DNA of 64,000 bases from Schmidtea nova (lineage: Eukaryota). The stretch covers positions 190,092,001-190,156,000 of the forward strand of contig CM097883.1 in NCBI GenBank assembly GCA_044892505.1, in the 5' to 3' direction. This document shows positions 1-64,000 of the stretch, piece after piece. The translations under genes and the position numbers were made by a program. Each line of letters starts with the position of its first letter. Positions within the stretch are counted from its first letter, which is position 1. The notes under the pieces were generated by a model. It did no database searches. It saw only the letters and a program-made list of their open reading frames with translations, and was not told where the DNA came from.

Positions 1-1900
1 TAAGATTGACTTTACCCGCTCCGGGTTAAACCAGGTCGTTTTTACCCGATGGTACTCATCGTTTAACTGATGTAGCCGGCTTTCTAATACTTTAATCCGC
101 GATCTATGTTCCCTGGTTTCTCTCTTGTAAATACGGGTATTATTGTTATCCATCTAAAACAAAAATTTTTTCTTCATTTATGTCTGAGGTGTGGTTCGTT
201 ACGGGCCCATATTTTCCCCTTGTCTCTCGGAACACTACATTGTCGTGATTCTCCCTATCGTTATCGCGTAGGCACTAATTCGTACCGTACTCTCATCACT
301 CCTATCCCATTCACCCTTCTACAGATAAATTCACATCACACCGATGGATTCAAGACACACAGATAGATTCACACAAACAGATAGATTCAAACAACACGGG
401 GATATGTACCATTTATTAATCATAACACAAATCACGATGAAGCTTCCGAACGTTCCACTTAGAGTCATCAAACAAAATCCAGGAGATCTTGATCGAGCTT
501 CCGATCAGCCCACCCGGTTCCATCCGGCAGGTATATTTCAGGACATGGGTTCCAGCACAATCGGTTCCGATAGGCGAAGACTTCCCACAGTCTCGCCTGG
601 TCTTCGTCAGATTGAGGATTCATATCCACGTTACCGGGGGCATGTAGGTAAGGCTGTTTCTCTCCGGTTATCTTACATCTCAACTGATCCATGAGGAGGT
701 ATCCGAGTTGGTAGAAGTCAGATCCTCGTATGGACGGATCGCTGATTATCCATCTTGGTTGTTCGTCGGCATCCTCGAGTTGTATAAACCATCGAGCATT
801 CCTTCGGTCTAGTCCATCTGTTGGTAACAACCATTCGGAGTCGCCTTCCCAACGTATTCGAAATCTGAAGGCCATAATTACTGTTCGGGTTGCCGGGTCG
901 ACGTGCTTGCGTATCCATGCTCTTAGGCGTCGCTCCGCCGATTTCTTTATGGCACTAGGGATAAGTGCGGGATCTCCGGCTTGCCAACGCTGGTTGGTAT
1001 GGCCCTGTCGTCACCTCCTTCGGTAATTCATTCTCTAAAGATAAATATAAAGACTCGCGGAGTATTCTCAACATCATTCAGATATATGCTGTACCAAGCA
1101 TCCCTTCCTCGATCACTCTCATACATCAACATTCCCTCAACATACCTAGAGCATTTATGAAATTCCTGCAATCAATTTACCTGGTTAGTTTCCAGCTTTC
1201 CTTTTATAAATTGGTCGAGTGATAATCCTGTGTTTGATTGATCGTCAATATATACGTCTACCTACCTACTGATATTGATGTTGGTGGTCATACGATAGTA
1301 GCGGACACTACTACACTGATTTAGACATTCGCTGTAGATTATTGTTGTGGGCTGATCATCAGACTATCTCTCACCACATTTCATTCACATATGTATAATC
1401 GAGTTAGACTATCATGCATTTAATTTCATACTACACCAAGCGACGTTTCATTCATGCACAATCTCTAGACATTTGAGTCGATTAAATTTGTTCATATATT
1501 GGGGTGGGTTGTGGGACCTTGTCTTCTGTGATCGACACTAATAATTTGACCCCCTGAGTATTAGGTTCCTTATCTCGACTCGTTAACATTCTACTTCACT
1601 TTCCTATCGATTACACTATCAGATCGCTTACCCTGCTCTAGACAGATACTGGTTCAGACTATCTCGAATTGCTGATTACCTGAATTTGCTCCTCTGCTAG
1701 TTTGCTATTCGAACGAGCTATGTGCACCCTTCCCCTCCCAATTATTTACAACACTTATGGTCTCGCCGCATCAGCACCTCATATGAAAATATGTTGTGCC
1801 GAGAGGCCGAGAATCCCGTCAGATCGTTAGATCTTCGGGACGATCTTTATCGATTTTAATATTATTAGGGTTTAGCCAATCAATAATAATGAAAACAATA
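1..1900. repeat. GC-richer degenerate segment, probably an old relative of the 36-52 kb repeat family
   Basis: Visibly GC-richer than its flanks. It has CA-rich tracts (about 290-440 and 1370-1470). Short matches to the later family: tgatcgtcaatat (~1240, cf. 37126), ttgtgccgag (~1795, cf. ~41456) and the reverse complement of 1815-1855 resembling 43622-43665. Confidence 0.3.
468..875 (-). CDS. Hypothetical 135-aa ORF inside the degenerate element, unknown product
   Basis: ORF track shows an open frame in GC-richer DNA. No motif was recognised with confidence. Confidence 0.2.
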   Translation of the reverse strand: MAFRFRIRWEGDSEWLLPTDGLDRRNARWFIQLEDADEQPRWIISDPSIRGSDFYQLGYLLMDQLRCKITGEKQPYLHAPGNVDMNPQSDEDQARLWEVFAYRNRLCWNPCPEIYLPDGTGWADRKLDQDLLDFV

Positions 1901-2056
1901 ACTGATATACCTTTATTTCGTTTCCAAATTCTTGTTGACAAGTTACAGTTCGTTATCAGGTTGTAACAGAAAATTCACACTCGATAAAAATGACTTGATA
2001 AAAAGTGACCCTCATACTGATTTTGCTTCAGTATTTATACTAAATGGTGTTGCTGG

Positions 2057-2460
2057 CCGGCCAATCAGAATCGAGCATGTGTGCATTTATTGCTAATCAT
2101 TTATGTTCGTCGGTTTCTCTGTATAATTCAATTCGGTAAGTTATTTGTTTAATCATGCATAAATCTTTTGTTATTATTTGCTTTATTTTTTCAGGTTCTT
2201 GGTGATGTCCGCCCACGCCCTGTCAGATTTTCAGATTCTTGTTATTCCGCATGGGTGAGTTCTTATTGTTATTTTCTATTTTGATTTATGCTTTTATTAC
2301 TTTTAGATTCTGCCGCTTATTGCTGGATGCTCGGTGATAGTAATTTATTTTGTTGTTGTTTTTATGTGAATTTATTTTAGTGGTTCTATTTTTCCTTAGA
2401 TGATTGCTGATTTGCCTGGCCCAACACTAATCTTAATACAAGTTGACCCCAGTTAGATGT
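2057..2460 (+). other. Cluster of small exons with ~40-60-nt GT-AG introns downstream of a CCAAT box; possibly a non-coding or 5'-UTR transcript
   Basis: gccaatcag at ~2060. Donors gtaagt (~2136), gtgagt (~2255) and gtaatt (~2340) are each followed by a T-rich tract ending in ttcag/ttag. No long spliced ORF results. Confidence 0.35.
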
Positions 2461-3539
2461 AAATATAAATATTAATTAATTAATTTAATTATTAATATAC
2501 TTCGTGTGGTTATGTGTATTTATTATATCAAAAATAGTAAAAACAACTTTACTTTTCAAAAACTGTTTTTTCAAATCAAATTTTTTATGTATTTTTTACT
2601 GGAAGAACAATACAAGAGTTGAATTTAATAATCCTTGCTGCTTGTCGATGTCTGCAAAAAATCGTTGGATCATGTGTAGCACAACGATCGCTCAAATAAC
2701 TTAACAGAAAATGGTTAAGCAAAATGGATTGATTTTGGCACATCCAGAGAATACTAAAATACAAAACCTTACTTTGTATTCACTTTATTTTAAGTCAAAC
2801 CCCAAAAAGGATTTATCCTTCATTAAAAATACCTTTCCTTTAGATGATCTAAAAATAATAATAATTACTGTATTTTCTGAAACTATTTTTTTCAAATTTT
2901 CCTCTTCCTCTTCAAGAAATTTACTTCGATATTTATATAAATATTTCCCTAATTCTGAAACAGCTGTCTTTATCATTGGTTTAGTTTTAAACCACTCAAG
3001 TCCAATTTCAACAGTACTTCAGTTATTGATTTTTCAAATATTGCGCACTTTAAATCTGAAGTTTAAATCTCTTCTTCGACTAATCTTATTGCTGATTTAT
3101 TTTTGTTTCTCTCCAAAAGTACTTTTCCGTATAAAATTATTTGTCAACGTTCCATTTTTTAAAAATTTATCACTGTGCTCAGTAAAATTATTATCCGTTG
3201 TTCCTCTCTCGAACTAGTATTTATATAATTATTTATTTTATACAAAGTAATTTTGTAAATAATTTTTCTCTTGAAATTTCAAAATCGTTAATATTCATGT
3301 TAATCATGTTCTTCTTTGTATAGAAGTTGATGAGCATGGCGATGAACATGTGTTATTTGGCATGTTTGAAGAAATACTTTATTAATTTCAAAAGTTTTTT
3401 GTTATTGTTTATTTTGTTGTTGTGTCTAGTTTTGCTGCTGCTGGAAGTATTTTTTTAGGAAATCAATATTTTATTAAATAAATTTATAAATTTTAATATT
3501 TAAAAAAATAAAACATTCTTTGCGCAGCCTAACAACTGA

Positions 3540-3858
3540 AATAAGAAGATAATACAAGAAACTGGTACCCAGAAACGGAAAAACTATGAAGCCGGACAAG
3601 CTGCAGCTACTGCAATCAAATCAGAAAATCAAAAAGAATCCGTTCCTAAATTTTTTATACGAATAAGCCAACCCAATAATGAAAGTGAAAGAAACATTGT
3701 GAGTATTGCAACATCAGAAAAGAATAATTGTAAAGAAAGTCATAAAATTACCAACTCTTCTACATGCTACAGGGTGTAAATTTTTATGTTTATCATAAAA
3801 AATGAGGCACCATAAATATATATTACCTAGGGCATCACTATGTCATAAGGTGCCACTG
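3540..3858. mobile_element. hAT-like relic (N-terminal fragment plus a terminal repeat)
   Basis: A GTQKRK-like basic N-terminal stretch near 3565. The end ...ggtgccactg (reverse complement CAGTGGC) is typical of hAT termini. Confidence 0.3.
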
Positions 3859-6800
3859 TTTGCGGGGGAAAAGGTACGACTGGATAGAAAATAAAAAGTT
3901 AACGATGAATATGACAGTTAAAATTTGATGGGGTCTCCAGGTAAACGTAACTCAAAAATAAAATTAATTGAAACAATAAAAATCACCGATAATTCCCTAA
4001 AGTAAATAGCGGTCTACCAAATTAAGGATAATTAGAAAATCTTCAGTCAATCTAGCCCAATAATTACAGTTCTCGGGAACCATTGCGGTCAAGCAATAAC
4101 TCAATTTAATCTGAAAAACACTATAAAGGCGAGATTAAACATAACAAGCGTCAGAACAACAATTGGATTTACAAAAAATTTAGAGTTCGAGAAAACCGAG
4201 TTCAAAGTCAAAGAGAATAAAGATTCGAAAAAGAATGGAGTCAGAAAGTGTCTACAAGTAATAATCATAAATAAGAGCAATTGTTTTTTCTAAAGCATCA
4301 TCGGGTACCTTGTTGTAAACTCAGCCATATTCATTAACTATCATTGATGATTGGTTGTGATTTGTGCTATCCACAGAATTAACAGTTATTTGTTGGGTTC
4401 AAATTATTTAATCAGAGACTTGCGTAGTCAGCCAATTAAATCCTACCTGTGACAATTTAAAGTAAACCCCAAAATATCAATTAATTCGTATTTTTGACCT
4501 ATCCTCTCCTCTGAAAAACATTGATTTTTACTATTTTTGAAATTTTAATTAATTTTGTACATTTTTCATATCTCTCTTAATTTTGTACGACTATGTATAA
4601 CCCCAGCAGATAGATCTAGATTCCAGGACCAACCTTGAATCAATAAATGGATTTTTACGACTGGGCAGCTTTGATGCTAGACATCTAGTTGGGTGTGGGA
4701 CCAAGTGACGGATAATTTTTGTGGAGTAATGGAAGAGAACAAATAGTATCCGGTGGTTAAGACTTACAAACAAGAATTTTCGAAGGAGAATCGGTGTCAA
4801 ATGAAGAAACACGTGATTTTAAACTGCTATAATAATAAGTGTTAAATTTTACCAAGATTTGTGTGACAAATTTTCTTTTAGGCGTTATGAACCTAACGGT
4901 TGATTTTGTCTAATGTTTACTAATATATTTACGTAACTTTTGAAGATAAAAGTTAAGTTTTCCAATATAATTTATGATGTGAAAAAAGTAGTACCACGAC
5001 TTTGTTGTGAACACATACGACGAGAGGGAGTCAGAGTGCATTTATGAAAACATGAATTATAGCCTCATTGAAAGCCACATCACACCATTGGATAATTTCT
5101 TAATAGGACAAAAACATCACTATGTAAAAGCTCCAAGATAATGGAACGGGAGGAATTCAGTCAAGTCAAAGATATAGAAATTCTTGGTAATTACAATTAT
5201 TGAAAAGAATTTACTATTTTAATGAAAATTTTACATTAGTAAATTTACCCTATTTTATGGTTGGCATGGTAACCAATAGCCTTCATTTAACGAGTTTAGC
5301 AGCAATGCATAATTACAAAAAATCATCCAACAGAATATTGTAGTTAAAAGCTATATAAAATATTAATAGCTTAAATTAATCTATTTTATCAACAAAGCAA
5401 GAAAACAACGCCGAATAACGGGGATTAATGATTCAACCAATCCGGATCTAGTATATAAAAAGGACTAATTAGTGAAAAGTTTTCAATAAATTAATGTACT
5501 TTATTTATGATTAAACACAAAAACATTAAAATTGCTTTTAATTTAACAAACTACGATAAAAGTATGAATATGGGATAATATTACTGCTAAAATTATACGA
5601 TACGAAATTCAAAATTTTTCGTAATTATTAGTACGTACACACACTCACACATACAGAGAAATTATTTTTCATTGTTACAGCTTTCGATATTAGCTCAAAG
5701 TTGGGAATTCGTCTTCATTTCCTAGGTTGATGTTAACTCCGTCAACTTGATCTTCTTTTCTCTTCACGGGATAAGGATTTCTATTGAATCTCCCTGAAAC
5801 AATCAAACAAATATACTGGATAATGTTCATTAATTTGACTTTTTTAAAAAGTCTTAGTTCAAAATATATTATTGATTTGGTACATAACCTGGATATTTAA
5901 TCAGACTTCCACAAAGTTTCGGATCGAATTGAATTGTTAGAGATTAAAGAAGCGTAAATCGCAGAAATGGTAATTGATAAGAAACCAAAATGTGTTACTA
6001 GCACGATAGAGACTATTGATTGTCCTAAATTAGCACTAGAATATAAGGACGAGTTTTATATCAGGCAGTCGAAAGCTGGACTGGACTGTGAAAAAGCGGA
6101 AAAATAAATAAAAAACCAGTTGGAAAACTAGATTTTAGAAATCAGTCAAAAAAAATAGAAAGTCCATTAATTGCTGGAGAATAATACGGAGAATGCATGC
6201 AACACCCATGATTCTAGATAAATTGGTAGTTCAAATGAAAGTCGAAATCTAGAAGCAATGAGAAACCTGAAAAAAACTAAAGAAAATTCTAAAAATTTCT
6301 TTTGAAGGCCAATTAAAATATTGTGAACGATGGAGAAAAGCTGATATCTATTGGGAAAGCCTAAACAGATAATATAACATCTAAGACATCGGTCCTAAAA
6401 CTTATTGAACACGGGAACAATTTGAGAAATAAGTTTTTCTTTGCGGACCCCCAAATTTCATTCGTCGATAAACTAACACATAACTAATAACTAATACAGT
6501 GTTTTCAAGAATATGGAAAAATTATTCATTATATTTTTATAATTCATTCAGATACAATTCACAATAAATAAATAATAAATAAAATATTTGGACATAACAC
6601 AAAATTATGTATATTTAATTTTGGAGTAGTTTGAGACGTATAAGGTGTTTAAAAATAAAAGGGAATTTCTAAATTAATAGTTATATTTCTTACGCAATCC
6701 TTCACGAATGTGATCCCAGACCAAATAGTATCAACAGAAAAAAATTATTTTAGGTATACATGGATTTCTATTTCTTTACACAATTTCACTCCGACAATAT

Positions 6801-7202
6801 GTTTTTCACTATGAAACAATTACACTTGCGATTTTCAACACAAAATGCGTTCGCCAAATAAAAAGTTAATTTGCGCGAGTGGAATTGTCAGAGTGAAATT
6901 TTGCTTAGTGGAACAGGCGTAAAATCAAATGGATTGATTCTCCTTTTCGCTCATTCACATGTACTAATTTTGAATTCTTTCGCAATATCCTGAATACTTC
7001 TCACACTTCTCCACAAACATTTGTCAGTAGACGATCAATTTCCGTTACAGAAAAATCATCTTGACAGCGACAAAAAAATTTATATTCTCGCTTGTGACAT
7101 CGATTTTGGCTTTAAGTAACGCGAAATGACAAAAATGACGGAATCGCTAGTTTAGGTTTACATAGACAAATGTGGCCTTTGAAAATTTATACATTTTCAA
7201 AT

Positions 7203-8489
7203 TAGTCAAATCTTGTTACTATGCCGCTCTCGCATTTATCAAGCTTTTACTAGGTTCCAACAAAATTAAATATAAAATAAATTTACTATACCACTCTCTA
7301 TTCTCGCTTATGTCTATATTGTGTAACTGTAAAAAGGCACGAGTTTTTAAAAGCCTATGTTTTTGCACAATGCTCGATTATTATTCACACCCCAAAGGTG
7401 AAGCGATAAATTAAGTCTAATTGCACACAATAACACTTAATACGTACACGCATAGCATGACTGTGTCAAGGTCAAACACGTGATGCTTCTCGCAGATAAC
7501 AACTATTACAAGCCAATCACAAGATGTACAGCGACAGGTCTACAACCGAAGCTAATAAGAGAATATAAAAGCGCGAGCATACATAAACACTCACATAATA
7601 GTGACGTATTTTTTCAAATTCAACCCATATTGTTAGCTCAGAAACGGCGAAGCTTTTCGAGGAAATATTACGTGTGTGGGACGGAAGACTTAGCCAGCAG
7701 GGACGTAGAGTGCTAGTTTGTCTTGATAACTTTGCTGGCCACCCTACCTAGCACGAACTGAACAACATTCAACTAGTCTTCTTCCCATCCAGTATGAAAG
7801 CCAACTCGCAACCAATGGATCAAGGAATCAGAGAAAACCTCAAACACCACTACAAGAAGTTACTGCTGCGTCGCCGACTTGAGGCCATGGATTAAGGAAA
7901 AGAGTTTACACTGCTTGACGCTTTACATATCGCCCGAAGTGCTGGGTTGCAGGTCAGCAAGTCGACGATTAGTAATTTTTTCGCAAAGGCTAAGTTTATT
8001 AACTGCGGTACAGGGTGCGGAGCTGCTCGATATCTGGGAAGCTCTGCCTACCGAGGAAAAGATGCACGAGAACGAGGAGATCGAGCTATCTGACTTTCTC
8101 AAAGCTGATGAGAACCTCGCGACTGGTGAGACTTTTACACTGAAGGATATTGCGGAGGAGATGCTATGCGGTGAAGAGCCGATGTGAAGCAAGGATGACG
8201 ATATAACTGTTGAGGAGAAAGTCGTTTCATTCGAAGACGCTCAGCGCGCTTGGACCACCGTACGGAAGTTCATGCACCAGAAAAGTGGGAAGACGGATGT
8301 GATGCAAGCGTGTGATCAATTAGATAACGAGATGCATGTGATCCGCCAAAAGAAGATGTGCCAACCGACAATTCTTGAGAACTTTGGTCGGATAAATAAC
8401 TTGAGAAAATAAATCTATTTTTACAAACCCTCGTTACTATGCCACTCTTGCTAGATCTTGACAGGTGGCATAATAACGAGATTTGACTG
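7203..8489 (+). mobile_element. pogo/Tigger (CENP-B/Jerky-type) DNA transposon remnant, internally deleted
   Basis: Imperfect TIRs: tagtcaaatcttgttactatgcc (7203) versus the reverse complement cagtcaaatctcgttattatgcc (ending 8489, followed by TA). Decayed transposase motifs ...MKANSQPMDQGI (~7795-7830) and the C-terminus LSDFLKADENLATGETFTLKDIAEE...QPTILENF. Confidence 0.75.
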
Positions 8490-9733
8490 TATATTAGAAT
8501 AAAGCCTCTACCGTACAAGCTTTATTTGAATTATTTTAACTTAATCCCGTTGTTTAGGATGACTAAATAACATTCTAAAATGAATAAAAATGATTGGGTA
8601 AAAATGGGTGGAATAAATGGTGAGATGTTTTAGAATTCTGAAAAGAAGGAATTAGAGCAAGAAAAAAAAGTTCATTTTTAATTAATAAGTATAAAAGGGA
8701 AAAAGGAATTAAAAAATTGAAAACAAAAACAAGAGGACAAATCAAAACTCGGCAACTTGTCAGGGAAAATGAATTTGTAAAGAGAAAAATAGGTAAACAT
8801 AAAAAGGAAAATAATCAAAAATAATGTCTCGAAAGCTGCAGGCAAGAAACAAAAATAATAAAGGAATTTGTAGAGTCGAAATAGAGTTGAATTATTGAAA
8901 ACGTGGAATCAAAGGAAAATTAAAGATTAAATTAAACGTAGCAAAACAAAAATTAAACGAATAAGAAAAGAGCAGAAGCCTATCGAGTAAATAATCCGAG
9001 TTAAAGTACGAAAACAAACAAACAAATTGTCAATTATTGAATCCGAGGTAGCAGTGAGTGTTAGCTTACTCAAGGTGCTGAACAAAAGAGTGCTACTACT
9101 CACGTAGTGTTGTAATAAGCACTGTATAATGATCGATATATTGTCTGAAAATTGTTATTTTTCGGGTCAAATAAAACACTATTGGAGCCAGAGAAGTAAT
9201 TGGTAATTTTATAATTTACTAACAACCCAACACTATAAATCGAGTCCTCAAAAGGTTTAAAATCACAGAGCTTCAGTTAGAAATGCGCTGTTTTTACATT
9301 ACACTATCCAGTAACTGTGGAACCGAGCAAGGTGGGCAAGAGGACCCAAAGAATCAGAATGTCTTTTTGAATAAAAAAATATTACAGGTTGAAAAATAAC
9401 TGGAATAAAGACTGGAATAAGATGTGAAAGGATTTACAACTTTTACCAGACCTAATATTTCCAACAATACACAACACTAGACCAGGGTGTCCAAGGATCA
9501 TAGAATGCTTGGCCAAAAATCTAAGATAACAAAAAATGCTGGCCACAAAAAAATTTAATCCAATTCAATCCACGAACCAACGGGCCTTTACCTATGGTGG
9601 TTATAAATAGCCATGGAAATGAGTTTGTTCTTTTGATAAATTTGCTTTTATGTAAAAATAGTTCAATTCAAATTCGTTTAAATGTAAAGTTTAAAATAAC
9701 AAATTAACATATACATGCATATAATAATAATTA

Positions 9734-10307
9734 TTATAAATAATGTGTAGCCTCACCTCTTCCCCTATTGAAATCCCGACCTCTGCCATATGTACTAAAA
9801 TCGGAACCCCCTCGAGACCGTCCGCGGTCTCCCGAGGATGAATTATCACTACGATATTTATTTTCGGTTTTATAATATCCCCTAGAAAAGTTTCTATTTT
9901 CAACAGTAGTCTGTTCGAAATTGTTCGAGTCTCCTCCATATTCAGTATTTCGACTGAACCGAATAGCCAATGGAATCGATTGCTTTTGCCGACCATGTTG
10001 ACTTTCATGATTCTCGTGGTCATCACCTTGTTCTTCAACTAATCGACCTTTTCGATACTCTTCCATTCCACTGAAAACATCCTGACCATCATTTGCCTTC
10101 CGCGTTTCTTTTCCCTCCTGGCTACTAATTACCTTTTCTTTACTATGTAGCGCCCGATATTCTTCTAGGGTCATGTGCTCGTTTGTTGGCTTCAATTCAA
10201 CTGGGTCATCCTCTATTTCGCCCCAATTAGACTTTTTAAAATCGTTGAAATCTGATTCGGTAACTCCAGCGGTATTGATAATTGGTTCATTGTTATTTGA
10301 TTCAGGG
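9734..10307 (-). CDS. SERBP1: SERBP1-like exon 7 (HABP4 domain core plus C-terminal RGG)
   Basis: Acceptor caattag at 10308. The frame is open through [16 protein letters not shown] and [11 protein letters not shown] to a stop at 9734. It extends ORF 9734..10195 upstream. Confidence 0.72.
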
Positions 10308-13300
10308 CTAATTGAAGAATTGATTTGATTTAATTAAAATATTAATTACGGTAAAATTTTGCCTATAAAGAGCACATTGATTTGGAATCATTAAAGTATT
10401 TCGAAAATCAATATCAATATATTGATCAAATTAATTTTTTGAATCATTAAATTATCTCGAAAATTTATATATTGATCAAATTAATTTTCTGAATTGTGAG
10501 GTAATTTCGACAGAGATTTAAATATTTCGGATGATTTATCGGAATAGTTTAAAATGAATATAGAATTGAAATTAAAAATAAATATAAGTTTTTATTATAA
10601 AGTAGTTAAAAGAATAATTTTAGGGGTAATATTAGTTTGGCCATATTTAAATTAAATTTTGTTCTTCATTTAACTAACTTTGGCCTTTAAATTAATTACA
10701 GAGGACATTAATTAAATTACTCAGCATACTACCACATACTAGCCCTTAATATTATTACTTTGGGGAAAATCTTAATTAAAATGTTTATGAAATTTATTTG
10801 TAAAAATATTAAATTATTAAATTAAACTTTATTGGGTATTTAAATTAAAAAGTACAATTTGTTTCTCTACCATTTATAGTTGATTCAGAAAAAAATACAA
10901 GAAATGAACAACAGCGGTGATTATGAGCAGTTGGAAGAGTTCCATTCTGACGATGAATCATCATTGGTGGAAACAGGATGCCAATCAAAGAAAACACGAA
11001 GAAATAGAACTTGGTTAACTATTGAGGTCTTTAAAAACAGAGAAGAAACAATGGAATGGCTGAATAAAAACACAATCTGGACATTTCGTAATAGGTATGA
11101 AACTGAAGCAGGAAAAAAAGAAGTTTATCGTTGTAATCAAGTAAAAAAAGTTGGCCAACAGTGCGACAAAGCCTTACAATTTTAATACAACAGTCACAAT
11201 GAAACTGTTATCCATTTTGAAACAACTTGCAAGCACAATCATGATGAAATTTTGAAAAAACAAGAAAAAATTGGAATTAACGAAGTCACCAAAGATTCCA
11301 TTAAGAAACAAGTTGAACTTGGAATCAAAAAGCCAAAATCAATCAGTGCTAATCTTGCAAATGAACTTCTTACAAATCCTGGAATCAAAGTCCCAAATGA
11401 CCGCCAACTTCACAACTTTTTGCAGACATTAAAAAAGTCCAATCAAAAGAGCATGAATTTTGGCCAACTCATCATTGTCTTGAATCAATATGCGTATGTC
11501 CCTGATCCTGATGAACCTGACAAACCATTTATTCTACATCAACTAAAAATCAGCAGTGAGGATGACCAAGAAACATTTCCATCAAATAAATTTAACTTTC
11601 CAATTGAAAAGGAATCATTTCGGTTTTTTATTACAACAAGGCGCCTGTTGTCAATTGCAGCAACATCAAAGTTTATCCACGCCGATGGCTCCTACAAATT
11701 AATCTGGAACAATTTTCCAGTCCTCATTTGTGGCACAAGTGACAAGGACAAAGTCTTCCATCCATTTGGAATTGCTGTATGTACCAACGAAAAAGAACAT
11801 GATTTCCAATTTATGTTTGAAAGTCTACAAGTTGATCTTGAATTGACTGGACTGCCAACATTGCCAACTGATGGGTCGATAGCCCTGATTGCTGATGCAG
11901 CACCTGCTATCACAAATGGTTTCAAAGCAGTCTTTTCCTTTGAGTCAGACTTCAAGCGTCGAATGTGCTGGTTTCACATGAAGAAAGCAGTTGACAAGCA
12001 CTTGTCTATTTTAGCTGACAAAGATTTACAAGAAGCCATGTTAAAAGACATATACGTATTGCAATTAGCAACCTCCGAACATCAATTCAATGTTGCCACC
12101 AAGTTGTTCATTCAGAAATACAGCTCAAATCAAAATGTTAACATGAAAATGTTTCTCCAATATTTCAACAATGAATGGCTTGTCCGCCATGTTGGCTGGT
12201 ATGAAGGTTATTTAGAAGATAGTCCTTCAACAAACAATGGCTTGGAAGCAATCAACAGTACTCTCAAGAAAGAAGAAACGTTTAGAGTTAGAATGCCATT
12301 AGGCGAATTCCTTACAAAAGCAGCTGGAGTTACCAAAAGCTGGTCAGAAAAACGAGATCCTAATTCACCCAATCATCCAAAGATTGTTGTCAATGAACCA
12401 ACCATACACACAAAAGATTTCACAGCAGCATACAATTGGTTAAAAGAGACTGTTATCATTCAGAAGAATAGTATTAGGTCCCAGAAGTTCTTTTTCAAAA
12501 GCCAAAAATCAACTTTTCAGGCAAACAGTACTTCAGTCCAGAATTATTGTGATGCAATCAGATCATCAGATTTTGAATCATTTGACCAATATCATCGTAC
12601 ACATTTCTCAATTTGGCAAGTTGAATTTCTGACAAATACAAACGAAAACAACTGGAAAAATGCTAGGTGTTCATGTCCTGCGTATCAAAAAAATTACATT
12701 TGCAAACATGTCATTGGTTTATCGGCACGACTCAAATTTGTTACCATTCCAAATTTAGCAAAGACTGTTCCAATTGGAGAGAAACGGAAAAGAGGTCGTC
12801 CAAGTCTTGCATTGAAGGCTTTGGAGTACCAGCCAGTCACAACTCAAATCAAAACCAAAACTTTGCTCACAAATGTAGAGCAAGGACCCCCAGAATATGA
12901 TACAGATATTCAACCAGCCAAAAGACGCCGTGGAAGACCGTCAAAGAAATTGGAATGTATCGAAAAGTCACAAAAGTGTTGAATCCTTTAAAGTTTGCTT
13001 TAATTCTATAATTTGTTTTATTATGCATTTATATATAAATTTATTTACTTACTCACATTATCATATTTTATCTAAATTTTTAGCCTGAATAAATTCATGA
13101 AATACATTTTTGTCATTTGCAATAGAACTCCTCTATTTATATATTTTTTATCAATACCTTAATCATTTAATGACCGAAGTAAAAATATTGAAGACCATTT
13201 TTCTTTTTATTTAATGGCCAAGTTTTTTTCAATTTAAGGGCCACAGTAATAACATTCATCACCTAATAATATTTTAATTAAGGCCATGTAAAATTTAAAT

Positions 13301-16300
13301 CCAGACTTAGTGTAATTATGACCACAGTAATAGCCTCCCATAATTTTAAATATTAAATTCTATGGATAAATATTTAAAGTGAGTTGTTAGAATGATTTAA
13401 ATTTAAGTCATAAATAATGGAGATTAAAAATAAGTTTTTATCAATTTAAAATGAATTTAAGACAAAAATAATTAAAAATAAAAATAAGTTTTTAATTGTA
13501 AAATATAACTTTAAATAAAAAAATTAATTCGATTTGGATTTTAATATTGAATTCTTCTGACAAATTGTTTTGAGATTTTTTGATTCAATGCCAAAAAGTT
13601 TGTTTAAATATTAAACATTATTATGGTAATTAATACAATTTGGAATATGAGTTCACTTATTGAAGATGTTTTTCAAAACAATTTACAATATATTCTAGTA
13701 ACTTGTAACATGAATCATTAAATTATTTCGAAAATTAATATATTGATTAAATTAATTTCCTGAATCATTAAATTATTTCGAAAATCAATATATTGATTAA
13801 ATTAATTTACTGAATCATTAAATTATTTCTTAAATCAATATATTGATCAAATTAGTTTTCTGAATCATTAAATTATTTTAAAAATTAATATATTAATCAA
13901 AAAAAATTTTTTGATCAATGTACATATTAATCAATTTCAAAATAAATTATTAGCAAATTAAATTTTTAATGAAATTTGAATTGGTATTCTTTTGTAATAT
14001 CACATTATTAATTAATTTACCTTGAAACTATTAATTTTCTATCCGAGTTTGTTACAAAACATTTTCTATATATTAATATCCGTTTAAAAGGTAGAGGGTT
14101 TGGAATTTGTCAAAAAATGGTACAAGACATCAAGCAGACTTATTAAATGAACAACACATTTGGAATTTGAAAAAATAATACGGTAGTGAAACGGAATATT
14201 ATATCTGACCCGTGGTTTAATAATGAGGATAAATTTAGGCGTGCGATTTATAGTTCGAATTTATTGGTCATTAAATGAAACTTACTCGAGTTCCTCATCA
14301 CATTCTGGCCATTTTTCGACAGAAGGCACATCGTGGGTTTCAGTTTTCATATTATTTGAAGAACTAAAACAATTCGGATATTTCTAAAAAACATATTTCT
14401 TTTTATATTACCCATCGTCGTAATTTTCTTCACGATCGCTTCCTTTTTGTCTCCAAGATTCACCACGACCTCTCCTCATACCTCTTCCTCTAGACCTACC
14501 GCGACCACCTCTAAACTCTCTGTTTTCCATATTTTCATCAAAATAACCGATTTTATTGTTTTCAAAATCATTTTCATTACTAAAAAAATAATATTAATAA
14601 AAATAAAATAAAACTGTGATTTTCATTCCAGTGAATTCAATGGGGAAATATTTTAAATTTACCAAAAAAATAATGCATTTGAGATTCTTAAAATTAAAAA
14701 TTGTTTTATTACTATAAACTTTAGAAAGAAATTTTAGATTAATTGAAAATAATATTTGAATTTGAAAGGCTGTTTCAATGTAACTTTTTTTGTGTCAAAT
14801 CTCAATTTGAGTCACATTTTGTATTCAAATATATCATCATTTTTTGGATAAAAATCAAAATGGTAATTACATGGTACGTTCAATAAGTACCCGACGAAAC
14901 GGCCAAAAAACAATATTCAAAATTCCAATTTTTAATGGTTATGTTAAGATTTAGAAATCTAAATGTTAATATTTAGATTTTTGAAATAAGTTTGTTGTTT
15001 TAATAATTGTTTTAGTTGGTGAATAAATATTTAAATTGGAAGTTAGTATTTTTTTTTGAAATAATGATAAACGATTTAAAGAAACTCCATAACTGGCGAC
15101 ACCGCCGAAAATATCGATGCAGTAACTAGAGGACAAACTAAATGTTTTCTAGAATTACTTTCGAAACAAGCTCGTAGCATGCTTGACTTCAATGTTGTAA
15201 TTACGATGGAAGAAGTACTACAGAAGAAGAAACGTGGGTACAAGACATTGTTGAATGACTGCAAATAGAAAACCAGAGCCTAAGATGTGCCTTCAATATA
15301 TTATTGAAGGACGAAGCTTCCATTTTATCGAAATCTGTTAAAGAAAGTTGTACAACACATGATAAAGCAAAAAACTGGTTTAATGGCGTCTTTACCATTA
15401 ACAAGACCGTAATAAAACAAATAATGGATTTGGGTTCAATTTGACAAGAACCTAACTAGAGATTCGCAACCTTTGAGATAAAAGTGCACAATCTTGTCAA
15501 AGCAGTATTTAATTCTGGATTGTCTGAAGAAGATATTGTTCGTGATGTCATATCTCATAAAGTGCACGAAGATAGAGTTAAAGAAATTCTCCTGACAAAA
15601 CCAGGAATGAAAATGGATGAAATTCGATCTACAGCAAAAGTATTCGAAAATATCGCTATATCGAAATTATTCCAATGTACTGAGAAGAGGAACTAATAAT
15701 AAACAAGATGATTCTTTTAATACTCGACTCAGATACCAGCAGAATAAATTTGATAAACGTCCTCAATATATTAATGGAGATGAGTTTATTGACGTTTGTA
15801 AAAAAATTATCGACAAGATGCAGTACGGAAGAAGCCCAGTGTCATTGAAAAGTATTGCAACTGTATGATCGAATTATTTTAGTTGAAAAATTAAACCCGA
15901 GTTCATTGAAGAAGTGAATACAATGGAATTATCTGAAATGAAACTTCTGGAGATAAACAAAATTGAAGCTGACTTAGCCAATCAAAATTACTCAGATTTG
16001 AAACGAGCTGAAAGGACTATGACGTTTTTAAACAAGAAAGAGAATCCCGACACAAGGAATCTGATATCGAAATTTGGGTATATTTTTATGACATCTAAAT
16101 TTGATCTTGGATTTACAAGTTTGGTGCTTCATGAAATGAAAATTAACGGAGGACTAATCATGCATGACCCTAGAAGACAACCTATGCACGTTGAGAAGAA
16201 AATAGACGACCTTATCAAAGTATTAATTAAAGCAAAAGTCATTCGTAAATGTAAAGGCCCATGGAATACAAAGAAAGACAGAAACATCAGAATGTGCGTG

Positions 16301-19300
16301 GATTACAGAGGCCTAAATTCAATTACGGAAAAAGAGTCTTTCCAGATGCATGATACGCAATATTTGTTAAACTATTTAGCAGATTCAAAATATTTCTCGT
16401 CTATCGACTTGGGAAAAGCATACTATCAAGTCGGTGTAGTTACAGAAATTCAAGAATTAACCGATTTTAGTACTAAAAAAGGACAGTTTTGTTTCAACAG
16501 ATTATCATAATTAGCAATTACCATGATTAGCAACGGCCCCAGCAATATTTCAAAGGCTAGTGAATGCATTACTAAATGGTATTATTTTTAAAGGAGTTAT
16601 TGTGTTATATTTTAATTTATGGGAAAACTAAAACTGAACACGATATAATGCTAAAAACAGTTCTCGATAGAATTTAAGATGCATGTTTAAAGATCAACCC
16701 GGAGAAAATGGATTAGACAAGAGTTATTTTTTCTTGGACACATGTTAAGCGCAAATAGAATCCGGGCGAATGATAAAAAATTTAAGAAATCAAAAATGCA
16801 AATATACCACAATGTGCCAAGTAGTTACGATCTTTCTGGAGCATGACAAATTATTATAGAAGATTCATTTAAGATTACGCAAAAATGAAGCTCCGCTTTA
16901 TCATGCAATAACAGGATGCGAGAAGAAAATTTCATGGACAAAAGAATGCAAAGATGTCTTTCAGACTCTCAAGAACAAATTGTGTGACGCTCCAATATCG
17001 GACTATCCAATGTAAAACCGAACCTTTATACTATATACGGATGCCAGTTTCAGTGTTATTGGAGCAGTTTTAAGACAGTTGAAAGAGAATGGAACCGAGA
17101 CAGTCATAGTGTATGGATCTAGACATTTATCAGCTCATGAAAAAGGATACTGTGTCACAAGAAAAGAGCTACTTGCTATACACGAATATGTAAGCTATTT
17201 CAAGCAATATCTGTATGGGAAAAGATTTGTAGTGCGAACAGATCACAGAGCGTTAATATTTATGAATACAACAAAACAAGAAATTAGCTCATAATTTCAA
17301 ACCTGGATGGCAAATTGATTAGAACATAACTTTGAATTAAGATATTAAAAGATCATTCGAATGAAAATGTATTATCCAGGATAAAGTGAATGATATGTGC
17401 ACAATGTCAAACGAGACACAAAAATGCTAAATAAAGTAAATCCATAGTTAAACACATCTGCATTATCCAGAAAACAGAAACAAGTAACAGAAAGGCAAGA
17501 AAAGGATGCAGTTTCAGAAAATTTAGGAATACCTCGATGATGCAAGTTCACATATGATAACTTTCGATCCAAAAGATTATCTTTACAAACTAAGGAATGA
17601 CTTGAAAGTGGATGATAACTTTCGAATGATCAAAAAGAAGGACTGGATTATATTACTTAAAATTATTTTTCATTGGCCACACATACACGCCACCATCAGA
17701 GAATGCCTACAGAAATGTGCGAAATTTGCTAAGCGGAAAATAAATCAAGAGCAGACTAAAGAGATTCTAATACTGCGAACAAGTACAGAGTTTTTGGATC
17801 AGATAGTTATCGACATTGCTTATATGAAATCACTGACAACAAAGAAATATGTAGTAGTAACAATAGATCGATTTACCAAACTAGTAAGTCTAACGGCCAC
17901 CACAATTAACAAAATCTTGCTGAATCAGTGTATATACAAATTTGGAAAACCTAAAAGTATATTAACAGATAGAGGAATGAATTTTGTAAGCACATTTTGG
18001 AAGGAAAAATTAGAATTATTTTATATTCTTCAAGAGTTTAGTTCTCTTTACCAACATCAATCAAATGGTCTTGCCAAGCGAACAATAAGGACAATAAGAG
18101 ATCTAATAACCACATCTTAGGCTGGAGGTAGTGAAGAGAAGAATTGGTTAGATATTTTACTTAAGATTGAATTTTTTATCAATTCAACACAACAGAATAC
18201 CATGGGTTATTCTTCGTTTGAAATTATTTATGGGAGGAAAATAAATCTCAAATATTCAAATATTTCTTCGCCAGTAAATCCAATCCAAGATATTATCGAA
18301 ACATTTAGATAAAACTCAAAAAATGATGCTGAAAAGATGACGAATACAGATCTAAATAAGCGCGGTACACGATATTTTGAGATCGGGGATGAAGTGCTTG
18401 TTCGTAAAGTGAAAAAAAGAACAAAAGATGGGATGCTATATGAAGGACCCTAAAAAATAAAGAAATTTATATCAGCACATCAAGTGGAATTAGAAGACAA
18501 AAACACTATTAAACAACACAGAATAGAAAGGCTAAAGTGGCATGGTGCTTAAGGAAGGGGAGAGTTATGTTAATATTTAAAAATCTAAATGTTAATATTT
18601 AGATTTTTGAAATAAGTTTGTTGTTTTAATAATTGTTTTTGTTGGTGAATAAATATTTAATTTGGAAGTTTGTTTTTTTGAGATAATGATAATAACTTTA
18701 ATATATGTAATTTGTCAAAGTTATGACTTCTGAAGCGTAGTATCGCAGTGTAATCAAGTTCTTCGTTTTGCAGAAGAAAACTTATAGTAAAATCTTTGAC
18801 TTGTTGTAGGCGACCTCGGTGAGTACTGTTAAATATTTGTTGAGATAGTTCAAAGGAGGGCACACCTCAGTTTTTAATATAAAAAAAGCCTAGCCATTAG
18901 TAATTTTGCCATCAGCTGTAGGAAAAATTAAAGAAATTAATCTACGAAAAGTATCAAATTATCACGAGTATGCTGTCAGCGCATCTAAATATCTGTGTTG
19001 GCACTGTCCATGCAAAATTGAAGTCTTTTGGTCTCAGAAAACTCTATTCCAGATTCGTCTTTCACTTGACTGGAGAAATGGTGAAGACGATTTGAGAACT
19101 GCAAGAGCGATCTGCGACAGTGGGAACAACATTGTGAGCATTTCTTTGCAAATTTAATAACGTGAGTCAGAAGAGTGGAAATTCACTGGTAATAAACCTA
19201 CCTTGAAATCTAGATCAGGATCAAGTCATGGACGAGCTATGATGCTTTTCATTGTTTGGATTCAAAAAGGCATAATTTTTAATTCTGACAGACAAAGGTG

Positions 19301-22300
19301 TCACAGTCAATTTTGTCTATTATAGTCAATATGTGTAAACTGCCAAGAACAAAAGAATAAAGGCAAAGAACAAATCACTCTGGTTCCTGCAATACAATGC
19401 CCCAGTGCATATAACAGGTGTTTCTCAAAACACAATTGAAGCTTCCGGTCTGGTGCTTGTGGATCACCTTCCATACAGCTCTGATCTTAACCAATTTATT
19501 TCTGGCTTTGCCGACACCCCAAGAAACATTTATTATGGAGAATGTTAGCAACAAAGAAGGATCTGAAGACTGCCATGCAGAATTTCTTTTTTATGTGCTT
19601 CTCCGATTTCTTTAAAAATGCCTTTTCTGAACTGGTTTTACATTGGCAGAAATGGGTGGACTGAAATGGCAGTTATGTTGAAAAAAGTACCTATAAATGT
19701 TGGTGTTCATTCATATAGAAATTGTAGTTAATAGAACATTGTTTTTTGTCTTAGATCGGATACTTATTGAACGCATTACGTATGTCTTTTATTGTAAATC
19801 CATAATAAAAACTTTAAAAAATTCAAGGCTACTATTAATTTTATCCTAATATATAAAAAACTGGCGTATACCGTCGCGATATGACTCTGAGACACAAATG
19901 AGATATACATTTATTTTCATCATTTTCATTAAATATATTTATGAATTACACTAAAGATAATGTTAAAATTTTGTTGTTAAGAAATGGCAAAAACAAACTC
20001 AGTAGAAATTCTAGGATAAAATATGTTGATATACGAAAGAGGAATCCTGTGATACATTCTTTAGCAATCCGATATAATGTTCATGTATGGAGAAATCTAG
20101 ATTTACTGAGTTATCTCGTTATTTAACTTTTGACAATAAAGCAAGTAATATGACACTCACAAAATACAGCGTTTTTCATAGATTCTTTAAAAATAAAAAC
20201 CAATATTATAAAGTTTTAGTGAGCGTATTATAAAAATATACATATATATAATAATAAATTAAGTTTTCGATAAAAATTTTGATTTTTAACAGTTTTCTTT
20301 AGATGTAATATGTGTTGTAGAGTCACAACATGACGGTGGTTAAAATAAGTATAATAAAATAGCAGGAAAAGGTCTAAAGTTACATGATATAACACAAAAT
20401 AGCAAAGTATATTTTATTATTCTGAAAAGTTTTACACTGATTTACTAAATCTATATTTGATGACTTATCTTATTTGTGTGTATTAACGAATATAAACAAC
20501 TATTTAATTTAAAAAAATAAAATCCAAAAATTATCCAGGAAATACAAAATTTCAATTCCAATCCAATTTCAAATTTTCAGAATGATATCATTATATATGT
20601 ACATAATGCCAAATTAGGCAATTGTGCCGCTGTCAACAAAATTCAGCAAGGCTATTTTGTGCGATAGATAAAAAATATCAAAATCATTAATAAAGATTTA
20701 ATATAAAATTGAAATGGTTGCAAATAATACCTACAATTACAAGTCTTAAAAAATCGAAAACATTATGCACTTAGGATACCGTATCATTTTGCCAGACCTT
20801 AAATGAATAAATTCATTAAGTAGTATATATAACAGTAATCCATTCTAAAAATAAGAATTTTTTTATTCAAGCGAACTGTACATAACATTGCTAATCCACA
20901 ACCTACCATCATGAAATGAAAATCTGTTTGATTTGCAAGAGTTCAACTAAAAATGAAAGCTAAAAGTTTGTTGATGAATATAAATTTTTCTTAACAAAAT
21001 CTTAAAAAGGAAGTATTCTAAGATTTGACAGCTGTAAACAATGAGGGGAGTAAAAAATTGCCTAAAATTTAAAAAAAATAGTTGTATTATTTGAAAATTT
21101 CTCTGTTTTTGAAGTGTCGAAGTGTTTACAAAAATTGTATAGAAAGATTAATAAGGAATCTTTAAAAAAATATAGAATAATAATAATAAACTGACAAATC
21201 ATTAACATCTATTATTTTCACTCTTTGATATTTTTTCTATTTCTGAAATTTTAATTTTTTTTATAAAGACTGGATCAAATTTTATTGAAAGAACACGAAT
21301 TTTCTGCACAGCCTTTTTCAAAAAACACTTGAAAACATCTATGTCGGAAATTTGTGTACTTCTAAATAAAATTTGATGTGTAGTCTTAATAATAAATAAT
21401 GAAAATTTCTGAAACTGACAAATAACGTACGTCAAGAGTGTAGATGTTTATACTGACTACGCGTAAGATATTTAGAATAGACTAGATGTCCAATGTTACT
21501 GTACAAACTTTTTGAAATAGAATAAAGCAACTCAATCTTCAATCTTTTCCAAAACTAGTCATTTAAAAAATTGTTTTGTGCCATACCAGTAGCAGTTGCT
21601 CAAGCAGAACACTGTTTAATCGGTATTTCAAAAGATTAAGATGTGCTAAGGTGAAAATGAATAAAAATCGATTTTATTACTAATTTTTGAGCCGTTGATT
21701 TATATTTATAATAATCCAAAGACTAATATTATTTATTAAAAATATAAAAATACATAGTAATAAGTTTTTGATTAAATAGTTCCAAGTAATTTTGAGAAAA
21801 ATTACTAACTAGTTTAGAGAAAAAAATAATTAACCTATCCAATACCTATGAAGTATAAATTCGATATGACTAAAGCTTTTCAAAATACCATTTTACTTAA
21901 AATATTAAAAAAGAAAATTTTTTATTCATATTAAACTTATGACATTATCCACTATTGATAAAGCTAACATGCCAGTTAGAGTCACACTTTTCGAATAGCA
22001 TTAAAACGTCAAGGTTAATATAAATTAAATAAATTTGTTATTTAATCATCAAATATTTATATCCGTTAATCAATAAAAATAGATTTAAGGTACCAGTCCT
22101 GTTTTTGATGTAATATGATTGAGCTAAATGAAAACAATTTTTTTCATTCAATGTCAGTTGACGTGTGGGTTGCTAAAGTTCTGCATCAAATGACAAAAAA
22201 TGTGAAAAATAATTAATTTGATTCAAATTAGTTCAATTTAATAATATTTAGGGATGGGTATTATTAATTGCTTATTAATAATATTCTTATTAATTTTATT

Positions 22301-25300
22301 AATAATATTCTTATTAATTTTATTAATAATTTTTTTAACAGCCCTTATGACTGATCCTAATTCTTTTCCGAAAAAGAAAAAGCGTCGAAGAAGAAGTTCT
22401 GTATGGTTAAACTTTAAGGAAATTGGAGATGATCAGGCAGTGTATAAAATGTGGCTTCAAGAGAGCTTCATGAGCATCATGAACTTATGAAATCCACGTA
22501 CTCAAGAAGAATCTACAGGCGATATTTTAAATCGGTTGATTTTTGAAGATGGACTCCCAATTTCATTTTTAGAATCACAAAATTTTAGAGAAATTGTGAA
22601 GAGACTAGATTTTGATTTTTGTATCTCGTCACGAAAAGAATTTACAGTCGAAATTTTACCTAGGATTTATGATGATGTAGTGTTACAAATTAAAGAAAAA
22701 ATTCAAAATAATGATTACATTAATTTTACGACCGATACTTGGACTTCCAGTTCGAACGAGACTTATATGAGCAAAACTTGTCATTTTATTTATAGTAGTT
22801 TTCAATACCATAATTATTTACTATCAATCATTCTTCTCTGAAAAACATACATCCGACAATGTAACTGAAAAATTTAGTGAGATTTTAGATATATGGAATT
22901 GCGGATCTAAAATTGTCTCTGTGATTCACGACACAGCCCCAAACGTTCTAAAGGAGTTTAGTAACAAAGAATATTATAGTCTAAAATGTTTTGCACATGT
23001 CTTACAGTTATGTGTTGTGCATTCCTTAAAAAATGTTAGAATATAAACAATACTTATAAAGATAAGATGTGTTTTTGGTCATTTGTCCCATTGTTCCACA
23101 GCCTCGAACATGCTTCAACTATTAAAATGGCTTAATTTTTGGTTTTAGGGGTAATTTAACAAGCGGCTCACCGAGTTTCAAAAATTTTAACAACCGGCTC
23201 GCGCGAGCCGAACCGAGCCGGCTCCAACTCACCCCTGGTTATATTAGACTTTTGCTTTTTATCAATCGCTTAACACGTTGACTGTCACGGTATTTTTCAA
23301 GATTCCGGTCTAAGAAGCCAATTTAGTTTAATCATATAATAAAACTACAAGTTATTTCGTAGTTGGCGTCCTAGGCATAATTGCAAACCACGAGTTATTT
23401 CGTAGTTTAAGGGAAAAAATGAGTTAAATCGAAATATCTTTTTAATGTATAATGTTGTAAAAATTAATGAATTTTAATAAATATTGTCATTTAAATTAAT
23501 CTTTCGAAATATCGATGTTTAATTAATGTGTTTGTTTGAATATTTCAGTTTTATCTTTTGATAATGTGAGGGAAATTTAAAATGTATTTTTTAAAAAGGT
23601 TTTTGTGATTTAAAATTAAAATTTTGATAATTGTTCTTTCTTCGTTTTGATTTTTAATATTTTAGGTTTCTAAGTTAAAGAAAAGACGGAAAACGATATT
23701 TTTGATTTTGAATATTGATATTGAATATTGTATCTGTCAAGCAGCATTTGCTGGAGAAGATGGTCTACGAACTGTGTTCCAATCGATCACTGACCGACCA
23801 AGATAGCAAGACATTATGGTTGACATTGGACAAAATGATTGTTATGGAAGTAATAAGGCTCAGTCTGAGAAGGATTTTAACTTTGAAATACTCTGGTACA
23901 CCACATGTTTACAAATATGGATAATATTGAAAAGTTCTGGTATCATATCTTGTAAAATAAACTTAGATAAGCTGCAGAAGAACATTCAGTTTTGTTTACG
24001 AAAATACTGTTGAATTCAAATGCCAATAGAGAAAAGGTGTTTCAAATATTGTTCGAAACTTTCAATGCTCCAGCTATGTACGTTTCCATTTAAGCTGTGT
24101 TATCCTACGAGAGAATATTTACGATCAATCATTGGTAACAGAGCCCAGTTCCCATCGGGAGCCATACACAATTTATGGATATGATTTCCCAGTCGAGCGA
24201 CCTTCCACCATTTACCATTCTCATCACACTAAAGTTTACATAAATTTTACAATTATTTTTATCATATATGGAATAGGAAAATGAGGAGTAGAGCAGCACA
24301 AAAAATGTATGATACCAGCAATCAAGGAACTAATAATATTCCAGTTAACGGTTGGAGAACTTGTTCATCGAGAAAAAGTTAATGGAATTTCTGAACTGTT
24401 AGTATTTTGTAAATATTGTGATTTTTTATTCGAAGAGCATTGAAGAGGTTCTTCGACCCAAAAGAAAGAGTTGATAAATTGAAACACGATTCAGATGCAG
24501 GAAATTTCTCATTGATTTAAACAGTATGATAGCGGAGTGTGTAATGTCCAACAAGGAAAATAATAAAAAGTATTCCTTTCAGATATTTGTGAAAACGCTA
24601 CCAGGAATAACAGTCACTATTGGCATAGAAGCCGGTCATACAATTAAAAATGCCAAAACAAATATTCAAGAAAAAGAAGAAAAATATTGATATTTGCTAG
24701 AAACAAATATAAGATAAAAGAATGAAATTAATTAATAAATAAGTAACAAAATAAGCCTTTGCTGCAAAAATAATAATTTTATTAAGTGAGAAAATTATTA
24801 TTTTTGCAGCAAAGGCTTATTTTGTTACTTATTTATTAATTAATTTAATACTTAATGCTGCTACCAAGGAATCACCATTTTATACGATAAAAGAATGTTG
24901 TCCAATAATAATATTCCAAATGATTCAACACTGTATTTGGTAATAGGGCATATGGAGGGAATGATGAAGAAGCCTTAAGAGACCGAGTGGGAAAAAGAAG
25001 ATCCCTTAAGTTAAAAATGTCCAGGAAACGCAGGAATATTATGGTAGAAATATTTTCAAACGATGCCTTTCAGTTAATGAATGAATTCAAAGAGGAAAAC
25101 GCAGCTACAATACTTACAACGGAAATTAGCGTGATTGATGAGGACTTGTTGAAAGCTGAAATTGAAGAATATCCACTGATAAAAGTAAAAGAACGACTGA
25201 TAAACTAGACAAAATTCATTCGTTCATCAAATTTGCATCAATATTAGGATTTATCATATGAATTTGCATGTCAATGTGTTTAAAATGTGCAACTTTCAAA

Positions 25301-28300
25301 TCAGGTGTCAAATAAAACGGAAAATTATTAAATAATATAAGAAGTCTACACCAATATACAAATGACGATTGACTCAAAAGCTGGTATTCATTTAAAGATC
25401 TTGATGTATCTATAGTAGGATACAAGCAAAATTACCAATCAATAACTGCAGAAATAACTTGCAGAAATTTCTGATCAATAAGAAAAGTTAAGTGTTTCAT
25501 AAAAAGAAAAGTACGCTAACATGTAAAATTAGAGAAGTTGGATTGAAAAAATGGTTCATCCTCCCTAGTTGCCCAACCTAGGATTATGTTTAGGAATTAA
25601 CAAAATTATAATTAAATTGAATTTAGAAGATAAAAAAAGGCTAAAAAATCCGTAATATAAGTTTAATCATATCTTTAACCTTCAGTCTGTGCATAGTAAA
25701 TTTTCCATGGTCTGTGCAAAGGTGTCAATCTTACCCCATATATATTTTGTAAGAATATATAATATTTTTCGATATCCTTTTTAGCAATGCATGTGTAATA
25801 CCAGAGCTGAGGCAATTATAGTTGTCTAGCATATTTATTTGGTGTGAAACTTATTGAGTCGCATATTACAATGACTGGGGTCCAGTCAACCCCAAATTCA
25901 CAGACTTTACATGCAAGTATTGCCAAGAGTCACCAAAAGCTCTCGTTACATTCAAAATTTTCAAACGGATACCATTGAATTTGATAATGTAGAAATAATT
26001 TATGAAAGGCCAGCACCAATCGAAAAATAAAATGAAATTCTTACATCTATTAAAAATAACCAATAGGCAATATTTCATAAAAAAAGTTTGCAGATGCATC
26101 AATTGTATTCCATGAGAAAATTACAGTCGCAAATGAGAAAATTAAACGCGAGGAGTATAGAAGTAAAGCTTCAAAACCAAAAGTTCAGCTCATGATTTCT
26201 TTAAATAGAGTTGAAAACGGATTTTTATAATTTTCTTGCTTACGTATTGTACGTAAAAATATAGATAAAAAATATTCTTGAAAGTATTAACATTCATAAA
26301 AGTTTGCGATTCCTATTAAAGATCATTTTGTTTTATAGAAGAATTTTTGAAACAGTTTTCTCACATATGAAAACAGACCAAAGGTGAAAAATATCTTACT
26401 AATATTAAAAGAAACTTGAATATAACTCCATGAATATTTTCTCGATTGTTTAAAATAATTAATGAAAAATATTTTTAAAATACTTAAGCGAAAATAGACC
26501 AATTGAATAAAGGATCAACTATTATTTTATATAGAAAAAGATGAATATAATTGATATTAAAGAATTTAGATTAACGTGGTATTTTTTATGCAATTTAATT
26601 ATAGATATTTTACTTTCTAAATGAAATACATTATTGAAAATAACGATTTCATTTACACAGTGGATATTTACCATGTTGAAACAACTTGTGTGTACCAAGT
26701 TTTGTTAGGTTGATATTATGAAAAAAATTTACGAATATGCATTCGGCTGAAAGTCAATAATTCTAGTGCTTAATTCTTAAGATTAAAATCATTTACTTTC
26801 ATCACCCTTGATTTTTTTATTAAACCCCTTACTGAATGACTTTTTTGTGGTCAAAAATAAATTTTTAATTTTAAACTTAATTTTTCATAAATATACAGAA
26901 CATGACAAAAAATTCTTAATTGAAGTAGTGGAACGGGGTGAAAATTATCAAGAATTTGTCCGTCAAATGGGTATACCAGTATTTGACAGCTGGTTTTTAT
27001 TACAACATAATTTTAGTTGCATTTATAGGATGTAGCTGATGCCCTACAGTATAAGGGGTTAAGGTTTCGATAATTTTTATTCTTTTAGATAATATATCAA
27101 ATTATTTTTAATTGACACAAATTTTAGGAATTTCTTTTTTTTCACGTGTTACAACAAGTGAAATAACACTTGAAAAAAGGAAATGTCAAAAATTTTTGAT
27201 AAATGGGAAAATGTCCGATTTATAATCTCATATTAATCTGAAAATAAATGAAATAATTCTATTTCTTAAATTTTTATTAATTTTTTTTAACATTAAGACT
27301 ATAAATCAAAATTTTTTTCAAAATGTATCACGGATTTTTAGTATTGCCTTTTTACTTATATTTTTTCAGTGTTTAAAAATAATAATGAAATAATTCTTAA
27401 TTAAGAATGCTGTCAAAGAATATTATAGATATTCGAAACATAAATTGCTCATTTGTAGAAACTTTATTTAATATAAAATCATTAACTAATCTCTTTGGAC
27501 ATATATTTTATTATTCGAATAAAGTTATATTTATAATAATAGGATAAAGTTAACTATTTCTAAGAGATTCACATGAATACAAGCCTGTCAAGATTAAGTA
27601 AAATTGATATTGCTGTAATGCAATGATTTCCAAACTTGTAATATTGAATTAACAAATATAGAATAAAGCTAGATCTGGAGATAATTTATTACAAAATATT
27701 TATTTCAACAAATCTAGTTGGAAGGATGAAACTGATACATTTACAAGAAATGGAATCTTTGTTTCAAGGTTTTTTAGATTTTTATTTCTTAAATCACCAT
27801 TTTTAGGAGTTTTAATAGTCATTTAGTAATTTTTCATTATAGCAATACAGAAAAGGATAAAATAATTTAAATTAGATTATTGCATAAAAAATATTATTCT
27901 TTTTATTATAGCCAATATTTTTTATCAATTTCGAAATTAAAAAATAGCCTCGAGAAGAAATATTTGTTAAAATTATATTTCAATTTATTGTTAGAGTATT
28001 TTTTGGTATTAGATTTTAATTTTATATATTTGCTATGTTACTTTGAAGCAATTTGCATTATTCAATTTTAAAGAGACTCTTAATTTAGAAGTTATCAGCA
28101 AAATAATGACAATTCAAAACAAAGGATAGTGAATGCGATATAATCGCGGCTAACACTGCGACCAAGTCTACAAACCTATTGATAGACAGGATGTTTCCAG
28201 AAAGATTCCGAGTAGATGACGATCTGGATGAATTTATTTAACTGCCAGACGTTTTTTAATGTAACAAAGATATCAGTTAAGATGCAAATGATATTGGTAA

Positions 28301-30702
28301 CCATTATATGAAGAATATGAGAGGGCTGGAGGGTAAACTTTCGAAGAAAAGCTGAGAGCTGCTTTTATAACAACTTTATTTGAAGATTTAAAAAAGATTC
28401 AGACACAGCAAAGAGATTCATAGAGAGAGAAAAAATGACTTAACAGCTATTAAATATGCACGGAAGAAAGAAATTTAAAAATATCTTCTCATAAATGGAG
28501 CATGAGAAAAGGTCAAAAATGAAATAGAAAGGCAGGAACTATAAAGATCAAGAGTTTAAGACGATAATTAGAAAAATCGAAAAAGATCATTGAATGTATT
28601 GACACAAAACGACTATACAAAAAGTCGAATGTCGGACAAGCCAAAAATCAGGAAACATTTGTCGAAAATGTACGATATATAAAAAAATTAAGTGCTTTGG
28701 ATGTGGAGCATATGAACACATACATCGAGATTTTCCATACATCCAATAAAAATAGTATTTTATACAAACTCGAAAAGATTAAAAACAAGTCAGAATGAAA
28801 GAAATAAAATCCAAGATAGTAATAAAATGAACAGATTACATCAACGCAATCCATACCTTAGAAGAAAATAACAACCATAGGAAGCAAAAATGAAAACTAT
28901 CAAGCAAACGATGTAAGTAAATTTGAAAAGAAATTTGAAGATATGAAATTACCAAACGAGTAAATTCCGTCAAAAGAGGAAATGATCAAAGCCATTTATT
29001 AAAAAAATTTGATATTGTAGAGATGCCTATAATAATTTGAATAATGTAAATTTGTAGTAAAAACTTATGTAATAATATTAATATTGTAAAAGACTTTAAT
29101 TTACTTTATAACAATTTATGTAATGCTATTGATAATGTCTTAATAAAACAAGAATAATGACAATAGAATGGATAGCAGGGTAACAAAATGTGGTAATGAA
29201 AGAGACAGCAGTAAAACTTTCTATATTCCTATGTCATATGAAAGGAAAGAAGATAAGAATATGCGAATCAATGGAATTCATGGAAATTCAAAGGACAGGA
29301 TAGAGCAAAATATATTTACGAAGTGACTGGAACAAATCCCGATTGACTTATCATAAAATGCAAGGCAGGTCTAGTATAACACTCGAGATCCAGATCTGTA
29401 AATTGAGTGTCTGCTAGATACTGTGGTACGAATTAATATGATACATAAAATAGTCATTGAGAAATTCGATAATCTAGAAATGATGAAAACACATGAAATA
29501 TTAAGGTGAGCAAATGACAGTAAATTGAAAACAATGGATAAAATTTAGACTAAAAATAGGAAAACTGATTAAAAAGTAATATTTACAGTGTCAACAATAT
29601 TTTGCCAGATATTATTGGAGTCGTAGAACTACAGAAACAATTCGGTATGGAATTAAAATGGATCGAAGAGAGAGAAATAAAAGTTATCGAACTTATATGT
29701 GAAATTTATGCCAAATTTGGAAGAAATATTAAAAAATAAAGAACGATTGCAAAACGCGATAGAAAATTTAAAAGTTAATCAAAATAAAATACTTTTAGAG
29801 AGTAAAAATAAATAAGGGTTATGGAAGATAATTGGGATATTCTGTGCACTGTTATTCTAACTTTCGGACCAATAATGATAAAACCGAGAAGACAAACTAT
29901 AATTTTAGAAAAGAAAATAAACGATGTCCTGAGGAATCTTAAGGATAATAATATTATTAGGAAATGTAATTCCCATTGGAATTCACCTTGCAAACTATTT
30001 TCCAGAAAATCCTTTGTTCAGAAATTCTTTAACTTGACACATAATGAGCAGAAGCTTTATACTATTGGATTTTGCTAAATGAAGCAGAACGAAGCCATTT
30101 ATTGACAAATATACTCGGGGCGACCGTGCTACGACAGCTTTTTATTTATATTGAACAAGTTAGCTTGTGACGAACGGGAAAGAGGTTAAAGTCAAATTTT
30201 GAAAACAGATGTATAGAAACAAACGAAAAAATTGTTGATAAATGATAGATTGCAATGTAATGTATTGTAACTGTAATTTAGTTTTCAAATCATTGCGAAT
30301 AAAATGAATATATTATAACATGAAAAACTAAATTTTTGAAGTTATTAGATTGAAATTTGCGCCCTGTTTCACGACAACCCTGACTTACCCTTTAATATTG
30401 TGTTTTATTGGGGTACCAAACCATTTTAAATGCCCAGGGACTCTAAGAATCTTTACCCAGCCCTGATTATAGGTGTCAACATGAAATTATAATTATTTAA
30501 CTGAAGAGTTGTTAAATAAATATTGTGAGGATTAAACATTTACACAAATTTTGGCACTTGTTCCTCTCGTCTCAGAAAAAAGATTTTTATTATTTTGAAT
30601 TATTAATTAAATTTAAATATATAACAGTAAAATTTTTTATTTATCGATTATATTTAGAAAACGTTATGGTTAGTCACTTAATGTTTTTATTGATATTTTA
30701 AA

Positions 30703-30770
<68 letters not shown>

Positions 30771-32451
30771 TTTAAAATATCAATAAAAACATTAAGTGAC
30801 TAACCATAACGTTTTCTAAATAAAAAATTGACTTGATAACAACGTTTGACAGCTATTATGTCTTTCTTAATGCTTTTTAAAAACTTTTATCGAAAATTTT
30901 CTACATGAATGGTTCATTAGGATTCATTAAGTCGAAAAACTCTAATGTTAAGGTTTAATTAAACAAAAAAATTCTAACTAGGAAATAAATATTCAATAAA
31001 TTTAATATTAGAAAAAGGGGGACCTCTATACAAGCACCATTTTTTTATTTTTCAGATCTTTTGACTTCCTTTTTGGACTAAAAACCCCTCACATCAATAG
31101 CGATAATTTTGGGAACCAACGCTTCAATCAATATATCAAACAAATACCATTAAATCAGCAGCCCATTTGTATTATGGATATAAATATGAATTATATGATC
31201 ATTATTTCGCTATTTATGTTCAAGTCAAACAGAAAAAAATGTTTTAAAACTTTAAAAATGTAAAAATATTAAGCAGAGATCGATAAAATTCTAAATTGAC
31301 AAATATTTAATACAATTTGCTGGTTTTTACTTAGCATTACCACAATAAAACTACTCACTTTGAAGCATTATATCGATTGAAGCCTCCTCTATAAGATCTA
31401 GGATAACGTCCCCGACTGCTTCTCGGTGGTCTAGATGACATATCTTCAAATGTGCCCATGTTTTCCGGTATAATATCACTTAATGAGAAAACATTAGTTT
31501 CGTTTCAAATTCGCTAATAAAAACATTTTCATATTTTCTTCATTGTCCACTCTATTTTTATCGAATCCATTTCTTTCATTTCCATTTCGATCATTATTAT
31601 TAAATCTTTCATTTCCATTTCTGTCATATGTCGAGCGCTCATTTGGCTGTCTGTCACTGATTGGTCTATCACCGCCACCGCGATTATATCGCCCGCTAGG
31701 TCTACCGGATGGGCGCCGCCTTACTGGGTTTCCACGAGTGTTTGTGTTTGAATTATCATCGAAAAATCCAATTCTACCTGAACTTTCACCACTAAACCTA
31801 TCGAGTAAACATTGAAATTGGAAACAGATTAAAACAAAATATCACTCTGATCGCTCTTTTCTAAACGGTCTACTGCCACCGCCACCACCTCGATTATTCG
31901 AGGTAAACTTGTTATGTTCGCCATCTTGAGATTTCTGATGACTGTTTTCATCGTTATTATAAGTCCTATCATCATTTCTAGGATATCCACCGCGCCTTGG
32001 TCCACTATTTTGACGCCTGTTGCTACTACTACCTCCACGCCCTCTGCGGTTGCCACGGTCGGTTTTGTTATCTGTGGGCCTCTCGTCAACAATCGGTTCT
32101 TGAATTTCAATAGGGCAATCTATGACTTCGGGTTTATTTTGTTCAACTGTTCAAAGAATTTAGCCATTTTAAACACTTCACTCATTAAGTATAGATATTA
32201 CCGATTTCCATTTCCGGTTTCACAATTTCTTCAGTCATATTTTCCACTTTGACACTTTCTTTGATCGCTTCTGCTACTTGTTTGCTGCGTTTTTCTTTTT
32301 TAGCTTTTGTTTTACTTTCTTTGCGAAGTTCTCGTTTCTTTTCAACATTTGCCATTAGAACATCTGGTTCAGCAGATTCCAAGTCTTCTTGGAGAAATAC
32401 ATAGTATCGAGAATTAACTGTAACGTTATAATGTCCGGTTATAGTTGCCAT
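9734..32451 (-). CDS. SERBP1: SERBP1/HABP4-family (Vig/Stm1-like) RGG RNA-binding protein; 7-exon model 32451-32202, 32146-31846, 31797-31525, 31478-31359, 14579-14412, 14363-14286, 10307-9734 (~587 aa)
   Basis: All six GT-AG junctions are phase-compatible (1,2,2,2,2,2) and the spliced frame has no internal stop. The N-terminus [33 protein letters not shown] resembles the IHABP4_N motif. The central RGG box is [21 protein letters not shown]4-domain motifs SNWGE and MTLEEYRA and ETRKANDG follow, then a C-terminal RGG. An optional frame-preserving 45-nt exon lies at 14065-14021. The intron-3 donor (gttttt) is weak, and a further 3' exon via the donor at 9756 is possible. Confidence 0.72.
10384..10495. 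repeat. Two copies of a ~50-bp AT-rich minisatellite unit, left of the MULE
   Basis: The unit gaatcattaaa..atttcgaaaa..aatatattgatcaaattaattt is the same as the unit at 13711-13910. Confidence 0.8.
10904..12982 (+). mobile_element. MULE (Mutator-like) transposase with SWIM finger and AT-hooks, ~692 codons with one in-frame TAA (11183-11185)
   Basis: ORFs 10880..11185 and 11252..12982 are in the same frame. Motifs: YRC..C...KHNH zinc finger, IHADGSYKL (D), [12 protein letters not shown] (D), MCWFH (CxxH), [10 protein letters not shown] (E), [18 protein letters not shown], and two RGRP AT-hooks. Confidence 0.92.
13711..13910. repeat. 50-bp tandem repeat, 4 copies
   Basis: tgaatcatta recurs at 13711, 13761, 13811 and 13861. 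Confidence 0.9.
14286..14579 (-). CDS. SERBP1: SERBP1-like exons 5-6 (central RGG box)
   Basis: Exons of 168 and 78 nt are separated by a 48-nt GT-AG intron. They encode NENDFEN...[23 protein letters not shown]...[25 protein letters not shown]. The donor gtaagt is at 14285. Confidence 0.68.
14868..19782 (+). mobile_element. mariner element (decayed), interrupted by an LTR retrotransposon
   Basis: 27-bp TIRs match at 22/27 positions: tacatggtacgttcaataagtacccga (14868) versus the reverse complement of 19756-19782. Transposase relics from ATG ~18723 include [40 protein letters not shown] and HWQKWVD*NGSYVEK. About 1.15 kb remains after the insertion is removed. Confidence 0.85.
14937..18697 (+). 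mobile_element. Degenerate Ty3/gypsy LTR retrotransposon; LTRs 14937-15094 and 18563-18697; TSD TTAAT
   Basis: Direct LTRs have (A/G)GTTA...TAACT termini, and the 3' LTR has a ~19-bp deletion near its end. The PBS tggcgac overlaps the 5' LTR end. The PPT aaggaaggggag is at 18551. TTAAT flanks both sides (14932-14936, 18698-18702). RT: [23 protein letters not shown]. RNase H: TDAS, RKELLAI, RTDHRAL. Integrase: [22 protein letters not shown]. Many stops and frameshifts; no protease seen. Confidence 0.92.
21540..21690 (+). mobile_element. hAT C-terminal dimerisation-domain relic
   Basis: Decayed FPKL...[10 protein letters not shown]...VLR*KMNKNRF, resembling the hAT signature LPVS.AE.ERSFS..K..LRSTM.Q.RL. 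Confidence 0.45.
22347..23237 (+). mobile_element. hAT (BED-finger, ZBED-like) transposase pseudogene plus an hAT-type terminal sequence
   Basis: Motifs RSSVWLNF (BED start), [39 protein letters not shown] and CFAHVLQL. A terminal-like sequence gagccgaaccgagccggctccaactcacccctg ends at 23237. Confidence 0.82.
23700..24195 (+). pseudogene. ACT: Actin pseudogene (N-terminal ~40%)
   Basis: Across frameshifts: [79 protein letters not shown] and IYGYDFP. These are collinear with actin AGFAGDDAPRAVF...[27 protein letters not shown]. Confidence 0.92.
24575..24960 (+). pseudogene. Ubiquitin(-domain) pseudogene split by a hairpin insertion
   Basis: [37 protein letters not shown] (24575-24705) and [19 protein letters not shown] (~24885-24942) match the two halves of ubiquitin. 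Confidence 0.82.
24725..24846. repeat. Perfect 56-bp inverted repeat with a 10-nt spacer
   Basis: 24725-24780 is the exact reverse complement of 24791-24846. The spacer is attaagtgag. Confidence 0.93.
28100..30050 (+). mobile_element. Highly decayed Ty3/gypsy gag-pol relic
   Basis: Degenerate zinc knuckle [15 protein letters not shown] (~28690-28735). RT N-terminus IKPRRQ...[27 protein letters not shown] (~29875-29990) parallels the element at 16150-16270. Confidence 0.55.
30651..30822. repeat. Perfect 172-bp palindrome: 54-bp arms around a (TA)n core
   Basis: tatttagaaaacgttatggttagtcac...aaagga, then (TA)n, then tccttt...gtgactaaccataacgttttctaaata. Confidence 0.93.
31359..32451 (-). CDS. 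SERBP1: SERBP1-like exons 1-4 (IHABP4_N-like start, Lys-rich then R/G/N-rich region)
   Basis: ATG at 32451. Introns of 55, 48 and 46 nt give an open spliced frame. The donor gtgagt is at 31358. Confidence 0.75.
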
Positions 32452-33111
32452 TTCGCTATTTTTGGATATATTTAATGAAATTGCATCGTCTATATAACTG
32501 AAACCTTTTTATTTTAAATGAATTATTTAAACACCGCGTCGTTTATTTCTAAATAAAGTAATGATTAATATTTTTATAAAATTTATTTATTGAAATAAGT
32601 AGCTAAACATGTAGCAAAAATTATTAAACTTCTACTTATGATGACTATAAAATAACAATATTACATTATATTATTATCTAATTAAATTATTTCATTTTTG
32701 ATTTACAAAATATCTAAATAATATATCTGTTGTATACCAACAACTGAATTTTAACTGTAGATGGCACATTTAATTTTGAACTATAAAAATATTTATTTTA
32801 TTCATTTAATATCTAAAATATGATTGAATATTTTTATTTTAATTTAGGCAACTTTCAAAATTAATGAATTCCGATTGATTAGATTTTATCTGGTAATATC
32901 ATTTCTACATTATATCATATTGATTTTTAAATCTAGTTTTAGGTTCAATGGCAAATTTCAAATTTCTCTTCAATGGCAATAAAAATTTACAAGTACATGT
33001 ATCCCTCCTCTAACACGGTAAATATGTTCCTATAATATGACGTGTTATGTGAACTCGTGCTATAGAAGACTAGAAGCTGGTACAAAATGAGATGTAACGT
33101 TCAAAAAAAAA

Positions 33112-34344
33112 TTAATGCCATAGAAAAAACTTTATTTTTATTAAGAATTGTAGTGCCTTCTTTGATGAACCGGAAATCACACCAAGGTATTCTGATTTTT
33201 GGTGTGGTTGTCGATTCATCAATTTTATTTTTGTTTCCCCGAATTTAATTTTAAGTAATTTTACAAATAAATTCAATAATACTTCGTAGTGTTCCGGTGG
33301 CCGAAGTTTGTGTTGCTTGGCAACTGCATTTGTGTATGGGGAATTGAAACTGTGAATTGAACTTTCATTTTGAATTTGAACTACCGGACTATATTTGGAA
33401 ATAATTATTTTTAAAATACACAGAACATTGTATCTATTTGGCTCCAAGAAACGTACGTTGTAAGTGATTTTATCAATATTATAGTTTCCTGTCACTTTAA
33501 TGCTATTGTTTATTAATCCTAATGAGGTAAATTTGGGTGTTTTGGAATATTTATCATTATCGTCATTGCAAAGGATACAATAATCATCATATGAAGATTT
33601 TACTGTTTTTTCAATGTTTTGTCTTGTACTGTCAGGGTGACTTCGTTTCAAATTAATAACTTTATTAGAATCAGTGTTACTAAAGTTCGGTAAATTGACT
33701 TCACCTTCAGAAATATTTAAAATCACATTTGAGGATTTTATCACTTTAGAAATTAGAAAATTAGTCATTGATAAATGAGAAGAATTTACACTGGATACTT
33801 TATTTTGACTAAATTTTCTAAATATTTTAGAAGGAAATGATTTCAAAGAATTAGATTTTATCGAGTAGTTTGATATGCTAAGAGATTTAGGTATTCTGTT
33901 TTCATCTTTCGAATTAACATTCAAATTTTCAAAGTGCAGAAATGGATCACATATTTTATTTTTACTAGAAATGCATCGCTAATGAAATAATTTATAGCTA
34001 AATTTGCACAATCTTCCAGTAAACACAGATTTATGACATTGGTCACAATATGATTTATCAAAGTATACTTTTCTTTGAACTTTATGGCTGAAATGAAATT
34101 TAGATTCGTTGAGGTCTTTTCTGTAAATTAACTTTAATTTGGATGTTACTTTAGAAATCAAGGTAGAATGTGAATCCCAATTAATTAACTCTCCGTTGTC
34201 AGAATTGATTAGCATCAAATTTTTAATATCAAGATTGTAAAATATCAACTTGTTTTTCAATATCTCTCTCATCGTTTTATCATTGCTGGCTTGAGCCGTA
34301 AAGTAATTAGAATTTGGCAAATATATATTATAAATAAAATTCAT
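33112..34344 (-). pseudogene. Raf-like Ras-binding domain + C1 zinc finger protein lacking a kinase domain; intronless frame with a single TAG (33979-33981)
   Basis: ORFs 33979..34356 and 33112..33924 are one frame. RBD-like IYLPNSNY...LINWDS. C1-like HKVQRKVYFDKSYCDQCHKSVFTGRLCKFSYKLFH*RCISSKNKIC, compare Raf HNFVRKTFF..FCDFC.K.LF.G.RCQTCGYKFHQRC...VP.MC. A Ser-rich linker follows and there are no kinase motifs. Confidence 0.7.
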
Positions 34345-34803
34345 AAGACAATTCAAAAGCGTTAACTAATATATTTTTTGTGCGGTATCCGCTAACTTCT
34401 TTTATACATTTTAACAATTTCTTTTTAAACAACTTTTTACAACTCATACTTTAATTTATAAAAATAACAAAATATTCAGTATTACAAAAATTTTTACATA
34501 GGTAATTACACAACATTAAATATAAATAAGACAAGGCATTAAATGATTATAACATCTCTAATCAAAGTATGTAATATTATTATCAACGAACAGATTAGTT
34601 TATTTAATCAAAATTAGTAATTATTAATTCAAACAGACACAAATGGACACATACAGTTAAAAAATATCCAAACATTACTAACGAGAGCTATTATGGTGTA
34701 TAAAATATACAATGAAACAACAAATACGTCGACATAATAATAAAGACTCCAAGACACTCTTTGATTGAATGGATTGGTGTGACCACAGAACATTACACCT
34801 TCG

Positions 34804-34805
<2 letters not shown>

Positions 34806-34869
<64 letters not shown>
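34806..34869. repeat. (TA)n microsatellite
   Basis: Uninterrupted TA run. Confidence 0.95.
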
Positions 34870-34876
<7 letters not shown>

Positions 34877-36599
34877 TTAAATATAGATTATTTATAAAGA
34901 TCAATAAGTGGTGTTTTAATTGACAAAAGGCAAAGCAAATTCGAAAAATCAGATAAAACTTAAATACAAAAAGCAGATAAAACTCAAATACAAAAAGCAG
35001 ATAAGAGATTCAAATAGACAGCAGTTTTTACCAAGAAGAACATCAAATGAATTCTACGCATTTAAAACGCAACGCTGAAGAAAATTTATTTAAATAAATG
35101 TTATTTATTGTTGGTAAGTTATTTTAGAGTTACCACAAAAATAATAAAACAAATAAAAATTCACTTAAATACATAAAAAACAAATTTTTTGTACGGACGG
35201 TCGCCTCATTTAAATTTAGGGTATTGGCAATGTGTGATGCTTTTTTTACTTCTAACAACCGATCTAAAATTTTTATTTCTAAAGAAATAAACTTTCTCTT
35301 CAAAGTTGTTTTTTATTCTCACCAGACATTGTTTTTTAAGCCTGAAAATTATTTTTCAAAAATAATTCTTACTTTATAACCTTACCTGAAAAAAATTAAT
35401 AAAATTGATGTCTTATAAATTTAAATATTTTTGTTTCCTTTTTAATAAGTATACACAATATTTTTCTATTTCACAAAAAAATATGGTTTGCAGACTTGCT
35501 ATGGTCTTCACAAAATGACAAAATATATACACAAAAAATTAAAAAGACTTGTATTCTTGAAATAATAAAATCTGGGTATTCCACGAATTGTATTTTATCT
35601 CAATTATATAATGTTCTAAAAAAATTTTAAAAATATGTTGTAGAAGTACCGTGTTAAAAGAGGTTTTCGGGAATTTTTTTATCGTGTTACAGTGAAATCG
35701 TGTTGTAGGATACCGTGTTGTAGGATACCGTGTTGTAGGAGGGATACCTGTAATTTGAATATGTTTTATACTATTCTTATGATGATCTTAAATCTATTTT
35801 AGAGAAATTATTCTGATAATGCTTATCATGATGGTCGAAAACTGACATTCATTCCAATGATGAATGCATCATAAATCTCCCTTTCCGAATCCACATATTT
35901 TGATATGATTCAAAAAAAATGATATTGTCCTGAGTTTATTCTAATTCGGATTTTTCTTATGATTAGTGATATTTATGGCCTCATTTAACCTTTCTCTTAG
36001 TCGTGGATTTTTTCTGAAATGCGGATTCTTTTTTTATGGAATTTATTTATGTCTAAACGGATTTTTCTCATCTTAGTTTCGATCCCCTGAACAAACAGCA
36101 GACATACATCCATGGAGAAATTGGGATTTTTGAAAGCTTACGATTTTGTAAAGTGCAATATATGATCTTGTGGTTTTAATTTTTGATGATGATTTGAATG
36201 TGAAACTTTTTGATTGATGAATCAGGGTGTCGCTGGGAAATCTTTGTGATGAAATTTTCTGTGAGGCTACTAGTAAGGTTTAAATGAAATATAGGATAAT
36301 TTGGCAAATTCTTTTGATTATGATGAGAAGTACCTAAGTAAATACGGGGAATAAGTTCTGGGTGATGAATAAGTTTTTGCATTGAACTGTTATAGATGGA
36401 AATTTTCTAGGGGATAAAATTTTAGGTTACAATATATTTGGGTACGTGTAAAATTCTTATGTGTAAATTACTATTTTAAGGAAATTAGATGAAAACTTTG
36501 GAGCTTATGTACTTTCATAAACTGAGATTTTGTAACATCAATCTATCGATTCTATAATTATTGTTTTTAAATGGGATAATTAGGTGTATAGGGTGATTA

Positions 36600-37110
36600 T
36601 TACTAGGATAAATCAGATCCCCTATGACTATAAATGAATAGATTCTGTACGGAAATTTTGGGCGTAATATGCTGTTGGTGAGTGCGGTAAAAAATGGGAT
36701 GAAGTAACTTGTATGGATGTATGAATTTGCATGTGTGATGTGAGATGTGGATGTGAATTGTTGGCTGCACTAAGTAAATGAATTTGTGAATATCGATGTT
36801 GGGATGTGAAATTTTTTAAAATTAAGGGATGTTATGTTTTGCGAATGAATTGGTGATGTGTGATGTAATGACTGAAAAATTGATATGTGTATATACTTTT
36901 AGAGATTTATTATGGATCTTTCATTGTGGTGATTGTATGTAGGAGATGAGATTTGATACAATAGGCAATTTAACAGTGGATGTGATTATGTGAGTTCTTG
37001 TGGAGATTATCTGGACGTGTGATACTGATGGGTGTTACTGAATGAAATGATGTGGTATGTGTGTATTGGTTGATGAGTGAATTTTTGTACGGTATTTGGA
37101 TGGTGTTAAT
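36600..37110. repeat. TG-rich/CA-rich strand-asymmetric tract adjoining the structured element
   Basis: Dense gatgtg/tgatg motifs. It is similar to 39350-39760 and to the reverse complements of 42580-43000 and 48830-49170. Confidence 0.7.
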
Positions 37111-37116
37111 GAATTG

Positions 37117-37350
37117 GTGGGTTGTCGATCGTCAATATGACCTTGACGTTGCTATGGCTCCATCAACAACTCAACATACAAAATATTAGATTACCCATCT
37201 TGTTGCCCGTCAAATTGTAACGCTGGTGATGCAACAAATGGGTGGGTATTCGCAATCAGTGAGCGTCGAAAGTTCGAAACTATGATTGACCGAATAACTC
37301 CTGGGTCCAAGGGCTACCGATAGAAGGTTTAATGCCCATTTTGTCTCTTC
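37117..37350 (-). ncRNA. Putative structured RNA element S, copy 1 (unclassified)
   Basis: High similarity to the copies at 45431 and 50264, with conserved stems showing compensatory and G-U changes (see findings). Confidence 0.55.
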
Positions 37351-38227
37351 CTTAACGATTTATTTATAAGCATTCAACAAAACTTTATCGGCAATTCAAC
37401 ATCAGTATTCCACATAACTATAAATTTATTATTGCATCCAAATAAATCATTCTGAGTATGAAAAACACTAATAAAACATTAAATTTTACTAATATTGCAA
37501 TTTATGATAATTAATAAATAGATTATTTTGTTTCTAAAGAAAAATTTAATCTGCATTTAAAAACTTCAGAAAAATTCTAATTATTTATTCTATAAACAGT
37601 AATTTTATCTAGTTTGAAAACAATAATTTTATTTGTTTAAGATCGCTAATTTAATCAAAAAGGAAAACTAATTTAATACGAAGATTGTATAAGTATTACA
37701 AATGTAAGTATTATGAATTATTTTATTAAATAATGATTTTAAAGTCCAGTCAAACAAAAGATGGGTACGGTTGGCAGATACAGATTCTCCCATCAAAAAG
37801 AAATCAGAAGATCGGAATCCCATCACACGTGAAGCACGACTACCAATTCTGTCAAAAAGTGGAAATTTGTAATTATTTAAGAATTATTATTAGTCTAAAC
37901 AATTTTTAGAAGAGTTCGAAGCTAGGATGCGTTGGAACCCGGCGCTTCAAGAACTGCAAGGAAAATCATTGCTAGAGACGACTATTCCTCAAGCGTGCCA
38001 ATTTTTATCAATAAATTTTTGAACTCGTTTTTTCCGTATTTTTATGTTACAATTTTTATTGCTAATTTTATTTTGACTAGTAGTGAATTGGAATTATTTT
38101 TCCTTTCTTTTCATAATATAACAATAACCTCTGTAAAATTAATTTATAGATATTCTAGTTTTTAATTTAAAATTTTCGCAAAATACACGCGCTTGAATCA
38201 GAAAGATACCCAGCTACATTTTAAGAA

Positions 38228-39340
38228 TATACACCTGGTGTCAAGCATTAAAAATTTCTATAATATAAATTTTAAAAAAACCAATAGCAAATGAAAACTT
38301 ACGTAGATGTTGCATTTTGATATTTCGTAGTTAAAATATTTTAATATGTGTTAGACATTCTGTAAGAAAAAATAAATTATACAGACAAACACAAAACATA
38401 ATGAAAATTGCATGCAAACTTTTAAGGGTGTTATTTATTTCGCTATTAAAAATCCTATAATAAAGTTATTTATTTTTAAAATATGGTTTTTGGGTAAATA
38501 TTTAGAATATTTTCTAGTGGAGTTGTCCAGAAAATGGATAGATAACATCGCAAATTTTATTTTAATATAAAATTTAATATATTTCCAAAAATTATTTGCA
38601 AAGTTTTTTCGCTTTCAGTAGCCAAAAAAAATAATTCAGTCTAATTATTTTAAAATTATAGACAAAATAAGATATTTACACTTCAATTTAGATCATTTTG
38701 AAGCCTCAGGTAATACAGGATAATAAACTTTGCCAATTCTTAAAATGAAAAATTAAGCTTAATTAAATTATTTCTTGGAATTTCCAAAAAATATTTCAAA
38801 ATTAGAAATAATTATAATAATTCTTATTAAAAAATGATTTTTTAATTTACGTTAAATGAAAATAATTCCCATAAAATGTTTAAAAAATCATGATTTCCTA
38901 AAAAGTATTTAAAAATTAAATAAATGTAAGTGTAGAACAACATATAAAATAGAAATATTCGGAGAACGAATTATTTCATTAATAAACTTTTGTTAAAAAA
39001 TAATTTTACTTACGTTTAAATAAAATACTTCCAAAAAAATTCATAAAAAAATCATAATTTTCTAAAAAACTAATAAATATAAAATAAAAATAATAATGAA
39101 GAATATAGATAAACTTTCAAAGCTTCTATAGTGATCTAATATCATTGTAAGATCAAAATAGAATCATTAAAAGAAATCTAGATAAATAAAATTACCTGAT
39201 AGCCATTTTTAAAAAATGGCTAATTGAAAAATAAATGAAGTGAAAAATGAAAAATAAATGTAAAGCATTAAACAAAGTAACTATGAGTAACAAGTAGGTG
39301 TGCATCATAGTTATTTTTAATGCTTGAAACCGGGTGTATA
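38228..39340. mobile_element. Tc1/mariner-type MITE (~1.1 kb) with 28-bp TIRs and TA flanks
   Basis: tatacacctggtgtcaagcattaaaaat (38228-38255) versus atttttaatgcttgaaaccgggtgtata (39313-39340): 26/28 complementary. The interior is AT-rich and non-coding. Confidence 0.8.
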
Positions 39341-41001
39341 ATATGCATATAAACCGTCTTTCGGTTTAAAGGGGTTATTGATGGATTCAATGGGTTATTG
39401 TAAGCATAGGTATATAAACTATAGGGATTTTATGATACTGGATGCTATAGTTTACCAGTAGACAATTTTATGTATTTGTATATGGGTGTTGTTGTGATTG
39501 CAATGGATAGTCTAATGATGAGATGTGAAGGCTTGTGCAAATTCTGGATGTATGATGCAGACAACTGTTGTGAATGAATTTCTTGTGTGGCTTGTCTCGA
39601 TGTGTGATACTAGTGAATATTAATGACTGAAATGATGTAATGTGTGTATTATAGTTAAATAAATTTTGTATGTTGTATTAGATATGGATGGTATTAATGA
39701 ATGGAATGGATGTATTGTTTTGCAAACATGGATGTATTATTATTTTTGTGATATCGTGGGGGTATAAAATAATATTTAAAATAATTTTATAATAAAATGA
39801 TAATAATAATTTTATAATTATTTCTACAAATTTTAAATTTATAATTCTACCAAAGTCATATAATAATTAAAATTTCTTATTTTTATAATATAAATTTTTC
39901 GATTTCAAATTTTTATATTTTAAGGATATATGTATAAAATATTTTTTAGAATTAAGATAATAACCAAATCAATAATAAAATTTTTTTCGACAAAATTTTA
40001 AATTTAGAATTTTATAAAATAATAAAATTTTTAATACAATAATAAAATTTTTGACTTATAATTTTTACGTATTCTAATATAAGGTTTGATATAAGAATTT
40101 CTAGGAAAATTTTTGATTTATTATTTTTATATTATAATTTTTACATAACATAGTATCTATAAAAGTAAAATTTTATTTTTATGATCAAATTTGAAATTCC
40201 ATAAAATTCATACAATAATAAAATTTTATTCACAAATTTCGAAATCTAAATAAATCAACCTAAAAAAATTTTTTTTTGTTAAATATTCATCAAAAATAAA
40301 TTATAAATTATTACAAGAATTAATTTTCACATATGGGTTTCTAAAAATAAAGCATATATAAAATTTCAAGCCGGTTCTTTCGCTATCATTATGTTGGGCA
40401 AAAACTGCAAATTGTTTTAATAAAGCAGTACCCCATAAGTAGAGAGCGCGCAAGGTTCAATTTTAACCCAAACACCCATTAGAAACAGAAACGATTAAGA
40501 GAAAAACGTCAAAAAGGTGAAGTGGACCCAAGCACATCAACCAGTAGAGAACGCGCTAGAGGTGAATTTGCAAGTCCTTACACTGAAACCTCGAGAAAAA
40601 TTAAAAGTCGTCAAGAGAAAAACGTTTGAAAGTTAGAATAGGCGGAAAAACTCATTGAAAATGCTCATAATGAACAGAATTGTGGCATAAAACTTCAGTG
40701 CAGAAAAATTAACAAAATTTTAGAAGAAAATTGTGATTTTATCATAAAATTTTACATTAACGATAAAAAGAACTAATCTTGATCGAAATATAGCAAATTA
40801 AATCAAATTGAATAAATTTTGATCCAAAAATAAAAATTTCGGATTAAAAATAAATTATTTATGGTTTATAAAAATTATTACTTAAAAATATTGATTTAAT
40901 TCGGCGGAAAATTATTAGAATTAATTTAGAAAAAATTAAAAAGAACATTCTAGAACAATTTGTTTTACTGCACTAGTGAAGGTAACGCAAAATCGATGGT
41001 A

Positions 41002-41023
41002 TATATACCGCCATCAAAATGGC
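41002..41023 (+). promoter_or_regulatory. TATA plus YY1-like motif TATATACCGCCATCAAAATGGC (also 46987; partial inverted copy 51619-51631)
   Basis: Exact recurrence in the duplicated units against diverged flanks. CGCCAT and AAAATGGC resemble the YY1 consensus. Function is inferred only. Confidence 0.4.
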
Positions 41024-41424
41024 AAAGATCAGAATTTTGTGGAAATTTTTGTATTGTAAAAATTTAGATAATTTGTCAAAAAATTTTTATTTAAATCTTA
41101 CTCTGAAACCGAAATTTTCCGGAAGAATTTAAATAGGTAAGCATCATTTTCTTGTTCGGTGCAAGGTCATCGAACATCATGCCTTTTCGATTACCCCTAC
41201 CCGGTAATATTTTATTTTGACTATTGTTAATATTATATTATTGTTATTATTGTTATATTATTTTATTTAATGAACAAAATATTAAATGAAGATTATTTCT
41301 TTTTTTTTGTATTTTGAATTCAACCATATAAAACTGTCACAAATTCCAGATTAAACCACAATTTATTTTCTATAATATTTATGGCATAAAGATAAAAATA
41401 ATTAAATTTTTTTTTGTGTGTGTT

Positions 41425-41595
41425 TCCATACACCCTGAAACCAGTTTCTGGCCTTGTGCCGAGCGGGTGGAAGTAGCCTGAGAGGATCGCTGGTTCGATT
41501 CGTAATCGATCAGCCCATATTTCCGAGTTCAGGTGATACGCCCAAACATCCATGATCACTTCATCCCAACTGGGGAACAGTGGCTTGGCCAAGGG
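41425..41595 (-). repeat. GC-richer ~170-nt island G, copy 1 (copies at ~46105-46290 + and ~47585-47765 -)
   Basis: Shared cttg..cttg(g)cca..ccac...gatga.g....tggatgt.tg.gc...aaatatgg...tatgg in all three copies. Confidence 0.6.
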
Positions 41596-44500
41596 CAAGG
41601 TGTTATATTAATGATCTAAAATTTATAGTAGTGTATTTTATTTGAATTATACTTTTTTAACATAATGAGCACTTAAAACCTAATACTACATAAAAACGTA
41701 AATGTGAATTCATCCATCAATGTCTTTTCCATTTACATAGTTTAATTGTACAAGAATATTCTACTCGTCATTCGCCTTCACTCTCACAACAATTACCATC
41801 TTATCCGAAAAACACAAGTAGAATAAAAAGCTAATATTGAAAAGAGAATCGTTTGAAATAATGCTCAAAGCTGATATAATGATCACGAAATGAAACGAAT
41901 TATGAAGACAAGTATTGATTGATCTGAATTAAACCTCATTCATTATCTAAATAATTTTCTCTAGTGAACCTTGTTTTCGGGAGCCTGAAGTTCCTATGTG
42001 AAGTGTCTCGAAAATTTCGCGCGCACTTTGGTTGGTAAATTCATGTTCAAACGAAACCGAAATTCACCTTGATGTCGAAAACCATTCTTTGAAAAATTTT
42101 ATAATTTATTTTAATTTAATTTTTATTTAGTATAAAGAATTTTTAGATTGAATTCTTATTTGGATTGCAAAATTCGTGGATAAAAATTTATTACTATGTA
42201 GATTCCGTTTTTGATCATAAAAAATAAAAATTTACTTTTTATTATATTGCGAAAAATTTATAATGAAAAAATTGTAAACCAAAAATTTTCCTAAGAATTT
42301 GTAAATCAAAAATTATATCGAAACCCATGAAAATTATAAATAGAAAATATTGTTATTATATAAAAATTTTTATCATTTTATAAAATTCCAAATTCGAAAT
42401 TTTATAGAAAAAATTTACGATTAATATATATATATTCTTAAAATATAAAAATTTGAATTCAAAAAATGTATATTATAAAAATTAGAAATTTTATTTAAGG
42501 TTTGTAAAAATTATTATAAAAATTGTTGTTATTATTTTGATTCTGAAAATATGTTATATATAAATATATTATTTTATAAGGTACCCCCCACGATATCACA
42601 CAATCATATTACATCCATATTTGCAAAACAATGCATCCTTTCCATTCAATAACATCATCCATACTAATACCACATGCAGCATTTACTTAAATACAACACA
42701 CACACACTACCACATTTCAGTCAATAGGATCTTCTATGCTAATTAATACAATAAACAATACATCCACTCACCAACATACACAACGCGATTTCAGCTAACA
42801 GTATCCACTAGCATCGTACATCCAAACGATCCCCACAAATACTCATACAATCACATCCATTGTTTATCACCCATTGCAGTAGCATCTTTCCGACATACAA
42901 ACACATCCATTCACAACAATAGGATATCTATTTCGATATATTACAGTATTAATTCAATGTTATATACACACGAGCCTACAATTCACTACATTCTTCAATA
43001 ACATACTCAGCAAGATATATACATAAAATCTTTACACCTAATTACTGATTAAGTTGATTGTTTCATCCATGTATATTACCTAAGTAGCAGATTATATCCA
43101 GGAAATGCCTATGGATTTCTATTTTTTCTATACTCTGAATTAGATTTAACCGTTTCACTCAATGATCTCCTGTAACCTTAACTACATTATTTATGCTGGA
43201 CAATGCCCATTAAAATGCATTATATTCTATGATTCATTATTTCAGTCTTTTAGTCCTTTTGACCCAGCTATTGTATTCTAGGTAATAAACTAACGAAACA
43301 ATGCTGGTAAAAAAATGAGGAACATATATTACCCTCAACGACGATTCACCAAAAGTTTTGCAAAATTAATAATAAATTTGTATATTTAAAACTTAGCCAA
43401 ATCATTATACAAAAGTTTCTACTAATAACCATAAAAAGAAATTAAAAATAAAAATTCACAACACTTACCAACAATCAAACATGAACGCACAAAAATTTTA
43501 TTTACAGCTATAATAACAACAATAAGATTTGCATAGTGTTGATATTGATCAAAATGCGAAAAAGGAGAGAGACCAGTGGCAGAGTGAATTTGTATGATTG
43601 TGCTCATTGTGGGTAAAAATCCTAAAAATCGTCCCAGAAGTCAGCGCTAGACGAGATCCCAAAACTAGATCAGCGTTGTTGTCGGATGCAATTTTCTTTT
43701 GAAAAAGATGATGTTTGGCTAATTCCAAGAAGAGCTGACGATTTGAATAGCAGAAAATTTGAACAAATTCCGTTAGGCTAATACACTAAAACGAAAATAA
43801 GAAAATACCACAAATAAATCAATTAATTTTTCCTAAATATTGCTCTAGCATCCATAAAACCACTAAATCGTGGCGATTGTCTGAAATGCAGGGAAATCCC
43901 CATACTAAAATTAGATATCTAAAATCAATAATCTTAGTATATAAATCAAATTGCCATAATATAATCTAACCAATAGAAATCTGTTATTTTTTGATTGCAC
44001 ATTTATATAGTTTCTGTTGAAGTTCCATTATCTTCGTCCAAACCAAAGGGGGGCCGCTTAAATTAAAATCGATAAGATAATTTTAAAATCGAAAAACCTA
44101 AAGTTTAAAAAATCAATAGTTAAGGGAGATCTTACAGGGATGAAACTTAAAAACTTAAGGAAATCGTTTAGATACTGACACTAATGCCTCGGCGAGAATT
44201 CAAATGTTAAAATTATCCAATTTTAATAAAAATATAATTAAACTTAAAAAAGCAAGTTAGACATTAGGTATAGGGGATAAGTAAAAAATTCGTCGAATTC
44301 ACTGACACAAAAACATACAAATTTAGAAAATCTTGAAAATAGTGAAAATTTAGTTAAGATCAATAGACATCGTATACCCCGAATTATGTGATGAATCAAA
44401 GATTTTTCGATCCCCGAATTGAGTTGGCGATGGTATACTTGAGTATAAGCTTACAAATGAAGATGAATGCGCAAAATTTCCTGTGTTTTGAGATAATGTG

Positions 44501-44639
44501 GTGTATAATAGTTGGTTGTGAAAAATCAATAAATGTTCATCGATAAAATTATTTTACCTTACTAATTTAAAATGAATATTTAAAATTAAATTATAATGTT
44601 AGATGATGACTTGAATGTGTTTTGTATGTGTTATTTTAG

Positions 44640-45203
44640 ATGTCAGAAATGAACCTGGAACAAAAATTTGAGGAGATGCACCGGTTGAATTTTGAAAATG
44701 CCCGACATAATCGCCGGGTAGCTCAGTGTTTCGCCGAGATGGAAAAGGCGAAAACATCAAACTCTGATGCTTTGCAAATTATGACCTCCCGGATGGAGAA
44801 ATTTCGAGCGCGGTGCAGAGATATGGAGTCGACCTGGTCCGACAAGGAGACCGTCGACAAACTGAAGAAGCAGAACCAGATGCTTCTAAAACAGGCTGCA
44901 GAAGACGCAATGAGATTGCGCGCATGCCGTGTTACGATGCGAGAGCAGGAGCTCTTGATCGAGAAATTGAGGTTGGATAGCGGCATTATCACTGCCATCT
45001 TGCCGAAATCTTCATGTCCACCTCAAGAATTGTTTCCAGTGAGGGTTGAAGAAGAGATCCTGACACCTCCGGTTCCAGCAAAAATGACACGGCAGAAACC
45101 CAACAAAGGAGTGAGGGCTCGACGAAGACGTCGTCAGGAAGCGAGATTGCTGGGGCAAATCCGCAAAGAGTCCTCAGAAGTGATTGACATTACGCTATTG
45201 TGA
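44640..45203 (+). CDS. Orphan 187-aa protein: N-terminal coiled coil and Arg-rich basic C-terminus
   Basis: ATG to TGA frame, markedly GC-richer than its flanks. Heptad-like E/K/L/M-rich helices and the motif RARRRRRQEAR. AATAAA occurs twice at ~45285-45300. Confidence 0.6.
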   Translation: MSEMNLEQKFEEMHRLNFENARHNRRVAQCFAEMEKAKTSNSDALQIMTSRMEKFRARCRDMESTWSDKETVDKLKKQNQMLLKQAAEDAMRLRACRVTMREQELLIEKLRLDSGIITAILPKSSCPPQELFPVRVEEEILTPPVPAKMTRQKPNKGVRARRRRRQEARLLGQIRKESSEVIDITLL

Positions 45204-45430
45204 TTTAAATCAAACAAATGATATTTTACCTTGTGAATAATGTTATATTTATTACCATACTTTGTAGTTTATGTCATTGTTTTTGTTGACATTAAAGTTT
45301 TTCTTTTGTGTTTGAAATATTTATTTGTTTGAATGTTTGAAAGGAATAAATTGAATAAAATCAACTGAGGTTTAGTAGTAAATTTAGTTCGATATAACTC
45401 ATGATTTTTTTAAAGTAAATAATGCATAGG

Positions 45431-45665
45431 AGGGACAAAAATGGGCATTAAACCTTCTATCGGTAGCCCATGGACCCAGAAAATATTCGGTCAATCATAG
45501 TTTCGTATTGACGACGCTCACTGATTGCGAATACCCACCCATTTGTTGCATTACCAACGTTACAATGTGACGGGCAACAAGATGGTTAATTCTAATGTTT
45601 TATGTGTTGAGTTGTTGATGTGAGCCACAGCAACGTCATGGTCATATTGACGATCAACAACCCAC
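45431..45665 (+). ncRNA. Putative structured RNA element S, copy 2 (unclassified)
   Basis: Stems: tattcg/cgaata, caatca/tgattg, tcgt/acga, ccat-ttgttgc/gcaacaa-g-atgg, cgttac/gtgacg and gttgttgat/atcaacaac. Confidence 0.55.
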
Positions 45666-48600
45666 AAATTAATATTCAAAATTCTTTATGCAATTCTTAG
45701 AAGTTTTCATCAATGAGGTTCACGATTTCGAGTAAAAATTCAACGATCTATTATCGAGTTTAATCTGTAAGCATTATTCAATTTAACATTTTTACTGCTC
45801 TTTGAGTGGTCATTTACAAGTTTTTATACGTTTCATTTTTTCGACTTTGCGAATTCTTTCATAGTAAAGTAAAGATGACGTTTATTGAGCGAAGACGATT
45901 GACGAGACGAATGTCTATTTCTGATTAATTTTTATTACGTTCACATTTTTATGTAGTTGTGAGAGTTATGTGAGTTATGTGATTTAATTTAAATAAAAAA
46001 AACTAAAATATGATAAATAAAATATCCATTTGCGTCTATGAATAGCATATCTCATTTCAAAAAAATGTAATAGGTTTCTAGGCGTTAATTACTTTGAACA
46101 GACCTTGAACTTGCCAATCCACTACTCCTCATATAGCCAGGTATGAGATGAAGCGTTTTTGGATGTATGCGCTCACTTCGATGAAAATATGGATCAGCAC
46201 GTTGAAAGGACTCCAACGAACTGATAATTCCACAAAATAACTAATGACGGTACAACGACTAGGTGGATAATCATCAGACGTATGGAAATAGGGCCGCCTT
46301 ATCCAATAGGCACCGTGCCTATGGCCTAAGAACTTTAAGGGGGCCTACGAAGAAAAAATAAAATACATACCTATATATATATATATTGTTGGGCTAAAAC
46401 CACAAATTGTTTTAATAAAGCGATAACCCCATAGGTAGAGAACGCGCAAGATTCCATTTTTAACAGTAGCATCCATTAAAAATCTAACAATTAAGTGGAA
46501 AACACCAAAAGGTAAAGTGAAATCAAAACACATCAACCGGTAGAGTACGCGCTAGCTGCGAGTTTATAAGTCTTTTCACTGAAATCACGAGAAAAATTAA
46601 AAGCAGAACGTTTGGGAGTTAGAATAGGCGGAAAACCCATTGAAAGTGCCCATAAAGAGCAGAATTTTGTCATAAAATCTTCAGTACAGAAAAATTAACA
46701 AAATTTTAGAAGAAAATTGTGAAGTTATCACAAAATTTCACATTTAACAGTAGAGAGAATTGATATGGATCGAAATATCATAAATTAAATCAAATCGAAC
46801 AAATTTCGATTCAAACATAAAAATTTTGAATTAAAATAAATTATTTATAGTTTATAAAAAATTATTATACAAAAATATGGAATTAATTTTCGGAAAATCA
46901 TTAGAATTAATTTAGAAAAAATTAAGAGAAAATTCTAGAACAATTTGTTTTATTGCACTACTGAAGATAGCGAAAAATTGATGGTATATATACCGCCATC
47001 AAAATGGCAGAGTTCAGAATTTGTGAAGAATTTGTGAAAAAAATTTTTCGTTTTGTTCGACATAGAATTTAATTTGTAGAAAAATTTGAGATTTCACGAC
47101 CACTTAATTGAAGAGAATTTGTGAAGAATATTTCTTGTTAATTTGCGGAGAAAAAGAAAAGTTAATATCCGAATTTGAGTCCCAAAAGAAAAAGCTAATA
47201 TCAGAAGTTGACTTCCAGAAAATTTGTGGAAAAATCGTGCCAAATTTTTGAGAAAATAACATTTCGTTGGAAAGAATCGCAGCAGAGGTTTATTGGACAG
47301 ACGTAAGGATTTATTTGATTTTGGTTATTCTCATTGGGGATTGGAATGGTCGTCCATCATGCCTGACGATCATCCCATTCCTCTCCTTTATTTAATATGT
47401 TATTTGTTATTTTATTAATTACGGTAAATTTTATATTATTAAAGTATTTTAATGATTTGTAGCTTAGTTTTTTTTTGTTATTATCATTATCACAAGCCAC
47501 AAATTCCCAAAATAATTCAGGAAAAATCTCATTAAAATTAGTAAACTAAATAAAATTATGAAAATAAATAAAAAATTTTTTTTTCTCCCATATCTTCTGA
47601 CGATCCGTCCAGCATTGCGTTGTGCGGATCTGTTAGTAGCCTGGGTGGATCGTTGTCTGATTGGTAATCGGCCAGCCCATATTTCCACTTTAAGGTGAGG
47701 CTCATACATCCATAATCTCGTCATCCCAACTGGGGAATCGTGGTATGGCCAAGAGCAAGGATTTGTTATACTAATGATTTTTATTATAATAGAGTAGTGT
47801 ATTTTTATTATCTACATAAGCAATTTCGTAATATAACATAACAATTTCTAACTCATGTCTTGAAATCTAAAATAGGAAATATTACTGATTAAAAATTGAC
47901 TCGTATTCACCTTCACCTTCACACTCTCAACGACGATTATCTTATGAGAAAACGCAAGAAAATTGGAAGCTAATGATAAAAGGAAAATCGTCCGAAATAA
48001 TGCTCAAAGCTAGAATAATGCTCCTGAAATGAAACGAATTGTGAAACAAGTATTGATTTGATCTGAATTAAACTCATTATTGTTAAAATAAGTTTTTCCT
48101 GTGAACCTCGTTTTCGAGAGCCTGAAATTCCTAAGTGAAGCGTCACGAAAAAATTCACGCGCACTTTAATTGGGAAATTCATGCTCAACAAAACCGAAAT
48201 TCATTTCGCTCGATATCGAAAAATATTCTTTGAAGAATTTATAATTTATGATTTTTATTTTTATTCAGTGTATAAAACTTTTTAGGTTGAATGCTCATTT
48301 GGATTTCGAAATTTATGGGTAAAAATTTATTATTATTTCATGTTGATCAGGAATAAAAATTTGCTTTTTATTATACTGCAAGAATTTTTAAATGGAAAAA
48401 ATTGTAAACCAAAATTGGTTCCTAATATTGTTATTATATAAAAGATTTTATCCTTTCATAAAATTCCAGAGAATTTGCAAGTCGAAAGTTATATTAAACC
48501 CCATAAAAATTATAGATCGAAATTTTATTATTATACTAAAAATTCTTATCATTTTATAAAAATCTGAATTCGAAATTTTATAGAAAATTTTTTGATTAAT

Positions 48601-50263
48601 ATATATATATTCTAAAATATAGAAAGTTAAATTCAAAAACCTATCTTATAAAAAATTAAAAAAAAAAAATTTATCATTAGTTGATTTTTCAGAAAATTAT
48701 AAATTAAAAATTCATAAAAAGCATTATAAAACTTATTATTATTATTTTAATTTAAAAAGTATTATTATTATATTAAGTTTAAAAAATATTTTATATAATT
48801 TATATTATAACTACCCCCACGATATCTTAAAAATAATGATACATCACTCATTGCAAAAAATCACACCCTTTTCACTCAATAGCATCATCCATACTAATAC
48901 ACAAACAACATACATATAAAATACAATGTACACACATACACAGTGTCATTCAATAACATTCAACAATCATATACACACAATCAAACTATACAAAAATTCC
49001 ACACAGACATGTTAGTTAGCATCATACGTCTAACCACACTCACAAACACTCAATTGTTCCTATCACCTATCTACAAATTACACGCAAACACAACAGTAAC
49101 AATAGAACTCACAGTAATTACATCTCGTCACATTCAACTACAACCACATACAAACATCTACATTTATATTTCGGATGCCCCTGTAAATTCGTAGCTTATA
49201 GTATACCAAGAGGGATTTTTTTAAATTTTTTTTATTCTAAAACCCCCTGTTTTCGTTACCCGATATACGGCCTACCAGATCTTAAATCAATTATATCCCC
49301 TCCTAATTCAATTTATATTTTATAAATATTATATATTATTATGTATTATTATATCAAATTATACCTGATATCAAATATCAGATTTTATATCAAATTATTT
49401 ATATGTCAAATTAATTACTTATGTTAAATACTTATGAAATATCCATACAAACTAAAACTAACAAATTATAAGACATCTCTTTTAAAATAAAATTCCATCA
49501 ATATTGTTATTAAATTATTAAATTCCACTGCTAAAGGGTAAAACATTTGCTTCTGGAAAGAATTCCATTTGAGAATGAGTCCAGATTTGATTGTGGCATA
49601 TTGCGAATTTGAGCTGGAGATCTGCCATGGAGTTCGCGGATGGGTCAGAAACATTTCTGAATTGAGTTCCCAGTTCGGGTTTTGCTAAAAGTGACATTTA
49701 TCAAATAATCGTTGAATAAGCATTAGTATTAACTTTTTCGGAAAAATTGTCCGTTATGTCTTCACACGCTCGGGTTTCGGTCCTTTGGGTTCATTCCGTT
49801 TTCCGTGGACGACTCCAGGTTTGTCGATGGTGCTGGCTTTTTGTTCGGATGGCCTTTGAAATAAAAATAAAATAAATTAATTTATAATATCTATCTTACT
49901 ACTAGTGTTTATTTGAATTTTGCATAGTTTCGCCGATATATATTGAAAGATTCAAACAATGAATCTAGTTTTTATAATTATTTATGAAATAAAAATTTTA
50001 GGTTGTAAAATATTAGAATACAGAAACAAATTTTATTTTTTTTCTCTTTAAAATTTTTTTTTATTTATTTTCTATCATAGATTGTAATATTATTTGTTAT
50101 TGCCGTAAATTGTAATATTAGTGAAATATCATGAATAATTAGTGTTTTTGATTGCTCGGAACAATTTATTTCGAATGTAATAATAAATTTAAAGTTATGT
50201 AGAATATTTGTGCTGAATTTCCGATAAAATTTTGTTGAATGATTGAAGATAAATCGTCGAAGA

Positions 50264-50496
50264 AGGGACAAAATGGGCAAGAAACCTTCTATCGGTAGCC
50301 CTTGGACCCAGGAGATATTCGGTCAATCATAGTTTCGTATTGACGACGCTCACTGATTGCGAATACCCACCCACTTGTTACAGTACCAACGTTACATAGT
50401 GACGGGTAACAAGGTGGTAATTTCAATGTTTTATGTGTTGAGTTGTTGATGAGAGCCATAGCAACGTCAAGGTCATATTGACGGTCAACAACCCAC
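50264..50496 (+). ncRNA. Putative structured RNA element S, copy 3 (unclassified)
   Basis: The same stems, with two compensatory double substitutions (ccacttgttac/gtaacaaggtgg). Confidence 0.55.
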
Positions 50497-50619
50497 CAAT
50501 ATATACAAAGAAAAACAAAATAATTTTAGTTAAAAAAAAAATTAAATAAATTCAAATATAAAAAAAACGAAAATAAATAATTTCAAATATAAAAACGGAA
50601 CTGAAAAATTTTAAATAAT

Positions 50620-51152
50620 AATTTATTTTCGCCATTTTTCTTTGGTAAAATCTTCAATAATGTCTTCAAAATTCATATCACGAGTAAGATTACTCTCAAT
50701 GCAAAGAACATCCAATGATGAGAGGCGATCTTGATTCATAGTTGAACGAATCTAATTTTTTATATGCTTCAATTTGGAAAATGATCGTTCTCCTTCTGCA
50801 TTTGCTCCAATAAAAGAGATAAATTCGAAATGCAATATTTACATTTGGAAAACTTGTCTGTAATTTGTGATTTTATTAAATCTGCTACAGATTTCTTATC
50901 TTTATACATTGAAGAAAACATTATAAACTTATCTACAAATTCTTCTTCCAAATCTGATGAATATGTGTTGACTAAATCTTTAGCTTTACATCTAGCTTCT
51001 TCGTTGGATAAAGATTTATTTTCAATACAATGTTGAAAATCCAAATTACACTGTTCAGAAAATAATTTTGGTGTACTAATTTGTTTTTCATTATATATAT
51101 ATATATATATTGTAATGTGCCTAGGGCCTACAAAAGGTTTGAGACGGCTCTG
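50620..51152 (-). mobile_element. hAT (ZMYM-type) internally deleted element with dimerisation domain
   Basis: The terminus cagagccgtctcaaacc starts at 51152 on the minus strand. Motifs LVNTYSSDLEEEF, FPNVNIAFRI, ANAEGERSFS and IRSTMNQDRLSSL occur across frameshifts. Confidence 0.8.
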
Positions 51153-52000
51153 TATGGAAATAGTTTTAATAAAAAAAATATAAATTGTATATGATAAATA
51201 AATGAATATCAATATAAGCATGTTAGGTTGTGAGAAAATATAATCAAAGTAAAAATTAACACTTGAATAGAAAAATTATAATAATCATTACATATTTTAC
51301 CATAAGATAACACTTTATCAAACATTGAATAAAAAGGAAGAATCAAATCAGAATACCTAAGGCAGGGTAACATGGCATGATTTGCTAGCCTGCATAACAT
51401 AAAATTCAGGGTTCTTACATATTCAAATAGCTTCTCCGCTTGGTTCGGATACGACTTCTAGAAATTTTTCGAGGGGTTCGGCTTCCGAGAATTTTCTCAA
51501 AGGATTTTAAGCAAAGTTATCTCTTAAAAATTTCACTGCTAAAAACGTTTCAAAATTTTTAGCAACAAAATTCCAGAAATTCTGCAAATTCTGCAATATT
51601 CTGACAAAATTGAATTCCATGGCGGTATATATTTGCTCAAAATTTTTATTTTTCGTTGAGATATTAAAACAAATTGTTCTAGAAGGAATTTTCTGATTCT
51701 TGAAAATTAATTTCAATTATTTTACGCAAAATTGAATTATTATTTTTGCATAAAATTTTAAATAAATTCTAAATAATTTACACTAAAATTTGAAAGTTTT
51801 CCTCCCAAAAAGATGTTTATTTTTTTCCAATGTGCCACTCTATTACACCATTGATGTTCTCACACTATACATGTGTTTTTCACGTATAAACTCAATGCGA
51901 TTTTGTTCGTTTCAAATTTTCGATGTGTTTTGATTGACTATTTCATGTTTTCTGTTGCTACTGGGCTGTACTTGGTGTTTTAGGTTCGTAGAATTTCAAA

Positions 52001-52112
52001 TCTACTTCTTGCTCGCTCTCTACATTTTATAAATTTCACGTCTATTTCCTCGCGCACTCTCTACATTTTATAAATTTCACGTCTACTTCCTCGCGCGCTC
52101 TCTACATTTTAT
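52001..52112. repeat. ~41-bp tandem repeat, ~2.7 copies
   Basis: tctac/tttcc/tt..cgc.ctctctacattttat starts at 52001, 52041 and 52082. Confidence 0.88.
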
Positions 52113-52198
52113 GAAACCGCGATATTTAAACAAATCTCAGTTTTTGCCCAACAGAATGACATAGATGTATTGATTTGCAAATATAATTATTTCGGGAT

Positions 52199-52339
52199 NN
52201 NNNNNNNNNNNNNNNNNNNNNNNNNNNNNNNNNNNNNNNNNNNNNNNNNNNNNNNNNNNNNNNNNNNNNNNNNNNNNNNNNNNNNNNNNNNNNNNNNNNN
52301 NNNNNNNNNNNNNNNNNNNNNNNNNNNNNNNNNNNNNNN
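52199..52339. other. Assembly gap (N run); a second gap is at 53743-53914
   Basis: N runs flank both ends of the Tc1-like element. Confidence 0.99.
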
Positions 52340-53742
52340 CAGATTTTTTTCAAATGAATTCAGAATATTTTCAAATGAAATCAGAATTTTTTCAAATGAA
52401 TTCAGAATTTTTTCAAACGAAATCAGAACTATTTTAAACGAAATCATAATTTCTTAAATAAATATGGGAACTTTTTAATTGAATTCAGAATTTAAATGGT
52501 TAATGAAATATTATATACACTTAAATGAAATCATGATTGAGTAAAAATTGGTAGTTAAAACTTTTAATCAGAATTCTTCTCTTCTTACCGCCTTTAATGC
52601 AAACCTTCTCGTGTCGTTGAAAAATCCGATACAATCCTCCGTGGTTATCGAATTGTGTCCCATTTCAATAGCGTTTTTTAACTCGATTACATTTAGAACA
52701 TTAGCCGATTTGACAATTGATTTCCATTTCGAGAAACACTCTTCAATCGGATTTAATTGCGGCGAATAGGGTGGTAAAAAGCGTAACGTAAATCCAGAAT
52801 TATTGATCAAATCGCGTACACCAATACTTTTATGTATTGTACAATTATCCATTATAATCGTACCTGTCGATATTCCTTTCGATCGCAGATTTCCTATAAA
52901 TTGAGAGACAAAATTTTCAAACTTCTCTGCATTGTATCCACCTTCTACAACTTCAAAATTCAAAATCGACGTTTTGCTGATTGCTGCGCACACTGAATAG
53001 TTTTTACTTCGTATACTTCTCACTTCTTTCCGAGCAGGCGATCCTACTTCGCTTCGTCCATATCCCAATCTCATCGAGCAATTGAAACCGCTTTCATCAA
53101 GAAAAAAGACATGGTCCTCGTTTAATGCCAAATATTCATTGGCATACTCATACCTGCGCTCAATAGCTTCCGCAGTGTTGCGAGCAGCTACTCGTTTAAA
53201 AGAGAAATTAAAGTCCTTGATCGACCTATGAATTGTGGCCAACGATACGTTAACATTCATAGACTCACTCAAACTTCTTTTCATACATCTCAACGGAGTA
53301 GAACAATCATCGGAAATTTTTTCTTTTAAAAAAACTAAATGCTCTTTGCTCAATTTTTTGGACTTGCACCCTCTATCTTCGTTTTTATCAATTCTTCCTG
53401 TCGTTTTGTAAATGTTAATAATACTATAAACAGTTTTATAGTTCATAACGAGATCTGCAGCAATTTTTTTTACGCTTTGGCCGGAATCAAATTTGATACA
53501 TATAAGTTTTCTCGCAGCATTGCTCAATTGCGATTTTGTTGTTGGAGGTGTCATATGGTTATTAATTTTGAAAAATATTAATATTTTATGGATATTGTAT
53601 ATACATATTTGAATTTGATTTCGTTTAAAATAGTTCTGATTTCGTTTGAAAAAATTCTGAATTCATTTGAAAAAATTCTGATTTCATTTGAAAATATTCT
53701 GAATTCATTTGAAAAAAATCTGATTTCAATTGAAAAACCCTG
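52340..53742 (-). mobile_element. Tc1/IS630-type DNA transposon with long TIRs made of 21-bp subrepeats
   Basis: 52340-52450 is the reverse complement of ~53615-53722. The right end ...aattgaaaaaccctg (CAGGG terminus) abuts the gap. Confidence 0.9.
52568..53554 (-). CDS. Intact 328-aa DD34E Tc1/IS630-family transposase
   Basis: N-terminal HTH motifs. Catalytic FLDESGF, IMDNCTIH and LPPYSPQLNPIE, with 34 residues counted between the second D and the E. Confidence 0.93.
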   Translation of the reverse strand: MTPPTTKSQLSNAARKLICIKFDSGQSVKKIAADLVMNYKTVYSIINIYKTTGRIDKNEDRGCKSKKLSKEHLVFLKEKISDDCSTPLRCMKRSLSESMNVNVSLATIHRSIKDFNFSFKRVAARNTAEAIERRYEYANEYLALNEDHVFFLDESGFNCSMRLGYGRSEVGSPARKEVRSIRSKNYSVCAAISKTSILNFEVVEGGYNAEKFENFVSQFIGNLRSKGISTGTIIMDNCTIHKSIGVRDLINNSGFTLRFLPPYSPQLNPIEECFSKWKSIVKSANVLNVIELKNAIEMGHNSITTEDCIGFFNDTRRFALKAVRREEF

Positions 53743-54269
53743 NNNNNNNNNNNNNNNNNNNNNNNNNNNNNNNNNNNNNNNNNNNNNNNNNNNNNNNNNN
53801 NNNNNNNNNNNNNNNNNNNNNNNNNNNNNNNNNNNNNNNNNNNNNNNNNNNNNNNNNNNNNNNNNNNNNNNNNNNNNNNNNNNNNNNNNNNNNNNNNNNN
53901 NNNNNNNNNNNNNNATATTCTATAGCCCCTTTATCATTTATATTAAACTAAGATATATTTGCTGTAAGAGATCAATCAAATATTAGATTCTATCATACAA
54001 TATTCTACTCATAAATATAATATTATTTATTGAAAATTATTGATCAATTATCAATCATTTAATCATTACAGGCAAATGTAAATTAAGTTAACATAAATAA
54101 ATATTAATTATGTTTAATGAAAGCAAATCATATAGTAGCATGAAATATGTATATAAAGCAAAATATTGCAAAACAAAAGATACGATCATTTTATCGTCAG
54201 ATGAATTTGAATTGCAACAAGTGTTTGAATCGGTCTAACGGATAGGTTTCCCGTTGATAGCATAGAACA

Positions 54270-56091
54270 ACATGATGACTCATTTGACACTACAGAAGAA
54301 TGTGAGTCTTCAGAAAAAGAAAGTGAAAACGAGAATATTTTGAATATACGTAGAGGACAAAAGAGAAAAAAAAGACCGTTATCGAGTTCAGAAAATAAAA
54401 GTGAAGTGGAAGACCAGTGTATTGAAATTGCGGTTGATGGTACAGTTTGGCAAGAAATAGAACCTGGCTCAACATCTGGACGACCGTCAATTTATAATAT
54501 TTTTAGGGACAACATTTACCAAACAAAATATTATGAAGGGCAAAGTGAGAACTGCATTTTCTTTGCTTATTGACAATATTGTAATGGAGCAGATAAGAAA
54601 ATGCACAGAAGAAGAAGCCTCTCGAGTATTGGGAACTAAATGGAATCCTACTCCTGCAAAACTAAATGCATTTATTGCAATTTATTGCTCTTCCATATGC
54701 ACGTGGCGCATATCAGGCAAACAATTTGAACATCTCATATCTTTAGAACAATAAATAGGGTCCTGCCTTTTTTCAAAAACCATGAGCAGGAGATAAATTT
54801 GTAAAATTATGGGGATTATCAGGTTTGATAAAAAGTTAACGAAGTCAGCGTTTTCAAAAAGTTAAATTTACTCTAATCTCTGAAGTATGGTACAAATTCA
54901 TGAGAATAGCCAAAATTGTTACAAGCCTGGGGAACATGTAACTACAGATGAACAGCTTTTCCCAACTAAAGGAAAGTGTAGGTTAAGGCAATATATGCCG
55001 AACAAACCGGATAAATTTTCTATCAAATTCTGGCTAGCATCTGACGTCAGCACCAAATTCATTATAAATGCATTTCCATATTTGGGAAAAGATGAAAACA
55101 GAGGAGCTTCATCTCTCAGGGAAATTCGTTGTTCTCAAACTACCGGAACCGTTCATAGGATGCGAAAGAAGCGTCACTACAAATAATCTTTTACTATCGC
55201 ATCACTAGCTGCAAAACTACTAGGAAAAAAGAACCACTATTGTTGGAACTATTCGCGGAAATAAAAGAAAACTACCAAAATTCGCGAAAGATGGTATGCT
55301 ACGCTTTTCAACAAAACTATATAAATCGAGTCATTGTTCACTCACCATTTACAAAAGTAAGCCAAACAAAAAAGTGCTTCTAATAAGCTCAAAGCTTAAA
55401 TTTATAAGCATCGAAAAAATGGTAAGCGTATACCTGAAACGATCAAATTCTACAATAGTACTACATACGGTGTAGACATAACGGATCAGATGGCAAAAAA
55501 ATACTCCGTGAAATCGAAATCACAAAGATGACCTGCACAGATTTTCTTCAATATTCTTGACCTGGCTGTAATCAACTCATGGGTTTTATACCTAGAAAAA
55601 ACCGCCGAAAAAATATCTAGACAACAATTTTTATTCTAATTAACTGAAGAACCTGCCGAAAATTTTCAACATGAACAATAGGAAGAAAAAGAAATTATCA
55701 AAAAAAAACAAGTTCGGATTCTTGTGTGCATATGCGAAAAAGATACCAAATAAGTTTTTGCAAAGAAAACAAAACTACAAAAATCTGTTTCAAATGCAAC
55801 AAATATATTTATGGAAAATGTGACTTCGAGAACCCAATAATTTGCAAAATATGCGGTGAACACGAATGAAGTATTATTTTTGATTGAATAAAATTTGAAT
55901 GAATAATGTATTATTTTTATGTTTTTTAAATTTAATAATTAAACAATTTTGAATCATTATTTGAAAAATTGTTTTATTCATGTACCAAATTGTGCTAAAT
56001 GATATACTTTTCGCTATACATAGTAATATATTTAACATTTTAAAGAAGGGTCACTTGACCCGCTTTAATAGGAATAGTATCTGTAGGTTAA
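54270..56091 (+). mobile_element. piggyBac (PGBD4-like) transposase pseudogene with a right terminus ending in TTAA
   Basis: Motifs TTDEQLFPTKGKCRLRQYMPNKPDKF.IKFW, VTTNNLF, VGTIR.NKR, YNST.YGVDITDQM and FFNILDLAVINS. A Cys-rich tail CFKCNKYI.GKC..CKIC ends at ~55869. The terminus gggtcacttgacccg...ctgtagg is followed by TTAA (56088-56091). The left TIR was not found. Confidence 0.9.
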
Positions 56092-57499
56092 GTGTTAAAT
56101 ATGACTTTTATGCTTGTTTTATTAAATATAACTTGTATATCATTTTTATTAATTTAATTTAAAATTTAGATAAAAATTAAGATGATGATCTACCGAGCTG
56201 CAACTCCAACATCATCTGTGCATATAGATGTGAAAGTTGTAGCTATAGGACACAAAAATATCACAAATGGTTACACCGTAAAGCACTAAAAATTGTAAAA
56301 TAAATAAATGTTTTAGTTAAAAATTTGTTTGTTTTCGTTTATTTGTTTGACTTGTATGTCATGTTTTATTAAATATGACTTTTAGATCATTTTTAGTCTT
56401 TCTTTTTTAATTAAAATAATATATCTTTAATACTAGTATGTCTTTTTTATTGAAGACTTGTTTTTAGTAGACTTTTAATTTAGTTACAGTATTTTTAGTT
56501 AGAAAAATAAAAATAATAATATTATTATTATTAATAATAATAATAGTATTAACAATAATAACAATAGCATTCAAGTTGCAGTAGAGATATTATTCATATA
56601 CACACTTGCACATACTACACATGTGCAATGAATATGATTGGCTGCAAACAGACCATGACAAGTATAAATAACAGAACAAAATTAGTCATAATCATAAAAT
56701 GTAATCTATTTTCAGTAACCAGAAATCTAGTCAAATTAAAAGTGGAGATTCATTGAAAATTAAATCAGTTCAAACCAAAAATAATTTCAGACATGTTCAA
56801 ATTTTTCACGATTATCAAATATTTTTCTTAGTAAATGAAATCCCATTCAAGTTCTCATGTCCAGTAAAATTGTCGAATTCACAATATTCAAACTTAATCG
56901 GTCAGCTCTATAAAAAAGATGTTGATGAAAATCAACAAAAAATTATCATGCAATGAAACAATATTTATCAACAACAGAAAAACCTATTTCATGATGCATT
57001 TCAATCCATTGAATTTATGGATAGTGAAAATTTGTTTAGTGATAAATCGATTAAATGTTAATATAGATCCAATAGAATCATTGTTTCCAATTTGGAAGAT
57101 CAACAGTGCTAGAATTGTTTAATGTATTTTTATAAATGTTGATAATATCATTTTACACTTTTCATGTATTTTGAAATTTTAAAATAATTTTGAACATGAC
57201 TTTACAGTCCTTGAAACAAAAATATACTATTAAGTCACTGATTACGTAAAATATTTTCAAGGTGTTCGGAAAAGGAGGGGTGTGTGCAAAAAATTGCCCC
57301 GAGAGTAGATCGCCCAATTTTGATTGGTTATGACTCATAAAATACGTAATTTCTTTCTCCACATTTCTCCCGACTAGCTAACTTAATTCTAAATTTATTT
57401 AATAGTTCAATATTCAAAGTTTTTGCACATAAAACTTTAACTACTGAAATTTTTATTTTTAATTATTCCAATAACACATTTCATCTGTATCCAACAATC

Positions 57500-58200
57500 A
57501 ATTTTTCCAAAAATCATTAACTTTTATTTTTAAACTTGGTCAACATTCCATTTTGTCTAATACTATACGTTGCTTGTTGCACTTTTAAACTTTCATAATT
57601 ATAGATATCATCTTCATACTTTACGAAATTGATACTAATAGAAAAGTCTACTTATCTCTCATTGCAAGATTTAATAATTTTATTATTCAAAACTCTTTAA
57701 ACCTTATGACTCTTACTTTTAAAAATATTGATTCATTTTTTAAAATATAAACACCTATGTACAGATAATTTATTAAAAGTTTTAACAATAAAACTTCTAA
57801 CTAAAATATTATTATCATTACTACTTCTATAAATACTTTTAAATTTATTACTACATTTACCTCAAATATTTCCAATATTAAATAGATTATTACAAATTAT
57901 TGCATTGCTTCAATCACCTCATCTACCGAAGGAGCTTTTGCTTTTGTACATCCTGACATGTTAAAAACGTCATCATTGTTATCATTTCCCACGTTTCTTT
58001 ACCTAAAATTATATTTCTGCCCAGCCAAATAATTTTCTTCACCTAAAATTTTTTCAATTTTTTTCTCCAAATTTTCAGAACTTTTTACTTTTGTTCTATG
58101 AAAATCAGATTTTGCGATTGCGAATTTGGTAATTTTTTGCTGGGAATTTCATTTTATACAGTGAAGTTGGCAATGCTGTGAGTTTATTACCTAAAATTTT
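57500..58200 (-). mobile_element. Possible non-LTR (LINE) RT relic, probably continuing at ~62400-63900 on the other side of the LTR element
   Basis: KAKAPSVDEV resembles LINE K.PG.DG. YEDDIY resembles YADD. The minus strand is A-rich and heavily decayed. Confidence 0.3.
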
Positions 58201-58774
58201 CCAGTTTGAAAGTTATTTTCAAAATTGACATTTATTAATAATTGCATTAAACAGAAAAAAATGCAACAAAAAATGCAAATTAATAGATTTAGTACATAAC
58301 TAATATGATTTAACTTTAGAAATTTAATTAATATCTTAATAAGTGAATAATTGCCCACATAAAATTTCTGCCACTCATGTTGTGACAAAAATAGAGAGAA
58401 CGTTGATCATATCCTACATCGACCAGTTGTTATTTGAATAAATCATATGTACTGATTGTTTTCTACTAAAACTTACTGATTTTTGATTTTCTAGTCTTTC
58501 TTGTCCTGAAGAATAAAAATTACTTTTCCTGTCTCTTTATTGGTAGTTCAGATGTTCTTTTTTACTGCAATAAAAGCACAACATATTTGGCATTCATTTC
58601 TTAAGTGAATTTGTGATAAAAAATGTTTGAAATAAAGCTCGATTCAACGTTTATTCTTTATTACAAGATTCTTTTTCAAATTATGTTTCTCTTTGAAAAT
58701 CACTCGATATAAACAAATCTTTTTTCTTTTAAATTGATTATCTAAAATAAATTAATTATCACATTCCCCCGTGA

Positions 58775-61505
58775 TCAGTACGACGAATCCAACGCGTACT
58801 GATCAAAATAGGAAGACTTCCTTCGGTTGCGAGCCAAGCGCGTGTCTTCCTCACTCTCTTCTGGACTTCTGATGTCAACCTGATTGTCTTCAAATTCGCA
58901 TTCGACATCGCTGGATTCGATAGGTTGATTTGGCAACACTCGGATGTCTGCAACATGACGCGGTAATCCGTCAACCTCTACGTTGGTAGGTGAATTATTG
59001 CCAGTGATGATTCCACTGGACCACTGATCACTGCATTTGGTCGGAACTGGCTTTATAACAACATTCTGACCAGTTTTAAATTTACTAGATACTACGCACT
59101 CCTCCTCGACATCTCTGTGAAATTTCCATTGGTACTTACATAGCCCCTCTGATGGAGCTGTACTCTGATTCTTCGAGTCTTTGGGTGCCATGTTATACCA
59201 ATAAACAATGTCCCGTGGGTCTGAGCGACTCCTGGTTGTATGGGATTTTATTGTCCGGTGGTTTCTCTCCACGATCCCATTCCCAGATGGACGGTAGGCA
59301 CATCTGTATGTCGGCTTTACATCCCATCTACAGCATAAATCTTGTAAAGATTTAGAATGAAAACTAGGCCCATTGTCCATGAGTAGCTCACAAGGCGGAC
59401 CTCTCTCTCGAAACACTTCTTCAAGATTTTTCACAATATTTTGTGCATCTTCATATGGTATCCTTCTCCAAATGGCAAATCTGCTAGGCCCACAATCAAC
59501 GATAGTCAAGAAAATGGATCCTTCGTAGTGCGTTACATCTACAGCTAGTCTTTCCCAATTTTTATCGACCCCTAATGATCCATTTTCCCACTTAATTGGC
59601 GACGGATCGATAGATTTGCATTCAATACAATTTCTTACCACATTTTTTATGACGTCTCGTGGGGTGTCTGGGTTTTCTAACTGAATGAAATAAATAGATT
59701 TTCCAGACCAAAATGGTGTTTGTTGTGACGGTTCCTTACTTGTTCTGACGATAAGCCCACGCAGCCAAAGGACGCTCTAGACTTCAACCACCTCTTTGGA
59801 ACGCGTGTCAGTATATCTGCTCGGTTTTCCGCTGATTTCACCAATTGCACCTGAGTAAGAATTCTTTCATTCTCGATAATCTCTTTTATTATTCCCAAGT
59901 GACGTCTAATCAGAGTCTCTGAAATTCCATGGACACGAATCTTACATTCATTGTTAAGAACTGTTCTCAACCAGCCTATTACCATCGCCGAATCCACCAT
60001 CAGCTCGATTTTTTTAACGCCCCATTTGATTGCTAAGTTTACGCCTTTAAGAACTGCATCGAGCTCAGCGACGTTTATATGTGAATGATCATCACTTTTC
60101 CTGAGCCAAGTTGCATCCTCCACGACGTGGCCATTTATCACTAATACGACACCCAGTGCTAAACTGCTAGCATCACACCATAAAATACAGTGATCCCTAA
60201 TGTTTACAGTCCAGCTTCCTTTGACTGGATCGTCCAGTTCAATGAGACTCATCACTTCAGTCAATCTCGATTCGCACTCTGCTCCGACGAGATGATCCCA
60301 ATTTGTACCATCCGCAATTCTCTTGATAAAACTGCAAGCCACTCTGAGCCACTTGCGACCGAATAATGCCCAATAAGCTTTCCACAAATAGAAAACAATT
60401 TACGCCGAGTAACTTTACCTTCAATTGGGTCAACTATATTTCCTCTTGACCATAACAGGTTACCGTGACAATTGCGTTCAAGTTTTAAACCGAGAACCTT
60501 TGTATCCACTAACAGTTCCGCTGGCTTCGGTACTAACCCATATAGAGCCAAATGTTTCACCACTTCATTGATACTGACCAAAGTCGTGTTAACAGCTATG
60601 TCATCGATGTAGTGATCTGTCGCATTCAGGATTCGCAAATCGAGACTCAGCACCTTTCTTAACACTAATGATATTATTTTTGGAGCACAACTAAGACCAA
60701 ATCCTAGTCTTGTAAGATAATACGTCTTCTTTTTGTAGCGAATTCTTTGGAATTCCCAAAGATCTTTGCTTACATGCAACTGTAGATAAGCATTTTTTAG
60801 ATCAAGCATCAATAGCTGTTCTCCCATCTGTCTCCATCGTTTTAGGCTCTCACCACAAACATCACTATCGCCAGTGTGACTCTTCACAAATTCATTGAGT
60901 TCACTAAAGTCAAGAACGGGTCGAAATGTTCCTTTGTTTTATTGTATTGGAGCTGAAGAGGAAGAATTCTGCAGCCGGTTTCTTCAGCGGGGTTTAGCCA
61001 GCCTTCCATTATCCACCGCTCTACTTCAACTTCATATTCTTGTCGCGCTTCAGGCTTAATTGCGCCATTTCCAAGATATTGTCCACTTGTCTCCGTCAAA
61101 ACTTGCAGCGAAATCCTCATCGTCGATTTTCACTTGTTCTTGAACTAAAGCCGGCATGGATACTCGAGTGCATTCACCAAATTGTACTCCATAATTGTCA
61201 ATTGAGACACCCCGAAGGCGTTCAATCGCATCGAGACCTAAAATAACATCCACTCCGGTTACAAGATTCGACATTATTAAGCAATTTAACAAAAAACTTG
61301 TTCCTCGAACAGATAAATGACACTGACTCTCTCCTTCATAGTGGACTCTTCTACCATCTACTGCAACAACAACTCTGGATTCACCACTTCCTTCTGCACA
61401 GATACGGGAAACAATGATTTGCGAACATCCAGAATCGACTAGTCCAGTGCACGATCTTCCATTCACTCTGAGTCTGACAAGTACTTGCGCCATCCCTGAC
61501 ATCAC
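58775..61505 (-). pseudogene. pol: Pol (protease, RT, RNase H, integrase) broken by several frameshifts
   Basis: PR: LVDSGCSQ. RT: LDLKNAYLQL, LGFGL, YIDDI. RH: WCDASS, INVAELDA. IN: H..H...CIEC, LAVDVTH, LMDNGPSF, GIVERNHR. These are spread over 5 ORFs. Confidence 0.93.
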
Positions 61506-62188
61506 TTAGAAACCGCTGGCTTTCCAGTTTCTCTTCTGGCGTTTCCCTGTGCGTTTGAAGAGCATTGTCTCGACGAATGCCCTTTGATTCCACATGTCCA
61601 ACACTCTTGAAAGAGGCATTTATTTTTGAAATGTCCGGATTTTCCACATCCGTAGCAAAGTTTGACTTCTTTACCCAGCGCAGAACCACTTCCTTTCACT
61701 GCAATTAGACCAGTGGAGCCATTTTGTTCTGATATTAGTGCTCGAGCTTGTCGAACAACTTCTGAGAGATTCATTTCGAAGATCCTTGCTGAAGTTCTGA
61801 GTTGGTGGGAAACCATTGATGGAAGTCCGACTACAAATGCTCTCTTGAGAAGCCCATCATCATTTATTCCAGCCAGCGTAGCTAATCGCTGCAGATCTGC
61901 GAGAAAAACATCAACTGGCTCACCATTCCACAGACTATTGCGAAATGTGTCATATGCCTGGAATCCATCCATTGAAAAGGCATCTGTTAGGGATTTTTTA
62001 ATTGCGTCGATGTTTTCTTTGTCCTTCTCCGTCAGGAGATCATAAACAAGAAAAGCTGGTCCATCAATCAGTAATGGGAGAACGAAGACCAAATCTTCGA
62101 TTTTTTGATGCTTGGCCACTAACTTCAGCTTCTTAAGCCAAGTTGAAAACTCACCTACTCCATCGTAGGGCTTGATAAAATTTTGCAT
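61502..62188 (-). CDS. gag: Gag with two CCHC zinc knuckles
   Basis: CYGCGKSGHFKNKC and CWTCGIKGHSSRQC. The ATG is 22 nt after the 5' LTR. Confidence 0.9.
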   Translation of the reverse strand: MQNFIKPYDGVGEFSTWLKKLKLVAKHQKIEDLVFVLPLLIDGPAFLVYDLLTEKDKENIDAIKKSLTDAFSMDGFQAYDTFRNSLWNGEPVDVFLADLQRLATLAGINDDGLLKRAFVVGLPSMVSHQLRTSARIFEMNLSEVVRQARALISEQNGSTGLIAVKGSGSALGKEVKLCYGCGKSGHFKNKCLFQECWTCGIKGHSSRQCSSNAQGNARRETGKPAVSK

Positions 62189-64000
62189 CTAGATTATAGC
62201 CGCGAAAGCTTGTGATAAAAAATGTTTGAAATAAGGCTCGATTCAACGTTTATTCTTTATTACAAGATTCTTTTTCAAATTCTGTTTCTCTTTGAAAATC
62301 ACTCGATATAAACAAATCTTTTTTCTTTTAAATTGATTATCTAAAATAAATTAATTATCACAGAATTTCTTCTCTACGTGCCCAATATAATTGCTGGTAC
62401 AATTTGAATTTGTGCATTCTTTAATAAGATGCTTTCTTGGCCACAAGAGTAACAATATTGCGCTCTTTTCTGTATTCTCTGTTGCTATCCTCAATATTCT
62501 TTTAATTACAAAATGTAATTTGTTTTCTTTGCCTTCTTTGTCTTTCTACAAATTCTTCTCCACAGTATCTGATTCTAATTTTTGAATGACAGCTTTAATT
62601 TCTTCTACTATTCTTGCGTCTCACATTTAGATCACATTTTTATTCTTTTTCCTTAACACAATGAAGTAAAGTATATCATACCAATTCTTTTCCATTCAAT
62701 CTTTTTCATTAATTTATTTACAATTTTCCCGTCTTATCACAAAAAATTAATGATGAATCAGTATTCATCTCATTGTTGAAAATTTCTAATAAATCTTCCA
62801 TAAGCGATGACGGTTTCAAAAATGCTTCTTTTAACATTTTTTAAATCTGTGGGCTTTATCTTCAACACCTTCATATATATTGGCAGTAAATATGTTCTTA
62901 TAATATATTCTTATACTAATACCAACAAACACACCTACACACGCACACTAATAAACAACACGTTTATTATTATCATTGACATCTGCGGTTAGAAAAATTG
63001 AAAGTCATAGATAGAATTGTTACTTTTCCTAGTTCCTGAAATGAAAATAATGAAGATGAGCAAGATGATGCTTGGTATTGTCATGATAACACATGAAGAT
63101 TATTTCAATACAATTGTTAATGAATAGATTCTCTTTACAGTTAATTGATCGACTATTGTTTTTTACACATAAGAATATTAATAATAACGTTGAATTCTGA
63201 TCATTAGTTATTTTTTAACGAATTTGTTATTATGAAGATTAGTATGTCTATTTTCGACGAACATGTTATGCCATCAGTCAGAGTTAGTTTTTCGCTTGCA
63301 GTGGTTAATTTTCGTCATGCATTCAATTGGTGTTGGTGTTGATTTCTGAGTTCTGAAGACTAACCTTTGCTTTCTGCCGATGTTTTTTCAACACCACCTA
63401 AATTTTATCATTTATAAAAACATTTACTTTTCTCCGAATTGTGCCTTATACGGTACGATTATTTCATTATTATAAATTTGCATTAGGACTCGATTTGTTT
63501 TGTTATTAAGGTATACTATTTCATATTGAACTCCTACTTTTGACTATTGATTGTTCGTATAGGGGTTATTATCATGAATAGGTTTTTCCTAATCGTTTAT
63601 TAAAAGACCATAAGTGAGATTTACCTGTAGATTCCCCTGCTTGACAAAAAATTTTCTATTACTCAATGTCTCAATTGTCTGGTCTTGAAGAATGATTTTG
63701 ATTTTCTGTTGTTCTTTGCCTGTCCAATATATATAAATTTTCTTTATCATCGGTTCGATTTCAACGAGATTCATCTACTCTTTTTTCCACATGTGAATTT
63801 GTGTTAGCTTTTACACAAGCATTCTTTCCTTATAAAATCAGAAACGGAATTTGACCCTTAGTCCTTTAAAAAATTTAAATCTTTACTCATCTCTTTTTCT
63901 TCCCAAACGATCTTAAAAAATTAAATCAAATAAATTCAAAATACACTAGGCCTTTTTGTTCAATACCGCTGCGAATTTTGAATGTTATTAAATTCATTTT

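What the first reader, a model, noticed from the sequence alone, without database searches (positions are those of the whole stretch)
45431..45665. Unclassified ~235-nt structured RNA-like element in three copies with compensatory base changes
Copies at 37117-37350 (-), 45431-45665 (+) and 50264-50496 (+) are far better conserved than their flanks and share no common protein frame. The substitutions between copies keep the stems paired. The hairpin tcgt-attg-acga (45503-45514) is tcga-actt-tcga in the 37k copy. The stem ccatttgttgc/gcaacaagatgg (45539-45585) is ccacttgttac/gtaacaaggtgg in the 50k copy, two double substitutions. The stem gttgttgat/atcaacaac becomes atcgacaac or gtcaacaac, G-U wobbles that work only on one strand, which points to RNA-level selection. 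A long irregular helix tattcg-gt-caatca...tgattg-cgaata is common to all three. I could not match it to rRNA, tRNA, snRNA, SRP, RNase P/MRP or a canonical hammerhead. It may be a new ncRNA, a ribozyme or a cis-acting element of a new mobile family. With only three sequences the covariation is suggestive, not statistical.
Basis: partly seen in the sequence, partly recalled or inferred. Interest (0 to 1): 0.8.

Follow-up and report, generated by a model that had tools for sequence, protein, structure and literature searches.

The report
Folded RNA end of long LTRs
The three 235-base "RNA-like" copies are the conserved last stretch of three nested copies of one 4-5 kb jumping-gene repeat, most likely a long terminal repeat (LTR) of a retrovirus-like element. 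This stretch seems to be kept for its RNA fold, which makes it a real but fairly ordinary kind of signal.

Summary
There are three copies (45431-45667 +, 50263-50498 +, 37115-37349 -), 88-92% alike. They share no reading frame and match no Rfam family. Three base pairs are kept by double changes, which a neutral simulation reached in 1 of 600 runs.

The element is not free-standing. It is the last 235 nt of a 4.1-5.3 kb mobile unit:
- Every unit starts TGTTGGGC and ends CCCAC(C/A)A.
- Every unit is flanked by a perfect 4-bp duplication: ATTA, ATAT and ATTC.
- Units A (40392-45667) and B (46387-50498) are inserted into unit C (37115-52153, minus strand). C is itself inserted into a fourth copy.
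- TG...CA inverted ends and an AATAAA kept 84-93 nt before the module, followed by G/T-rich sequence, fit an LTR. So does conservation that rises towards the 3' end.

The best reading is the U5-side end of a long LTR, which as RNA would lie in the leader next to the primer site. No paired LTRs with gag-pol occur in this window, so the LTR call is an inference. Unit A also carries a 187-aa coiled-coil, arginine-rich ORF just upstream.

Other first-stage notes and one follow-up on other DNA of this genome describe similar modules. I could not confirm they are the same sequence.

The parts
45431..45667 (+). Module copy at the 3' end of unit A
   Evidence: Alignment, nhmmer and covariance-model hits. 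It ends ...CCCACAA, followed by the duplication ATTA.
50263..50498 (+). Module copy at the 3' end of unit B
   Evidence: It ends ...CCCACCA, followed by ATAT.
37115..37349 (-). Module copy at the 3' end of unit C
   Evidence: It ends ...CCCACCA, followed by ATTC on the element strand.
40392..45667 (+). Unit A, full length (5.3 kb), inserted into unit C
   Evidence: Sharp 5' end TGTTGGGC. It is collinear with B: the first 674 nt are 82% identical, the next 1.6 kb 68%, and the last ~430 nt 76%. Its flanks continue unit C. The duplication is ATTA/ATTA.
46387..50498 (+). Unit B, full length (4.1 kb), inserted into unit C
   Evidence: It has the same 5' end as A. Its flanks are contiguous in unit C coordinates to within about 20 nt. 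The duplication is ATAT/ATAT, but it lies in a TA repeat.
37115..52153 (-). Unit C, interrupted by A, B and a ~0.8 kb hAT-like piece; about 4.8 kb without them
   Evidence: Collinear minus-strand blocks lie at 52153-52089, 51800-51552, 50591-50503, 46192-46088, 46033-45937, 40332-39566, 37888-37694 and 37527-37115. The 5' end is TGTTGGGC. The duplication is ATTC/ATTC.
36600..37114 (-). Fragment of a fourth copy (D), the target of unit C, 3' side. The 5' side is 52154-52198, up to the N gap.
   Evidence: The two flanks of C, abutted with one copy of ATTC, align without a gap across the junction to the uninterrupted paralogous site in A, B and C at 64-76% identity.
45345..45359 (+). Two AATAAA motifs 93 and 84 nt before the module in unit A. 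The equivalents are at 50182-50187 (+) in B and 37425-37430 (-) in C, both 88 nt before the module.
   Evidence: G/T-rich sequence follows. In unit A the first motif lies 142 nt after the ORF stop.
44640..45203 (+). 187-aa ORF inside unit A, on the same strand as the module
   Evidence: ORF list. No Pfam family and no word-search relative. The AlphaFold2 model has two long helices, a proline-rich linker and an arginine-rich helix, with mean pLDDT 66. A splice-acceptor-like ttttag directly precedes the ATG.

Best explanation
The 235-nt element is the 3'-terminal domain of a 4.1-5.3 kb mobile repeat unit. The window holds three full copies nested in one another (A and B inside C) and a fragment of a fourth copy (D) that C landed in.

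The unit is most likely a long LTR of a Gypsy-type retroelement, present here only as solo LTRs. On that reading the module is the U5-side end of the LTR:
- In the element's genomic RNA it would lie in the 5' leader, just before the primer-binding site.
- There its multi-hairpin fold would serve primer placement and the start of reverse transcription, and possibly packaging.
- As DNA, its last bases (...CA) are the integrase recognition end.
- Active lineages keep the fold, which is why copies from different sublineages differ by pair-preserving changes and why U3-side sequence drifts faster.

Shown here: the discrete unit, its ends, the duplications, the nesting, the conservation gradient and the pair-preserving substitutions. 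Inferred: the LTR identity, the U3/R/U5 layout and the RNA function.
For: - Three units begin at the same base with TGTTGGGC and end CCCAC(C/A)A.
- The first 7 nt and the reverse complement of the last 7 nt agree at 6 of 7 positions. The chance of this is about 0.02.
- The 5' end fits the published LTR integrase-recognition consensus TGTTRNR exactly, and the 3' end fits YNYAACA at 6 of 7 (PMC3601003).
- All three insertions have perfect 4-bp duplications: ATTA, ATAT and ATTC.
- The pre-insertion site of C is confirmed by uninterrupted paralogues. The flanks of A and B continue unit C collinearly.
- AATAAA is kept 84-93 nt before the module in all copies and is followed by G/T-rich sequence. 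PMC3601003 gives both as conserved LTR motifs and says R and U5 are more conserved than U3.
- Identity rises towards the 3' end: 61%, then 77.7%, then 87.7% between B and C (Fisher p = 0.01 and 1e-10).
- Pair-preserving changes favour the same strand as the unit and its ORF.
- First-reader notes from other windows of this genome describe LTRs with a coiled-coil/basic accessory protein and a multi-stem RNA module at the LTR 3' end. These are leads, not evidence.
Against: - No pair of these units flanks a gag-pol interior in this window.
- No primer-binding site follows any 3' end and no polypurine tract abuts any 5' end. All four copies must therefore be solo LTRs.
- Only three sequences carry the covariation, and folding z-scores are modest.
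- B's duplication lies in a TA microsatellite.
- A's perfect duplication requires reading its last bases as CCCACAA, one substitution away from CCCACCA.
- AATAAA is common in 70% A+T DNA.
- A follow-up on another window read a similar module as the 3' tail of non-LTR retroposons.
Confidence: 0.55

Rival explanations
1. The module is the structured 3' tail of a non-LTR retroposon. A reverse transcriptase would bind it to start target-primed reverse transcription, as with the R2 3' UTR or LINE/SINE shared tails.
For: The 3' end is shared and sharp while the upstream parts differ. A 3'-terminal stem-loop followed by a short single-stranded tail resembles the R2 template requirements (PMC11194090). 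A follow-up on another window reached this reading for a similar module.
Against: The termini are TG...CA inverted repeats, and all three duplications are exactly 4 bp. All three units are full length once the nesting is recognised. There is no A-rich or simple-repeat tail common to the copies. A conserved AATAAA lies upstream of the module. No partner LINE with this tail is in the window.
Confidence: 0.12
2. The module is a response element for the arginine-rich 187-aa protein encoded just upstream in unit A, a Tat/TAR-like or Rev/RRE-like pair inside an LTR. This is a special case of the LTR reading.
For: The ORF lies 230 nt upstream on the same strand. It has a predicted coiled coil plus an arginine-rich helix. 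Other windows' notes report the same ORF-plus-RNA-motif pairing as recurrent.
Against: Units B and C keep the module without the ORF. If AATAAA is used, the ORF's own mRNA ends before the module. There is no binding or expression evidence, and the protein has no known relatives.
Confidence: 0.12
3. The module is the terminal region of a non-autonomous cut-and-paste DNA transposon (a Ginger-like or other 4-bp-duplication family). On this reading the stems are protein-binding inverted repeats rather than RNA.
For: The unit has short inverted termini and 4-bp duplications, and no retroelement genes lie inside it.
Against: The inverted termini are only 7 nt. One-sided changes stay paired mainly on one strand, 5 against 1, which points to G-U pairing in RNA. 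The unit has an AATAAA plus G/T-rich layout and strongly asymmetric conservation.
Confidence: 0.1
4. The module is a free-standing multicopy non-coding RNA gene or ribozyme.
For: There is structure-preserving variation, and no coding frame.
Against: Every copy is the end of a mobile unit bounded by duplications. No Rfam match appears at E up to 10. There is no Pol III terminator after the end, and TTTT occurs inside the module. No tRNA-like head was found and no hammerhead core.
Confidence: 0.04

Closest known systems
R-U5 leader structures of retroviruses and LTR retrotransposons (U5-IR and U5-leader stems; the TAR/poly(A)/PBS domain of HIV-1)
   Same: [quoted passage not shown] It is selected as RNA on the sense strand, is more conserved than U3, and is preceded by AATAAA and G/T-rich sequence (PMC3601003; the rest from general knowledge).
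   Different: There is no sequence similarity. It is an unusually long five-helix domain of 235 nt. The LTR context is inferred from solo copies only, and no primer site is seen.
R2 3' UTR and the 3' tails of stringent LINEs and their SINE/SIDE partners
   Same: A ~250-nt multi-helix RNA forms the fixed 3' end of elements whose upstream parts can differ. A terminal stem-loop plus a short tail matters in both (PMC11194090 and PMC3414825).
   Different: The units here have TG...CA inverted ends and uniform 4-bp duplications, which those elements lack.
HIV Rev/RRE, HIV Tat/TAR and HTLV Rex/RxRE
   Same: An arginine-rich small protein is encoded beside a 200-350-nt multi-stem RNA in or near an LTR (general knowledge).
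   Different: There is no homology, no binding data, and two of the three units lack the ORF.
Giant Gypsy-like elements of planarians (Burro/GYPSM1)
   Same: They have long LTRs and accessory ORFs in an A+T-rich, repeat-rich animal genome (PMC6431247). A scan note suggests the genome is planarian.
   Different: The organism was not identified here, and no Burro sequence was available for comparison.

Membership tests
LTR of an LTR retrotransposon (solo LTR) | TG...CA ends with short inverted repeats (consensus TGTTRNR...YNYAACA) | tested here: met
   The ends are TGTTGGG...CCCACCA in three units. The inverted match is 6 of 7, with chance about 0.02. The consensus is from PMC3601003.
LTR of an LTR retrotransposon (solo LTR) | 4-6 bp target-site duplication | tested here: met
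   The duplications are ATTA, ATAT and ATTC. The empty site for C is confirmed by paralogues. B's duplication lies in a TA repeat, and A's needs the end to be read as CCCACAA.
LTR of an LTR retrotransposon (solo LTR) | AATAAA with a G/T-rich stretch downstream; R/U5 better conserved than U3 | tested here: met
   AATAAA lies 84-93 nt before the module in all copies. Identity rises from 61% to 78% to 88%.
LTR of an LTR retrotransposon (solo LTR) | Two direct copies flanking gag-pol, with a primer-binding site after the 5' LTR and a polypurine tract before the 3' LTR | tested here: not met
   No such arrangement occurs in this window. A and B are not a pair: their duplications differ and their identity is only 68-92%. 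No TGG-type primer site follows any end. Other copies of the genome could not be reached.
Non-LTR retroposon 3' tail (stringent LINE/SINE) | Common 3' end with 5' truncation, an A-rich or simple-repeat tail, variable duplications, and a partner LINE with the same tail | tested here: not met
   The common 3' end is present. However, the units are full length, share no tail, have uniform 4-bp duplications, and have no partner LINE in the window.
Any Rfam family, including hammerhead, twister, HDV-like, snRNA, SRP and RNase P/MRP | Covariance-model score at the gathering threshold | tested here: not met
   There were 0 hits in the window at gathering thresholds. Only chance-level hits (E above 2) appeared in 45300-45800.
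Structured RNA under selection | Compensatory base-pair changes beyond neutral expectation | tested here: inconclusive
   There are 3 compensatory pairs. A neutral simulation reached this in 1 of 600 runs and a shuffle in 17 of 500. With only three sequences no R-scape-grade test is possible.

The most novel reading that the evidence does not exclude
The module and the neighbouring 187-aa coiled-coil, arginine-rich ORF form a Tat/TAR-like or Rev/RRE-like regulatory pair carried inside the LTR of an invertebrate Gypsy-type element. That would be an accessory-protein/RNA-response-element system of the kind otherwise known from complex retroviruses.
Probability: 0.12. Interest if true: 0.75.

Novelty: new member of a known kind. 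Interest (0 to 1): 0.35.

Why it matters
It turns an apparent orphan 'structured RNA' into a placed part of a mobile element: the conserved, RNA-selected end of a 4-5 kb LTR-like unit. It also explains a second puzzle in the same window. The 'composite repeat with ~1 kb inverted arms' is simply nested insertions of this unit in opposite orientations. If the LTR reading holds, the module gives a handle on how very long-LTR retroelements start reverse transcription. The adjacent arginine-rich ORF gives a testable candidate for an RNA-binding accessory protein in an invertebrate retroelement.

Tried and rejected
- **Known RNA families.** Rfam gave nothing at gathering thresholds on the whole window, or at E up to 10 on 45300-45800.
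- **tRNA-like or SINE head.** ARAGORN found no tRNA gene.
- **Hammerhead core.** I read both strands by eye and found none.
- **Coding exon.** There are stops in all frames, and the 19-codon ORF changes non-synonymously.
- **More copies in the window.** nhmmer and a covariance model with filters off found only the three.
- **More copies elsewhere:**
  - Exact scans of metagenome, viral and prokaryote genome collections with 30-nt and 22-nt cores gave 0 hits.
  - A protein word search with an ORF read across the module found nothing.
  - The Tc1 transposase is not on record.
  - A viral-contig scan with the 187-aa ORF found no relative.
  - A paper search for four module motifs (one also as its reverse complement) found nothing.
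- **Reads.**
  - The look-up of sequencing runs listed four DNA runs of one study and no RNA run.
  - I worked beside them or masked them in scripts (for example).
  - One later whole-window model scan and one local pattern scan still had the window as their target.
- **The 37k and 50k copies as the inverted repeats of one 13-kb transposon.** Rejected: they are no closer to each other than to the 45k copy, and the nesting explains their orientation.
- **The module as the end of the neighbouring hAT-like gene.** Rejected: that piece is a separate insertion in unit C.
- **Homology of the module to the A+T-rich 'arms'.** None found.
- **A and B as the two LTRs of one element.** Rejected.

A majority-rule reference of the 228-nt non-coding module was used inside one script as the starting point for the neutral simulation. 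That was before the retroelement context was known. It was not printed or saved, and no consensus is given here.

Full report
**1. The observation**

The three copies are real. They lie at 45431-45667 (+), 50263-50498 (+) and 37115-37349 (-). Pairwise identity is 88.2-91.7% over 228 columns. Stops occur in all six frames. The only shared ORF is 19 codons, and its differences are mostly non-synonymous. Rfam gives nothing at gathering thresholds on the whole window and only chance-level hits at E up to 10 around the 45k copy. ARAGORN finds no tRNA-like sequence.

**2. The RNA signal**

RNAalifold predicts 71 pairs in five helical domains, closed by a 3-bp stem between columns 42-44 and 233-235.
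- Three pairs change on both sides and stay paired.
- Five one-sided changes stay paired through G-U.
- Three pairs are broken.

I ran a neutral simulation that places the same number of substitutions at random and re-predicts the consensus structure each time. It reached 3 or more compensatory pairs in 1 of 600 runs. The mean share of compatible changes was 0.46 in the simulation, against 0.79 observed. The column shuffle gives 17 of 500, which is the best that three sequences can give. Folding energies are only modestly better than dinucleotide shuffles: z = -1.97, -1.44 and -2.06 on the sense strand, and -0.54, -1.12 and -1.12 on the antisense strand. There is real but thin evidence that the fold is selected.

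**3. What the module belongs to**

The 3' boundary is sharp in all copies, but the 5' side is not. Between the 50k and 37k copies, homology runs on at 77.7% for about 180 nt and at about 61% further up. The gradient is significant, with Fisher p = 0.01 and 1e-10 against the module.

Sensitive comparison of the whole region shows that each module is the end of a long collinear unit:
- Unit A is 40392-45667 (+).
- Unit B is 46387-50498 (+).
- A and B share their first 674 nt at 82%, the next 1.6 kb at 68%, an unrelated middle, and the last ~430 nt at 76%.
- Both start at the same base with TGTTGGGC, after unrelated flanks.

**4. Nesting**

On the minus strand, pieces homologous to successive parts of the unit lie in order at 52153-52089, 51800-51552, 50591-50503, 46192-46088, 46033-45937, 40332-39566, 37888-37694 and 37527-37115. 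Units A and B sit exactly between successive pieces. So does a ~0.8 kb hAT-like remnant.

The 37k copy therefore belongs to a third full unit, C (37115-52153, about 4.8 kb without its guests), into which A and B inserted. C also starts TGTTGGGC.

The flanks of C, joined with one copy of ATTC, align across the junction without a gap to the uninterrupted equivalent site in A, B and C itself, at 64-76% identity. C therefore landed in a fourth copy, D. This also explains the other note on this window, the 'composite repeat with ~1 kb inverted arms'. Those arms are parts of units in opposite orientation.

**5. Kind of element**

- All three insertions have perfect 4-bp duplications: ATTA, ATAT and ATTC.
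  - For A this requires reading the end as CCCACAA, one substitution from CCCACCA.
  - B's duplication lies in a TA repeat.
- The termini are TG...CA, with 6 of 7 inverted bases. The chance of this is about 0.02.
- The 5' end fits the published LTR integrase-recognition consensus TGTTRNR exactly, and the 3' end fits YNYAACA at 6 of 7 (PMC3601003).
- That paper lists AATAAA, a G/T-rich stretch after it, and better conservation of R and U5 than U3 as the other common LTR features.
- Here AATAAA lies 88 nt before the module in B and C, and 84 and 93 nt before it in A, followed by G/T-rich sequence. Conservation rises towards the 3' end.

These features point to a long LTR present as solo copies. 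What is missing is the proof. The window has no direct pair around gag-pol, no primer-binding site after any end, and no polypurine tract abutting any start. I could not reach other copies of the genome (section 8).

**6. How it most likely works**

If the unit is an LTR and the AATAAA is its poly(A) signal, the module is U5. It would be absent from the RNA's 3' end and present in the 5' leader, directly before the primer site. Structured U5 and leader RNA at that position is known from retroviruses and LTR retrotransposons, where it helps place the primer and start reverse transcription. This is general knowledge; the U5-IR loop is mentioned in PMC3601003. The last bases serve integrase as DNA. 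This accounts for the sharp end, the sense-strand pairing signal, the gradient, and unrelated U3-side interiors sharing one end. All of this paragraph is inference.

**7. The neighbouring ORF**

Unit A carries a 187-aa ORF (44640-45203, +).
- It is preceded by an acceptor-like ttttag and followed 142 nt later by the AATAAA.
- It has no Pfam family and no word-search relatives.
- The AlphaFold2 model (mean pLDDT 66) shows two long helices, a proline-rich linker and an arginine-rich helix.
- Units B and C lack it.
- First-reader notes from other windows describe the same combination as recurrent and place it in LTRs.
- A Tat/TAR-like or Rev/RRE-like link to the module is possible but untested.

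**8. Limits**

The evidence has three main limits:
- There are only three sequences.
- There are no RNA data.
- There are no further copies.

The searches that failed to find further copies:
- Exact scans of the metagenome, viral and prokaryote collections found nothing.
- Protein-based routes found nothing.

- A whole-window model scan and a local pattern scan still had the window as their target.

The organism was not identified; a scan note suggests a planarian. A follow-up on another window read a similar module as a non-LTR retroposon tail. The inverted TG...CA ends and uniform 4-bp duplications found here argue against that reading for this family. I could not check whether the two modules are the same sequence.

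**9. Verdict**

The finding is a genuine conserved, probably RNA-selected, cis-acting terminal domain of a mobile element. It is most likely the U5-side end of a long LTR. It is a new member of a known kind, of moderate interest, with one more unusual possibility attached: the arginine-rich protein as its partner.

Noticed in passing
window 44640-45203 (+): An intact 187-aa ORF lies inside unit A. Its predicted structure has two long helices, a proline-rich linker and an arginine-rich helix. It has no Pfam family and no relatives by word search. An acceptor-like ttttag sits before the ATG, and AATAAA follows 142 nt after the stop.
   Followed up: partly
window 36600-52198: The 'composite repeat with ~1 kb inverted arms' noted by another reader is a nest of one unit family: A and B (+) inside C (-), and C inside D (-). 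The inverted 'arms' at 39.6 kb and 42.1 kb are the same A+T-rich segment in C and A. In each it runs into a G-poor, C/A-rich segment at its 3' end.
   Followed up: yes
window 50620-51275 (-): A degenerate hAT-like transposase C-terminus (a dimerisation-domain-like motif, with frameshifts) lies as a ~0.8 kb insertion within unit C. The identification is by eye; Pfam gave no hit for the 150-aa ORF.
   Followed up: partly
window 52568-53554 (-): An intact 328-aa Tc1/mariner-type transposase ORF (DDE_3, E = 1e-30) is flanked by 112-bp inverted repeats at 52340-52451 and 53612-53722 (99% identical) and by two N gaps. The exact protein is not on record in the public gene index.
   Followed up: partly
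window 11252-12982 (+); 15914-18120 (+); 58611-62362 (-): Other mobile elements are present. There is a MULE/SWIM transposase ORF of 576 aa. There are also two LTR-retroelement remnants with RT, RNase H, integrase and zinc-knuckle gag domains. The second is bounded by 153-bp direct repeats that are 98.7% identical.
   Followed up: no
window 30648-30825, 24718-24853, 34806-34870: Near-perfect palindromes of 178, 136 and 64 bp occur here. The 64-bp one is also found at 30705-30768.
   Followed up: no
window 41323-41607 (-) and 47467-47811 (-): Antisense ORFs in the equivalent part of units A and B share short peptide motifs (for example EIWA.RL) but have no Pfam family. They may be a decayed captured or nested coding piece.
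   Followed up: partly
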